This document shows positions 1 through 45,609 of a stretch of 45,609 nucleotides of DNA, piece after piece; positions within the stretch are counted from its first letter, which is position 1, and each line of letters starts with the position of its first letter. The stretch is from an uncultured Collinsella sp. (GTDB lineage: Bacteria; Actinomycetota; Coriobacteriia; Coriobacteriales; Coriobacteriaceae). Below the pieces are notes generated by a model. It was not told the origin of the DNA. It worked only from the letters and a program-made list of their open reading frames with translations, and did not search any database. The position numbers and the translations under genes are program-made. The DNA lies in assembly GCA_900554595.1 (NCBI GenBank), contig USHZ01000001.1:1-45609 (forward strand). Reading direction: 5' to 3'.

Positions 1-2
1 AG

Positions 3-1031
3 CAGATCCTCAAGAACAGCCTGACCACCCTTCCCATGGGCGGCGGCAAGGGCGGTTCCGACTTTGACCCCAAGGGCAAGTCTAACAACGAGATCATGCA
101 CTTCTGCCAGTCCTTCATGACCGAGCTCTATCGCCACATTGGCCCCAACACCGACGTTCCCGCCGGCGACCTGGGCGTTGGCGGCCGCGAGGTTGCCTAC
201 ATGTTCGGTCAGTACAAGCGCCTGACCAACGAGTGGACCGGCGTCCTCACCGGCAAGGGCCTCTCCTTTGGAGGCTCGCTCGCCCGTACCGAGGCCACCG
301 GCTACGGCCTGGTCTACTTTGTGGACGAGTACCTCAAGAGCCGTGGCGACTCCTTCGAGGGCAAGAACGTTGTGGTTCACGGTTCCGGCAACGTCGCCAT
401 CTACGCTGTCCAGAAGGTCTCCCAGCTCGGCGGCAAGGTGCTGGCCTGCTCCGACACCCACGGCTGGGTCGAGGATCCCGACGGCATCGACTACACCGTG
501 CTCGAGCATGTCTACAACAAGAAGCGCTCCGGCCACGACAAGGGCGTCACGCTCGCCATGTACGTCGACGAGAAGCCCAACGCCGTGTGGCACGAGGGCG
601 ACGGCCGTGGCGTGTGGCAGCTGCCCTGCGACATCGCGCTGCCCTGCGCTCGCGAGAACACGCTGCTGCTCGAGGACGCCCAGGCGCTCGTCGCCAACGG
701 CTGCAAGGTGGTCGGCGAGGGCGCGAACATGCCTACGACCATCGAGGCCACGACCTACTTCCAGGAGAACGGCGTCGCCTTTATGCCCGGCAAGGCTGCC
801 AACGCCGGCGGCGTGCTCGTGTCCGGCCTGGAGATGAGCCAGAACGCCGAGCACCTGTCCTGGACCTTCGAGGAGGTCGACGGCAAGCTCGAGCAGCTCA
901 TGCGCGGCATGTTCCACAACGTGGACGACACCGCCAAGGAGTATGGCCAGGAGGGCAACTTTGTCATGGGCGCCAACATCGCCGGCTTCCTGAAGGTCGC
1001 CGACGCCATGCTCGCCCAGGGTGTCTGCTAA
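3..1031 (+). CDS. gdhA: NADP-specific glutamate dehydrogenase (5'-truncated by window)
   Basis: Frame open from window start (QILKNSLTTLPMGGGKGGSDFDPKGKS); motifs DVPAGDLGVG, RTEATGYG, GSGNV, EGANMP, PGKAANAGGV. Confidence 0.97.
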   Translation, partial: QILKNSLTTLPMGGGKGGSDFDPKGKSNNEIMHFCQSFMTELYRHIGPNTDVPAGDLGVGGREVAYMFGQYKRLTNEWTGVLTGKGLSFGGSLARTEATGYGLVYFVDEYLKSRGDSFEGKNVVVHGSGNVAIYAVQKVSQLGGKVLACSDTHGWVEDPDGIDYTVLEHVYNKKRSGHDKGVTLAMYVDEKPNAVWHEGDGRGVWQLPCDIALPCARENTLLLEDAQALVANGCKVVGEGANMPTTIEATTYFQENGVAFMPGKAANAGGVLVSGLEMSQNAEHLSWTFEEVDGKLEQLMRGMFHNVDDTAKEYGQEGNFVMGANIAGFLKVADAMLAQGVC

Positions 1032-1056
1032 ATCTTCGCTCGATATAGCATCGCTG

Positions 1057-1091
1057 AAGGCTCCCAGTCATCTTGGCTTGGAGCCTTTTTT
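1057..1091 (+). terminator. Intrinsic terminator after gdhA
   Basis: AAGGCTCC...GGAGCCTT stem followed by T-run. Confidence 0.75.
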
Positions 1092-1198
1092 GATCCGCAT
1101 GCGACGGAGGAAAACGGTTCATTTTGTCCCGACATGAGCTGTGCCCCCTCGTTTGGTACACTTAAAGGTACTGGACAAGTGAAGAGATGGGGGAGAAC

Positions 1199-2101
1199 GT
1201 GCTCAAGTTCGGTACCTACGTCCGTGTTGGAAACGCGGCCGAAGCCTATGAGCTCTTGCAGAAGAACCGCAACAACAAGATTGTGGGCGGCGGCATCTGG
1301 ATGCGCCTGGGTTCGCGTCGTGTGGCGACGGCGATTGACCTTTCGGCCTGTGGACTTGATCAGATCGAGGAGACCGAGACCGAGTTTCGCATCGGTGCCA
1401 TGTGTACCCTGCGCCAGCTCGAGCGGCATGCCGAGCTCAACGCGCTTGTCAACCATGTCTTTGAGTTCGCCGTCCACGATATCGTGGGCGTGCAGCTGCG
1501 CAACACCGCCACGGTGGGCGGCAGCATCTACGGTCGCTTTGGTTTCTCGGACGTGCTCTCGGCATTTTTGGCGCTCGATTCGTACGTTGAGCTGACGGGG
1601 GCCGGCCGCGTGCCGCTCGCCGAGTTCGTGGACATGGGCTACGTGCGCGACGTGATCGAGCACATCGTGGTCGTTAAGCACGATTACCGCGCGAGCTACG
1701 AGGCCGTGCGCAAGGCCGCGACCGACTTCCCCTCCTTAAACGTTACCGCCGCCTGGTGGGACAACAGCTGGCATGTCACCGTGGGCGCCCGTCCGCTGCG
1801 CGCGACCCTGCTGCAGGGCGAGGCATGTGGCCTTACCGCCGAGCAGCCTTCCGAGGACGAGCTGCGTGCCCTGGCCGCGTCCGTACGCGCGCTGAGCTAC
1901 GGCACTAACCTCTGGGGCTCGGCCGACTACCGCCGCCGCATCTCGGCCCCGCTGGCGATTCAGGCCGTGCGTCGCGCCGCCGGCATCGAGCTTTCGGCTG
2001 CGCTTGCCCGCGAGCTCGAGACCGTGCAAGTGCCTAAGTTTGCCACGGACGAGTATTCCTGCCGCCGCGTGCCCGGCGTCGATTCTAGCGAGGTGCGCTA
2101 A
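1199..2101 (+). CDS. FAD-binding subunit of xanthine dehydrogenase-family molybdenum hydroxylase (YgfM-like)
   Basis: IVGGGIW, IGAMCTL, QLRNTATVGGS, final GSADYRR motifs; GTG start chosen after GGGAG; stop TAA overlaps next ATG (TAATG). Confidence 0.88.
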   Translation: MLKFGTYVRVGNAAEAYELLQKNRNNKIVGGGIWMRLGSRRVATAIDLSACGLDQIEETETEFRIGAMCTLRQLERHAELNALVNHVFEFAVHDIVGVQLRNTATVGGSIYGRFGFSDVLSAFLALDSYVELTGAGRVPLAEFVDMGYVRDVIEHIVVVKHDYRASYEAVRKAATDFPSLNVTAAWWDNSWHVTVGARPLRATLLQGEACGLTAEQPSEDELRALAASVRALSYGTNLWGSADYRRRISAPLAIQAVRRAAGIELSAALARELETVQVPKFATDEYSCRRVPGVDSSEVR

Positions 2102-4932
2102 TGGCTGCCAAACTCATCGATCTTTCCTTTGCGCTCAACGGCCGCAAGGTCAAGGTTCAGATTGCCCCCGATACCATGCTCTTTTCGCTTTTGCGTGAGC
2201 AGGGTTGCGCGTCGGTGCGCTGTGCCTGCGAAACCACCAACTGCGGCCTGTGCACGGTGTGGCTCGACGGCGACCCGGTGCTGAGCTGCTCGGTTCCCGC
2301 GGCACGCGTCGAGGGCCACACCATCACCACGCTCGAGGGTCTCAAGGCCGAGTCCGAGGCGCTCGCCCGCGCTATGGCTGCCGAAGGCGCCGAGCAGTGC
2401 GGTTTTTGCGCCCCCGGCCTCATCATGAACGTGCTGGCGCTCGCCCGCGCCGCCAAGGAGGACCCGAGCCTCGTCGCCACGCGCGAGGAACTCTCGCGCC
2501 AGCTGGCCGGCAACCTCTGCCGTTGCAGCGGCTACGAGAGCCAGCTGCGCGCCATCGTCCGCTTCCTTAACGAGTCTGGCGTACAGGTGGGCTTTGAGAT
2601 GCCCGAGCTGCCGGTCAACGACACCAGCTGCGACGGCGTCACCTACAAGCAAATCACCCATAAGCAGCCCAAGAAGGACTCGAAGGCCCTGCTCGAGGGC
2701 CGTCCCGTCTACACGGGCGATATGGTGCCCGCCGGCGCGCTCATCGTTAAGCTCAAGCGCAGCCCCTATGCCCGTGCCAAGATCCGCTCCATCGATACGT
2801 CTCGCGCATTGAAGGTGCCGGGCGTCGTGGGCGTCTACACCTACGAGGACGTGCCCAAGCGCCGCTTTACCATTGCCGGCCAGAGCTATCCGCAGCCGAG
2901 TCCCTACGACCGCCTGATCCTCGAGAACCTCGTCCGTTACCAAAACGAAGAGGTGGCGATCGTCGCCGCCGAGACCGAGGAGGCCGCCGACAAGGCGCTC
3001 AAGCTCATCAAGGTCGACTACGAGGTGCTCGAGCCGCTGCTCGACTTTACCCAGGCACTCGATAACGACATCGTGGTCCATCCCGAGGGCGACGTGACCT
3101 TTATGTTCCCGCAGGGCGGTGATGTCCCGCGCAACCTGGTGTGCAGCGGTACCAGCGATTATGGCGACCTGGACGAGGCCTTCGCCCAGAGCGACATCGT
3201 CTTTGAGCGCACTTACACCAGCCAGGCCACCCAGACCGCGCCCATGGAGACCTTCCGTGCCTTCGCGACGACCGACGCCTTCGGCCGCATCTCGGTGACC
3301 ACCTCTACACAGGTGCCCTTCCACGTGCGCCGCATGGTTGCGCAGTCGCTCGACATTCCGCAGTCGCAGGTGCAGGTTATTAAGCCCCGCATCGGTGGCG
3401 GCTTTGGCTCCAAGCAGACGGGCTGCTGCGAGATCTTCGTGGCGTTCGTTACCCAGCAGACCGGCCGTCCGAGCTACTGCTGCTACACCCGCGAGGAGAC
3501 CATCACCGCGGGCAACTCGCGCCACCAGATGCAGATGACCGTCAAGCTGGGCGCCATGAACGACGGCACCATCACGGCCATCGATCTGCATACGCTGTCC
3601 AACGCCGGCGCGTACGGCGAGCACGCCACCACGACGATCGGCCTTTCGGGCCACAAGAGCCTGCCCATCTACAACCATGTGAAGGCGAGCCGCTTTAGGT
3701 GGGACGCCGTCTACACCAACACCAACCGCGGCGGCGCGTATCGCGGCTACGGTGCCACCCAGGGCCAGTTTGCCGTGGAGAGTGCCGTCAACGAGCTCGC
3801 TGACAGGCTGCACATGGACCCCGCCGACCTGCGCCTTAAGAACATGGTGCACGAGGGCGAGGTCATGCCGCAGTACTACAACGAGAAGCTCAACGCCTGC
3901 GCGCTCGACCGCTGCCTGCTGCGCGCGATGGACATGATCGGCTGGCGCGACAAGCCACTAGCCGTCGACCTGGGCGACCGCGTGCGCGCCCTGGGCTGCG
4001 CGCTCACCATGCAGGGCTCGGGTATCTCCAACGTGGACATCGCCGGCATCGACATGCGCCTGGAAGAGGATGGTTTCATTTCCATCGGCACCGGCGCCAC
4101 CGATAACGGCATGGGCGTTGACACGATCCTGGCGCAGATTGCCGCCGAGGAGTTGGGCGTGGAAAGCTCGCTGATCGTGGTGCGCGGCGTGGACACCGAT
4201 GTGTCGCCGTTCGACGCCGGCTCGTACGCGAGCTCGGGCACGTATGTGACGGGTCTGGCAGCCAAGAACGCCGCGGCCGAGCTGCGGGAGAAGATCTGCG
4301 CCAAGGCCGCCCAGATGTGGGACGTGGATGCCACCGATGTGGTCTTTGATGGTCAATACGTGCGCCTGTCCGACGAGCGTGCCGCGCGCGAGCAGAACCG
4401 CTACCTCACGCTGCGCGACTTTGCCAACCTGTGCGTCAAGAACATCGCGGGCGGCGACGCGCTGACCTCGCACGCTTCTGCCTGCCTGCCCGTTTCGCCT
4501 CCGCCGTTTATGGCCGGCATTGCCGAGGTCGAGGTCGACAAGGCCACCGGCAAGGTGACTGTGGTGGACTATGCGGCGGCTGTGGACTGCGGCACCGTGA
4601 TTAACGAGGCGCTCGCGCGCGTTCAGGCCGAGGGCGGCATTGCCCAGGGCATTGGCCACGCGCTTTACGAGATTGTCGAGCACGATGACCGCGGCCGCCT
4701 GCGCACCGGCAACTTTATGAGCTACAAGCTGCCCACGCGCCTGGATATCGGCAGAATTCGCGTGGCCTTTGAGCCGAGCTACGAGCCGACGGGTCCGTTT
4801 GGCGCCAAGTCGATCGGCGAGGTCGTTATCAACACGCCGCTCGCCGCCGTGGCCTCGGCCGTCGCACACGCCACGGGCCACCAGGTCCGCTCGCTGCCGA
4901 TCACGCCGGAGAAAGCGCTGCTGGGGGAATAG
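2101..4932 (+). CDS. Xanthine/aldehyde oxidoreductase-family molybdopterin subunit fused to N-terminal 2x[2Fe-2S] domain (XdhD-like)
   Basis: CETTNCGLCTV, QCGFCAPG, GNLCRC Fe-S motifs; IGGGFGSK, AYRGYG, GPFGAKSIGE Moco-domain motifs; 943 aa. Confidence 0.92.
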   Translation: MAAKLIDLSFALNGRKVKVQIAPDTMLFSLLREQGCASVRCACETTNCGLCTVWLDGDPVLSCSVPAARVEGHTITTLEGLKAESEALARAMAAEGAEQCGFCAPGLIMNVLALARAAKEDPSLVATREELSRQLAGNLCRCSGYESQLRAIVRFLNESGVQVGFEMPELPVNDTSCDGVTYKQITHKQPKKDSKALLEGRPVYTGDMVPAGALIVKLKRSPYARAKIRSIDTSRALKVPGVVGVYTYEDVPKRRFTIAGQSYPQPSPYDRLILENLVRYQNEEVAIVAAETEEAADKALKLIKVDYEVLEPLLDFTQALDNDIVVHPEGDVTFMFPQGGDVPRNLVCSGTSDYGDLDEAFAQSDIVFERTYTSQATQTAPMETFRAFATTDAFGRISVTTSTQVPFHVRRMVAQSLDIPQSQVQVIKPRIGGGFGSKQTGCCEIFVAFVTQQTGRPSYCCYTREETITAGNSRHQMQMTVKLGAMNDGTITAIDLHTLSNAGAYGEHATTTIGLSGHKSLPIYNHVKASRFRWDAVYTNTNRGGAYRGYGATQGQFAVESAVNELADRLHMDPADLRLKNMVHEGEVMPQYYNEKLNACALDRCLLRAMDMIGWRDKPLAVDLGDRVRALGCALTMQGSGISNVDIAGIDMRLEEDGFISIGTGATDNGMGVDTILAQIAAEELGVESSLIVVRGVDTDVSPFDAGSYASSGTYVTGLAAKNAAAELREKICAKAAQMWDVDATDVVFDGQYVRLSDERAAREQNRYLTLRDFANLCVKNIAGGDALTSHASACLPVSPPPFMAGIAEVEVDKATGKVTVVDYAAAVDCGTVINEALARVQAEGGIAQGIGHALYEIVEHDDRGRLRTGNFMSYKLPTRLDIGRIRVAFEPSYEPTGPFGAKSIGEVVINTPLAAVASAVAHATGHQVRSLPITPEKALLGE

Positions 4933-5072
4933 CGGGTCAGCGAACAAGTCGTAATTGGCGGGACGGGGCAACTCGTTCCGCCTTTCGCACTCGTGGTGAG
5001 GTCGTGAGCCTGTAAAACGTGTGCGTGCGCTTGCCGTTCGTATCTGCTATCATTCCTAGTCTGTGCGCTCAT

Positions 5073-5156
5073 GCGGGCGTGGCGGAATTGGTAGACGCGC
5101 CAGATTTAGGTTCTGGTGGGATTCCCGTGAAGGTTCGAGTCCTTTCGCCCGCACCA
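5073..5156 (+). tRNA. tRNA-Leu (anticodon TAG)
   Basis: GCGGGCG/CGCCCGC acceptor stem, CCAGA-TTTAGGT-TCTGG anticodon arm, long variable arm, GGTTCGAGTCC T-arm, encoded CCA. Confidence 0.97.
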
Positions 5157-5247
5157 ACGCATCTGCGTCGGCTTCGGCCGTCGCGACTCTTTGTTGCATA
5201 AAGGTACCAGCACCTCAGATAAGCTGGGCAGTATGAGGAGGAACGTG

Positions 5248-6546
5248 TTGAACATCACCGCTTCTGACGTCAAGGACGCCAAGCTCACCGCTACGGTCAC
5301 CATCCCGGCCGCCGACGTCGACGCCGCGATCAAGAAGGCCTACAAGGACACCGCCAAGAAGTACCGTTTCCCGGGCTTCCGCGCCGGCAAGGCTCCCCGT
5401 CCGGTCATCGATTCCGCCCTGGGCGCCGAGGCTACCCTCGCTCAGGCTACCAACGACCTGATCGCCGCCAACGAGCCCGCTGTCCTCAACGAGCTGGACA
5501 TCGTCCCCACCAAGAACGGTGACTACAAGGAGCTCGACCTCGCCAAGGATCACGAGGACTACACCTACACCGTCGAGTTCTCCCTGCGTCCTGCCGCCGA
5601 GCTCTCCTCCTTCGACGCCGTCGAGATCGAGATGCCTCCCGCGGAGGTCACTGAGTCCGAGATCAACAACCAGGTCGAGATGCTCCTCAACTACCGTGCC
5701 ACCTTCGAGGACGTCGAGGGTCGCGCCGTCGAGGCCGAGGACTACGTCACCGTCGACCTCAAGGCCGTCGAGAACGCCGACAACTTTGCCGCCGAGGGCC
5801 GCATGCTCATCGCCGGTAGCGACAGCAACCCCAAGGAGTTCAACGAGGCCCTGATCGGCGCTAACGTTGACGACGTCAAGACCGTCACCTGGACCGACGA
5901 GGTCGAGGAGGGCGAGGAGGCCGAGACCCACACCGTCGAGGTCACCGTCAAGGGCATCAAGGTCCGCAACACCCCCGAGCTCACCGACGAGCTCGTCAAG
6001 TCCGACTTTGGCTTCGACAGCATCGACGCCATGCGCGACGCCATCAAGATCGAGATCGAGCAGGACAAGGCTTCCCGCCTCCCGGCCGAGAAGGAGAACC
6101 GTTGCGTCTCCGCTCTCGCCGAGCGCCTGCAGCTCGACGAGATGGATGCCGACTACGAGCAGTCCGTCTTTGAGGAGCTTGGCCAGAACTTCCTGTCCAA
6201 CCTCGCTGCCCGCGGCATGACCCTCGACACCTGGCTGCCGGCTTCCGGCCTGACCATGGAGCAGTTCATCGGCGACCTGCACAAGCAGGCCAACGACGTT
6301 GCCCGTGAGTCCCTGGCGCTCGACGCCCTCGCCCGTGAGCTCAAGATCGAGGTCACCGAGGACGACATTAACGCCGAGTTCGAGAAGGCTGGCGTCAAGG
6401 ACGTCGAGGCTTCCAAGGCCGAGTTCATCGCCGATGGCCGCATACCTGCCGTCCGCGAGTCCATCCGTCGCTCCAAGGCCGTCGACCACCTGGTCGAGAA
6501 CGCCAAGGTGACCGAGGTCGACGAGACCGCCAAGGACGTCGAGTAA
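5248..6546 (+). CDS. tig: Trigger factor
   Basis: PGFRAGKAP ribosome-binding motif, acidic composition, tig-clpP-clpX order; TTG start after GAGGAGG (GTG 5245 also possible). Confidence 0.95.
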   Translation: MNITASDVKDAKLTATVTIPAADVDAAIKKAYKDTAKKYRFPGFRAGKAPRPVIDSALGAEATLAQATNDLIAANEPAVLNELDIVPTKNGDYKELDLAKDHEDYTYTVEFSLRPAAELSSFDAVEIEMPPAEVTESEINNQVEMLLNYRATFEDVEGRAVEAEDYVTVDLKAVENADNFAAEGRMLIAGSDSNPKEFNEALIGANVDDVKTVTWTDEVEEGEEAETHTVEVTVKGIKVRNTPELTDELVKSDFGFDSIDAMRDAIKIEIEQDKASRLPAEKENRCVSALAERLQLDEMDADYEQSVFEELGQNFLSNLAARGMTLDTWLPASGLTMEQFIGDLHKQANDVARESLALDALARELKIEVTEDDINAEFEKAGVKDVEASKAEFIADGRIPAVRESIRRSKAVDHLVENAKVTEVDETAKDVE

Positions 6547-6709
6547 TTCTCGCCACCTTGCCCGCGAGCGCATGCATGTGCCCGTGATGGGGTAAAGTTA
6601 TACACCGGTTATCCGGTTGCTTCGTACGGTGCCAGCCAATGCATAGCATGCGGGCACCGTACGTTTATCTAGAACCAATTTGGTCCGCAAGAGAGAAATG
6701 GAGATGCGT

Positions 6710-7330
6710 ATGATCGCTAAGTTCGATTCCGCCCTCGTGCCATACGTTATCGAGCAGACGCCGCGCGGCGAGCGCAGCTACGATATCTATTCGCGCCTGC
6801 TCAACGACCGCATCATCTTCTTGGGCGAGGAGATCAACTCCGTCAGCGCCAACCTGGTCGTTGCCCAGCTGCTGCATCTTGAGAGCCAGGATGCCGAGAA
6901 GGATATCTCGCTCTACATCAATTCGCCCGGTGGCGAGGTCTACTCCGGCCTGGCGATTCTTGACACCATGAACTTCATTAAGCCGCAGGTTTCCACCATC
7001 TGTGTGGGCATGGCTGCATCCATGGCCGCCGTGCTGCTTTCGGCCGGCGCCAAGGGCAAGCGCTTCTGCTTGCCGCATTCCAAGGTCATGATTCACCAGC
7101 CCAGCGGCGGTGCCCAGGGCCAGCAGACCGAGATCGAGATCGTGGCCGAAGAGATCAAGAAGACTCGCCGCGAGCTCAACCAGATCCTGTCCGACGCCTC
7201 GGGCCAGCCGATCGAGAAGGTCCAGGCCGATACCGAGCGCGACAACTACCTGACCGCTGCCGAGGCCCTCGACTACGGCCTGATTGACCGTATCGTCACC
7301 TCGCGCGACCTCGCCGCGAAGGACGCCTAG
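6710..7330 (+). CDS. clpP: ATP-dependent Clp protease proteolytic subunit
   Basis: [21 protein letters not shown] (catalytic Ser), MIHQP. Confidence 0.97.
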
Positions 7331-7331
7331 T

Positions 7332-8744
7332 ATGGCAGGTAACATGCAGGACAACTTTGACGAGAACGGCAACCCCATCCGCTGCTCCTTCTGCGGAAAA
7401 GAGCAGGGCCAGGTCCGTCGTCTCGTAAAGGGCCCGACCAACATCTTTATCTGCGACGAGTGCGTCGCCGCCTGCTCCGAGATCCTTGAGGAGTCGCTGG
7501 CTTCGGACTTTATGGACGCCGCCCGCAACGGCAATCTCCCGGGTTTCCTCAACGACCACGGCCAGGCTGCGACCCAGCCCGCTGTTGACCCCGAGGCCGA
7601 GGGCTTTGAGCTCGAGGACGACCGTCAGGTCATCACGCACGTGCCGACGCCGCACGAGATTTATGACGAGCTTTCGGCCTATGTCATGGGCCAGGAAGAC
7701 GCCAAGCGCGCCATGTCGGTTGCCGTGTACAACCACTATCGCCGCGTGATCGAGGGCGGCGCCGCGGTGTCCGCCTTTAACGAAGCCTCGGGTATGGGCG
7801 GCCAGTTTGACGACGATATGGACGAGGTGGAGCTTGCCAAGTCCAATATTCTGCTGCTCGGCCCGACCGGTACCGGCAAGACGCTGCTGGCCCAGACGCT
7901 CGCGCGCATCCTCGAGGTGCCGTTTGCCATTGCCGATGCCACCGCGCTCACCGAGGCCGGTTACGTTGGCGAGGACGTGGAGAACATCCTGCTCAAGCTT
8001 ATCAATGCTGCCGATGGCGACATTGAGCGCGCGCAGGTGGGCATCATCTACGTGGACGAGATCGATAAGATCGCCCGCAAGGCAGAGAACCTCTCCATCA
8101 CCCGTGATGTTTCGGGCGAGGGTGTTCAGCAGGCACTGCTTAAGATTCTTGAGGGCACGGTGGCCAGCGTTCCGCCCACCGGCGGCCGCAAACATCCCCA
8201 GCAGGAGCTGCTGCAGATCGACACGACGAACATCCTGTTCATCTGCGGCGGTGCCTTTGTGGGTCTGGATAAGATCATCGCCGATCGCGTGGGCAACAAG
8301 GGCGTGGGCTTTAACTCCGAGATCGCCGGCCCCACCTCGGTCGATGAGAACGACCTACTGCGCCAGGTGCTCCCGCAAGACCTCAACGCCTTTGGCATGA
8401 TCCCCGAGTTTGTGGGCCGCACGCCCGTCGTCACCCAGACGCAGGCGCTCGACGAGGACGACCTGGTGTCGATCCTGACCGAGCCCAAGAACGCCGTGGT
8501 GCGTCAGTACCGTAAGATGTTCCAGCTCGAGGACGTCGATCTTGAGTTTGAGGACGCGGCCCTGCACGAGATCGCCCGCATGGCGCTCGCCCGCAAGACC
8601 GGCGCCCGCGGCCTGCGCGCCATCTGCGAGGATGTGCTGCAGCAGACGATGTTCGACCTCCCCAGCGAGGAGGGCGTTGCCAAGGTCGTCGTAACCGAAG
8701 CCGCCGTCAAGGGCGAAGAACAGCCCCAGCGCATCTACGGCTAG
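7332..8744 (+). CDS. clpX: ATP-dependent Clp protease ATP-binding subunit
   Basis: CSFC...CDEC zinc finger, GPTGTGKT Walker [19 protein letters not shown]. Confidence 0.97.
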
Positions 8745-8765
8745 TCCTGCCTAAAACGTGTTTGC

Positions 8766-8802
8766 AAATAGCCTCCGACCACCTGCGGTCGGAGGCTATT
8801 TT
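8766..8802. terminator. Intrinsic terminator after clpX (possibly bidirectional)
   Basis: AAATAGCCTCCGACC / GGTCGGAGGCTATTT perfect 15-bp stem. Confidence 0.8.
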
Positions 8803-9028
8803 ATATATACGCAATAACCCCAACTACCTGTGTTATTCTGTGTGGTTGTTTAAGCCTCGGCGAAGTCATTCAGACTGAAGTAATCGATACCTAAGGGGAG
8901 GAATGTAGGCCCGATTTTCGTAGATTCCGCACGAGCCGAAGACCACGTAATGTGCTTTCCGAGCGAGCCCAGGACCTGACCGAACGAAAAACTTACCCGC
9001 CTCGCCCGGCCAGGTCCGACGAGCAACG

Positions 9029-9856
9029 TTAACGTGCCGCCAAGATGGCGTCGATGAGCGTCAGTACGCCCCCGTCGTTGTTGCTTGGAATGCGCCACTT
9101 AGCATGCGCGTTCATATGCTCCTCGGCATTGTCCACGATAAAGCTGTGACCGACGCGCTCGAGCATGGGGATGTCGTTGTAGGTATCGCCCGCGGCGGCG
9201 GCATCGGCAATATCGATGCCCAAGTGCTCGCACAGGTGCGCGACGCCGGCGCCCTTGTCGACACCCAGGTTCATAAAGTCGATCCACTCGCGCCCGGCGT
9301 TGGTGACGTAGAGCTTGTCCGAGAACTCGGGGCTATAGGTCTCGCGGAAAGCGGGCTCGGCGTCGTAGCCGGGGAAGAAGACCGAAATCTTGTTGGACTC
9401 GATATCAAGGCCCTCAAAGCTGTCGACGTAGTTGATTGTGTTGTAGTAGACGCTGATCTCGTCGTGGTACTGATGGTCGCGGGCAAGCACGTAGAACTCG
9501 TCGAAGCAGCACAGGACGGGGACAGCGCGCGGATCCTCCGAGGCGCGGCTCAAGACCTGCTGGTACAGCTCCACGTCGATAATGCTCTTATAGATATAGC
9601 GGCCGCGATAGATGACGCAGGCTCCGTTGTCGGGACAAAAAGCAAGGCGGTTCTTAATACCCTCGAACATTTCCTCGAGTTTGGGGGCAGGGCGTCCGCT
9701 GGCGGGGCAGAACACGATGCCAGCCTCGGCGAGCTTGTCCAGGCGCTCATCAAGACCCTGCGGCAACACACGCTCGTCGGTGAGCAGCGTCTTGTCCATA
9801 TCGACGGCGAGAATCTTAATGTTTCCGATATTGGTGTCCGATTCGTAAGTTTGCAT
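9029..9856 (-). CDS. Cof-type HAD-IIB hydrolase
   Basis: DMDKTLL motif I, ASGR, DKGAG, GDTYND motif IV. Confidence 0.92.
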   Translation of the reverse strand: MQTYESDTNIGNIKILAVDMDKTLLTDERVLPQGLDERLDKLAEAGIVFCPASGRPAPKLEEMFEGIKNRLAFCPDNGACVIYRGRYIYKSIIDVELYQQVLSRASEDPRAVPVLCCFDEFYVLARDHQYHDEISVYYNTINYVDSFEGLDIESNKISVFFPGYDAEPAFRETYSPEFSDKLYVTNAGREWIDFMNLGVDKGAGVAHLCEHLGIDIADAAAAGDTYNDIPMLERVGHSFIVDNAEEHMNAHAKWRIPSNNDGGVLTLIDAILAAR

Positions 9857-10409
9857 AAAAGCGCGCCTTTCGTTTCGAAATTGTTTCAGACGTTATAACC
9901 ATCAACCAGTAACCGAGCGTATTGTCGCAGGAACGGAGCGAATTTGCACTGCAATTCACAAACTAATGAAAAAACTTTTCAGAAATTTGAATTTGTCGCT
10001 TGTACAGCAGGCACTTTAGCGTAATATAGCGACCATCAAAAACGGAGACGGCAAAAGCACCGCTTACCGAGGAAAAGGTACCGTTTGCGATATTTGAATT
10101 GCGCCCGGCGATACGTGAAAGGAGAGGCAGATGCAGTTCGTACAGATCATCACCACTGCAGACAATGCCCTCCGACGCCAGCGCGCAATTTCCCGACGAC
10201 GATAACAATCGTCTCTGTTCGTATGGGGTGAAATGCCCCAACAGAGTCATTTTGAGGTCGTTGGGTTTTAGCACGACATAGACGCATGTTTCTAGGGCAT
10301 GTTGTGCTGCTTTTTGCTATTTAACCTGATATTGCACGGTTTTTGACCTCGAAATGACTTGCAACTGACCGATGTTCTAACTAGCTACCAAGGGCGAAAG
10401 GAAACAGCC

Positions 10410-11636
10410 ATGAGCAAGGAAAAAGTCGTTCTCGCATATTCCGGTGGTCTTGATACATCCGTATGTGTCAAGTGGCTCCAGGACGAGAAGAATCTCGATG
10501 TCGTTTGTGTCTGCGGCAACGTGGGCCAGGAGGAGACCGGCCTGGACGCCAAGAAGCAGAAGGCGCTCGACCTGGGCGTTCTTGATTGCCAGGTCCTCGA
10601 CCTGCGCGATGAGTTCTCCGATGAGTTCCTGACCAAGGCCATCGCCGCAAACTCCATGTACGAGAACAAGTACCCGCTGCTCTCCGCTCTTTCCCGTCCG
10701 CTGCTTGCCAAGAAGCTTGTCGAGGTCGCCCACGAGTTTGACGCAACCTACGTCGCCCACGGCTGCACCGGCAAGGGTAACGACCAGGTTCGTTTTGAGG
10801 CTGCCGTCAAGGCCCTCGACCCCGAGCTTAAGGTTATCGCGCCGGTTCGCGAGTGGGACCTGAAGTGTCGTCCCGACGAGGTCGCCTATGCTCACGCCCA
10901 CAACGTGCCGGTTCCCGAGGGTGCCAACGACAACCCCTATTCCATCGATGATAACCTGTGGGGTCGTGCCATCGAGTGCGGTCACCTGGAGGATCCCTGG
11001 AACGAGCCGCTCGACGACGCCTGGGTTATGACCAAGAACCCCGAGGACACGCCTGACACCCCGACGTATACCGAGATTGAGTTTGAGGCGGGCAAGCCCG
11101 TCGCCGTCGACGGCAAGAAGATGAAGCTCTCCGAGATCGTCATCGCACTCAACAAGATCTCTGGCGACAACGGCTTTGGCCGTCTCGACCTGGTCGAGGA
11201 TCGTCTGGTGGGCCTCAAGAGCCGCGAGTGCTATGAGGTTCCCGGCGCCCTGACGCTCATCACCGCCCACAAGGCGCTTGAGGACATTTGCGTCGAGGGC
11301 GACCTGCTCAAGGCCAAGATTAAGCTTGAGCAGGATTGGGCCACCGCCGTGTACAACGGCCAGTGGTACAGCCCGCTCAAAAACGCGCTCGATGCCTTTA
11401 TGGCTGACACCCAGAAGTTCGTGACCGGTACCGTCCGTCTGAAGTTCTTTAAGGGCAACTGCCATGTCGTCGGCCGCAAGAGCCCCTTCAGCCTCTACGA
11501 CTACGGTCTGGCTACCTACGACCGCGACACCACGTTTGACGAGAAGGCCAGCGCCGGCTTTATCGAGATCGATACGCTGTCGCTCAAGACGTGGGCAAAG
11601 GTCCAGGGTCCCAGCTCTGCTGCCGCCCAGGCCTAG
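10410..11636 (+). CDS. argG: Argininosuccinate synthase
   Basis: LAYSGGLDTS, HGCTGKGNDQVRFE, YSIDDNLWG, KSRECYE; GAAAGG SD. Confidence 0.97.
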   Translation: MSKEKVVLAYSGGLDTSVCVKWLQDEKNLDVVCVCGNVGQEETGLDAKKQKALDLGVLDCQVLDLRDEFSDEFLTKAIAANSMYENKYPLLSALSRPLLAKKLVEVAHEFDATYVAHGCTGKGNDQVRFEAAVKALDPELKVIAPVREWDLKCRPDEVAYAHAHNVPVPEGANDNPYSIDDNLWGRAIECGHLEDPWNEPLDDAWVMTKNPEDTPDTPTYTEIEFEAGKPVAVDGKKMKLSEIVIALNKISGDNGFGRLDLVEDRLVGLKSRECYEVPGALTLITAHKALEDICVEGDLLKAKIKLEQDWATAVYNGQWYSPLKNALDAFMADTQKFVTGTVRLKFFKGNCHVVGRKSPFSLYDYGLATYDRDTTFDEKASAGFIEIDTLSLKTWAKVQGPSSAAAQA

Positions 11637-11789
11637 CGCCTCCTTCCCTTGGTATCCGCGCGGCCCATCCGCGTGATACATAACGGGCGCACGGGGTCCC
11701 TACCTTTCGTTATGCTTGCTGACACTTCTTAACATCGGTGGCCCCTACGTTCCGCCCGCATATATGATGCCGCGACTGCGGCTGAGTCC

Positions 11790-11825
11790 GAGCCCCGCCG
11801 GGGTTGTCCGGCGGGGCTCCTTCTA
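11790..11825 (+). terminator. Probable terminator after argG
   Basis: GAGCCCCGCCGG / CCGGCGGGGCTC 12-bp stem, weak pyrimidine tail. Confidence 0.6.
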
Positions 11826-11869
11826 TCAATTTGGCGGCTCTGCGCCTATATATATGAGGAGTATCCATT

Positions 11870-12040
11870 ATGTTCAATGCTATCGCGCATGCTTTACTTT
11901 CCCTCGCGCCCGAGCTCGATGCTGCGAAGGTCGAGGACGTCCCTATGAGCCTGAAGGCCTGGATCGATGGTTCGCAAGGCAACATCCGGAGGGAGACGTT
12001 GGGCGCCAAGTGCCTGGTGCGTCACTTCTTTGCAAATTAG
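11870..12040 (+). CDS. Putative 56-aa small protein (MFNAIAHALLSLAPELDAAKVEDVPMSLKAWIDGSQGNIRRETLGAKCLVRHFFAN)
   Basis: Hand-translated; GAGGAG SD 8 nt before ATG; too short to appear in the ORF track; fills the argG-argH gap. Confidence 0.55.
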   Translation: MFNAIAHALLSLAPELDAAKVEDVPMSLKAWIDGSQGNIRRETLGAKCLVRHFFAN

Positions 12041-12158
12041 CTACATGGCCCCGCGCACAGTGGGGAATGTGTAAAACTAGCGGTTGAAAAATCGCTTTAG
12101 CGACATGGCGCATTGCTTTGGGCGCTTGTTTTGGTATTTGGAGAAAGGGGACGGTTCC

Positions 12159-13589
12159 ATGGCTCTTTGGGGCGGTCGTTTTGAGGCGGGAGTGGCCGAG
12201 GTCACGCAGGAGTTTGGCGCGTCGCTGCCGGTCGACAAACATCTCTATAAGCAGGATATCGCCGGTTCTAAGGCGCATGCCAAGATGCTGGCGGCCCAAG
12301 GCATCATCAGCGCCGAGGACGAGCAGGCGATTGCCGAGGGCCTGACCGGAATCGAACAGGATATCGATGCCGGCAACTTCACCTTCGATATCAACGATGA
12401 GGACATTCATATGTCCATCGAGAGCGAGCTGACGCGCCGTATCGGCGAGGCCGGTAAGCGCTTGCATACCGGGCGTTCGCGCAACGACCAGGTGGCGACC
12501 GATACGCGCCTGGGTGTCAAGGCGTTGGCCAAGGAGCTCATGGAGGCCAATCTTGAGTTGCGCCATGTGCTGGTGGATGCGGCCAAGAAGTACGACAAGG
12601 TGATTCTGCCGGGCTATACGCACATGCAGCATGCTCAGCCCGTGCTGCTGTCACATCATCTGCTGGCGTATTCCTGGATGTTCGCGCGCGACTTTACACG
12701 CCTGAAGGCCGCCTTTGATGCCGCCGACAACTGCCCGCTGGGTGCTGCCGCGCTTGCCGGTACGAGCTATCCACTCGATCGTCAGATGACGGCTGCCGAG
12801 CTTGGCTTTGCGGGTGTGATTCCCAACTCGCTCGATGCGGTTTCCGACCGTGATTTCCTGCTCGATCTGCATTACGCCGGCTCCGTCATGGCCATGCACC
12901 TGTCGCGTCTTTCCGAGGAGATCGTGCTGTGGTCGAGCTCCGAATTTGGCTTCATCACGCTTTCCGACTCCTACTCCACCGGCTCGTCCATCATGCCGCA
13001 GAAGAAGAACCCCGACTTTGCCGAGCTTATCCGCGGCAAGAGCGGCCGTGTCTATGGCAACCTGGTGCAGCTGCTCGTGACCATGAAGGGCTTGCCGCTC
13101 GCTTATAACAAGGACTTGCAGGAGGACAAGGAGGGCGCGCTCGATACCGCCCATACGCTCATGCAGTGCCTGTCCGTTATGGCCGGTATGATTTCGACCT
13201 GGACCGTCAACGAGGATGCCATGGCGCGCGAGTGCGGCGTGGGGCACCTTGCCGCCACCGATGTTGCCGATTACCTGGCCAAGCGTGGTCTTCCGTTCCG
13301 TGAGGCGCATGCCGTGGTGGGCCATCTGGTCCTGATGTGCGAGAAGCGCGGCTGCAATCTTGAGGACCTGCCGTTTGAGGTGTTCCAGGAGGCAAGCCCA
13401 CTCTTTGAGCGCGATATTACCGAGGCGCTCGACATCCCGTCGATTGTCGCTGCGCGCACGACCGAGGGCGGCACCGCCCCTGCCGCCGTTGCCGTACAGC
13501 TGCAGCGTGCCGAGGCAAAGCTCGTTGCCGACGAAGGCGTGTTTGGATCGCTGACCAAAGTCGTCGAGATGGGCCGCGGAGCTAATTAG
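12159..13589 (+). CDS. argH: Argininosuccinate lyase
   Basis: LWGGRF, HTGRSRNDQ, GYTHMQHAQP, GSSIMPQKKNPD signature. Confidence 0.97.
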   Translation: MALWGGRFEAGVAEVTQEFGASLPVDKHLYKQDIAGSKAHAKMLAAQGIISAEDEQAIAEGLTGIEQDIDAGNFTFDINDEDIHMSIESELTRRIGEAGKRLHTGRSRNDQVATDTRLGVKALAKELMEANLELRHVLVDAAKKYDKVILPGYTHMQHAQPVLLSHHLLAYSWMFARDFTRLKAAFDAADNCPLGAAALAGTSYPLDRQMTAAELGFAGVIPNSLDAVSDRDFLLDLHYAGSVMAMHLSRLSEEIVLWSSSEFGFITLSDSYSTGSSIMPQKKNPDFAELIRGKSGRVYGNLVQLLVTMKGLPLAYNKDLQEDKEGALDTAHTLMQCLSVMAGMISTWTVNEDAMARECGVGHLAATDVADYLAKRGLPFREAHAVVGHLVLMCEKRGCNLEDLPFEVFQEASPLFERDITEALDIPSIVAARTTEGGTAPAAVAVQLQRAEAKLVADEGVFGSLTKVVEMGRGAN

Positions 13590-13634
13590 CTTATTGGATG
13601 CGTCTGTCTGGTGTGTTCACCATATCTTGCCTTT

Positions 13635-13666
13635 ACGGGTGCCCGCTACGGTGGGCGCCCGTTTTG
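13635..13666 (+). terminator. Intrinsic terminator after argH
   Basis: ACGGGTGCCCGC / GTGGGCGCCCGT stem + T-run. Confidence 0.7.
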
Positions 13667-13965
13667 TTATAGAGAAGGAAGGAGCTTGTCGAGAACTTCT
13701 GTAGGACATTTGCGCAGGTTGTGAAGGGGCGCGTTCACGGGCGGCAATCGACCGTCCGTTCCGTTCGTTGCGGTTGAAAGTGGTGCGGATGGTACTCTAG
13801 TCGGGCTTCGGAACAGAAGTGACACATATAGAGCGCTTCAATAAATAATAACGCTTCAATAAACGGCTTTTTGTTTAACTGCAGCTAGAACTCTGTTACG
13901 ATGCAGTCCAGGCGGGTGCCGGAATGGGACTTGGGCACGCGCGAACCTACTTGAAAGGCTACCTT

Positions 13966-14370
13966 ATGGCTATCGAGAAGACCTTCATCATGATTAAGCC
14001 CGACGCCGTGCGCGATCGCAAGATCGGCGAGATCGTTGCTCGCATTGAGCGCAGCGGCCTTGTTATCGAGCGCATGGAGATGACCACGCTTGAGCGCGCC
14101 ACTGTCGAGGAGCACTATGCTCACCTCAACGACAAGCCCTTCTTTGGCGGTCTGTGCGATTTTATGACGAGCGGTCCGGTCGTCAAGATGGTCGTTTCCG
14201 GTCCTTCTGCCGTTGCTAAGATGCGCACCCTCATGGGCGCCACCAACCCGCTTGATGCCGCTCCTGGCACCATCCGCGGCGACTTTGCCGTCGATGTCAA
14301 CGCCAACGTGATCCATGGCTCCGACTGCCTGGAGAACGCCGAGATCGAGATTAAGCGTTTCTTTGGCTAA
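13966..14370 (+). CDS. ndk: Nucleoside diphosphate kinase
   Basis: MIKPDA, GATNP, PGTIRGDF, NVIHGSD catalytic His motif. Confidence 0.97.
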   Translation: MAIEKTFIMIKPDAVRDRKIGEIVARIERSGLVIERMEMTTLERATVEEHYAHLNDKPFFGGLCDFMTSGPVVKMVVSGPSAVAKMRTLMGATNPLDAAPGTIRGDFAVDVNANVIHGSDCLENAEIEIKRFFG

Positions 14371-14408
14371 ACCAGCTTTGACTCCTTAAAGCTGTTAGCG
14401 TGTGGCTT

Positions 14409-14443
14409 GAGCGCCGCGGAACTCCATCCGCGGCGCTCTTTTT
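14409..14443 (+). terminator. Intrinsic terminator after ndk
   Basis: GAGCGCCGCGGA / TCCGCGGCGCTC stem + TTTTT. Confidence 0.8.
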
Positions 14444-14548
14444 ATCCCAGCAGGTTTTTTTGGACATGCCTCAAAATCTACTAAAGAGCCCCCGTCCGGA
14501 TGTGCGTTCCGGGCGGGGGCTGTCGTCGGTGTATGACGTTGTAAGGCT

Positions 14549-15016
14549 TTAGGCTTCGTCGACGATCTTAAGGCCGCGCGTCTGGTCGATCTCGTTGAGG
14601 AGGTTGACGCGGCGCTCGTGACGGCCGCCCTCAAACTCGGCGTCGAGCCACTCGTCGACAATCATCTTGGCGAGCTCGGAGCCCACGACGCGGGCGCCAA
14701 AGGCGAGCACGTTGGTGTTGTTGTGCATGCGCGAGAGCTTGGCGCTGAAGGGCTCGGAGCACACGACGGCGCGTACGCCCTCGACCTTGTTGGCAGCCAG
14801 GCTAATCCCGACACCGGTGCCACAGATGAGGATGCCCAGGTCGACGTCGCCGTTGGCAACGGCCTTACCCACCTTGTAGCCGGCGATGGGGTAATCAAAG
14901 CTCTCGGAGGTGTCGGTTCCAAAGTTCACGACCTCGTAGCCGCGCTCCTTCAGGTGCTCGGAAATGATGTTCTTGAGCTCGACGGCGGCGTGGTCGTTAC
15001 CGATACCAATCTTCAT
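14549..15016 (-). CDS. rpiB: Ribose-5-phosphate isomerase B
   Basis: GNDHAA, CGTGVG, HNNTNVL, FEGGRH motifs. Confidence 0.95.
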   Translation of the reverse strand: MKIGIGNDHAAVELKNIISEHLKERGYEVVNFGTDTSESFDYPIAGYKVGKAVANGDVDLGILICGTGVGISLAANKVEGVRAVVCSEPFSAKLSRMHNNTNVLAFGARVVGSELAKMIVDEWLDAEFEGGRHERRVNLLNEIDQTRGLKIVDEA

Positions 15017-15287
15017 GAGTGGTTCCTCTCTGGTCCGTGCGGCGGAATTGCTAAAGGTTTTACCGCGTTCGACTGCATGATAGCGCGACTTTTGCGTAAA
15101 CACTCGCGCGTTTTTTGGTCAAACGCTTTAGCAAGCAGCAAGACTTGCTTCTCATGAATGAATGCCGTCAGATTGCGCTTGAATGCCGTCCGTCGGAAGC
15201 ATGGTTGCGGTTTTTGATGCATTGTTATCAAATAAAAGAGCTAACTATTATCGAGAGCCCAGTTCGTTATGTAAGCAGGAGATACCT

Positions 15288-16607
15288 ATGCCTACCGATT
15301 CCATCCGCGATGCCGCGTTTTGCGACGTCTTGAACCGCGAGCTTGTCTGTGCGCTTGGCTGCACCGAGCCTATTGCCGTTGCCTATGCGGCGGCGCTGGC
15401 GAGCCAGACGCTCGGTTGCGAACCAGATCATATGGACGTTGCCTGCTCGGGCAACATCATCAAGAACGTTAAGAGCGTGACCGTGCCCAATTCGGGCGGT
15501 ATGCACGGTATTGAAGCAGCGGCCGTACTGGGTGCCGTGGGCGGTGACGCCAAGAGCGCGCTCGAGGTGCTCGAGAGCGTTAACGACGAAGATCGTGCTC
15601 GCGTGGCCGAGCTCCTCGCCGATGCCGGTTACTGCGATGTGTCGCTTGTCGAGGGTGTGCCCAACCTCTACATCAAGGTGACTGCCACAGCCGGGGGCCA
15701 TACTGCGGTCGTCGAGATTACCGACCACCACACCAATGTCACGTGCCATACGCTCGACGGTATTCCGGTGTGCGGCAAGTCGGCGGGGGAGTGTGCCGCC
15801 TGCGCTGAGCGCGTGGTGGCCGAGCGGGCGGCGGATAAGGCCGACACGCCCATGTCGATTGAGTCCATCATCGACTTTATCGAGGACGGCGACATTGAGG
15901 GCGCCCGCGCTGCCGTTGAGCGTCAGATTGAGCTAAACGGCGCGATCAGTGCCGAGGGCCTCGCGCACGCTTGGGGCGCCGAGGTGGGCCGTACGCTGCT
16001 GGGCGCTCGTGCCGATGACGTCGCCTGCCGGGCCCGTGCCCGTGCGGCCGCCGGGTCCGACGCCCGCATGAACGGCTGTGCGCTGCCGGTCGCCATTGTG
16101 TGCGGTTCGGGCAATCAGGGCATTACCTGTGCCTTGCCCGTTATGGAGTATGCCGAGTACCTGCGCTGCGACCACGAGCGCCTGGTGCGCGCCGTGATGC
16201 TGTCCGATCTTATCGCCGTGCATATCAAAAGCTATATTGGTGCGCTCTCGGCGTTTTGCGGTGCTATTTGCGCCGCGTGCGGTGCCGGCGCCGCGATTAC
16301 CTGGCTGTGCGGTGGCACGCGCGAGCAGATTGGCGCGACGGTCTCGAACACACTCGGTAACGTTGGCGGTATCGTGTGCGATGGCGCCAAGGCGAGCTGT
16401 GCCGCCAAGATTTCGGCTGCCGTCGATGCGGCGATTCTGGGACATGATATGGCCATGCAGGGTCGCGGCTTCCGCGCCGGCGAGGGCCTGATCCAGGATA
16501 CCGTCGAGCAAACAATCGCCAGCATGGGCTACGTGGGCCGCGTGGGCATGAAGGACACCGACGTCGAGATCCTCAACATCATGATCGGCAAGACTCGTAT
16601 CTGTTAG
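15288..16607 (+). CDS. L-cysteine desulfidase / serine dehydratase alpha family (YhaM-like)
   Basis: ALGCTEPIAVA, SGNIIKN, GSDARM, GSGNQG, LSAFCG, CDGAKASCAAK; AGGAG SD. Confidence 0.9.
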   Translation: MPTDSIRDAAFCDVLNRELVCALGCTEPIAVAYAAALASQTLGCEPDHMDVACSGNIIKNVKSVTVPNSGGMHGIEAAAVLGAVGGDAKSALEVLESVNDEDRARVAELLADAGYCDVSLVEGVPNLYIKVTATAGGHTAVVEITDHHTNVTCHTLDGIPVCGKSAGECAACAERVVAERAADKADTPMSIESIIDFIEDGDIEGARAAVERQIELNGAISAEGLAHAWGAEVGRTLLGARADDVACRARARAAAGSDARMNGCALPVAIVCGSGNQGITCALPVMEYAEYLRCDHERLVRAVMLSDLIAVHIKSYIGALSAFCGAICAACGAGAAITWLCGGTREQIGATVSNTLGNVGGIVCDGAKASCAAKISAAVDAAILGHDMAMQGRGFRAGEGLIQDTVEQTIASMGYVGRVGMKDTDVEILNIMIGKTRIC

Positions 16608-16640
16608 TTACGCGGTTTTACCAAACCGCGTAGCCAGCCG

Positions 16641-16753
16641 ACGCCGCAAACGCCCCTAAGCGGCAATCTGCCTTTCAATCGTTGGGCATGGCCAGAAGGC
16701 CTATGCCCTCCTCTTTCAAGGCACATTGCTCGCTTAGGGGCGTTTTCGCTGAC
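16641..16753. repeat. Palindromic element family 1, copy A (conserved loop, variable stem)
   Basis: 27/28-nt arms 16648-16674 and 16718-16745 enclosing 43-nt loop TCAATCGTTGG...CCCTCCTCTTTC. Confidence 0.85.
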
Positions 16754-16796
16754 TTATGCTCAACCTGCGGCGCTATTTTGTTTGGAGCGAGGGATC

Positions 16797-17555
16797 CTAT
16801 GACAGTTCGTCGGCTATTTGGTGTTCGTAGAAGGCTTCTACTACGGCGTTGAAGTCGCGGGCGAAGTCTTCCATGGTGCCGTGCCAGGTGGCTCGGCCGG
16901 GTTTTCCCTGGCCAACATAGGCGGTTTGGATGCCGCAGGCGGGGCTAGGGAAGTCACGTTTGGGATCGTTGCCCACCATGAGGACCTCATGCGGCTCGAG
17001 TCCCATCACCTGAAGCTGCTCGAGATAGTAGGTTGCATCGGGCTTGCAACGGGTGGTGTTTCCCATGTGCGTCACGAGCTCGAAGGGGGCGTCGGCCAGG
17101 CCGCCCCAACCCATACGGCACTCGATGGCCCCCTGCGGAAAGCTGGGGTTCGTAAAGAGCGCGCAACGCAGTCCTGCGTCCTGTACGGCCTGGAGCGCGG
17201 CGTGCGCGCCCGGCATGGCGTGGGCGTTAATGACATCGTCGTTCTTGCGCGGAAGAACTTCGCGGTCATAGTAGGTAAACGCCTCGTAGATGAGGGGATC
17301 GGAGAGGCAAATGCCGCACCGGCGCTCAACCTCTTCCTGGTAGAACTCAAGATTGGTGCGATTGTCCGTGCCGCTGCGGCGATTGGCGTTGAGGTCGACC
17401 AGGATGGTGCCGAGGCGCGCCATCGTGCCACCGCGGCTGCGCCTTCCGATGTCCGCGAGCATCGACGAGACATCCTTAAAATACCGAAGGATGAACGCGT
17501 TGAGGTTGATGCTAAGAAGCGTTTCGTCCATATCGAAAACGACTGCTTTGAGCAC
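16797..17555 (-). CDS. HAD-family hydrolase
   Basis: FDMDETLL, FTNP, KPDATYY, MVGND motifs. Confidence 0.9.
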   Translation of the reverse strand: MLKAVVFDMDETLLSINLNAFILRYFKDVSSMLADIGRRSRGGTMARLGTILVDLNANRRSGTDNRTNLEFYQEEVERRCGICLSDPLIYEAFTYYDREVLPRKNDDVINAHAMPGAHAALQAVQDAGLRCALFTNPSFPQGAIECRMGWGGLADAPFELVTHMGNTTRCKPDATYYLEQLQVMGLEPHEVLMVGNDPKRDFPSPACGIQTAYVGQGKPGRATWHGTMEDFARDFNAVVEAFYEHQIADELS

Positions 17556-17870
17556 GCGGGCACCTTTCTCGAGAAATCGTTCCAGAATCGTTAGCTCCGG
17601 ATACTTTACCCCAAAGGCGTATGCCTAACTGCCTATCGTCAACTTATGGAGACAGCTGTCCATAAGATTACGAAAAAGTCTCCACACGGGTAAAAAATCG
17701 CAGTTCACGCTTGAAATCGAAATGATTTCCCCGTAACCTATACGAACGTGATTGCATAAGCGTCACATTAGTATCTGTCGGCTCCCGAGTGTTCCTAAAC
17801 GTTGTGTGCTTGTCGCACCCTTCTGTAGGTCCTAGCAATCGGGGCCCCGTAGTTCGAAAGGGGTCCACCT

Positions 17871-19037
17871 TTGAGTGAGATTCAGAACTCGTCCATTTTC
17901 TCTCTTGACGATGTCAACGAGGAGGAGATGAACAACCTCATCGACGGTACGATTACCGACTTTGATGAGGGCGATCTCGTTAACGGCACTGTCGTTAAGA
18001 TCGAGCATGACGAGGTGCTCGTTGACATCGGATTCAAGTCCGAGGGCGTTATCCCGGTCCGCGAGCTGTCCATCCGCAAGGACGCTAACCCTGCAGACAT
18101 CGTTGCACTCGGTGATCCCATCGAGGCTCTGGTTCTCCAGAAGGAGGACAAGGACGGTCGTCTGGTCCTGTCCAAGAAGCGTGCCGAGTACGAGCGTGCT
18201 TGGAACCGCATCGAGGAGAAGTTCAACTCCGGCGAGAACGTCGAGGGCGAGGTTATCGAGGTTGTCAAGGGCGGCCTGATCCTCGACATCGGCCTGCGTG
18301 GCTTCCTGCCCGCTTCCCTCGTCGACCTCCGTCGCGTCAAGGACCTCACCTCCTACATGGGCACCCGCATCGAGGCCCGCGTCATCGAGATGGACCGCAA
18401 CCGCAACAACGTTGTCCTCTCCCGTCGCGTCGTGCTCGAGGAGTCCCGTAAGGCCGAGCGCTCCGAGATCCTGTCGAAGCTCAAGTCTGGCATGCGTCTC
18501 CAGGGCACCGTTTCCTCCATCGTCGACTTCGGCGCCTTCGTCGACCTCGGCGGTATCGACGGCCTCATCCACATCTCCGAGCTCTCTTGGAACCACGTCA
18601 ACCATCCTTCCGAGGTTGTCAAGGTCGGCCAGGAGGTCGAGGTCGAGGTTCTCGACGTCGATCTCAACCGCGAGCGCATCTCCCTGGGTCTCAAGCAGAC
18701 CACCGAGGATCCGTGGCGCGCACTGGTCAAGAAGTACCCCGTCGGCGCTATCGTCGAGGGCACTGTGACCAAGCTTGTCCCGTTCGGCGCTTTCGTCGAT
18801 CTGGGCGAGGGCATCGAGGGCCTGGTGCACATCTCCGAGATGGCCAACAAGCACGTCGATCAGCCTTCTCAGGTCACCCACGTGGGCGACAAGGTTCAGG
18901 TCAAGGTCATGGAGATCGACCTCGACCGTCGTCGTATCTCCCTGTCCATGAAGTCTGCTGCTGAGACTCTGGGCGTCGAGATTGAGGTTACCCCGCTGCC
19001 TTCCGAGAAGAAGGACGAGGAGACCGACGCCGAGTAA
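17871..19037 (+). CDS. rpsA: 30S ribosomal protein S1
   Basis: Four S1 repeats (DIGFKSEG, RGFLPAS, FGAFVDLG...GLIHISE); TTG start. Confidence 0.97.
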   Translation: MSEIQNSSIFSLDDVNEEEMNNLIDGTITDFDEGDLVNGTVVKIEHDEVLVDIGFKSEGVIPVRELSIRKDANPADIVALGDPIEALVLQKEDKDGRLVLSKKRAEYERAWNRIEEKFNSGENVEGEVIEVVKGGLILDIGLRGFLPASLVDLRRVKDLTSYMGTRIEARVIEMDRNRNNVVLSRRVVLEESRKAERSEILSKLKSGMRLQGTVSSIVDFGAFVDLGGIDGLIHISELSWNHVNHPSEVVKVGQEVEVEVLDVDLNRERISLGLKQTTEDPWRALVKKYPVGAIVEGTVTKLVPFGAFVDLGEGIEGLVHISEMANKHVDQPSQVTHVGDKVQVKVMEIDLDRRRISLSMKSAAETLGVEIEVTPLPSEKKDEETDAE

Positions 19038-19061
19038 ATCGGTTTGACGATCACTTGTTTT

Positions 19062-19095
19062 AAGGGATCTGTCCGCAATGGACGGGTCCCTTTTT
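19062..19095 (+). terminator. Intrinsic terminator after rpsA
   Basis: AAGGGATCTGTCC / GGACGGGTCCCTT + T-run. Confidence 0.8.
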
Positions 19096-19378
19096 GCATT
19101 TGGCGGTGAGATGCACGATGCTGCCCCGGCTTAATGTTGTCCGGGCTGTCTGTTTGGTATTGGGTTGTCAGTGCATGAAAAAATGCCGACATCCCGCCTC
19201 GGGGAGGAGGCGGGAACGCACCGAGTAGACGGAGGGGTACGGAGCGCGGTCGCGTCTCGACTGACGACGTTGCCCATCGACAAGCCTATTGTACTGCATG
19301 GCGTGGTTCTTGGTTTATCGTGTCGAACGCTTGCGTTGTGCCATTGCCAATAGCGACGGTGTGCTACACTCTTGCACT

Positions 19379-19740
19379 GCTGAGTGGGCCAGACGGTCGC
19401 GCGATGTGCTGCTTGCAGCACGCGTGAGGAAAGTCCGGGCTCCAGAGGGCGGGATGCCGGCTAACGGCCGGGCGGAGTGATCCGACGGAAAGCGCCGCAG
19501 AAAAGAAGACTCCCACCTGCGCCGCAAGGCGTAAAGGGAAAAGCTGAAACGGTGGTGTAAGAGACCACCAGCGTCGTGGCAACACGGCGGCTTGGCAAGC
19601 CCCATCCGGAGCAAGCGCGAATAGGAACGCTATGGGCCGGCCCGGTCCGCGTTCGGGTAGCGTGCGTGGAGCTGCATGGTAACGTGCAGACAAGATAAAT
19701 GACCGTTCACGACAGAACCCGGCTTACAAGCCCACTCAGC
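19379..19740 (+). ncRNA. rnpB: RNase P RNA (type A)
   Basis: GAGGAAAGTCCGGGCTC and ACAGAACCCGGCTTA conserved motifs, GAAACGGTGGTGTAAGAGACCACC, terminal P1 pairing GCTGAGTGGGC/GCCCACTCAGC. Confidence 0.97.
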
Positions 19741-19750
19741 AACTATGTTG

Positions 19751-19863
19751 ACGCTGCGACGGCGTCAGCTGGCCGATTTGGCGCTCATTCGTCGGTCGCC
19801 GCCATAAGGCGTGCTCCCTCCTCTTTCGGGCCAAATCGACTCAGCTGACGCCGTCTCGCTGTC
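19751..19863. repeat. Palindromic element family 1, copy B
   Basis: 27/28-nt arms 19758-19784 and 19828-19855, 43-nt loop TCATTCGTCGG...CCCTCCTCTTTC. Confidence 0.85.
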
Positions 19864-20050
19864 TTTGCCTGATCATCGGCAGCCTCATTTTTGTTACGAT
19901 CCTGTCTTACAAGGCACTTTGCTCGCCCTGACGGGTTCTCGCTTTCGTTTACGGAATCATCGGCGTTGCCGTTCTATTTATCGGGGTTATTGGTACGGTC
20001 TTTGCCGTATTATTGAGGCTGTTTGTTGCTTTGCTTGTGTTTGAGGGGCT

Positions 20051-20689
20051 TTGTTGGACAGCTATTTTACTCTGCAATCGAATATTGAGGCTTCGGGCGA
20101 GTTTGTGGACCGCAAGAGCCGGTTTATTGCCCAGCTGGTCCATATTGAGTCCGAGGACGAGGCAAACACCTTTATCGAGATGGTTCGCAAGCGTCATTAC
20201 GACGCCCGGCACAATGTTCCCGCGTGGATTTTGGTCGATGGGCGTGAGCGCCAGAGCGATGATGGTGAGCCGAGCCGCACGAGCGGAATGCCGACGCTCG
20301 AGGTGCTGCGCGGTGCGGGACTTAAAAACGTATGCTGTGTTGTGACGCGTTATTTTGGTGGCACGCTGTTGGGGCCCGGTGGCTTGGTACGCGCCTATAC
20401 CGCGGCGACACAGGCGGCGGTGGCCGCGGCTCAGGAGGCTGGGCAGATCGTTGAGATGACGAGTGTCGTGCCGGTTGACGTGCATGTGGCCTATCCACAG
20501 TATGAGCAGGTGCTTCGTTTGGCGCAGGATTCGGGTGCCAAGGTTTCGGATACCGATTACGCGGATGCCGTGATACTTCACTTGGTGTTTAAGGCGGGGG
20601 AGCAGGAGCTGTTTTGCGCCAAGATGCGCGAGCTTATGGCGGGGCGCGAGGAGATCGAGGTCGGCGCTCCCGAATTTGCTGAGTTCTAA
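20051..20689 (+). CDS. YigZ/IMPACT family protein
   Basis: RKSRFIA, ARHNVPAW, DDGEPSRTSG, VTRYFGGTLLGPGGLVRAY. Confidence 0.93.
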   Translation: MLDSYFTLQSNIEASGEFVDRKSRFIAQLVHIESEDEANTFIEMVRKRHYDARHNVPAWILVDGRERQSDDGEPSRTSGMPTLEVLRGAGLKNVCCVVTRYFGGTLLGPGGLVRAYTAATQAAVAAAQEAGQIVEMTSVVPVDVHVAYPQYEQVLRLAQDSGAKVSDTDYADAVILHLVFKAGEQELFCAKMRELMAGREEIEVGAPEFAEF

Positions 20690-20756
20690 CGGCGACGGCC
20701 GGCGTGCTTTTGGATGAATCTCAAGCGCGCCGGCCGTCGTTTTCTGTTGCTATCGT

Positions 20757-21203
20757 TTACTCGGCGAGCTGCTTTAGCATATCGCAGGCGATTTCGACGG
20801 CATCGTCGATGCAGCCGGGACAGCTGCGGAGCGGACCCTTGTCCGATCCGACGCCCTTGAGCGTGCCACAGACGGTCGTCGTGTTCTTCTCGCCAAAGCG
20901 CTTGGCAATCTCGCGCGACAGCTTGTAGGTCTGGCCCTTGGTCTTGGGGTTTTCCATACCGTCGCTCATCACAAAGCCCATGATGGCCACGGCGCCCGAG
21001 ATGGCGCCGCAGGTCTCGGTCATGCCGCCCATGCCGGCGCCAAAGCCCTCGGTGAGGGTAAAGGCGATCTGGGGGTCGAGCCCCACAGCGGGCGCGAGCG
21101 TGCAAGCGACAGCCTGGGCGCAGTTAAAGCCGCGGGCGTGGTACTCGGCAGCCTGAGCCTGACAGGCGGTGATGTCGAGCTGGGCTGTATCGATTTGCTT
21201 CAT
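20757..21203 (-). CDS. C-GCAxxG-C-C family putative redox protein
   Basis: FNCAQAV, GFGAGMGG..TCGAISG, TVCGTL, SCPGC; AAGGAG SD before ATG. Confidence 0.88.
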   Translation of the reverse strand: MKQIDTAQLDITACQAQAAEYHARGFNCAQAVACTLAPAVGLDPQIAFTLTEGFGAGMGGMTETCGAISGAVAIMGFVMSDGMENPKTKGQTYKLSREIAKRFGEKNTTTVCGTLKGVGSDKGPLRSCPGCIDDAVEIACDMLKQLAE

Positions 21204-21433
21204 CGTTGTCTCCTTGGTCACGGTGTACCCGCCTATGGTACCCGTGACGGGGCATGTAATCATCGAGAGCTTCATGTATGCCTCATTTATATCCATCGAT
21301 TAAATGCCTAAGGCTGAGACGAATGCCCCTGATTTATTTGTCTCATAACCTATCGGCGGGATGGGTTGAGAGGGGTGCGGGGTAGCGGTATCGTGAACCG
21401 AATAAAAACAAAACCCAAGTAAGGGAGTTGGAT

Positions 21434-22717
21434 ATGAGCAAGCAGACCATCGGTACCACGTGTGTTCAGGGCGGTTATCGCCCGGGCGATGCAGAGCCGC
21501 GTCAGGTGCCCATCTATCAGTCAACCACGTGGAAGTACGACACGTCCGAGCACATGGGCAAGCTGTTTGACCTGGAGGAGTCGGGCTACTTCTATAGCCG
21601 TCTGCAGAACCCCACGTGCGATTTGGTCGCCGCCAAGATCTGTGAGATGGAGGGCGGCACCGCTGCGATGCTCACGAGTTCGGGCATGGCTGCGAACTTC
21701 CTTGCGATCTTTAACGTGGCCGGTGCCGGTGATCACGTGGTCGCAAGCTCTGCCATCTACGGCGGTACCTACAACCTGCTTGCCCATACCATGGGCCGTA
21801 TGGGCGTTACCTGCACGTTCGTTGCCCCCGACTGCACCGATGAGGAGCTCGAGGCAGCCTTTGAGCCCAATACCAAGCTCGTCTTTGGCGAGACGATTGC
21901 CAACCCTGCCCTTGCCGTGCTCGATATTGAGCGCTTTGCCAAGGCCGCGCATGACCACGGCGTGCCGCTGATGGTCGACAACACCTTCCCGACGCCTGTG
22001 ATGTGCCGTCCCTTTGAGTGGGGCGCCGACATCGTCACGCACTCCACCACCAAGTACATGGATGGCCATGCAGCCTACCTGGGTGGCGTGATTGTCGACC
22101 ACGGCCAGTTTGACTGGATGGCCCATGCAGACAAGTTCCCGGGTCTCACCACGCCCGACGAGAGCTATCACGGCGTGACCTATGCCGAGAAGTTCGGTCG
22201 CGAGGGCGCCTTCATTACCAAGGCCACCGCGCAGCTCATGCGCGACCTCGGCCCTATGCAGAACCCGCAGGCGGCGTTTTTCCTGAACAGCTCGCTCGAG
22301 AGCCTGCATGTGCGCATGCCGCGTCATTGCGAGAACGGCCTGGCCGTTGCCAAGTTCCTGCAGAGCCATCCCAAGGTACGCTTCGTGAGCTATCCGGGCC
22401 TGGAGGGCGATAAGTACTATGACCTGGCTCAGAAGTACATGCCTAACGGTACCTGCGGCGTTGTGAGCTTTGGCTTTAACGGTGGTCGCGCGGCGGCCGA
22501 GACCTTTATGAAGAGCCTCAAGCTTGCCCAGATCGCCACGCATGTGGCCGACGCCCGCACTTGCTGCCTGCATCCCGCTAACGCTACGCATCGCCAGATG
22601 AACGATGAGGAGCTCATCGCCTGTGGCATCTCCGCCGACATGGTGCGCCTGTCGTGCGGCCTCGAGGACACGGCCGACCTGATTGCCGACCTTGAGCAGG
22701 CTCTCGAGCAGTGCTAG
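21434..22717 (+). CDS. metY: O-acetylhomoserine aminocarboxypropyltransferase / sulfhydrylase
   Basis: YSRLQNPT, SSGMAA, VDNTF, HSTTKYMDGH PLP-lysine, HPANATHRQ, RLSCGLE. Confidence 0.92.
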   Translation: MSKQTIGTTCVQGGYRPGDAEPRQVPIYQSTTWKYDTSEHMGKLFDLEESGYFYSRLQNPTCDLVAAKICEMEGGTAAMLTSSGMAANFLAIFNVAGAGDHVVASSAIYGGTYNLLAHTMGRMGVTCTFVAPDCTDEELEAAFEPNTKLVFGETIANPALAVLDIERFAKAAHDHGVPLMVDNTFPTPVMCRPFEWGADIVTHSTTKYMDGHAAYLGGVIVDHGQFDWMAHADKFPGLTTPDESYHGVTYAEKFGREGAFITKATAQLMRDLGPMQNPQAAFFLNSSLESLHVRMPRHCENGLAVAKFLQSHPKVRFVSYPGLEGDKYYDLAQKYMPNGTCGVVSFGFNGGRAAAETFMKSLKLAQIATHVADARTCCLHPANATHRQMNDEELIACGISADMVRLSCGLEDTADLIADLEQALEQC

Positions 22718-22857
22718 GCTAGCGTTCGCATAAGTCGCCGATGCCGACAGAGGGCTTCGGCGACCTTTACGTTCCGATTCCGTAGGCGGGACCCCAATCG
22801 CGACTTTGCAGGCGATTGGGGCCCCGTTTTTGCGTTGCGCCACTCGAAAGGATGGAC

Positions 22858-24162
22858 ATGGATAAAACCGCAGAGCAGCTGCGCCGCGAGCGCATTGCCC
22901 TAGAGGGCGACACCCATGGCAAGAACAAATGGGCGATTCTGTTTACCGTGCTCATCATGACGTTTATGGTGTGTCTGGATTCGACCGTCGTGACCGTGGC
23001 GCTGCCCGTGATGCAAAAGGAGCTGGGCGTGGGCCTCGATCGCATTCAGCTGGTGAGCTCGGTGTATCTGCTTGCGACATGCGTGGCCATGTTGCCGTTT
23101 GGCCGTCTGGGCGACGTGCGCGGCAAGGTGGGCGTATTCCAGCTGGGCGTCATCGTCTTTACGGCCGGCTCGCTGCTTTGCGGCCTTTCGGGCTCGCTCG
23201 AAGTTCTTATTCTGGCACGCATTGTGCAGGGCGTCGGTTGCGCGGCGGCCATGGCCAACAACATGGGAATCATCACCGAGTCGTTTCCGGCGCGCGAGCG
23301 CGGTCGTGCCATGGGTATTCTCGCGACCTTCGTGGCCCTCGGCATGATGTGTGGCCCCGTGCTCGGCGGCATGCTGGTGTCAAGTTTTCCCTGGGAGAGC
23401 ATCTTTCTCATTAACCTGCCCATTGGCGTCATCTCGTTTATCGTGGGGCTCTACACACTGCCGCATGTTAAGCCGGAGGCCGGCGAGCGCCCCATGTCCC
23501 TGATCGAGGCCGCTCGTCGCTGCTTTGCAAATTCGGCCTTCACCATCAACCTAGCCTGCATGCTCATCGTGTTCGTTGGCATTGGCGCATCCGAGTTTAT
23601 TCTGCCGTTCTATTTTCAGGACGCTCACGGCTTTGGTTCCGACATTTCCGGACTGCTCTTTTTGGCGCTGCCGATGGTGAATGCCTTTATCGGCCCGCTT
23701 TCGGGTACGGTTTCGGACCGTGTTGGCTGCGAGGGCCCCACGGCGGTCGGCCTGGGCGTGTACGTATGCGGTCTCTTTGCGGTAAGTACGCTCGACGAGC
23801 ACTCTTCCATCCCTGTGATCGTGTGCTGTGTCGCGTTTATGTCGTGCGGCACGTCGATTTTCCAGAGCCCCAATAACTCGCTGTACATGGGCTCGGCTCC
23901 GCGCGAAGCGCTCGGCTTTGCTGGCAGCCTGGGTAGCCTGGCGCGCTATGCGGGTATGGCCGTGGGCATTACGGTGGCGTCGAATATCCTGTATGGGCAG
24001 ATGAGCGTGGCGATGGGCGAGGCCGTGACCAGTTTTGTTGCAGGCCGTCCGGATGTGTTCTTGTTTGGTTTTCGTTCGGTGTTCTACGTGCTCATGGCTG
24101 TGTCCGCTGTGGGCTTTGCGCTCGCCATGGTTCGTTTGGTGAGGATGCGCGCCCGCCATTAG
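22858..24162 (+). CDS. MFS transporter (DHA2-like drug/H+ antiporter family)
   Basis: LDSTVVTVALP, GRLGDVRGK, ARIVQGVG, WESIFLINLPIG; many TM segments. Confidence 0.9.
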   Translation: MDKTAEQLRRERIALEGDTHGKNKWAILFTVLIMTFMVCLDSTVVTVALPVMQKELGVGLDRIQLVSSVYLLATCVAMLPFGRLGDVRGKVGVFQLGVIVFTAGSLLCGLSGSLEVLILARIVQGVGCAAAMANNMGIITESFPARERGRAMGILATFVALGMMCGPVLGGMLVSSFPWESIFLINLPIGVISFIVGLYTLPHVKPEAGERPMSLIEAARRCFANSAFTINLACMLIVFVGIGASEFILPFYFQDAHGFGSDISGLLFLALPMVNAFIGPLSGTVSDRVGCEGPTAVGLGVYVCGLFAVSTLDEHSSIPVIVCCVAFMSCGTSIFQSPNNSLYMGSAPREALGFAGSLGSLARYAGMAVGITVASNILYGQMSVAMGEAVTSFVAGRPDVFLFGFRSVFYVLMAVSAVGFALAMVRLVRMRARH

Positions 24163-24180
24163 CGTGTTGGGAGGCTGCCT

Positions 24181-24340
24181 GCCACGAATCAGGCCTATCT
24201 ACTACGTTAGACTGCGATGTCCCAACCATGGTGCATCTGATGAAAATAAAAGCGCAGGTAGATAGCTTGCCAGTTTTCGGAAATCATGGGTATGGACAGG
24301 GGTATGAGGCTAAACGTAGTAAATAGGCCGGTTTTGTGGC
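24181..24340. repeat. 160-bp MITE-like palindromic element family 2, copy A
   Basis: Imperfect ~30-bp terminal IRs (GCCACGAATCAGGCCTATCTACTACGTT / AACGTAGTAAATAGGCCGGTTTTGTGGC); homologous inverted copy at 44118-44277. Confidence 0.75.
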
Positions 24341-24538
24341 CGGCGCCCTACATGATCCGCTTAGGACGGAGGAAATCGGACCATAAAGGTAGATAAAAGA
24401 GCCCCGTCCCAAATTGACTGGTCTTGCGGCTTTGTGGTGCGATGCGGCTTGTGGGGCGGGCGGGGGTCGGTCCGTGGTAGACTATCGAACAACGTTTATT
24501 AATCGCGCGGTATCGTTGCCGCGAGAAGGGGTTGCGCC

Positions 24539-25117
24539 ATGCAGGAGCTTGAGGATCGTATTCGCCATGACGGCATCGTAAAGGCCGGTAACGTCCTTAA
24601 GGTTGATGCCTTCCTCAACCACCAGTGCGACGTTGAGCTGTTCGACCACATGGGCGCCGAGTGGGCCCGTCTGTTCAAGGGTGTCGAGATCAACAAGATC
24701 CTGACGATTGAGGCTTCGGGCATTGGCATGGCCTGCATCGCAGCTCAGCATTTTGGCGGCGTGCCGGTGGTCTTTGCCAAGAAGGCCCAGTCCATTAACC
24801 TCGACGGCGAGCAGTATGCTACGACCATCTACTCCTTTACCAAACAGAAGGAGTACCCGGTTATCGTGGGCAAGCGTTTCCTGTCCGAGGGCGATAAGGT
24901 CCTGATTATCGACGACTTCCTGGCCAACGGCTGCGCTCTTGAGGGTCTTATCAAGATCTGCGAGGCCGCGGGTGCCGAGGTGTCCGGTATTGGCATTGCC
25001 GTGGAGAAGGGCTTCCAGGGCGGTGGCGATAAGCTCCGCGAGCGTGGCTTCCGCGTCGAGAGCCTGGCCCGTATCGCCGATATGGACTGCGAGACCGGCG
25101 AGATCACCTTCGCCTAA
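24539..25117 (+). CDS. xpt: Xanthine phosphoribosyltransferase
   Basis: [34 protein letters not shown] motif, EKGFQGG. Confidence 0.95.
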
Positions 25118-25144
25118 GCGCGCAACACAAGCGATTGGTATTCG

Positions 25145-25180
25145 ATGTGACAAAGGGACTTTCCCTTTGTCACATTTTTT
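25145..25180 (+). terminator. Terminator/REP-like palindrome after xpt
   Basis: ATGTGACAAAGGGA / TCCCTTTGTCACAT perfect 14-bp stem + T-run. Confidence 0.7.
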
Positions 25181-25200
25181 GTATGAGGGGAGGTGTTGAT

Positions 25201-25581
25201 ATGGATGAGAACAAGATGGGATGGCATGAGTATGCGCGCTATGCCGAGATGTCGGCCGAGGAGTTGGCGCGCGATTGCGAGGTGCAGGTGTTTCGCGCGA
25301 CGGGTCCGGGCGGACAAGGCGTCAACACGACGGACTCGGCGGTGCGCATGAAGCATGGGCCCACGGGGATTGTCGTGACGGCGCGCGAGAGCCGTAGTCA
25401 GTTTCAGAATCGCAGCTGCTGTCTGCGTAAGCTGCGCGCTGAGCTTGAGCGTCGCGGGCGTCCACCGCGCCGTCGCGTCAAGACCAAAGTGCCACAGCGC
25501 TCTCGCCAGCGCAGGCTCAACGATAAGCACTTCAACGCGATTAAAAAGGCCAACCGTCGCAAGCCGGGCGGGGAGGAATGA
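25201..25581 (+). CDS. arfB: Ribosome rescue peptidyl-tRNA hydrolase ArfB/YaeJ-like
   Basis: [11 protein letters not shown] motif, RSQFQN, very basic C-terminal tail; GGAGG SD. Confidence 0.85.
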
Positions 25582-25590
25582 TCTTCTCAA

Positions 25591-25661
25591 TAAGTTGCGG
25601 TGAAATAGGGACTGTTTTGCGGCTTTGGCTGCATAAACAGTCCCTATTTCACCGCAACTTA
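25591..25661. repeat. Palindromic element family 3, copy A (perfect 27-bp inverted repeat)
   Basis: TAAGTTGCGGTGAAATAGGGACTGTTT / AAACAGTCCCTATTTCACCGCAACTTA between convergent genes; related copy at 44329-44397. Confidence 0.8.
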
Positions 25662-25668
25662 GGTGAAG

Positions 25669-26631
25669 CTAGCGGGTTGGGTGCCAGACCTCGAGGACGG
25701 CGGGAAGGATATCCACCTCGATGCGCGAGGCGACAACGGGCTCGCCATCGGCCTGGATGGGGTAGTCGGGCTCCTCAAAGGTGAGCTCGGCATGGCGGCA
25801 GCGGCGCATGCGAATCGGCGGCAGTTTGGTATGGTGGCCGTCTTTGGCCGAAAGGAACATGGGCAGGGCAACCGCGCGTGGGACGGGGCCGCAGGCGTAG
25901 CAGACGTCGAGTATGCCATCGCAGGAATCGGCATCGGGACAGATGCGATAGCCCGAGCCATAGGTGGGGCCCAGCTGAATTGCCATGATGATCGCCCTCA
26001 CGCGCTCGGCGGGCGCGCCGTCAAAGCTGACTGTCATGGGGTAGTTGCGATAGCGTAGGCCAAACTGCTCAAGTCCCGAGAGAGTGTAGAGCGGCGCGCC
26101 CGTCAAGCCGGTCTTTTTGCGCAGCTCGGTGGTGCCCAGGCCGATGGCGGCATCGATGCCGACCGAAAGCGTCTGGTCATAATACTCGACCGTCGCCTCG
26201 CCGCTACCGCTTGCGGGGTTCCATGAGCGAATGCGCCCGATGTCCTGACGTTGCAGCTCGCAGGTGAGTAGCGCGCCAAAATCCTTGCCGGAGAAATCGT
26301 CGATACCGAGCGTCTGGGCAAAATCGTTGCCGGAGCCCACGGGCAGGACGGCAAGAGCGGGGCGGGCGTCCTCCTTTTGCGTCATTAGCCCGTTGACGAC
26401 CTCGTGAATCACGCCGTCGCCGCCAAGGGCGATAACGGTGCGATAGCCCTGAGCCTGCGCGGCCAGCTTCTTGGCGTGTCCTATACGCTCGGTCAACACC
26501 AGGTCAAACTGGGATGCGCGTGCAGTCATGTCCAAAAAGCGTTGCAAGCGCTCGGCAACTTCGCGTGCCGCACCCGACTGGGCGGCTGGGTTGGCGATGA
26601 TGAGCGTGCGACCAAAATCAGTTGCGTGCAT
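25669..26631 (-). CDS. Diacylglycerol/lipid kinase family protein (YegS-like)
   Basis: IANPAA, GGDGVIHEVVNGL, PVGSGNDFA, DG.LDV, QADGE; start chosen by GGGAG SD. Confidence 0.9.
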   Translation of the reverse strand: MHATDFGRTLIIANPAAQSGAAREVAERLQRFLDMTARASQFDLVLTERIGHAKKLAAQAQGYRTVIALGGDGVIHEVVNGLMTQKEDARPALAVLPVGSGNDFAQTLGIDDFSGKDFGALLTCELQRQDIGRIRSWNPASGSGEATVEYYDQTLSVGIDAAIGLGTTELRKKTGLTGAPLYTLSGLEQFGLRYRNYPMTVSFDGAPAERVRAIIMAIQLGPTYGSGYRICPDADSCDGILDVCYACGPVPRAVALPMFLSAKDGHHTKLPPIRMRRCRHAELTFEEPDYPIQADGEPVVASRIEVDILPAVLEVWHPTR

Positions 26632-26717
26632 GTGGCGACTCCCGGCGTGTGACATGACAGTGCGGTCGCGCTCAGGTCGGATTGCCCCCGATTGTGGCTG
26701 CACGGCGATTATTACAT

Positions 26718-28139
26718 CTACTCTATCAGGTCGTTGTGGCGCTCGATAGCATCCGCTACCGTACCGCCCTCATCCACAATAAGCGAGCGGCGCTTAGGTG
26801 AGATGATGCGCTGGGCGGAGTACACGCCGCGGTGTCCACCGGTTAGGTAGCTGATAAAGGCCACGATGACAAAGAACCCGGCGGCCGTGCCGTGGAACAG
26901 GTCGATGGCCATCATGCAGGTGGTGATGGGCACGTTGAGGCCGGCGCAGAACACGCCGAGCATGCCGAGAGCCGCCAGAAAACTGGGGTCAAGCCCGGTA
27001 AGGCAACCGATCCAGCCACCGAGTGCCGCACCGATGCCAAACAGGGGCGTGACCTCGCCGCCTTGGAAGCCCGCGCCCAGGGTAAGCGCTGTGACGACCA
27101 ACTTGATGGCTGCGTCCGCCAGGGTGGTGTTGCCGGCAAATCCGGCGCCGGAAAGCCACGTGGAAAGGCCGGCGTAGTCCCAGGCGTCGAGGAGGGCATA
27201 GGCGGCCAAAACCACGAGTGCGCCTATGAGTGCGCGGACGAGGTAATTGGTGATAAAGCGACCGTACAGGCTCTTGACGGTTCGAACCGACCAGGCAAAG
27301 AGGCGTGCCGTCAGGCCGAAGATAATTGCGCTGATAACAACGATGGCAACCGTCTGTGGTGTCATGTTGGGAACGCTGGCGATGACATTCGCCTCGTACT
27401 CGGTTCCCAAGGCGAGCGATGTAAAGTAGCCGGTAAATGAGGCGACGAGGCAGTAGATGCCCGCGGTGTAGTCGATCTTTCCGATGAAGCACATCTCCAT
27501 GCCAAAGAAAGCTCCGGCAAGGGGCGAACCGAATACGGCGCCAAAGGCCGACGAGATGCCGGCGAGCATGAGGTCGTGGTGGTCATGCTTTTTGAGGTGA
27601 GCGAGGCTCGAGATGTTGCTGGCGATGGTGCCACCAATCTGCACCGCAGCTCCCTCGCGACCGGCCGACCCGCCCGTTAGGTGCGTGAGCGTGGAACAGA
27701 CGAAGGTGAGGACGGCCATGCGCATATGGATGAGGCGTGTGCCCAGAGCGGAGTCGATGACCAGGTTGTTTCCGCGTTTGGCGGCAAGACCGTGGTTTTT
27801 GTACACCCATGCGGTGGCAACGCCCACAACGGGAAGCAGCGCGTAAATCCATGCATGGTGCTCGCGATAGTCGGTCGCGATATTCAGCGAGGCCAAAAAC
27901 GCCCAAGCGGCAACGCCCATGGCAAGCGAGACGATAACGACGAGTACGAGCAACTTGGCGCTCGCGAGTAGGTTGCGGGCGTTGCGGCGCGTGTCGGCAG
28001 CCAAGAGATGCTCGGAGCGGGTGAGCTGTTGCCTGCCTGCCATGATGACGTCATTAAGGGAGAAAAAGCCGCCGTCGTCGAGCGACTGGGAATGATCCTG
28101 CGCCTCGTTTGCGCTTTCGGGTTTGTCGGTAAAAGCCAT
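26718..28139 (-). CDS. CLC-family anion transporter, fluoride-exporting CLC-F clade
   Basis: GNNLV, GREGA, GGEVTP motifs typical of CLC-F. Confidence 0.88.
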   Translation of the reverse strand: MAFTDKPESANEAQDHSQSLDDGGFFSLNDVIMAGRQQLTRSEHLLAADTRRNARNLLASAKLLVLVVIVSLAMGVAAWAFLASLNIATDYREHHAWIYALLPVVGVATAWVYKNHGLAAKRGNNLVIDSALGTRLIHMRMAVLTFVCSTLTHLTGGSAGREGAAVQIGGTIASNISSLAHLKKHDHHDLMLAGISSAFGAVFGSPLAGAFFGMEMCFIGKIDYTAGIYCLVASFTGYFTSLALGTEYEANVIASVPNMTPQTVAIVVISAIIFGLTARLFAWSVRTVKSLYGRFITNYLVRALIGALVVLAAYALLDAWDYAGLSTWLSGAGFAGNTTLADAAIKLVVTALTLGAGFQGGEVTPLFGIGAALGGWIGCLTGLDPSFLAALGMLGVFCAGLNVPITTCMMAIDLFHGTAAGFFVIVAFISYLTGGHRGVYSAQRIISPKRRSLIVDEGGTVADAIERHNDLIE

Positions 28140-28351
28140 ACGTTCCTCTTTTTGGTTGCAACAGGAGCATTATAGAACGTGCCAAACGTGACAAACCGGC
28201 AGGTTGATTTTCGGTTCTGTTTCGCCGTCCGTTACCGACAGGTGTATTCGCGGCCGCGGGCCAGGTCTTGAGCAAGCGGCGAGGGATTATACTGAGATAA
28301 ACATAAAGAATCGGCGCTTTTGTTGCGCGCCGCAGCATGCTAGAGGTGTAT

Positions 28352-29614
28352 ATGGCTGAGAAACTCATTCCGTTGGAGGACGCACAGGCGATCGTCTTGT
28401 CGCACGTGAATCGCACCGAAGTTGTCGAGATTCCCGTGTGGCAGGCGGCCGGTCTTCCCCTGGCCGAGGACGCCACGGCCGATATCGACATCTCTCCGTT
28501 TGCCAACAGCGCCATGGATGGATATGCCGTGCATGCCGTCGACCTCGCCAAAGCGTCCACCAATGCGCCCGTGACGCTTTCTGTCGTGGGGCACGAGGCC
28601 GCAGGCCATGTGTTCGATGGCGTTATCGCCCCGGGCGAGACCGTCCGCATCATGACAGGCGCGCCGGTGCCCGAGGGTGCGGATGCTGTGGTGAAATACG
28701 AGATCGTCGAGGTGCTTGACGGCGACGGCAACGAGGGCTCGCACGTGAGCTTTTCGGCGCCTGCTAAAGTGGGGGAGAACGTTCGCTCTGCCGCCGAGGA
28801 GGCCCATGCCGGCGACGTCGTGATGCGTGCCGGCGAGGTTGTGGCCCCGGCCGGCGCTGGCCTGCTGGCAAGCGCCGGTTACGCGAGCGTGAAGGTCCAT
28901 GCCGCTCCGCGCGTGGGCATTATCTCGCTGGGCACGGAGCTGGTCGCGCCGAGCAAGCTGCCGGCACGCGGGCAGATTCGCGATTCCAGCTCCTCGGCGT
29001 TGATGGCCGAAGCGCTCGATGCCGGCGCCGAGCCGGTGTTCTATGGCATTGCGCCCGATGATGAGCAGGCGATTGCCGAGCTGGTACATCGCGCCGTGCA
29101 GGAGTGCGATTTTGTCATTACGAGCGGCGGCGCCTCTGCGGGCGATTACGACTACGTGACGGCGCTGGTCAAGCGCGAGGGCGAGGTGCTCTTCGACCGC
29201 ATCTCGATGCGTCCTGGCAAAGCCATCACGTTTGGCCTGCTTGGGGGCAAGCCGTATTTGGGGCTTTCGGGCAATCCCGCGGCGGCGTATGTGGGCTTTG
29301 AGATGCTCGCCCGCCCCGCGATCCGCAAGATGCGCGGCTTTGCCGAGGGTACGCGTCCCGTGCAGCAGGCGATATTGACGCACGGCGTGAAGAAGCGCCA
29401 GGACCGACGCTTCTTCGATCGCGCCACGGTTTTGCGCGACCCCGAGACCGGTGAGCTGTTGGTGACCGAGGCCAAGACGCAGAATTCGGCGCTGCTCGGC
29501 ACGATGCAGCGGGCCAACTGTCTGCTGCGTATTGACGAAGGGCCGTGTGAGCTCAAGCCGGGCGACGTCGTGGGCGTCGTGCGTGTCGATCTGCCTGAGG
29601 ATGCCGTGTTGTAG
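28352..29614 (+). CDS. moeA: Molybdopterin molybdotransferase MoeA
   Basis: SAMDGYA, RIMTGAPVPEGADAVV, SGGASAGDYD, MRPGK, GNPAA. Confidence 0.95.
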   Translation: MAEKLIPLEDAQAIVLSHVNRTEVVEIPVWQAAGLPLAEDATADIDISPFANSAMDGYAVHAVDLAKASTNAPVTLSVVGHEAAGHVFDGVIAPGETVRIMTGAPVPEGADAVVKYEIVEVLDGDGNEGSHVSFSAPAKVGENVRSAAEEAHAGDVVMRAGEVVAPAGAGLLASAGYASVKVHAAPRVGIISLGTELVAPSKLPARGQIRDSSSSALMAEALDAGAEPVFYGIAPDDEQAIAELVHRAVQECDFVITSGGASAGDYDYVTALVKREGEVLFDRISMRPGKAITFGLLGGKPYLGLSGNPAAAYVGFEMLARPAIRKMRGFAEGTRPVQQAILTHGVKKRQDRRFFDRATVLRDPETGELLVTEAKTQNSALLGTMQRANCLLRIDEGPCELKPGDVVGVVRVDLPEDAVL

Positions 29615-29624
29615 GAGGAATGCT

Positions 29625-30104
29625 ATGGAGCTGAAGATATCGATCGTGACGTGCTCGGACACGCGCGATCTTGCCCAGGATGAGGCCGGAGCCGCACTCG
29701 AGGAACTTATCGAGGCGCAGGGCTGGACGGTCGCCTCACATGTGGTCGTGCGCGACGACGTCAGCGAGATCGGTGATGCCATTGTGGAAGCCGCCGATGA
29801 GTGCCACGCCAATGTCGTGCTCACCTGCGGTGGCACGGGTCTTTCGATGCGCGATGTGACGCCCGAGGCGACGCGCGCCGTCTGCGACCGCGATGTGCCG
29901 GGTATTGCAGAGGCGATCCGTGCGTACTCCATGACCAAGACGCACCGCGCTATGCTCTCGCGCGCTATTTGCATGCAGCGTGGGTATACGCTTGTCATCA
30001 ACTTCCCGGGATCTACGAAAGCAGCCCGCGAAAGCTGGGGGGCCGTGAGCGACCAGCTGGAGCATGCGGCTCAGATGACAGCGGGCGGCGGACATACCAA
30101 CTAA
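29625..30104 (+). CDS. Molybdopterin adenylyltransferase MogA/MoaB family
   Basis: TCSD, TCGGTG, RDVTPEAT, SRA, INFPGS; AGGAGG SD. Confidence 0.93.
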   Translation: MELKISIVTCSDTRDLAQDEAGAALEELIEAQGWTVASHVVVRDDVSEIGDAIVEAADECHANVVLTCGGTGLSMRDVTPEATRAVCDRDVPGIAEAIRAYSMTKTHRAMLSRAICMQRGYTLVINFPGSTKAARESWGAVSDQLEHAAQMTAGGGHTN

Positions 30105-30308
30105 GCGGTTTACCTGCGGCGGGGCGACCTGAACGGCTGCTCCGCCTTTTATTTGCGCCCAAGGGGACGGCATTCTGTAGGCATGCCTGAAACTATATTC
30201 TCAGACGAGAATAATTTCTTAGAATCATTATTCGCAACGAAGTATAATCTAATTACAGAATAAAGCCTGCGGTGGGGTACCCGGGCGTAGCATTCGAAAG
30301 GGTTGAAC

Positions 30309-31181
30309 ATGTTCGATATGGTTTCTCGCCGCGGTTTCGTCTCGCTCTCTGCTGTCGCCGCTGCCGGCCTTGGCCTTGCCGGCTGCTCCGGCAACAAGAC
30401 GTCTGAGCCGACTGGCTCCGCTGCCGGTTCTGCTAAGGCATCTTCCAAGAAAGCTGTCGAGCTTCAGGTCTTCGCTGCCAACTCTCTCGAGAAGGCCCTG
30501 CCCGAGGTCCAGGAGCTCTACACCGAGCAGACCGGCACCACCTTTGCCGACACGCAGTTTAAGGCCTCCGGCGACCTTGTCGAGCAGATGCGCGCCGGTG
30601 CCGCCGTCGACGTGCTCATCACGGCCTCCAAGGGCACCATGGACGACGCCGAGGCCGCCGAGCTCGTCGACGCCGACACGCGTGAGGATATGTTCGTCAA
30701 CGACCTCGTGATCATTCGCGCTGAGGGCTCCGACACCAAGATCGAGGCCATCGCCGACGTCGCGAATCTGGACGGCAAGATCGCCATTGGCGACGCCAAG
30801 ACCGTCCCCGCCGGCAAGTACGCCAACCAGGCACTGGCTTCCGTGGGCCTCTACACCGGTACCGAGGGTGACGACGGCGAGTATGCTCCCGAGCTTGCCG
30901 ACAAGGTGGCCCTGGCCGACAAGGTCGGCACCGCTGCGTCTTACGTCTCTACGGGCGACTGCGTGGCCGGTTTTGTCTACAGCTCCGATATCTTCCGCTA
31001 TGACGGCATCGAGGAGGCCTTCGTGTGCCCCGAGGACTCGCACAAGCCCATCGTGTATCCCGGTGCTGTCGCCGATAGCTCCGAGCACGCCGACGAGGCC
31101 AAGGCGTTTATCGACTTTTGCCTGTCCAATAAGAAGGCTCAGAAGATTTGGGCTAAGTACGGCTTTGAGCTTTCCGCGTAG
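30309..31181 (+). CDS. modA: Molybdate ABC transporter substrate-binding lipoprotein
   Basis: SRRGF twin-Arg-like signal + LAGC lipobox; FAANSL, ASGDL, VPAGKYA, VYSSD, PIVYP. Confidence 0.93.
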   Translation: MFDMVSRRGFVSLSAVAAAGLGLAGCSGNKTSEPTGSAAGSAKASSKKAVELQVFAANSLEKALPEVQELYTEQTGTTFADTQFKASGDLVEQMRAGAAVDVLITASKGTMDDAEAAELVDADTREDMFVNDLVIIRAEGSDTKIEAIADVANLDGKIAIGDAKTVPAGKYANQALASVGLYTGTEGDDGEYAPELADKVALADKVGTAASYVSTGDCVAGFVYSSDIFRYDGIEEAFVCPEDSHKPIVYPGAVADSSEHADEAKAFIDFCLSNKKAQKIWAKYGFELSA

Positions 31182-31249
31182 TGCGGCTTGGCGCGATAAT
31201 TCCATCGTTTTGTGTTTCACTCCGTCCTTGTATTCGCTTGGAGCTTTTC

Positions 31250-32692
31250 GTGCTTAATAGATTCAGCATGCTTGTCGCCTGTGCTTTGACCTTCGCGCTT
31301 TGCTGGGTGCCGGGATTTGCGTTTGCTGGGGTCGCTGAGGACGGGGCCCAAGTTGCTGCGACCGCTCATGGGCTTTCCTATGGGATTGAGGGTTTTGAGC
31401 GGTTGGCCAAGGGGACTGCTCGTGCCATGGAGGGCCAGCCTGAGGGCTACCGGTTTCCCGTTGACGAGGACGTGGACCTTGTAGTGGCGCCCGCTGCCGA
31501 TCGCGTTGTGGTGTGGATATCGCCCAAGGTGGTCGAGAAGTATGGATTGGATCCGCAGGACAACGAATGCGTATCGGGTCTCAAGGCCCTCGTCTGTAAG
31601 CTCGACAGCGCAAACTGCATGGGAGGTGCGCAGCTGGGGGACGTGGATCTTCCTTGGTATGTTACGGCGGAAACAACGTTTGATGCCGGCGGGTATACCT
31701 ATGGCTTTGACGAGCGCGGTGCGGATGGGGATCGCTATGTGGTGATTGCATCGGCCTCGGGTGATGCCAAGGGCGGCGCGCGTTGGCTTGATAGCGCTCA
31801 AATGATAGAGGCATCGTCTGTCGTGTTGCGGGATGAGCAGGGGCCCTTGGCCTCTCTGGCTTCCTTTTTAGGCGGCATCGACTACCGCCCGTTTTGGGTG
31901 TCCATAAAAACGAGCGGCCTTGCCCTGGTGATCTCCTTTGCACTGGGCCTGTTTGCCGCGTGGAAGACTATGGGTACCTCGAGTCGCATCAAGGGCCTGC
32001 TCGATTCAGTCTTTACGATTCCTATGGTGCTGCCGCCCACGGTCTGCGGCTTTCTGCTCCTCATGCTGTTTGGCCGCTCGACCGGGGTGGGCCAGTGGCT
32101 CATCGCGCACGGCATCTCGATCGTCTTTACCTGGCCTGCGGCGGTCATTTCGGCCGTCGTTGTGTCGTTTCCGCTGGTTTACCGCACGGCGCTTGGAGCC
32201 TTCGAGAGTCTCGACACGCAGATGCTCGACGCCGCACGAACCCTGGGATGGTCCGAGCGTCGCATCTTTGCCAAGCTCATGATGCCGCTCGGCTGGCCCT
32301 CCATCGCCGCCGGCGCGGTGCTTGCCTTCGCGCGTGCCATGGGCGAGTTTGGCTGCACCCTGTTCTTTGCGGGCAACTACGCCGGCATTACCCAGACCAT
32401 CCCCATCGCCATCTACTTTGAGTGGATGGGCGGCAACACGTCGGTGGCCCTCTTTTGGGTCGCCATCGTTATCGTGTTCAGTTTCCTGGTCATCCTGTTC
32501 ATCAACATGTACACGGCGCATTTTCAAAAGTATCGCGAGGGCGGTCTCTCCCGTGCGGAGCGCAAGCAGGCCAAAGAGCTCGCCGGACAGGGCGATTCGC
32601 TTGACCCGGTGGGCGGCGATGCCTTGCGCATCGATCGCGAGGCGCTGGCCGAGCTTATGCGCGATGACGCGGCACCTCAGGGAGGTCGATAA
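31250..32692 (+). CDS. modB: Molybdate ABC permease with long N-terminal extension
   Basis: C-terminal half: PMVLPPTVCGF, DAARTLG EAA loop, AFARAMGEFG, TQTIPIAIY; GTG start after TGGAG is inferred. Confidence 0.88.
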   Translation: MLNRFSMLVACALTFALCWVPGFAFAGVAEDGAQVAATAHGLSYGIEGFERLAKGTARAMEGQPEGYRFPVDEDVDLVVAPAADRVVVWISPKVVEKYGLDPQDNECVSGLKALVCKLDSANCMGGAQLGDVDLPWYVTAETTFDAGGYTYGFDERGADGDRYVVIASASGDAKGGARWLDSAQMIEASSVVLRDEQGPLASLASFLGGIDYRPFWVSIKTSGLALVISFALGLFAAWKTMGTSSRIKGLLDSVFTIPMVLPPTVCGFLLLMLFGRSTGVGQWLIAHGISIVFTWPAAVISAVVVSFPLVYRTALGAFESLDTQMLDAARTLGWSERRIFAKLMMPLGWPSIAAGAVLAFARAMGEFGCTLFFAGNYAGITQTIPIAIYFEWMGGNTSVALFWVAIVIVFSFLVILFINMYTAHFQKYREGGLSRAERKQAKELAGQGDSLDPVGGDALRIDREALAELMRDDAAPQGGR

Positions 32693-32695
32693 GCT

Positions 32696-33766
32696 ATGTC
32701 GCTCGTTTTGGATATCAAAAAACGCTATCCCGGGTTTATGCTCGACATGCAGCTTGAGGCCGGCGAGGAGCGTGTGGCGCTCCTGGGTGCCTCGGGTTGC
32801 GGCAAGAGCTGCACGTTGCGCTGCATTGCCGGCGTGGAGACACCCGACGAGGGGAAGATCGTCGTCAACGGCGTGACCTTTTTTGACTCGGTGGCGGGCA
32901 TCAATCTGTCGCCCCAGGAGCGAAAATGCGCCCTGATGTTTCAAAACTATCAGCTGTTCCCCAATATGACGGTGGCCGATAACGTGTGCGCCGGCGTTGA
33001 GGGTGCAGGCGACGCCGCGGCGCGCAGGCAACTTGCCGAACGCTACCTGGGTATCTTTGGACTGGCCGACTTTGCCGACCGCTATCCCGCGCGCCTCTCG
33101 GGCGGCCAGCAGCAGCGCGTGGCGCTCGCGCGCATGGTGGCGGCGCACCCGGGCATTTTAATGTTCGACGAGCCCATGAGCGCGCTCGACGCGTATCTCA
33201 AGAGCGCGCTTGAGCAGAACATGCTCGACCTGTTCGACGTCTGTAACCGTACCGTGCTCTACGTGAGCCACGACATCGACGAGGCATGCCGCTTGTGCCA
33301 GCGCATCTGCGTGATGCATAACGGGCATGTGGAGGAGATCGGCTCGGTCGATGAGGTGGTCCGTCATCCGCAAACGCTGGCGGCGCTGCGCCTGACGGGG
33401 TGCAAAAACACGAGCCGTGCGCGCAAGATCGGGCCCCAAGAAGTCGAGGCCCTCGACTGGGGCATGACCTTTAACGTGGGTCGCGAGGTTCCCGATGGTG
33501 TGGCGTACCTGGGCATTCGCGCAAGTTATTTCCATGTTGACAACCGTGCTGAGCGGGGCCGCAACAGCTATGATTTGCACGTGGCCCGTGTGAGCGATTC
33601 ACGTTTTGAGCGCCTGGTGCTGCTGGATGTGCCGCGTGCCGATGCGCCCACGCGTTTGCAGTGGAAGGTCAACAAGGTGGGCATACCTGTCGACGAGTTG
33701 CCGCAAGCAGGCGAGACGCTGCGCATGCATTTTGATGCCAGCAGGATCCATTTGGTTTGTCGATAG
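32696..33766 (+). CDS. modC: Molybdate ABC transporter ATPase
   Basis: GASGCGKS, FQNYQLFP, LSGGQQQR, DEPMSALD, VSHD. Confidence 0.92.
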   Translation: MSLVLDIKKRYPGFMLDMQLEAGEERVALLGASGCGKSCTLRCIAGVETPDEGKIVVNGVTFFDSVAGINLSPQERKCALMFQNYQLFPNMTVADNVCAGVEGAGDAAARRQLAERYLGIFGLADFADRYPARLSGGQQQRVALARMVAAHPGILMFDEPMSALDAYLKSALEQNMLDLFDVCNRTVLYVSHDIDEACRLCQRICVMHNGHVEEIGSVDEVVRHPQTLAALRLTGCKNTSRARKIGPQEVEALDWGMTFNVGREVPDGVAYLGIRASYFHVDNRAERGRNSYDLHVARVSDSRFERLVLLDVPRADAPTRLQWKVNKVGIPVDELPQAGETLRMHFDASRIHLVCR

Positions 33767-33969
33767 CGCCGGGTAATGCCGTCGGGGAATATAAGCCTCG
33801 GCGGCTTTGTTTTTGCCGTTCGCCGAATGAGGAATGACAAACTCTTATCAATCAAGATAATTATTTATTAGACGACGGCACACGACGCTGTCGTACGAAT
33901 GTCAACGGTGTTCGCATGGTCGATGACCGTTGATATAGTTGACCTCAACTTGTAAAGGAGGGTGCGCAC

Positions 33970-34038
33970 ATGCCGCAGACGACATACATTCGCCGCGTTG
34001 CCGCGCGTGCCCTGTATATGGCTCGGAGCCGCATATGA
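33970..34038 (+). CDS. Putative 22-aa leader peptide (MPQTTYIRRVAARALYMARSRI, UGA stop)
   Basis: Strong AAAGGAGG SD; TATAGT -10-like hexamer just upstream; lies in the leader of the Se cluster. Confidence 0.45.
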   Translation: MPQTTYIRRVAARALYMARSRI

Positions 34039-34197
34039 GCAGGTATGTTCACGGCTCCGGGAGAGACGACGCACAACTAAATAATCGACCGCAAAGCAGG
34101 TTCCCTAAAATTCCGGGTTTGAGCACGGTCGGGCAATCGCCGTCCGTCGTGCATCGATACCGCTGTTATCCGTTTTTGGTTCGAGAGGGGAACCGTT

Positions 34198-35481
34198 ATG
34201 GCTGAAGAATTTGATTTCCACCCGATGTGGGAGAGCCTCGGCATGAATCTTGCCGACCACGACATGCTGCTAGGCGCCGTGGGCCAGATGTATGGCGATA
34301 TGTTCTTGACGCAGAACAATCGCCCCAAGTCCACGTCCTACCTGGACTTTGTGGCCACCAACATCCACAGCGGCCGTATTAAGGAGATGCTCGACAAGAA
34401 GGAGGCTGGCGAGGCCACCAAAATCGTGGGCTCGTTCTGCGTGTACGTGCCCGAGGAGATCGTGCTTGCCTGTGACGGCATTCCCGTTGGTCTGTGCTCG
34501 GGTGCCGATTGGGCAACGGACAAGGTCGAGGAGCACTTGCCGCGCAACACTTGTCCGCTTATCAAGAGCTTTGCCGGCTTTAAGCTGGGTGAGGTCTGCC
34601 CCTACATCGAGTCGAGTGACTTGGTGGTAGGCGAGAACACCTGCGATGGCAAGAAGAAGGCCTACGAGTTTTTTGCCACGCAAAAGAACATGTACGTCAT
34701 GGATATTCCCAACGTGCACGACGAGTCGACGCTCGTGACCTGGAAGGCCGAGGTTAAAAAGCTCGCCGTCAAGATTGAGGAAGAGTGCGGCGTCACGATT
34801 ACGCCTGAGCGTCTGAAGGCCGCCATCCGCGCCGTCAATGAGAAGCGTCGCGCCCTGCAGCGCCTCGCTGCCACGCGCGCTGCCGACCCAGCGCCCATTA
34901 GCGGTCTCGACAGCCTGCTGACCGTTCAGGCCGCCTTTATGGACGACACGCCGCGTCTGACCGGAGCCATCAACGATATGGCGGCCGAGTGTGAGCAGCG
35001 TGTCGAGGCCGGCGAGGGCGTAGCACCCAAGGGGACCAAGCGCATCCTGTACACCGGTACGCCCATGGCCGTGCCCAACTGGAAGCTGTTCAGCCTCATC
35101 GAGAAAGCCGGCGGCATTGTGGTAGGCGAGGAGTCCTGCACGGGCTCGCGCTACTACAAGGATCTGGTCGACGAGTCCGGCGAGACGGTCGACGAGATGC
35201 TCGACGCCATCGCCGAGCGCTACTTTAAGATCAACTGTGCCGTCTTTACGCCCAACGACCAGCGAATGAAGGACATTGTCCAGATGGCCAAGGACCTGCA
35301 TGCCGACGGCATTGTCGACGTGGCCCTGCAGTTCTGCACGCTCTACGAGATGGAGTCGTTTGCCGTGGAGAAGGCCGCCGAGGAGGCCGGCATTCCGTTT
35401 ATGCGCATCACGACCGACTATGCCGGCGAGGACGCCGGCCAACTGCAAACCAGGATCGAGGCTTTCTTGGAAACCATTTAG
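34198..35481 (+). CDS. Double-cubane-cluster protein (DCCP) / 2-hydroxyacyl-CoA dehydratase family, long N-terminal type
   Basis: [69 protein letters not shown]. Confidence 0.9.
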
Positions 35482-35494
35482 GGCTATCCGTCTC

Positions 35495-35601
35495 GGCGGC
35501 TTCCCCAGGCACCCGATCTTGCCGTTCAAACCGTCGCTTGCGTACCAGAAGTACGCGGCGCTCCTCTTTCACGGCAACCTCGGGCACCTGGGAAAGCCGT
35601 T
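35495..35601. repeat. Palindromic element family 1, copy C
   Basis: ~31-nt arms 35495-35525 and 35571-35601, 45-nt loop TCAAACCGTCG...CTCCTCTTTC. Confidence 0.8.
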
Positions 35602-35636
35602 TCCTTGGTTGGTTAAAAGGTCTGTTAAGGAGTTAT

Positions 35637-36800
35637 ATGTCGGAAAATACTGAGCAGCCGTTGCCGCGCACGTTTGAGGAGTTCAACGAGCAACGCAAGG
35701 CGGCGTTTATTCGCGTCAAGGATTATAAGCAGGCGGGTAATCGCCTGGTCGGCTTTTTGTGCAGCTATACGCCGCTCGAGATTATCGATGCCGCGGGCGC
35801 TGCAAGTGTGGCCTTGTGCGGCACATCCGACGAGGTGATTCCCGAGGCCGAGAAGGTGCTGCCGGCAAATCTGTGTCCGCTCATCAAATCGACGTACGGC
35901 TTTGCCTATTCGCAAAAGTGCCCGTTTACGTACTTTAGCGACATGATCATCGGCGAGACCACCTGCGACGGCAAGAAGAAGATGTACGAGCTACTCAACG
36001 AGCTCAAGCGCACGCACATTCTGCATCTTCCGCAGGGTCGCGATCGTGCCTACGAGCGTGAAGGCTGGTACGAGGAGTGCCGCCTGCTCAAGGAGGAGCT
36101 CGAGGGCTTCTACGGCATCACGATTACCGACGATGACCTGCGCGCTGCCGTCCGTCGTCGCAACCGCTTGCGTGCGGCCCAGCTCGAGATGTTTGCACTG
36201 CAGGCCAACCAGCCGGCGGCCATGAGCGGCGTCGACCTGATGAGCACCATGTTTGCCGGTACGTTCAGCTTTGATATCGAGGCCTATACGCAGCAGCTGG
36301 AGCAAAAGGTCGCCAAGCTGCGCGAGGCCTACGACGCGGGCGAGCGCCCGGTCGCGGCGGATGCCAAGCGCATTCTGATCACCGGCTGCCCGGTGGGCGG
36401 CGTGATCAACAAGATCGGTCGCACCATCGAGTCCAACGGCGGTGTGGTCGTGTGCATGGACGACTGCTCGGGCGAGCGCACGGCGGCCATGATGATCGAC
36501 CCGGAGGCTCCCGACATCCTGCGCGCCATCGCCGACCGCTACTTGGATATCAACTGCTCGGTCATGACGCCCAACGACGGTCGTATGGAAAACACGCTGG
36601 CCATGTGCGAGAAGTATCACGTCGATGGCGTAGTGGAGAGCGTGCTCCAGGCGTGCCACACCTTTAACGTGGAGAGTGCGCGCATGCAGGAGGCTGTCGA
36701 GGGTGCGGGTATTCCGTATATGAAGATCGAGACCGACTACAGCAACGGCGACATGGGCCAGATCGAGACGCGCATCGCTGCCTTCATCGAAACCCTGTAG
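35637..36800 (+). CDS. Double-cubane-cluster protein, YjiM-like (2-hydroxyacyl-CoA dehydratase family)
   Basis: [68 protein letters not shown]. Confidence 0.9.
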
Positions 36801-36850
36801 GACAAATGCGGCAAAGGGATAGCTGCTTTGCCGCATAGAAGGAGGATGCC

Positions 36851-37615
36851 GTGGTTGGCATTGGTATCGACATAGGCTCGACGGCCGCGAAGGCTGCGGT
36901 GGTGGAGACGGACAACGCCATTGCGTGGACCTGCGTCATGCCGACGGGGTATTCGTCGGTCGATGCGGCCGAGCGCCTACGCGGTGAACTCGCCGCAGCC
37001 GGCTATGACGTGACGGGCGACGATGTTCGCGTGGTCGCGACTGGGTACGGCCGTGTCGCGGTGCCCTATGCCAACAAGGTAGTGACCGAGATCACCTGCC
37101 ATGGTGCCGGTGCGGTCCGCCTGTTTGGCGAGCAGGGCACGGTGATCGACGTGGGCGGCCAGGATACCAAGGTCATCCAACTCAAGGGCGGCCGCGTGGC
37201 AAAGTTCGCCATGAACGACAAGTGCGCCGCCGGCACGGGGCGCTTTCTGGAGATCATGGCCGACCGCCTGGGCATTACCCAGCAGCAGATGGCAGACCTC
37301 GCCCGCACCGGCGAGCCTACCAAGATTTCTAGCATGTGTACCGTGTTTGCCGAAAGCGAGGTCATCAGCCTGATCGGTCGCGGTGAGCCGCGCGAGAACA
37401 TTGCGCGTGGCGTGATCGACAGCGTGGTCTCGCGCGTGGCGACCATGGCCGGACAGGCCGCGGGCGCCCCGTACTACCTGACCGGTGGCCTGTGCGAGAA
37501 CGCCTTCGTAGTGGAGCGGTTGGGCGAGCTACTGGGGTCGCCGGTGACCACCTCGCCCCAGGCTCGCTTTGCCGGAGCGATCGGCGCGGCTGTCCGCGCC
37601 GCCGCCTTGGCCTAG
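36851..37615 (+). CDS. ATP-dependent [4Fe-4S] activator (HgdC/YjiL/DCCP-R type)
   Basis: GIDIGST, ATGYGR, TEITCH, DVGGQDTK, MNDKCAAGTGRFLE, SMCTVFAESE. Confidence 0.94.
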   Translation: MVGIGIDIGSTAAKAAVVETDNAIAWTCVMPTGYSSVDAAERLRGELAAAGYDVTGDDVRVVATGYGRVAVPYANKVVTEITCHGAGAVRLFGEQGTVIDVGGQDTKVIQLKGGRVAKFAMNDKCAAGTGRFLEIMADRLGITQQQMADLARTGEPTKISSMCTVFAESEVISLIGRGEPRENIARGVIDSVVSRVATMAGQAAGAPYYLTGGLCENAFVVERLGELLGSPVTTSPQARFAGAIGAAVRAAALA

Positions 37616-37629
37616 GGGTGTACCGCGAC

Positions 37630-38847
37630 ATGCGCATCCTCAATATCTCGGCACAAAAACCAGATAGCACTGGCAGTGGCACCTACCTTGCCGCGCTCGT
37701 GCGCGAACAGATCGAGACGGGACATCGCGCCGCCGTGCTTTGCGGCGCGGCACCGGGTGATACCCAAGGCGAGCTGGACCGGCGTGCTGCCGTGTTTGCC
37801 GTACCGTTCGAGTCGCCCGAGCTGCCGTTTCCCATCTGTGGCATGTCCGATGTCATGCCCTATCCCTCCACACGCTATCGTGATCTGACGCCTTCGATGC
37901 TCAAGGCATTTGAGCGGGCATTTGCTGCTGCAATCGATCGGGCGGTGGCTGAGTTTCGGCCCGATCTGGTGCTCTGCCATCACCTGTATCTGGTGACCGC
38001 ATTGGCGCGCGAGTGCGTCCGAGGCGTGCCGGTTGTTGCCGTGTGTCATTCGACCGACCTGCGCCAGCTGCGTTCGCATACGCTCGAACGCGATCGCATC
38101 GTAAGTGCGGTTCGTCGGCTCGATGCCGTCTTTGCACTCCATGCTGAGCAGGCTGAGCAGATTGGCCTGGTGTGCGGCGTCGATGCCGATCGTATCCACG
38201 TGATTGGGACGGGCTACGACCATCGCGTCTTCTGCCGCGATGCAAGCGTGGCGAGGCAGCCGGGATCGCTTGTGTACGTGGGCAAGATTTGCTTTAAAAA
38301 GGGCGTCGAGTCGCTGGTTCGAGCTGTGTCATTACCGATTGACGATGGCGTCCGCCCATCTGGCTTGGTACTTGTGGGCGGCCGCGGGGACGATGCCGAG
38401 TACGCGCGTATCGAGCGCTTGACCGCGGCCTCGGATGTGCCGGTGACGCTGGCGGGGCGCCTGGATAGCGATGGGCTCGTGCGTGCCTACCGCAGTTCCG
38501 ACGTCTTTGTGCTGCCTTCGTTTTACGAGGGTCTGCCGCTCGTGACGATCGAGGCCCTCGCGTGCGGCTGCAAAGTTGTGGCGACCGATTTGCCCGGCGT
38601 TCGTCCCTGGATGGAGGCGATGCTTCCCGGTGCTCCCGTGACGTGGGTGGCGTCGCCGCGTATGACGGATGTCGACACGCCCGTGGCGGCCGACCTTCCG
38701 TTGTTTGAGCGCGCACTGGCAGATGCTATCGCGCAGGCGCTTGCGGCGCCGCTTTCGACGTTCGAGCCGTCGGCGGTCTCTTGGGAAGCGTGCCTGGCGC
38801 GTATACTTAAAGCCGTTGATTTGTTGGAAGGGGGTTCGTATGGCTAA
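37630..38847 (+). CDS. Glycosyltransferase family 4 (GT-B)
   Basis: MRILNISAQKP..TGSG N-terminus, YVGKI..KKG, VLPSFYEGLPLVTIEALACG (EX7E). Confidence 0.9.
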   Translation: MRILNISAQKPDSTGSGTYLAALVREQIETGHRAAVLCGAAPGDTQGELDRRAAVFAVPFESPELPFPICGMSDVMPYPSTRYRDLTPSMLKAFERAFAAAIDRAVAEFRPDLVLCHHLYLVTALARECVRGVPVVAVCHSTDLRQLRSHTLERDRIVSAVRRLDAVFALHAEQAEQIGLVCGVDADRIHVIGTGYDHRVFCRDASVARQPGSLVYVGKICFKKGVESLVRAVSLPIDDGVRPSGLVLVGGRGDDAEYARIERLTAASDVPVTLAGRLDSDGLVRAYRSSDVFVLPSFYEGLPLVTIEALACGCKVVATDLPGVRPWMEAMLPGAPVTWVASPRMTDVDTPVAADLPLFERALADAIAQALAAPLSTFEPSAVSWEACLARILKAVDLLEGGSYG

Positions 38848-39889
38848 GGACACCATGAGGCTCACGTCTATGACTGCCGCGAGCGGTTGAGCCGCTAAGT
38901 TGGCTCCTGGAGCCCTCGCCCAGGTCCTGGGCGACTTGCCCAATGTGCATAACGATAACCTGCTCGTGGGGTTCGATACCTCCGACGATGCGAGTGTCTT
39001 TCGTGTTGGCGAGAACTTGGGTCTCGTGCAATCCATCGACTTCTTCCCGCCGATGGTCGACGATCCCTATTTGTTCGGTCAGATTGCCGCGGCCAACTCG
39101 CTGTCGGACATCTACGCCATGGGCGGGCGGCCGAGCCATGCCATGAACCTTCTGTGCATCCCCAGTTGCCTGGGCGTTGAGGTTGCCGGGCAGATTTTGG
39201 CGGGTGGCGCCGACAAGTGCGTCGAGGCGGGTTGCTCCATCGCGGGCGGCCACACCATCAACGACGACGAGCCCAAGTACGGCTTGTCCGTGAGCGGCTT
39301 TGTCGCGCTCGACCGTATGCTCGCCAACAGCGGCGCGCGCGTGGGCGATGTCCTGCTGCTGACCAAGGCGATCGGCTCGGGCATCATCACCACGGCCATT
39401 AAGGGCGAGCTCATCGAACAGGATGGCGCCAGCCCGATGTTCGACTCGATGCGTACCCTCAACGAGGCCCCGATTCGTCTGGCCGAGGGCCTCGAGCTTC
39501 ACGGCTGCACTGACGTCACGGGCTTTGGCCTGATCGGGCACGCGTGCGAGATGGCCGAGGGCTCGGGCGTGCAGATTGAACTGACGTCGGGCGCGGTGCC
39601 GCTCTTTGACCAGGTGCTCGACATGGCGCGTCTGGGCATTATCCCCGCCGGCGCCTACCGCAACCAGGACTTCTTTGGCTCGCGCGTGACGGCCGACGAT
39701 GACCTGGAGCCAGGCATGCTGGATGCGCTGTACGATCCACAGACCTCGGGTGGCTTGCTCATCGCGGCGCCTGCTGCCGATGTGGATGAGCTCGCGCGTC
39801 GTCTGCATGCCGAGGATCGCATCGCCGCCGTTGTCGGTCGCGTGTGCGAGGCGGTGCCGGGCGGTCCTGCTGTTCGCGTTGTGCATTAA
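38840..39889 (+). CDS. selD: Selenide, water dikinase (selenophosphate synthetase), selenocysteine-containing (U17)
   Basis: ATG 38840 in frame with TGA 38888-38890 and ORF 38900-39889: MAKDTMRLTSMTAASG-U-AAKL; DDASV, DFFPP, GQIAAANSLSDIYAMGG, GGHT, TDVTGFGL, DPQTSGGL. Confidence 0.95.
38916..38934 (+). promoter_or_regulatory. Bacterial SECIS hairpin of selD
   Basis: TCGCCCA-GGTCC-TGGGCGA; G-starting apical loop about 33 nt 3' of the UGA. Confidence 0.75.
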
Positions 39890-39949
39890 GGAAAACCGTT
39901 TATGCGACCGTCCGTTGTTCTGGGCGGTCTCTTTTGAAAGGAATTTACT

Positions 39950-40576
39950 ATGTCTACCAAGATTGAAGTCAATGCCATGGGCGATGCCTGCCCGCTGCCC
40001 GTCGTCAAGACGCTCAAGGCCCTCAAGCAGCTCGATGGCGAGGGCGCCGTCGTGACCTCGGTCGATAACGAGACCGCCGTCAAGAACATCTCCAAGATGG
40101 CGCAGGAGAAGGGCTGTACGGCCACGGTCGAGAAGGTTTCTGACGCCGAGTGGCAAGTGACCGTGGCGACCTCTGGCGCCGTTGCCGTGGCCGATCCCGA
40201 GCAGGATGGCGCTGCTTTCTGTGGTGTCGGCGCCGGCAAGGGCAAGCTCGTCATTTCCGTCTACACCGACTGCATGGGCCGCGGCGACGACGAGCTGGGC
40301 CACAAGCTCATGAAGGCCTTCATCTTTGCCGTGACGCAGCAGGAGGAGCTGCCCGCGACCATGCTGTTCTACAACGGCGGCGCCAAGCTCACCGTCGAGG
40401 GCTCACCGGTACTCGACGACCTGAAGGGTCTGGCCGAGCAGGGTGTCGAGATCCTTACCTGCGGCACCTGCCTCGATCACTTTGGCATTAAGGACCAGCT
40501 CGCGGTGGGCGAGGTCACGAACATGTACGTGATCGTGGAGAAGATGGAGCAGGCTGTGCGCGTCGTGCGCCCGTAG
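39950..40576 (+). CDS. yedF: Selenium metabolism protein YedF (TusA/SirA + DsrE-like fusion)
   Basis: N-terminal GDACPLPVV (TusA CPxP), C-terminal MGRGDDELG, FYNGG, CGTCLDHF. Confidence 0.9.
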   Translation: MSTKIEVNAMGDACPLPVVKTLKALKQLDGEGAVVTSVDNETAVKNISKMAQEKGCTATVEKVSDAEWQVTVATSGAVAVADPEQDGAAFCGVGAGKGKLVISVYTDCMGRGDDELGHKLMKAFIFAVTQQEELPATMLFYNGGAKLTVEGSPVLDDLKGLAEQGVEILTCGTCLDHFGIKDQLAVGEVTNMYVIVEKMEQAVRVVRP

Positions 40577-40594
40577 CGTTTGGGCGGGATTGCC

Positions 40595-40846
40595 ATGAGA
40601 GAAAAGCGCCCTGCGCTTGTCATCACGTTTCCTACCACGGCGGCCGCCATGGGGTGCGAGACCCTATGCATCGAGCGCGGCCTTCCCGGGCGCACGATTC
40701 CCGTGCCCGGAGAGGTCGCTGCCGGATGCGGCTTGGCGTGGAAAGCGCTGCCTTCGGATGAGGATCTGCTGCGCGGCGAGCTTGCCGCGGCGGGCGTTCC
40801 CACCGAGGGCTTTACCGTGATCGATATGTGGGAGGTCGTGCGATGA
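40595..40846 (+). CDS. DUF3343 family small protein
   Basis: ITFPTTAAAM, IPVPGEVAAGCGLAW motif; stop overlaps next ATG (ATGA). Confidence 0.82.
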   Translation: MREKRPALVITFPTTAAAMGCETLCIERGLPGRTIPVPGEVAAGCGLAWKALPSDEDLLRGELAAAGVPTEGFTVIDMWEVVR

Positions 40847-41982
40847 TCTACCTGGATAACGCGGCGACGACCATGCACAAGCCGCAGGCGGTGATCGATG
40901 CCGTGGCGCAGGCGATGTGCTCGCTCGGCAATGCCGGACGCGGCGCGACGTCGGGCGCGCTCGACGCTGCGCGTACCATCCACGGCTGCCGCACTAAGAT
41001 TGCGTGCCTGTTGGGATGCCCGCGGGCTGACCATGTGTGCTTTACGCCTAACTCGACGGCGGCGCTCAACACGGCCATTAACGGCGTGGTGCGCCCCGGC
41101 GATCGTGTGGTCACGACGGTGCTCGAGCACAACTCCGTGCTGCGTCCGCTCAACCGCCTGGCGGCAGAGCGGGGCGTGACCGTTGAGCATGCGGGCTGCG
41201 ACGCGAACGGCGTGCTCGACTATGACGAGCTTGAGCGGCTGGTCACGCCGGGCACGCGTGCCGTGGTGGTGGCGCACGCCTCCAATGTGACCGGCAACGC
41301 GGTCGACATTGCGCGCGTGGCCGCCATGGCCCATGCGGCCGGCGCGCTGGCGATCGTCGACGCCTCTCAGTCTGCCGGTACGGCTCATATCGATATGCAG
41401 ACCATGGGGCTCGACGTCGTGTGCTTTACCGGCCACAAAGCGCTCATGGGACCTCAAGGCACCGGCGGCCTGGCCGTGGCAGAGGGCATTGACGTGGCCC
41501 CTTGGGCCATGGGTGGCACCGGTGTTCACAGCTTCGATGAGCTGCAGCCGCTTGAGTGGCCCACGCGCCTTGAGGCGGGCACGCTCAACGGCCATGGCAT
41601 CGCGGGCCTTTCCGCTGGTCTCGACTTTATCGAGGCCCAGGGTGGGGTCGAGGCGATTGCTGTCCACGAGCGTGCGCTCGCTGATCGCTTCCTTGCCGGT
41701 GTGCGCGAGATTCCGGGGATTAAGCTCTACGGTGCCTTTGACCAGCTGACGCGCTCTGCGATTGTGTCGCTCAACGTGGGTGATATCGACTCTGCCGAGA
41801 TCTCGGATGCCCTCATGCAAGGGTGGGGGATTGCGACGCGCCCCGGTGCCCATTGTGCCCCGCTCATGCACCGCGCGTTAGGCACCGAGCGCCAGGGTGT
41901 CGTTCGCTTCTCGTTTGGATATTTCAACACGACCGAAGAAGTCGACACGGCTATCGATGCTCTGCGCGATTTAGCCTGCTAA
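40843..41982 (+). CDS. Class V PLP aminotransferase: cysteine desulfurase / selenocysteine lyase-like
   Basis: YLDNAATT, EHNSV, HASNVTG, DASQSAG, TGHKALMGPQGTG, EAGT, RPGAHCAP catalytic Cys. Confidence 0.92.
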   Translation: MIYLDNAATTMHKPQAVIDAVAQAMCSLGNAGRGATSGALDAARTIHGCRTKIACLLGCPRADHVCFTPNSTAALNTAINGVVRPGDRVVTTVLEHNSVLRPLNRLAAERGVTVEHAGCDANGVLDYDELERLVTPGTRAVVVAHASNVTGNAVDIARVAAMAHAAGALAIVDASQSAGTAHIDMQTMGLDVVCFTGHKALMGPQGTGGLAVAEGIDVAPWAMGGTGVHSFDELQPLEWPTRLEAGTLNGHGIAGLSAGLDFIEAQGGVEAIAVHERALADRFLAGVREIPGIKLYGAFDQLTRSAIVSLNVGDIDSAEISDALMQGWGIATRPGAHCAPLMHRALGTERQGVVRFSFGYFNTTEEVDTAIDALRDLAC

Positions 41983-42004
41983 AGCTGCTAGAGCGTATAT
42001 ACTT

Positions 42005-42035
42005 GCGGGACGGGTCTTTTGCCCGTCCCGTTTTT
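42005..42035 (+). terminator. Terminator closing the selenium cluster
   Basis: GCGGGACGGGT / GCCCGTCCCGT + T-run. Confidence 0.75.
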
Positions 42036-42058
42036 GTTTCGACCTGAAAGGTGTGCCT

Positions 42059-43417
42059 ATGGCCTCATCCGCCCCGCGCGGTTTGCGCTCCGACCATGTC
42101 GTTACCGTCGGCATTGCGTTGTTCTCGATGCTCTTTGGTGCCGGTAACCTCATTATTCCGCCGCTGCTGGCGCTGCAGGCAGGTTCTGCCACGCCGGTTG
42201 CCATGATCGGCTTTTTGATTGCCGCTATCGGTCTGCCTGTTATGGGCTTTATCGCCGTGGCGCTTGCCGGAACGGCGCGCGAGCTTGCTGGCCGCGTGCG
42301 CCCCAAGTTCGGCGAGTTCTTTGTCGCGGCGGTGTATCTGGCCATCGGCCCGTGCCTGGCTATTCCGCGCACGAGCTCCACGGCATTCGAGATGCTGGTG
42401 CCGCTGCTGCCCGAGGGTATTTCGCTCGGCACGGCACGTCTGGTATTTGCCATCGGGTTCTTCGTGGTCGCGTTTGTACTCACGCTTCGCCCGGGCGTCA
42501 TCACGCGCGTGCTCGGCCGCATTACGGGTCCCGCGCTCATTGCGCTCATCGTGCTGGTCGTTGGTGCTGCCGTGATCTCGCCGCTGGGTCCCGCTGCCGC
42601 GCCTCAGGCTCCCTACGATGCAGGCGCTGCCGTGCAGGGCTTTCTGACTGGCTATCAGACCATGGACCTGCTCGCGTCGCTCGCCTTTGGCATCATCATC
42701 GCCGAGACCATCCATGAGTTGGGTGTGACTGATGACAAGCGCGTGGCCTTCGAGATCTCGCGCTCCGGTGTGATCGCTGGCGTGCTCATGGCCATCATCT
42801 ACTGCGGCCTGGCGCTTGCCGGCATGCAGCTCGGCACGGTTATGCCCGATGCTACCAACGGTGCCGCCATCCTCGCCCGTTCGGCCTCTATGCACTTTGG
42901 CCTTGCTGGCACGGTTGTCGTCTTTGCGATTTTCTTCCTCGCCTGCATGAATGTCTGCATTGGCCTTATTAGCTGCTGCTCGCGTTACTTCTGCGAGACG
43001 TATGTGGTCGAAGGGGGAGCGGAGGCTTCCGAGGAGGCCATGCGCCGTCCCTTTGCGGCTCTCGCCTTTGTGTTCGCGGCGTTTTCGTGCGTGCTCTCCA
43101 ACGTGGGCCTCGACATGATCCTCATGTTCTCGGTGCCCATGCTCAACGCCTTGTATCCCGTTGCCATCGTGCTGGTACTGATGGGCCTGGTGCACGGCTT
43201 TTGCGACGCTCATCCGCAGGTGTGGGTCTGGGTCGGCGGCGTGGTTGCCGTGCAGAGTGTGATCACCTCGGTCCGCGACGCGTTCTTTGCGAGCGCGTGG
43301 TTGCCGTTCGATGCGCTGCCGCTGGCGGACATTGGAGCTGCATGGGCGCCGGTCGCCGTGGCGGCGTTCGTGATTGGGCTGCTCCATAGCCAGTTTGTCG
43401 CACATTCGAGGAGCTAG
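42059..43417 (+). CDS. brnQ: Branched-chain amino acid:cation symporter
   Basis: FSMLFGAGNLIIPP, GPCLAIPRT, GYQTMDLLASLAFG, LYPVAIVL. Confidence 0.93.
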   Translation: MASSAPRGLRSDHVVTVGIALFSMLFGAGNLIIPPLLALQAGSATPVAMIGFLIAAIGLPVMGFIAVALAGTARELAGRVRPKFGEFFVAAVYLAIGPCLAIPRTSSTAFEMLVPLLPEGISLGTARLVFAIGFFVVAFVLTLRPGVITRVLGRITGPALIALIVLVVGAAVISPLGPAAAPQAPYDAGAAVQGFLTGYQTMDLLASLAFGIIIAETIHELGVTDDKRVAFEISRSGVIAGVLMAIIYCGLALAGMQLGTVMPDATNGAAILARSASMHFGLAGTVVVFAIFFLACMNVCIGLISCCSRYFCETYVVEGGAEASEEAMRRPFAALAFVFAAFSCVLSNVGLDMILMFSVPMLNALYPVAIVLVLMGLVHGFCDAHPQVWVWVGGVVAVQSVITSVRDAFFASAWLPFDALPLADIGAAWAPVAVAAFVIGLLHSQFVAHSRS

Positions 43418-43428
43418 GGTTTCTGCGC

Positions 43429-43457
43429 TTGCACAGGCGGGGAGTCTCCCCTATAAT
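43429..43457 (+). promoter_or_regulatory. Sigma70-type promoter of tRNA-Pro/Gly
   Basis: TTGCAC-N17-TATAAT. Confidence 0.75.
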
Positions 43458-43508
43458 TTCCTTCGCTTTGGGACACGCAAGGTTTAGACCTTAGCTGCTC
43501 AACACCTT

Positions 43509-43585
43509 CGGGACGTGGCGCAGTTTGGTAGCGCGCCTGCTTTGGGAGCAGGATGTCGCAGGTTCAAATCCTGTCGTCCCGACCA
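43509..43585 (+). tRNA. tRNA-Pro (anticodon TGG)
   Basis: CGGGACG/CGTCCCG acceptor, CCTGC-TTTGGGA-GCAGG, GGTTCAAATCC, CCA. Confidence 0.97.
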
Positions 43586-43591
43586 TATCTT

Positions 43592-43665
43592 GCGGGCGTA
43601 GTTCAATGGTAGAACCCCAGCCTTCCAAGCTGATGACGCGGGTTCGATTCCCGTCGCCCGCTCCA
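43592..43665 (+). tRNA. tRNA-Gly (anticodon TCC)
   Basis: GCGGGCG/CGCCCGC acceptor, CAGC-CTTCCAA-GCTG, GGTTCGATTCC, CCA. Confidence 0.97.
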
Positions 43666-43944
43666 TAAGAATTGTTTTAACGGCTTTGGTTTCCTTTGGG
43701 GATCAGAGCTGTTTTCGTTTACGCGCCGGGCGACGGGAATCGAACCCGCTAGGGTGCGGAGCTGAGAAAATGCGTGAGCATTTTCCAGCGCAGCACGCAA
43801 GGGCCGAAGGCCCGCAGCGAAACAAGGATTTGCGAAGCAAATCCTTGGACTTCCCGTCGCCCGCTCCATAAGAATTGTTTTAACGGCTTTGGTTCCTTTT
43901 GGGACCAGAGCCATTTTCGTAAGTGTACGGGGCAACGGGAATCG
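43648..43944 (+). repeat. tRNA-Gly 3'-end-linked direct repeat (period 203 bp) with internal antisense tRNA segment
   Basis: 44-nt exact repeat starting at 43648 and 43851, similarity continuing ~95 nt; 23-nt perfect reverse complement of tRNA 43638-43660 at 43727-43749. Confidence 0.9.
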
Positions 43945-44117
43945 ATGCCGCCCCGCGCCCCTCCTAAGTTCCGGTGAAATACGGACTGTCTATTGGCTTT
44001 TGCGAACCCACTGAAGGTCGGGTAGCTAATTTGGGATGGGGCTATTTGATTGCTTTAGCGATTGGCTGGCAAATGTGGTCAAAAAGCCCTGTTCCAAAAT
44101 GACTGGTTCGGTGCTGA

Positions 44118-44277
44118 GCCACGAAAGCGGCCCATCTACTACGTTTGGCCTGCAGGGGTCGACCATAGCCGCATTTTCGGAAAATCGGCAAGCCGTCTAC
44201 CAGCGGTTTTGATTTTTCGGATTTCGGTATGGTTGAGGGCAATCGGTTAAACGTAGTAGATGGGCCCATTTCGTGGC
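44118..44277. repeat. 160-bp MITE-like palindromic element family 2, copy B (inverted relative to copy A)
   Basis: GCCACGAAAGCGGCCCATCTACTACGTTT / AAACGTAGTAGATGGGCCCATTTCGTGGC terminal IRs. Confidence 0.75.
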
Positions 44278-44328
44278 GAACGGTGTGATTCGCGGTCCAA
44301 GGCTGCCGGTTTCGGATGGCCAGCCTTG

Positions 44329-44397
44329 AAGTTGCGGTGAATTAATTTCTGAAAAGCGCGAATAAGCCTAATCCAGGAACTATTTCACCGCGACTTA
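44329..44397. repeat. Palindromic element family 3, copy B
   Basis: AAGTTGCGGTGAA...CTATTTCACCGCGACTTA ends match 25591-25661. Confidence 0.7.
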
Positions 44398-44409
44398 GAA
44401 AGGATAGGT

Positions 44410-44865
44410 TTAGCTGCGGGGGCGGTGGCGGAGCTTGTCGATGGTGGCGTCGGTGCTGCGGTTGCGGGCTTCGGCTGAGGTTTGGCGCTTGCGGCGGTAG
44501 TCGATCATGCCTTGGATGATGGGCTTGCCAAAGCTCACGACATCATCGTTATAGATAGCGGTTCGGGCTGCGAGGAGGCAGTCGGTAAAGTCCATATGGG
44601 TCTTGCCAAAGAGTTTGACGGCAAGGGCGACAACGGTGGGCTCGTCGACCATGACGTCATCGAGCAGTCTTTTCATGGCCGCAGCAATCTCAACGCGGGG
44701 AACCTTATAGACGTCGCGCAGCGTGACCACGACGCGCGTGATGATTTCGGGGTAGACACGAGCGGTGCGGGTGGCGATGACCTTGGCGGCGCGCGGTGAC
44801 AGAACCTCGTCGTCGTTAAGCAGGTAGCGTAGGATGACGGTCTCGTCGATGATGGTGCTACTCAT
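44410..44865 (-). CDS. PIN-domain (VapC-like) protein, putative toxin
   Basis: IIDETVILRYLLND N-terminus, DFTDCLLAA; overlaps upstream antitoxin by 8 nt. Confidence 0.8.
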   Translation of the reverse strand: MSSTIIDETVILRYLLNDDEVLSPRAAKVIATRTARVYPEIITRVVVTLRDVYKVPRVEIAAAMKRLLDDVMVDEPTVVALAVKLFGKTHMDFTDCLLAARTAIYNDDVVSFGKPIIQGMIDYRRKRQTSAEARNRSTDATIDKLRHRPRS

Positions 44866-45181
44866 GGATATCTACTTCCTCGGGACCCAAAACCGAATCG
44901 TCGCTTTCCGTAGCAAGGTATTCAATCCAGGCATTGCGTTCCTCAGAGCGGCGATTGGGGTCCCCATATGCTTTGAGCGATCCATAGGCGGCGGTGCCGT
45001 CCTTTGAGCGTACGGCGACTGGCTGAAAGGGGAGCTTGCACATCAAAATGCTCTGAGCGACAAATAGGCGGACGGCCTCGGCGAGCGAGGTGCCCATGGC
45101 GTCGTAGAGGCGCTCGGCATGCTGCTTGTCATCTTCGCGGATGCGCACCTGCAGGATGGCTCTTTTTTGAGTCGATGACAT
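44858..45181 (-). CDS. RelB/DinJ-family antitoxin
   Basis: LQVRI.EDDKQHAE.LY.AMG.SL.EAVRLFV.QS.....LPF pattern; GGGAGG SD before ATG 45181. Confidence 0.85.
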   Translation of the reverse strand: MSSTQKRAILQVRIREDDKQHAERLYDAMGTSLAEAVRLFVAQSILMCKLPFQPVAVRSKDGTAAYGSLKAYGDPNRRSEERNAWIEYLATESDDSVLGPEEVDIHE

Positions 45182-45609
45182 CGCTGGCCTCCCTTTATTA
45201 GCGTGCAATATGGATGGTCAAATACGGCACGTGCCGATACTTGGCAATCATATATCCAATACTTTATTGCACTCAAGTTTATGAGTGTAAACATTACTAC
45301 AAGCGTAGTACATCTTTAAAAGAAGAGCGTGAAATCTCTCGCGGCGTACGCGTGTAATACACTCATCTCTATATCTAAGCAAGAATAATTCTAACCAGCA
45401 CAAACCCCTGCAATACACACGTATTGCAGGGGTTACGCTCAAGATTACCCCCTGCAACTGCGTATATTCAACCTGTATACCGTTGGAGGAATCTTATCGA
45501 AGTGCCTGTTTCGCCGCATGCATTCGATACGCCGATGCCGGACCACGGGCGGTTCGGGGCAACGTCGACAGGGTCTCTCCGGCATGGGATTCAGGAGGGA
45601 GTGAACAAC

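Follow-up and report, generated by a model that had tools for sequence, protein, structure and literature searches.

What does a selenophosphate synthetase gene (selD) do in a cluster with two double-cubane proteins (DCCPs), their activator and a glycosyltransferase? This question is raised by a 45,609-nt stretch of DNA, here called the window, from an uncultured, Collinsella aerofaciens-like host. An earlier note had read the eight genes as one dedicated, undescribed selenium pathway. The reading preferred here, to which a probability of slightly above one half (about 0.55) is assigned, is that seven of the genes constitute a selenium-supply operon for clients encoded elsewhere, with the DCCPs acting upstream of SelD and the GT4 glycosyltransferase being a separate accessory. 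The seven-gene core is of known type; the new elements are the optional GT4 and a predicted docking between a DCCP and a DUF3343 carrier.

Organization and transcription of the cluster

All eight open reading frames (ORFs) lie on the forward strand, over the span and in the families claimed for them (Table 1), with intergenic distances, in gene order, of 155, 50, 14, -8, 60, 18 and -4 nt. The 14-nt gap between activator and GT4, the 8-nt overlap of GT4 and selD and the ATGA overlap of the DUF3343 and desulfurase genes are as described earlier, whereas the description of the gaps as short does not hold for the 155 nt between DCCP1 and DCCP2. This gap contains the palindromic repeat, which forms a long hairpin (-58 kcal/mol) and has 14 further blastn matches in its own genome and many copies in five relatives.

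The candidate promoter upstream of the cluster is weak, as three such sites were found against 2.4 expected. A terminator-like hairpin was found at 42005-42031, where a terminator had been claimed, and another at 39906-39929; in total, the scan gave 12 sites of this kind, compared with 8.7 +/- 3.4 for shuffled sequences. RNA depth was available from four runs, all from related strains lacking the GT4, and did not fall past this hairpin. The suggestion that the hairpin at 39906 splits the transcript was not borne out in the same strains, in which depth downstream is not lower, although their reads do not cover the hairpin itself. Depth was found to climb at selD, and a TATACT hexamer occurs upstream of selD in 79/79 Collinsella loci with a located selD start, with or without the GT4. 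This hexamer just 5' of selD, by its sequence a candidate internal -10 element, is the more likely split point of the two.

Table 1. Features of the cluster, in window coordinates.
Feature	Position	Strand	Description
Candidate sigma-70-type promoter	33834..33861	+	Upstream of the cluster; consensus match 10/12
DCCP1	34198..35481	+	Long (class I) double-cubane [8Fe-9S] protein with N-terminal extension (putative), 427 aa
Palindromic repeat, REP-like	35496..35600	.	About 100 nt; genome-dispersed, not operon-specific
DCCP2	35637..36800	+	Short (YjiM-like) double-cubane protein (putative), 387 aa
Activator	36851..37615	+	HgdC/DCCP-R-type, ATP-dependent; TIGR00241 234.7 bits, PF01869
GT4 glycosyltransferase	37630..38847	+	PF13439/PF00534; optional, unnamed subfamily
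TATACT hexamer	38802..38807	+	Candidate internal -10 element for selD, within the GT4 3' end
SelD	38840..39889	+	Sec-containing selenophosphate synthetase; TIGR00476 361.9 bits with TGA=U
Hairpin with short U-tail	39906..39935	+	selD-yedF gap; hairpin scan
YedF (TusA-DsrE)	39950..40576	+	Selenium metabolism protein; TIGR03527 214.2 bits, cut-off 110
DUF3343	40595..40846	+	Putative Se/S carrier, short form; PF11823
PLP enzyme	40843..41982	+	Group II NifS-like, EF2568 family; TIGR01977 413.9 bits, cut-off 377
Intrinsic-terminator-like hairpin	42005..42041	+	Cluster end; 11-bp stem and T run

The selenium genes and their clients

The selD gene carries an in-frame TGA at 38888-38890 (residue 17, the catalytic position), followed by a SECIS-like hairpin (-27.3 kcal/mol), and this TGA context was seen in 73 of 80 related loci. 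The TIGR00476 score, the catalytic UGA, the downstream hairpin and the presence of selABC in the genome all identify a selenocysteine (Sec)-type SelD. The DUF3343 protein of the window is devoid of a C-terminal RDxYC tail (alignment A3), and the tail-bearing form was found in 0/97 Collinsella genomes. The PLP enzyme reaches 346.8 bits against the SclA model NF040779, below its cut-off of 525, and contains the group II RXGXHCA motif (RPGAHCA at 333-339); its sequence suggests an SclA-like selenocysteine lyase/Cys desulfurase of the EF2568 family. Enzymes of this family are able to release selenium from selenocysteine, and SelD converts selenide into selenophosphate. The proposed selenium-mobilizing module of lyase, YedF and DUF3343 carriers and SelD is supported.

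The selD, yedF, DUF3343 and Sec lyase families also adjoin in E. faecalis EF2566-EF2568 and in the systems described in the accessible parts of two publications (Zhang 2008, PMC2432076; Lin 2015, PMC5322559). C. aerofaciens selD and a sirA-like gene are listed as neighbours in Table 1 of the former, and the Slackia STRING table of the latter also includes an activase, two dehydratase-type subunits and the glycosyltransferase Shel_25140. In these parts of both publications, the glycosyltransferase and the reductases are not treated as selenium enzymes.

Among the 43 window ORFs scanned, no member of the selA, selB, selU, yqeB or yqeC families was detected, in agreement with the earlier note. 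Its reasoning from these missing clients fails, however, because the same genome encodes both Sec and Se-cofactor clients: selA, selB, tRNA-Sec (selC), yqeB and yqeC are all located outside the window, and there are genes for a Sec-formate dehydrogenase (Sec-FDH; in-frame TGA) and for a xanthine dehydrogenase that depends on selenium (Se-XDH, TIGR03311), the latter with ygfK and ssnA. A client-less, orphan-SelD system is ruled out by these genes. selU was not found in the 87%-complete assembly.

Double-cubane proteins and a predicted carrier complex

DCCP1 and DCCP2, which share 39% identity, score 487.7 and 496 bits against NF040772 (cut-off 350), and the best PDB matches of DCCP1 are 7YYL and 6ENO (E 3e-126, full length). 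The seven Cys ligands (81, 100, 119, 149, 314, 347 and 380 in DCCP1; 42, 61, 80, 110, 277, 307 and 340 in DCCP2) occupy columns that are invariant in an alignment including both window proteins (A2), at spacings 1-3 residues off the published DCCP motif. The adjacent DCCP-R-type activator scores above the TIGR00241 cut-off. ATP hydrolysis by such activators pushes electrons into double-cubane proteins. Both window proteins are putative [8Fe-9S] holders and ATP-driven reductases.

The seven-Cys motif and an adjacent ATPase activator are common to the window, the DCCP/DCCP-R pair of Carboxydothermus hydrogenoformans (6ENO, 7YYL) and E. coli YjiM/YjiL, with DCCP1 carrying the N-terminal extension of class I and DCCP2 being similar in length to YjiM. 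In contrast to these systems, as far as their accessible accounts describe them, both DCCP classes occur here in tandem and share one activator within a selD operon. The DUF3343 partner that is predicted below for a long-class DCCP of a related genome is likewise absent from those accounts. The view that double-cubane genes are conserved selD neighbours is supported (<10 kb from selD in 16/26 genomes), and DCCPs are dispensable for selenium use, since 20 of 59 selD-bearing genomes have none. The label “undescribed” was too strong, because both the link between double-cubane proteins and SelD and the idea of a Se-bridged cluster have been published (Haft and Gwadz, bioRxiv 2022.07.06.499078), and the C. 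aerofaciens gene pair was tabulated earlier (Zhang 2008). In the SAO system (bioRxiv 2022.07.06.499078), double-cubane genes with an activase adjoin selenium-related genes as well; the window neighbours differ in being SelD and its carriers, and in a scan of 43 window ORFs against NCBIfam no match was obtained to a Sao model, the system having nine sao genes (SaoL, P, A, B, X, E, C, T, D).

A tail-bearing DUF3343 gene is located directly 3' of a long DCCP gene in 9/9 genomes having that form, the nine being kin, and in one genome (G050) such a pair lies 295 kb away from selD. For the long DCCP and neighbouring DUF3343 of a related genome (G098), the complex score was 0.80, against 0.00 for the best of three controls; the score mark was reached by 116/157 solved and 2/215 mismatched pairs, rough counts obtained with their own alignments. 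At least 89% of contacts agree between runs, and the partner pLDDT is at least 85. On the DCCP side the interface is formed by residues 19-56, and on the carrier side by residues 34-51 and 80-89, among them the conserved Cys46 and the terminal Cys89; a sequence search for solved structures gave no clear relative of the carrier. The model represents a cluster-free monomer, whereas DCCP forms a homodimer. In addition, part of the tail contacts (403-412) lies within a region that the DCCP-R paper, in its accessible part, assigns to reductase contacts. The long DCCP of G098 is predicted to bind its carrier; this pair differs from that of the window, whose DUF3343 has no such tail. This docking represents a new, testable lead.

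The GT4 glycosyltransferase

The GT4 subfamily is marked by the signature QKPxxTGSG, GMSDxMPY, HH, CHxTDLRQ, GKxxxxKG and EGLPLVxxE. The structural model (pLDDT 95.9) adopts a GT-B fold with the conserved features of retaining enzymes, namely a Gly-rich loop (G15/G17), the two basic donor-phosphate residues K219 and K224 and EX7E (E300/E308), as well as basic residues at K/R10, R/K82 and R145. Its best folds are GlgM, BshA and sucrose-phosphate synthase (Z about 33), with MshA at Z 26.8. These retaining GT4s have donor-site motifs in common with the window enzyme, but identity is 17-24%, far under every curated cut-off, and the acceptor-side motif GMSDxMPY is particular to its subfamily, throughout which it is invariant. 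The gene is intact (pN/pS 0.13), and its GC3 of 0.685 compares with 0.74-0.86 in its neighbours. Most likely, the enzyme uses an NDP-sugar as donor and glycosylates a small anionic acceptor, which is probably phosphorylated.

Gene overlap with selD was the criterion that led to SenB of the SenABC selenoneine cluster (bioRxiv 2022.04.13.486033; PMC10891094), whose GT-B glycosyltransferase gene overlaps selD as here. The window GT4 is nevertheless not SenB: it scores 20 bits against TIGR04348 (cut-off 300; best E 3.7e-16 among 83 subfamily members) and has EGLPLV (E300-G301-L302-P303-L304) instead of EGGAHV, and the SenB structure ranks only 34th among its folds (Z 23.6). It thus belongs to a different family, with a retaining-type signature whereas SenB inverts, and its hosts are anaerobic gut bacteria; no EgtB-like (senA) ORF was found among the eight genes or the scanned flanks. 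A member of the same subfamily, C. difficile CDR20291_0773 (36-38% identity), does not adjoin selenium genes, unlike the window GT4; its deletion, the published primers of which map to this locus, was assayed for glycolipids only and caused no change (PMC11761805).

Weighing the explanations

A single dedicated, undescribed pathway of all eight genes to a selenium metabolite, with reductases and GT4 acting in sequence, is very improbable and largely refuted by the distribution of GT4 and DCCP genes. The full gene order does occur in 61/80 close relatives, chosen for having the GT4, with a contiguous part of it in the other 19, and the GT4 is found directly 5' of DCCP1 at two loci (L123, L129) and after an activator-DCCP pair at another (L199). 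However, the GT4 is optional, the operon being intact in 5/5 GT4-less Collinsella strains examined, and it does not track the double-cubane genes, which are near it in only 5/20 loci and are present in 11/16 genomes with selD and GT4 (lacking in five) as compared to 16/26 with selD but no GT4; known clients in the genome also speak against this pathway. It is likewise unlikely that the DCCPs are themselves clients, with SelD, YedF and DUF3343 inserting selenium into their cofactor, a Se-bridged 8Fe cluster, and the mature enzymes reducing an unrelated substrate. Such an analogue is a formal possibility, and 955/970 double-cubane proteins occur in SelD genomes, yet a role in selenium-compound processing was rated likelier by the same authors (Haft and Gwadz, bioRxiv 2022.07.06.499078). 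The docking prediction fits delivery and removal of selenium equally well. In the accessible literature, the cluster of the characterised DCCP is described as [8Fe9S] and the protein as able to reduce acetylene in vitro, and the genes recurring with DCCP in the examined loci are selenium-handling rather than substrate-specific ones.

For the GT4, the odds that its link to selenium genes in Coriobacteriia is functional are roughly even. The link holds in this class, where the GT4 lies <1 kb from a selenium gene in 14/20 loci, in shuffled orders and beside changing neighbours (selD, selA, selB, lyase or DUF3343; between selD and selA in three loci), but elsewhere in only 2/17 informative loci, the other 15 having no selenium gene nearby and neighbours being mostly housekeeping genes. 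An enzyme unrelated to selenium, producing an ordinary small glycoside (e.g., a sugar-phosphate-derived solute) and having entered once in a coriobacterial ancestor to be carried or lost since, is possible at well below even odds. It would agree with those housekeeping neighbours, the deviating GC3, the nearest folds, which are sugar-phosphate and thiol-precursor GT4s, and a patchy distribution (27/97 Collinsella genomes against 89/97 for selD; 0/121 genomes of families f5-f28, 114 of them with selD), and the candidate selD promoter element in its 3' end could favour adjacency. Yet the adjacency survives many rearrangements with no unrelated neighbour retained; in a genome without selA (G005), yqeB and yedF lie 7-8 kb from the GT4, which is the last gene of the mod/moa operon; and copies decay upon selD loss, two of three in selD-less genomes being broken (G120, frameshift; G094, fragment) against internal stops in 0/44 loci of selD genomes. 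The unchanged C. difficile glycolipids remove one ordinary role. More doubtful is the reading that a selenium glycosyltransferase arose a second time, by convergence, in the GT4. It would use selenophosphate from SelD and an NDP-sugar to form a seleno(phospho)sugar that serves in storage or detoxification or leads on to a selenometabolite, the phosphate being stripped by a PHP phosphatase in lineages having one (a PHP-family gene is directly 3' of the GT4 in 6/28 other loci). Compatible with the supply-operon core, this reading draws on the selD overlap, the shifting selenium neighbours, the decay without selD, two sister loci outside the Coriobacteriia clade (L187, near yedF/lyase, and L199) and the presence of selA in 14/16 genomes with selD and GT4 against 9/26 with selD only, which are kin and not independent. 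The distance from SenB counts against it, as do an acceptor motif that stays invariant where selenium neighbours are lacking, an intact copy without selD (G220) and, weakly, the lack of a SelD fusion among long homologues. A single origin of the link is possible, since the selenium-linked copies fall mainly within one clade.

In the preferred reading, that of a supply operon with an accessory GT4, the core would supply Sec-formate dehydrogenase, SelD itself and, via YqeB/C, Se-dependent molybdenum hydroxylases. Selenium would be carried on cysteines of YedF and DUF3343, and the double-cubane proteins, upstream of SelD, would reduce selenium that is bound to a carrier or refractory in other ways until it reaches the level of selenide, with a DUF3343 carrier docking where N-terminal helices of the long DCCP border its substrate channels. 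The GT4, as an intact retaining-type enzyme, would act separately and might make a new selenium-containing sugar. In other genomes, the core occurs without the GT4, either in the same order and followed by yqeB (G182) or with selA/selB 3 kb downstream (G044).

Organization and proposed function of the selenium operon

The eight co-oriented open reading frames described in the earlier note (DCCP1, DCCP2, activator, GT4, selD, yedF, DUF3343 and PLP lyase) were recovered, and each passes or matches its named family. In operon order, they are separated by 155, 50, 14, -8, 60, 18 and -4 nt. The selD gene contains an in-frame TGA at position 38888 that is followed by a stable hairpin. Seven Cys ligands are found in each of the two double-cubane proteins (DCCPs): DCCP1 belongs to the long class and aligns with the DCCP of C. 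hydrogenoformans along its entire length, while DCCP2 is YjiM-sized. The hairpins noted at 39906 and 42005 exist, and the total of 12 hairpins in the scan lies within chance expectation (8.7 +/- 3.4). No riboswitch was recognized by Rfam around the cluster at gathering scores. Of 437 related loci, the best 80 show 97-100% identity and carry titles that mostly name Collinsella or C. aerofaciens; these loci were selected for the presence of GT4, and they show conservation only inside the aerofaciens complex.

Overall, the observation of a selenium gene cluster is confirmed and its first interpretation is partly supported. The most likely mechanism, with a rough probability of 0.55, is a selenium-supply core feeding SelD. 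Selenium would enter through the PLP lyase, a step established for this family, or from other sources, and would be held by cysteines of YedF and of the DUF3343 carrier. The double-cubane proteins, driven by the activator as established for its family, may then reduce the carrier-held selenium, and SelD would exert its established function by phosphorylating it for Sec synthesis and molybdenum-hydroxylase maturation. GT4 would constitute an accessory branch beside this core.

The seven-gene core without GT4 is a recurring unit that has partly been published, and both the selenium operon and its DCCP link are already known. Genomes with SelD hold 955 of 970 double-cubane proteins, and Haft and Gwadz favour the processing of selenium compounds, with a Se-bridged cluster as a formal possibility (accessible parts of 10.1101/2022.07.06.499078). 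In Slackia, STRING partners of YedF and DUF3343 include an activase and dehydratase-type subunits, and a glycosyltransferase is a partner of YedE (PMC5322559, in part). In our gene neighborhoods, no more than 10 kb separate a DCCP gene from selD in 16 of 26 genomes, i.e., the 39 DCCP-bearing genomes minus six of the aerofaciens type and seven without a stated selD coordinate. One genome (G182) exhibits the same gene order without GT4, followed by yqeB, and another GT4-less genome (G044) carries selA/selB 3 kb downstream.

Coordinates of the operon and of further features on the contig
Feature	Position	Strand	Remark
Selenium operon, eight genes	34198-41982	+	
GT4 gene	37630-38847	+	
Palindromic repeat, ~100 nt	35496-35600		At least 14 further genome matches, many in relatives; no Rfam match
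FAD subunit and fused Fe-S/Mo-binding xanthine-dehydrogenase-family protein	1187-4932		Best match NF043082, 607 bits, below the cut-off of 780
moeA, mogA/moaB-like, modABC	28337-33766		Directly upstream of the selenium operon
SDH_alpha-domain protein, presumably YhaM-like	15183-16607		S/Se-related
C-GCAxxG-C-C family protein	20757-21296	-	S/Se-related
O-acetylhomoserine sulfhydrylase	21428-22717		S/Se-related
RNase P RNA, three tRNAs, RelB/DinJ-type antitoxin near the contig end	19381-19742; 5073-5156; 43509-43665; 44858-45208 (-)		

Distribution and genomic context of GT4 in Coriobacteriia

GT4 was identified in 47 of 301 Coriobacteriia genomes: besides the genome under study, it occurs in 27/97 other Collinsella, in 19/71 genomes of two other families and in 0/121 genomes of the families f5-f28. 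SelD is present in 250 of the 301 genomes, including 89/97 Collinsella and 114/121 members of f5-f28. The operon is retained in all five GT4-less Collinsella examined, where a short spacer lies between the activator gene and selD. Outside Collinsella, a DCCP is encoded in 11/16 genomes with selD and GT4 vs 16/26 with selD alone, and a DCCP gene lies near GT4 in only 5 of 20 loci, which comprise all 19 non-Collinsella hits and one divergent Collinsella allele. GT4 is therefore optional and does not track the reductases, so that the single eight-gene pathway initially proposed is unlikely.

In Coriobacteriia, a link between GT4 and selenium genes is nonetheless evident. A selenium gene is found at a distance of up to 1 kb in 14 and up to 10 kb in 16 of the 20 loci, with a varying immediate neighbor (selD, selA, selB, lyase or DUF3343) and the order selD-GT4-selA-selB in three. 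The selA gene is present in 14/16 genomes with selD and GT4 vs 9/26 with selD alone, a difference that is confounded with family; because of this and of the kinship among the genomes, Fisher tests on GT4 co-occurrence are descriptive only. Three GT4 loci belong to genomes without selD (one frameshifted, one fragment, one intact), and in G238 selD lies 47 kb from GT4. In one genome (G005), GT4 is the last gene of a mod/moa operon.

In Collinsella, GT4 shows a pN/pS of 0.13, similar to its neighbors and indicative of purifying selection, with one stop codon among 80 loci. Its GC3 is lower than that of the neighboring genes. Synonymous diversity of GT4 over these 80 loci is 0.05 vs 0.16-0.29 in the neighbors, i.e., three to five times lower; this is partly an artefact of picking the best GT4 matches and could also reflect recent spread. 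A second Collinsella allele (L131 = G222:C44; L111 = G128:C1) is 67% identical to the one studied here, and the flanking proteins of L131 are 90-98% identical, a pattern suggestive of allele exchange or of recurrent acquisition at one site. Six database entries of 602-669 aa (P0001, P0002, P0004, P0009, P0010, P0013), with one or two members each, represent activator-GT4 fusions. These are probably sporadic frameshifts or errors, and the activator stop codon is intact in 78 of 80 loci, i.e., in all with a readable junction.

Transcription of the cluster

RNA data were available from four runs of three studies, all on GT4-less relatives, and contigs of two of them skip GT4. In two raw-read runs, reads on the cluster ran mainly in the direction expected of + strand RNA. 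Depth amounted to ~50-80 on the DCCP genes, 60-135 on selD and 110-165 from yedF to the lyase gene, compared to 8-30 on the other strand. Depth is no lower after the hairpin at 39906, noted as a possible split of the transcript, in these relatives, whose hairpin itself diverges. Likewise, no fall in depth was observed beyond 42005. Whether GT4 is present or absent, selD is preceded by a TATACT hexamer, 32 nt away, in 79/79 loci; this motif suggests an internal selD promoter. The strains of the RNA runs carry another copy of the ~100-nt palindromic repeat after DCCP2.

Selenium-dependent enzymes of the host genome

The reported absence of selenophosphate clients holds for the window only, as searches of the other contigs located them in the same genome. 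These include selA and selB, a contig (C158) with tRNA-Sec and a second DUF3343 gene, yqeB and yqeC on contig C79, a formate dehydrogenase gene containing an in-frame TGA, and, on contig C10, a TIGR03311 selenium-dependent xanthine dehydrogenase accompanied by ygfK and ssnA. No match to selU was obtained in this 87% complete assembly. All clients came from targeted searches; an ab initio selenoprotein scan was too noisy and was set aside, and a GrdB search returned no match, with no control matching either. A list of organisms showing the third selenium trait includes C. aerofaciens, with its selD next to a sirA-like gene (PMC2432076, in part), and C. aerofaciens also figures among strains with a uric-acid cluster, all of which are stated to have SelD and YqeBC (10.1101/2025.04.24.650524, in part). 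The presence of SelD can be accounted for here without invoking a new end product. The xanthine-dehydrogenase-family pair on the contig itself is likely a further Se-cofactor client.

Both kinds of client, formate and xanthine dehydrogenases, are molybdoenzymes, and mod/moe genes adjoin the operon. The second DUF3343 protein (G000:C158:3152-3556), encoded downstream of selB and tRNA-Sec, has a Cys-rich N-terminal extension and is a candidate partner of DCCP1. A formate/nitrite-transporter gene recurs in coriobacterial selenium clusters (L121, L126, L128, L173, L174, L177, L239, L243, L244) and is likewise found in that of G030, a genome without selA; it could encode a selenide/selenite channel rather than a formate channel only.

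The DCCP-DUF3343 pair

Nine of the 301 genomes, which all belong to one family, encode a DUF3343 form ending in RDxY/FC, and in each of them its gene lies directly 3' of a long DCCP gene; one such pair sits 295 kb from selD. For the pair of G098, a predicted complex reached a score of 0.80, with 0.00 for the best control. The corresponding mark is reached by 116/157 solved and 2/215 mismatched pairs, counts that are rough here given the use of our own alignments. At least 89% of contacts are reproduced between model runs, and the partner pLDDT is 85 or more. The predicted interface would place the PTPR loop, the Cys46 region and the tail of the carrier on the N-terminal helices of the DCCP (residues 19-56), which in the solved enzyme close off the cavity except for two narrow channels (PMC7317905, in part). 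Some of the tail contacts are near DCCP residues named as reductase contacts (PMC9351452, in part). The complex is a prediction for a cluster-free monomer from an organism other than the one studied here; in the DUF3343 of the latter, the P-x-P and CG residues are present and the tail is missing. The carrier has no clear solved relative (best E 0.011).

The model fits a DCCP that reduces carrier-bound selenium, and it also fits a carrier that delivers selenium to the DCCP. That double-cubane reductases act on selenium brought by docked DUF3343 carriers is a tentative proposal with odds somewhat below even. If true, carrier-delivered selenium would be the first physiological substrate for this nitrogenase-like family, for which none is known (PMC7317905, in part) and none reported since 2023 was found in the papers searched, a coverage that mostly excludes subscription journals. 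The predicted interface is absent from the papers searched and directly testable: a conserved gene pair with a confident predicted interface on channel-lining helices turns the DCCP/SelD co-occurrence into a specific biochemical experiment.

Identity and possible activity of GT4

The AlphaFold model of GT4 (pLDDT 95.9) adopts a GT-B fold whose nearest structural matches are GlgM, BshA and sucrose-phosphate synthase (Z ~33, rmsd 3.0-3.6 A, ~350 aligned residues), whereas SenB, the selenosugar synthase of the selenoneine cluster, comes in 34th place (Z 23.6, with 288 residues aligned at an rmsd of 3.3 A). Identity with SenB was ruled out (20 bits against a cut-off of 300; EGLPLV vs EGGAHV). NCBIfam holds no strong match for the subfamily (best E 1e-26), and ESM Atlas names are generic GT4 only. 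GT4 has a canonical donor site. Basic residues conserved in the N-terminal domain, together with phosphatase-like neighbors, suggest an anionic, phosphorylated acceptor, and selenophosphate is one acceptor of this kind.

The 8-nt overlap of GT4 and selD matches the criterion that led to SenB (10.1101/2022.04.13.486033, in part), the only selenium glycosyltransferase reported in the accessible text of PMC10891094, which also treats its mechanism; related work covers SclA, a selenocysteine lyase (10.1101/2020.02.07.939272, in part), and mlp clusters (PMC10418091, in part). Even so, it is unlikely that GT4 is a selenosugar synthase, and we similarly hold it improbable that gut Coriobacteriia possess in GT4 a second, independently evolved selenium glycosyltransferase forming an alpha-linked selenosugar from selenophosphate. 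With such an enzyme, unrelated to SenB and present in common gut bacteria, selenium small-molecule chemistry would reach into anaerobes and vary between strains. The idea is cheap to test in natural Collinsella strains with and without GT4 and otherwise matching operons. If both this and the DCCP lead fail, what remains would be an ordinary operon for selenium supply that carries a passenger gene. A selenium-linked, strain-variable GT4 subfamily is absent from the papers searched and directly testable. No description of GT4 as a selenium enzyme was found in these papers; Supplementary Table 1 of Kayrouz, on genes overlapping selD, and Tables S1/S2 of Haft may list the family. About a third of C. 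aerofaciens-type genomes carry GT4.

The GT4 subfamily outside Coriobacteriia

At E<=1e-30, the subfamily comprises 369 representatives, with hosts in Bacillota and Thermodesulfobacteriota clusters, including C. difficile, Enterocloster, Coprococcus and Peptostreptococcaceae, and an invariant GMSDxMPY motif. Selenium-linked copies form mainly one clade in a midpoint-rooted FastTree phylogeny, branch support being left aside. Outside this clade, selenium genes are missing from the vicinity of GT4 in 15 of 17 metagenome loci with enough flanking sequence, some of them near-duplicates (a further 31 loci had too little flank). The other two are sister loci: L187, at ~5 kb from yedF/lyase/DUF3343, and L199, where GT4 comes immediately behind activator-DCCP. 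The breadth of the subfamily and these contexts speak against a general selenium role. A PHP-family gene is located 3' of GT4 in 6/28 loci scanned (101/156 neighboring ORFs searched). In an Acetoanaerobium record, GT4 and selD are both present, 275 kb apart. Sampling of Bacillota genomes around a contig titled Bulleidia yielded 8 of 401 hits, namely the centre and seven whose coordinates coincide with those of Coriobacteriia hits already found. No GT4-SelD fusion was detected among 8000 long candidates (five hits), which is weak evidence.

The C. difficile member is CDR20291_0773, as one deletion primer matches exactly upstream in locus L208 and the other, by inspection, at the gene start. Its deletion left glycolipids unchanged, which disfavors a glycolipid-synthase role (PMC11761805, in part). 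The papers searched, with subscription journals mostly outside coverage, contained no description of this member as a selenium enzyme. In several distant members (P0193, P0224, P0235, P0257, P0415-P0418), the glycosyltransferase is joined to a domain of the Gfo/Idh/MocA oxidoreductase, DUF6873, gamma-glutamylcyclotransferase or SAM-methyltransferase type, and these fusions offer clues to the acceptor.

Follow-up and report, generated by a model that had tools for sequence, protein, structure and literature searches.

A glycosyltransferase gene of family GT4 is wired into a selenium operon of Collinsella and its relatives, and its product therefore probably acts on selenium. The gene lies in the window, i.e., the whole stretch of 45,609 nucleotides analyzed here, and overlaps the start of selD, which encodes selenophosphate synthetase. 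The evidence below supports a functional tie of this glycosyltransferase to selD and to selenium metabolism, and our leading guess, offered tentatively, is that it is a selenium-glycoside synthase.

The selenium operon and the GT4-selD junction

The predicted operon reads DCCP1-DCCP2-activase-GT4-selD-yedF-sclA. The modA-like/ModB/ABC ATPase unit (30303..33766) is its upstream neighbor and stands outside the selenium operon proper. The features and their supporting matches are as follows:

30303-31181, + strand: modA-like binding protein (Pfam SBP_bac_11)
31181-32692, + strand: ModB permease with a long N-terminal extension (TIGR02141 modB, 209.7 bits, cut-off 182.6)
32696-33766, + strand: ABC ATPase (ABC_tran match)
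33778-33805: terminator-like hairpin after the ABC ATPase (scan)
33834-33861 and 33911-33939, + strand: two promoter-like sites upstream of the operon (consensus scan)
34198..35481, + strand: double-cubane-cluster protein 1, DCCP (NF040772, 487.7 bits, cut-off 350; Pfam HGD-D)
35646..36800, + strand: double-cubane-cluster protein 2 (NF040772, 496 bits)
36851..37615, + strand: ATP-dependent activase of the BcrAD/BadFG family (TIGR00241, 234.7 bits, cut-off 125.4)
37630..38847, + strand: GT-B glycosyltransferase of the GT4 family, 405 aa (Pfam, family invariants, AF2 model, structural matches)
38840..38847, + strand: 8-nt overlap of the GT4 stop and the selD start, ATGGCTAA (sequence)
38840..39889, + strand: selD, selenocysteine (Sec)-containing selenophosphate synthetase, 349 aa (NCBIfam TIGR00476, 361.9 bits, rounded to 362, cut-off 125)
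38888..38890, + strand: in-frame TGA, selenocysteine 17 of SelD, followed by hairpins (translation)
39950..40576, + strand: yedF, selenium metabolism protein with TusA and DsrE-like parts (TIGR03527, 214 bits, cut-off 110)
40828..41982, + strand: class-V aminotransferase of the EF2568 cysteine-desulfurase family, Sec-lyase-like and called sclA here (TIGR01977, 413.9 bits, cut-off 377)
42005..42031, + strand: terminator-like hairpin of 11 pairs followed by a T-run, at the end of the predicted operon (scan)

The promoter-like sites are pattern matches only, from a scan that found 6 sites against 4.4 expected. The reading frame of DCCP2 is open from a TTG at 35538, and the family model fits a start at ATG 35646. 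The sclA-like gene scores 346.7 on the SclA model NF040779, under its cut-off of 525. Both selA and yqeB are present in the same genome, and selD thus already serves Sec and probably also a selenium-containing molybdenum cofactor. The remark in the original prediction that the window holds no SenA/EgtB-like gene extends further, as no FGE-sulfatase domain of the EgtB/SenA type was found in the whole assembly (87% complete) or in the annotated neighborhoods. Genes that might use up a selenosugar were likewise not seen.

By sequence and translation, the GT4 reading frame runs from ATG 37630 to the TAA at 38845-38847. The selD ATG occupies 38840-38842 and the two genes therefore overlap by 8 nt, which confirms the overlap originally reported; a Shine-Dalgarno-like run (GGAAGGGGG) lies 5 nt upstream of this ATG. 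Among the 107 Collinsella loci counted in a junction survey (114 loci, not de-duplicated, 7 of them too short downstream), selD lies directly 3' of GT4 in every case, with the 8-nt overlap kept in 101, a 19-nt overlap in five and a 29-nt gap in one.

SelD is itself a selenoprotein, a point absent from the original prediction. Codon 17 is a TGA that is read as Sec and aligns with the catalytic Cys/Sec position, and the same TGA occurs in 28 of the 32 selD genes of relatives that scored above the cut-off. The segment 38885-38945, which includes this TGA and sequence after it, folds at -27.3 kcal/mol (z -2.45). Because of this in-frame TGA, a plain list of open reading frames opens selD only at 38900.

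Family membership and comparison with SenB

The glycosyltransferase carries the Pfam domains Glyco_transf_4 and Glycos_transf_1 (PF13439, 66.6 bits; PF00534, 61.6; PF13692, 73.5; all over their gathering scores). Its motifs are Q9-x-P-x-x-T14-G-S-G17, G71-M-S-D-x-M-P-Y78, K219/K224 and E300-x7-E308, and both glutamates of the last are invariant among 84 family members. Together with the two-Rossmann GT-B fold of the AF2 model (pLDDT 96.2), these features place the enzyme in Glycosyltransferase family 4 and agree with its earlier description as an EX7E-type GT-B enzyme. The top structural matches listed were GlgM (Z 33.5) and MshA and BshA (both 32.9), and the range of Z 32-33.5 over ~350 residues also included sucrose-phosphate synthase (SPS). 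The best sequence matches in the PDB were to GlgM, MshA, BshA and SPS as well (E 8e-13 to 3e-6, identity 17-23%). The acceptors of these four enzymes are small anions, and GT4 enzymes retain the anomeric configuration. The donor-site motifs are common to all four and to the Collinsella GT4, whereas the N-terminal motifs are specific to the Collinsella family.

The dedicated models fit poorly, with 59.7 bits against a cut-off of 302.4 for GlgM-type glycogen synthase (TIGR02149), 43.9 against 462.5 for MshA (TIGR03449) and 33 against 273.7 for BshA (TIGR03999). As for partner genes, BshC was not found in the 87%-complete genome, and the best match there to the MshC model scored 288.6, below the cut-off of 485.1. 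These results do not support an assignment as MshA or BshA.

SenB was the specific analogy proposed for this gene. The SenB model TIGR04348 has a cut-off of 300 bits. Genuine SenB genes, taken from 7 Actinomycetota genomes, reach 381-425 bits, whereas the Collinsella enzyme reaches 20 (20.3 in a whole-genome search) and matches over residues 214-324 only. An hhalign comparison of the 84 family members with 6 SenB sequences covered residues 104-338 only, at a probability of 97.5%, and left the first 100 residues unaligned. No SenB entry was among the matches listed by Foldseek or VIA, lists of at most 50 entries with which a structural similarity would still be compatible. Judged by sequence, the Collinsella GT4 is not a SenB, and the analogy fails as a claim of specific kinship; the suggested comparison with profiles of SenB, MshA and BshA left the enzyme under every cut-off.

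The accessible text of PMC10891094 describes a SenB pocket with a G-N-x-x-T loop (N20/T23) and a T-G-T-D loop (T83/T85/D86). The former has no counterpart in the Collinsella GT4, the first loop of which is Q-K-P-D-S-T-G-S-G, and the latter region, T-G-T-D-L-Y-R in SenB, aligns with an H-S/G-T-D-L-R-Q loop. An H-G-x-D loop is common in GT4 enzymes. K224 aligns with the catalytic lysine of SenB (K158), and E300/E308 with the two glutamates of its E-G-G-A-H-V...E motif. All three are invariant in the family, and since the lysine and E-x7-E residues also define ordinary GT4 enzymes, they do not discriminate SenB.

On the one hand, SenB, which works with SenC in selenoneine and ovoselenol biosynthesis, resembles the Collinsella GT4 in its GT-B fold, in these donor-site residues and in having a gene that overlaps or adjoins selD. 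SPS (6KIH) and BshA (6N1X), given as its nearest structural neighbors in the accessible text of PMC10891094, are also among the nearest solved structures of the Collinsella enzyme. The SenC/SenB pair, in the part of the preprint available (bioRxiv 10.1101/2022.04.13.486033), is a precedent for joining a SelD homologue to a glycosyltransferase. On the other hand, the Collinsella GT4 is ~80 residues longer, its N-terminal acceptor half is unalignable with that of SenB, and it has Q-x-P-x-x-TGSG instead of the GN..T loop and an additional GMSDxMPY loop. It is paired with a housekeeping Sec-type selD rather than with a dedicated SenC, its host is anaerobic, and it has no SenA or OvsA partner. It would also be expected to be a retaining enzyme, as a general trait of GT4, and here too it would differ from SenB. 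The latter inverts the anomeric configuration, according to the accessible text of PMC10891094. A complex prediction for SelD residues 18-349 (20-row alignment) with GT4 (84-row alignment) gave no answer (score 0.00) and has no bearing on whether the two proteins bind.

Linkage to selenium genes and loss within Collinsella

All loci from a scan of the genome collection were near-identical ones of Collinsella (96-100% identity); the diversity described here comes from a wider genome search and a metagenome scan. Outside Collinsella, we recovered 21 orthologue loci in Coriobacteriia, from about 15 genera and three families. Fifteen of them have selD, selA, selB, yedF, a Sec-lyase-like gene or DUF3343 within ~10 kb, and no selenium gene was found nearby at the other six. 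At least six gene orders occur across the three families, among them selD-GT4-selA-selB-yedF-sclA in three genomes (G330, G190 and G106) and selA-selB-GT4 in G092; selD adjoins GT4 in these four and in G054. The overlap of the orthologue with a WecA/MraY-type gene in one further genome (G302) is a hint of a lipid-linked acceptor.

Orthologues are not found mostly in genomes lacking selD, as 58 of the 62 orthologue-bearing genomes carry it, and this co-occurrence and the strongly conserved neighborhood uphold the proposed tie between the two genes. Among the four genomes in which selD was not found, G134 has only a GT4 fragment and G160 a copy with stops, and the orthologues of G260 and G406 (both genomes 98% complete) appear intact. 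Within three families (f3, f6 and f8), selD is present in 20/24 GT4-positive vs 28/60 GT4-negative genomes (Fisher p = 0.003, kinship uncorrected). As a control, weaker GT4-like matches, i.e., other GT4 genes, were inspected in selD-bearing relatives, and 0/40 lie within 10 kb of selD. The linkage of GT4 to selenium genes is not chance. Since selD serves Sec and probably the molybdenum cofactor, its adjacency to GT4 could reflect a general selenium island.

Environmental sequences form a distant branch, in which one locus (L183) reads DCCP-ABC-selD-GT4 and also has an activase, a DCCP, a YedE-like gene and DUF3343, and another (L188) has selD-yedF-TusA-DsrE followed by GT4. Only 3 of the 25 well-flanked environmental loci have selD or yedF nearby; a PP2C_2 phosphatase-like gene is the most frequent neighbor, at 7 of the 25.

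Within Collinsella, GT4 is missing from 107 of the 144 species sampled. GT4-negative loci (L230-L233) retain ~50 nt of the 3' end of the gene, including the codons of the conserved last helix, and for this reason deletion is favored and insertion of GT4 into Collinsella operons was rejected. A gene lost in many Collinsella with a 3' remnant left behind is an accessory, dispensable one. Collinsella lineages that have lost it still carry the Sec-type selD, and the locus recorded as Collinsella aerofaciens ATCC 25986 (L067) has GT4. Closely related species with the same operon, with and without GT4, provide natural controls.

Proposed function and alternatives

The explanation that we find best, though we hold it tentatively, is that GT4 is an accessory, selenium-dedicated member of a distinct GT4 clade, co-transcribed and translationally coupled with a housekeeping Sec-type selD. 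As to its acceptor, product and the role of that product, we infer the following. The C-terminal domain would bind an NDP-sugar in the usual GT4 way, via K219/K224 and E300-x7-E308, and the N-terminal pocket, with the Q-x-P-x-x-TGSG and GMSDxMPY loops peculiar to the family, may take a small anionic selenium species. This could be selenophosphate made by SelD, or perselenide/selenide delivered by SclA and YedF. A selenium-glycoside would result, either a selenosugar or a selenosugar phosphate, and might keep reactive selenium in a stable stored, buffered or exportable form or act as a donor for a further step.

The closeness to GlgM, MshA, BshA and SPS in sequence and fold would also suit an enzyme that makes an ordinary O-glycoside on a small anion, for instance on a sugar phosphate or an organic acid, or as the opening step toward a low-molecular-weight thiol, as with MshA/BshA. 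Its product would then aid selenium handling indirectly, e.g., as a reductant or carrier that supplies SelD with selenide derived from selenite or Se(0). We consider this possible but somewhat unlikely. The environmental neighbors resemble a pathway in which a small molecule passes through a phosphorylated intermediate: besides the PP2C_2 gene, three loci (L142, L187 and L188) have a FemAB-like GNAT gene nearby, with an unnamed gene of ~385 aa after it, and in L153 a FemAB-like gene occurs by itself and farther away. A HAD hydrolase also lies directly upstream of GT4 in one genome (G282). However, none of the PP2C_2, GNAT and ~385-aa genes accompanies GT4 in 22 annotated Coriobacteriia clusters, the single PP2C_2 match of the Collinsella genome, in a 634-aa frame, lies on a different contig, and the thiol models and partner genes argue against a thiol route, as described above. 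The automatic names 'glycogen synthase' and 'capsular glucan synthase', the WecA/MraY overlap, a GC3 of 0.685 against 0.76-0.86 in neighboring genes, the dispensability of GT4 in most Collinsella and the location of most environmental homologues away from selenium genes would fit a GT4 of ordinary envelope, glycan or glycogen type that is simply carried along in a mobile selenium island and has no selenium role. This reading is nevertheless very unlikely, given that the adjacency outlasts rearrangement through the various gene orders, including insertion between selD and selA, that the gene is fragmentary or broken in 2/4 genomes where selD was not found, that other GT4-like genes stay away from selD, and that the Collinsella operon is without other glycan-synthesis genes. 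More improbable still is that GT4 glycosylates a macromolecule of the Sec machinery (SelD, SelB, a selenium carrier protein or tRNA-Sec) or runs in reverse to free selenium from selenosugars of host or dietary origin. Collinsella lives in the gut, and GT4 is flanked by selD and selA-selB in three genomes and lies beside selB or selA in five more, but the closest folds are small-molecule GT4s and not protein or tRNA glycosyltransferases, and the Sec-type selD outlives the loss of GT4.

To return to the selenium-glycoside reading, the original prediction suggested that a downstream step might use the DCCP pair. This idea is not supported, as many orthologues lie with selD, selA and selB and lack a DCCP within 10 kb; DCCP was rejected as an obligatory partner because at least eight genomes have GT4 with selD, selA and selB and no DCCP within 10 kb. 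SenA and OvsA, the partner enzymes that form C-Se bonds, are O2-dependent. A broader scenario, which we regard as unlikely, is that GT4 represents a second, independently recruited selenium-glycosyltransferase family that draws on housekeeping SelD and opens an O2-independent route to selenometabolites or to selenium storage in anaerobic Actinomycetota of the gut and in some sediment bacteria. In some lineages, ATP-driven double-cubane reductases might then make or break Se-C or Se-Se bonds, which SenA/OvsA and O2 do in aerobes.

SenB is presented as the only enzyme family known to place selenium on a sugar in the accessible text of PMC10891094, and selenoneine and ovoselenol, both derived from the SenB selenosugar, as the selenometabolites described so far in that of PMC13188914. 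A glycosyltransferase of another family in the selD-selA-selB operon of strict human-gut anaerobes is a candidate for O2-free selenium small-molecule chemistry or for a new form of reactive-selenium buffering. Even if the product is an ordinary glycoside, the tight genomic link would still mark the enzyme as a new accessory factor in the use of selenium by bacteria. In the literature available to us, no description of a selD-linked GT4 was found except for one untreated entry in Lin et al. 2015; Supplementary Table 1 of Kayrouz 2022, covering the ten commonest selD-overlapping gene families, may list the GT4 family. The accessory genes YedE, YedF, DUF3343 and LysR_Se were found, in the accessible part of Lin et al. 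2015 (PMC5322559), by gene context, the same kind of evidence as presented here for GT4, i.e., recurrent selD, selA, selB and Sec-lyase neighbors. The GT4 family has a narrower range than YedF and DUF3343 and consists of enzymes with an activated sugar as substrate. In Table 1 of the same paper, the STRING partners of YedE in Slackia heliotrinireducens include, as no. 6, 'Shel_25140 (glycosyltransferase)', an entry that is neither analyzed nor named in the text available and is a possible, rather than established, orthologue of the Collinsella GT4.

A seven-gene cluster with a selenoprotein SelD

The GT4 glycosyltransferase gene lies in a run of seven genes, all on the same strand, that begins with two genes for double-cubane-cluster proteins (DCCPs) and ends with a selenocysteine-lyase-like gene (sclA).

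Genes from DCCP 1 to sclA in the window
34198-35481, +, DCCP 1 (NF040772, 488 bits)
35646-36800, +, DCCP 2 (NF040772, 496 bits)
36851-37615, +, ATP-dependent activase of DCCPs
37630-38847, +, GT4 glycosyltransferase, 405 aa
38840-39889, +, selD
39950-40576, +, yedF
40828-41982, +, Sec-lyase-like class-V aminotransferase (sclA)

By pattern matching alone, the cluster is bounded 5' of DCCP 1 by a terminator-like hairpin plus a pair of promoter-like sites and 3' of sclA by a strong terminator-like hairpin, which suggests that these genes form a single transcription unit. The overlap of GT4 and selD described in the original prediction was borne out, as the GT4 stop (TAA, 38845-38847) falls within the selD start region and the two genes share 8 nt.

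Codon 17 of selD is an in-frame TGA (38888-38890, Sec17). The same TGA was found in 28 of the 32 above-cut-off selD genes from 41 relatives searched (the other four were Cys-type), and RNA folding yielded hairpins 3' of it. Since the codon is common to relatives and followed by hairpins, the SelD of the window is a selenoprotein itself. Because of this TGA, a plain ORF list puts the selD start at 38900 and would annotate the gene as truncated. One genome, G106, carries two selD genes, a Sec-type adjoining GT4 (locus L127) and a Cys-type elsewhere (contig C38).

Both selA and yqeB are present in the window's genome (87% complete), in which selU was not found; known users of selD are thus in place, and GT4 comes as an optional addition to them. 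The window also encodes a xanthine-dehydrogenase-family molybdenum hydroxylase (1187-4929; FAD-binding subunit, then fused 2Fe-2S/MoCo subunit) which, together with yqeB and modABC (30303-33766), suggests a Se-dependent molybdenum hydroxylase trait. The ModB permease ORF (31181-32692) spans 503 aa, with the permease domain restricted to residues 238-444 and no family match for the N-terminal ~235 residues.

Linkage of GT4 to selenium genes

An orthologue (E <= 1e-30) was detected in 62 of 401 evenly drawn Coriobacteriia genomes, namely 38 Collinsella (37 of the 144 sampled plus the window's own genome) and 24 from three other families, and was found in none of the other 30-odd families of the draw. 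Of the 401 genomes, 330 possess selD, and so do 58 of the 62 carriers; the original prediction would have been refuted by orthologues occurring mostly without selD, and this is not the case. Among the four carriers without it, the GT4 copies of G260 and G406 look intact, that of G160 contains TGA and TAG stops, and only residues 256-395 survive in G134. Within families f3, f6 and f8, selD was found in 20/24 GT4-positive versus 28/60 GT4-negative genomes (Fisher p = 0.003, indicative only as the test ignores kinship).

For 21 of the 24 non-Collinsella copies (all except G354, G374 and G134), the surrounding ~20 kb was annotated using tblastn with the window proteins and Pfam. In 15 of these loci selD, selA, selB, yedF, a Sec-lyase-like gene or DUF3343 lay within ~10 kb of GT4, and no selenium gene was near it in six (G282, G415, G031, G406, G160, G260). 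For two further orthologues (G027, G033) only 1.5-kb flanks were available, and their selD genes were on other contigs.

Gene orders around GT4 outside Collinsella
G330, G190, G106: selD-GT4-selA-selB-yedF-sclA
G092: selA-selB-GT4, convergent with selD
G083, G356: GT4-sclA-yedF
G054: GT4 and selD divergent
G037, G164: GT4-DCCP-DUF3343, then yedF, sclA and activase in varying order
G184: GT4-sclA-activase; selD, yedF and a DCCP gene farther along
G386: GT4-ABC transporter-selD-yedF-sclA
G138: GT4 adjoins selB

As a control, other GT4 genes that match the query more weakly were located in selD-bearing relatives: of 40 such matches, none lay closer than 10 kb to selD, and the shortest distance was 16 kb. 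The GT4-selD pairing is beyond chance on several counts. In some orthologues (G037, L011:676-2115; G296; G260), a Ser/Thr/Pro/Glu-rich stretch is inserted between the Rossmann domains; it is ~75 residues long in G037, and the frame stays open. In G302 (L137:2958-5314), a WecA/MraY-family gene (PF00953) ends 4 nt inside the GT4 start, and a lipid-linked sugar is a possible substrate of this divergent copy.

Within Collinsella, GT4 was directly followed by selD in all 107 assessable loci (from 114, not de-duplicated, seven being too short downstream), with an 8-nt overlap in 101, a 19-nt overlap in five and a 29-nt gap in one. The operon occurs in full (window, G262, G430), in full minus GT4 (G002, G003, G010, G021) and without DCCP, activase and GT4 (G013, G005). 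GT4 is thus an accessory gene, lost in part of the genus. In the GT4-less form, the last ~50 nt of GT4 persist upstream of selD, covering conserved last-helix codons and the selD ribosome-binding site, which points to deletion rather than insertion. This remnant, common to four GT4-negative species, was mapped in the activase-selD spacer (L230:9930-10060, L231, L232, L233). GT4 alleles share 66-72% identity between species, compared with 90-98% for flanking genes, and GT4 has a GC3 of 0.685 versus 0.76-0.86 in its neighbours.

In a tree of 100 family members (five rows were left out because of their length), the 24 Coriobacteriia copies all fall into a single clade (SH-aLRT 99), and those of Collinsella are nested among family f6. 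This clade is set apart by a long branch from 74 environmental copies; L216 and L219 side with the Coriobacteriia. Of 80 environmental loci, three (L183, L184, L188) have selD or yedF near GT4 and five (L169, L170, L183, L204, L210) have DCCP or activase near it, so the selenium/DCCP link recurs on both sides of the deepest split of the family, yet is not universal. In 7 of the 25 environmental loci flanked by 3 kb or more on each side, a PP2C_2 phosphatase-like gene lay beside GT4; in three (L142, L187, L188) a FemAB-like GNAT gene and then an unnamed ~385-aa gene were also near, and L153 had a FemAB-like gene alone, farther off. These environmental cassettes (L142, L187, L188; also L153, L160, L183, L185, L204 and L207) suggest a pathway of small-molecule metabolism that passes through a phosphorylated intermediate and may be uncharacterised.

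DCCPs and activase occur inside selenium gene clusters of Collinsella (window 34198-37615), other Coriobacteriia and environmental contigs (also L127, L133, L138, L239, L183, L204, L210, L169). The DCCP-selD association is real, and Haft independently reported 955 of 970 DCCPs in selD-bearing assemblies (bioRxiv 10.1101/2022.07.06.499078). One possibility is that the DCCPs supply SelD with selenide by reducing a selenium species. The proposal that the DCCP pair replaces SenA, the oxygen-dependent partner of the selenosugar synthase SenB, finds no support as a rule, because many orthologues have no DCCP nearby.

Enzyme family and candidate function

Pfam assigns the protein to GT4, and no NCBIfam model reached its cut-off (best, Corynebacterium-type glycogen synthase/GlgM, 59.7 versus 302.4 bits). 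Searched with a profile, 1.84 billion representatives yielded 636 clusters at E <= 1e-30, and the holders in an Atlas listing include Actinomycetota, Bacillota and Thermodesulfobacteriota. Across 84 members the invariant residues are Q9, T14-G-S-G17, G71-M-S, M76-P-Y78, P111, H118, G218-K219, K224-G225, E300 and E308, with D74 nearly so. The best structural matches listed for the confident AF2 model (pLDDT 96.2) were GlgM (Z 33.5), SPS-like (33.0), BshA (32.9) and MshA (32.9). GlgM, SPS, BshA and MshA are GT4 enzymes taking small anionic acceptors, and GT4 enzymes retain configuration.

On the SenB model (TIGR04348) the protein scored 20 bits (cut-off 300), whereas genuine SenB genes of seven Actinomycetota genomes scored 381-425 bits; no SenB was detected in the 22 Coriobacteriia genomes of the draw that yielded these seven, or in the window's genome. 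Profile-profile alignment with six SenB sequences (probability 97.5%) was confined to residues 104-338, where K224 aligns with the SenB catalytic Lys and E300/E308 with both glutamates of the SenB EGGAHV...E motif, all generic to GT4. The SenB N-terminal loop N20/T23, which is described as binding sugar and selenophosphate in an enzyme that inverts configuration (PMC10891094), has no counterpart in the family. SPS (6KIH) and BshA (6N1X) are given there as the closest structures to SenB, and SPS and BshA are likewise neighbours of the present family; SenB and this family therefore both branch from GT4-like stock but are not specifically related to each other.

That GT4 works in selenium metabolism is well supported and very probable. 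As to its chemistry, we tentatively rank first a putative selenium-glycoside synthase, because the gene is tightly coupled to SelD, the fold is of a type that takes anionic acceptors, and SenC/SenB offers a precedent (SenC being the SelD homologue paired with SenB); its acceptor would be selenophosphate or a perselenide. In second place, and rather unlikely, is a conventional glycoside with a function in selenium handling. Hitch-hiking of GT4 without any selenium role is improbable and ranks third, and a macromolecular target or selenosugar salvage, in fourth place, is quite improbable.

We found no description of the family in the full-text literature searched. Kayrouz et al. 2022 ranked selD-overlapping genes, with a supplementary top-ten list that may include this family, and pursued TIGR04348 (bioRxiv 10.1101/2022.04.13.486033). 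A review from 2026 on selenium use in prokaryotes contains no mention of glycosyltransferases or YedF (PMC13188914). In Slackia heliotrinireducens, 'Shel_25140 (glycosyltransferase)' appears as a STRING partner of YedE, uncommented, in Lin et al. 2015 (PMC5322559).
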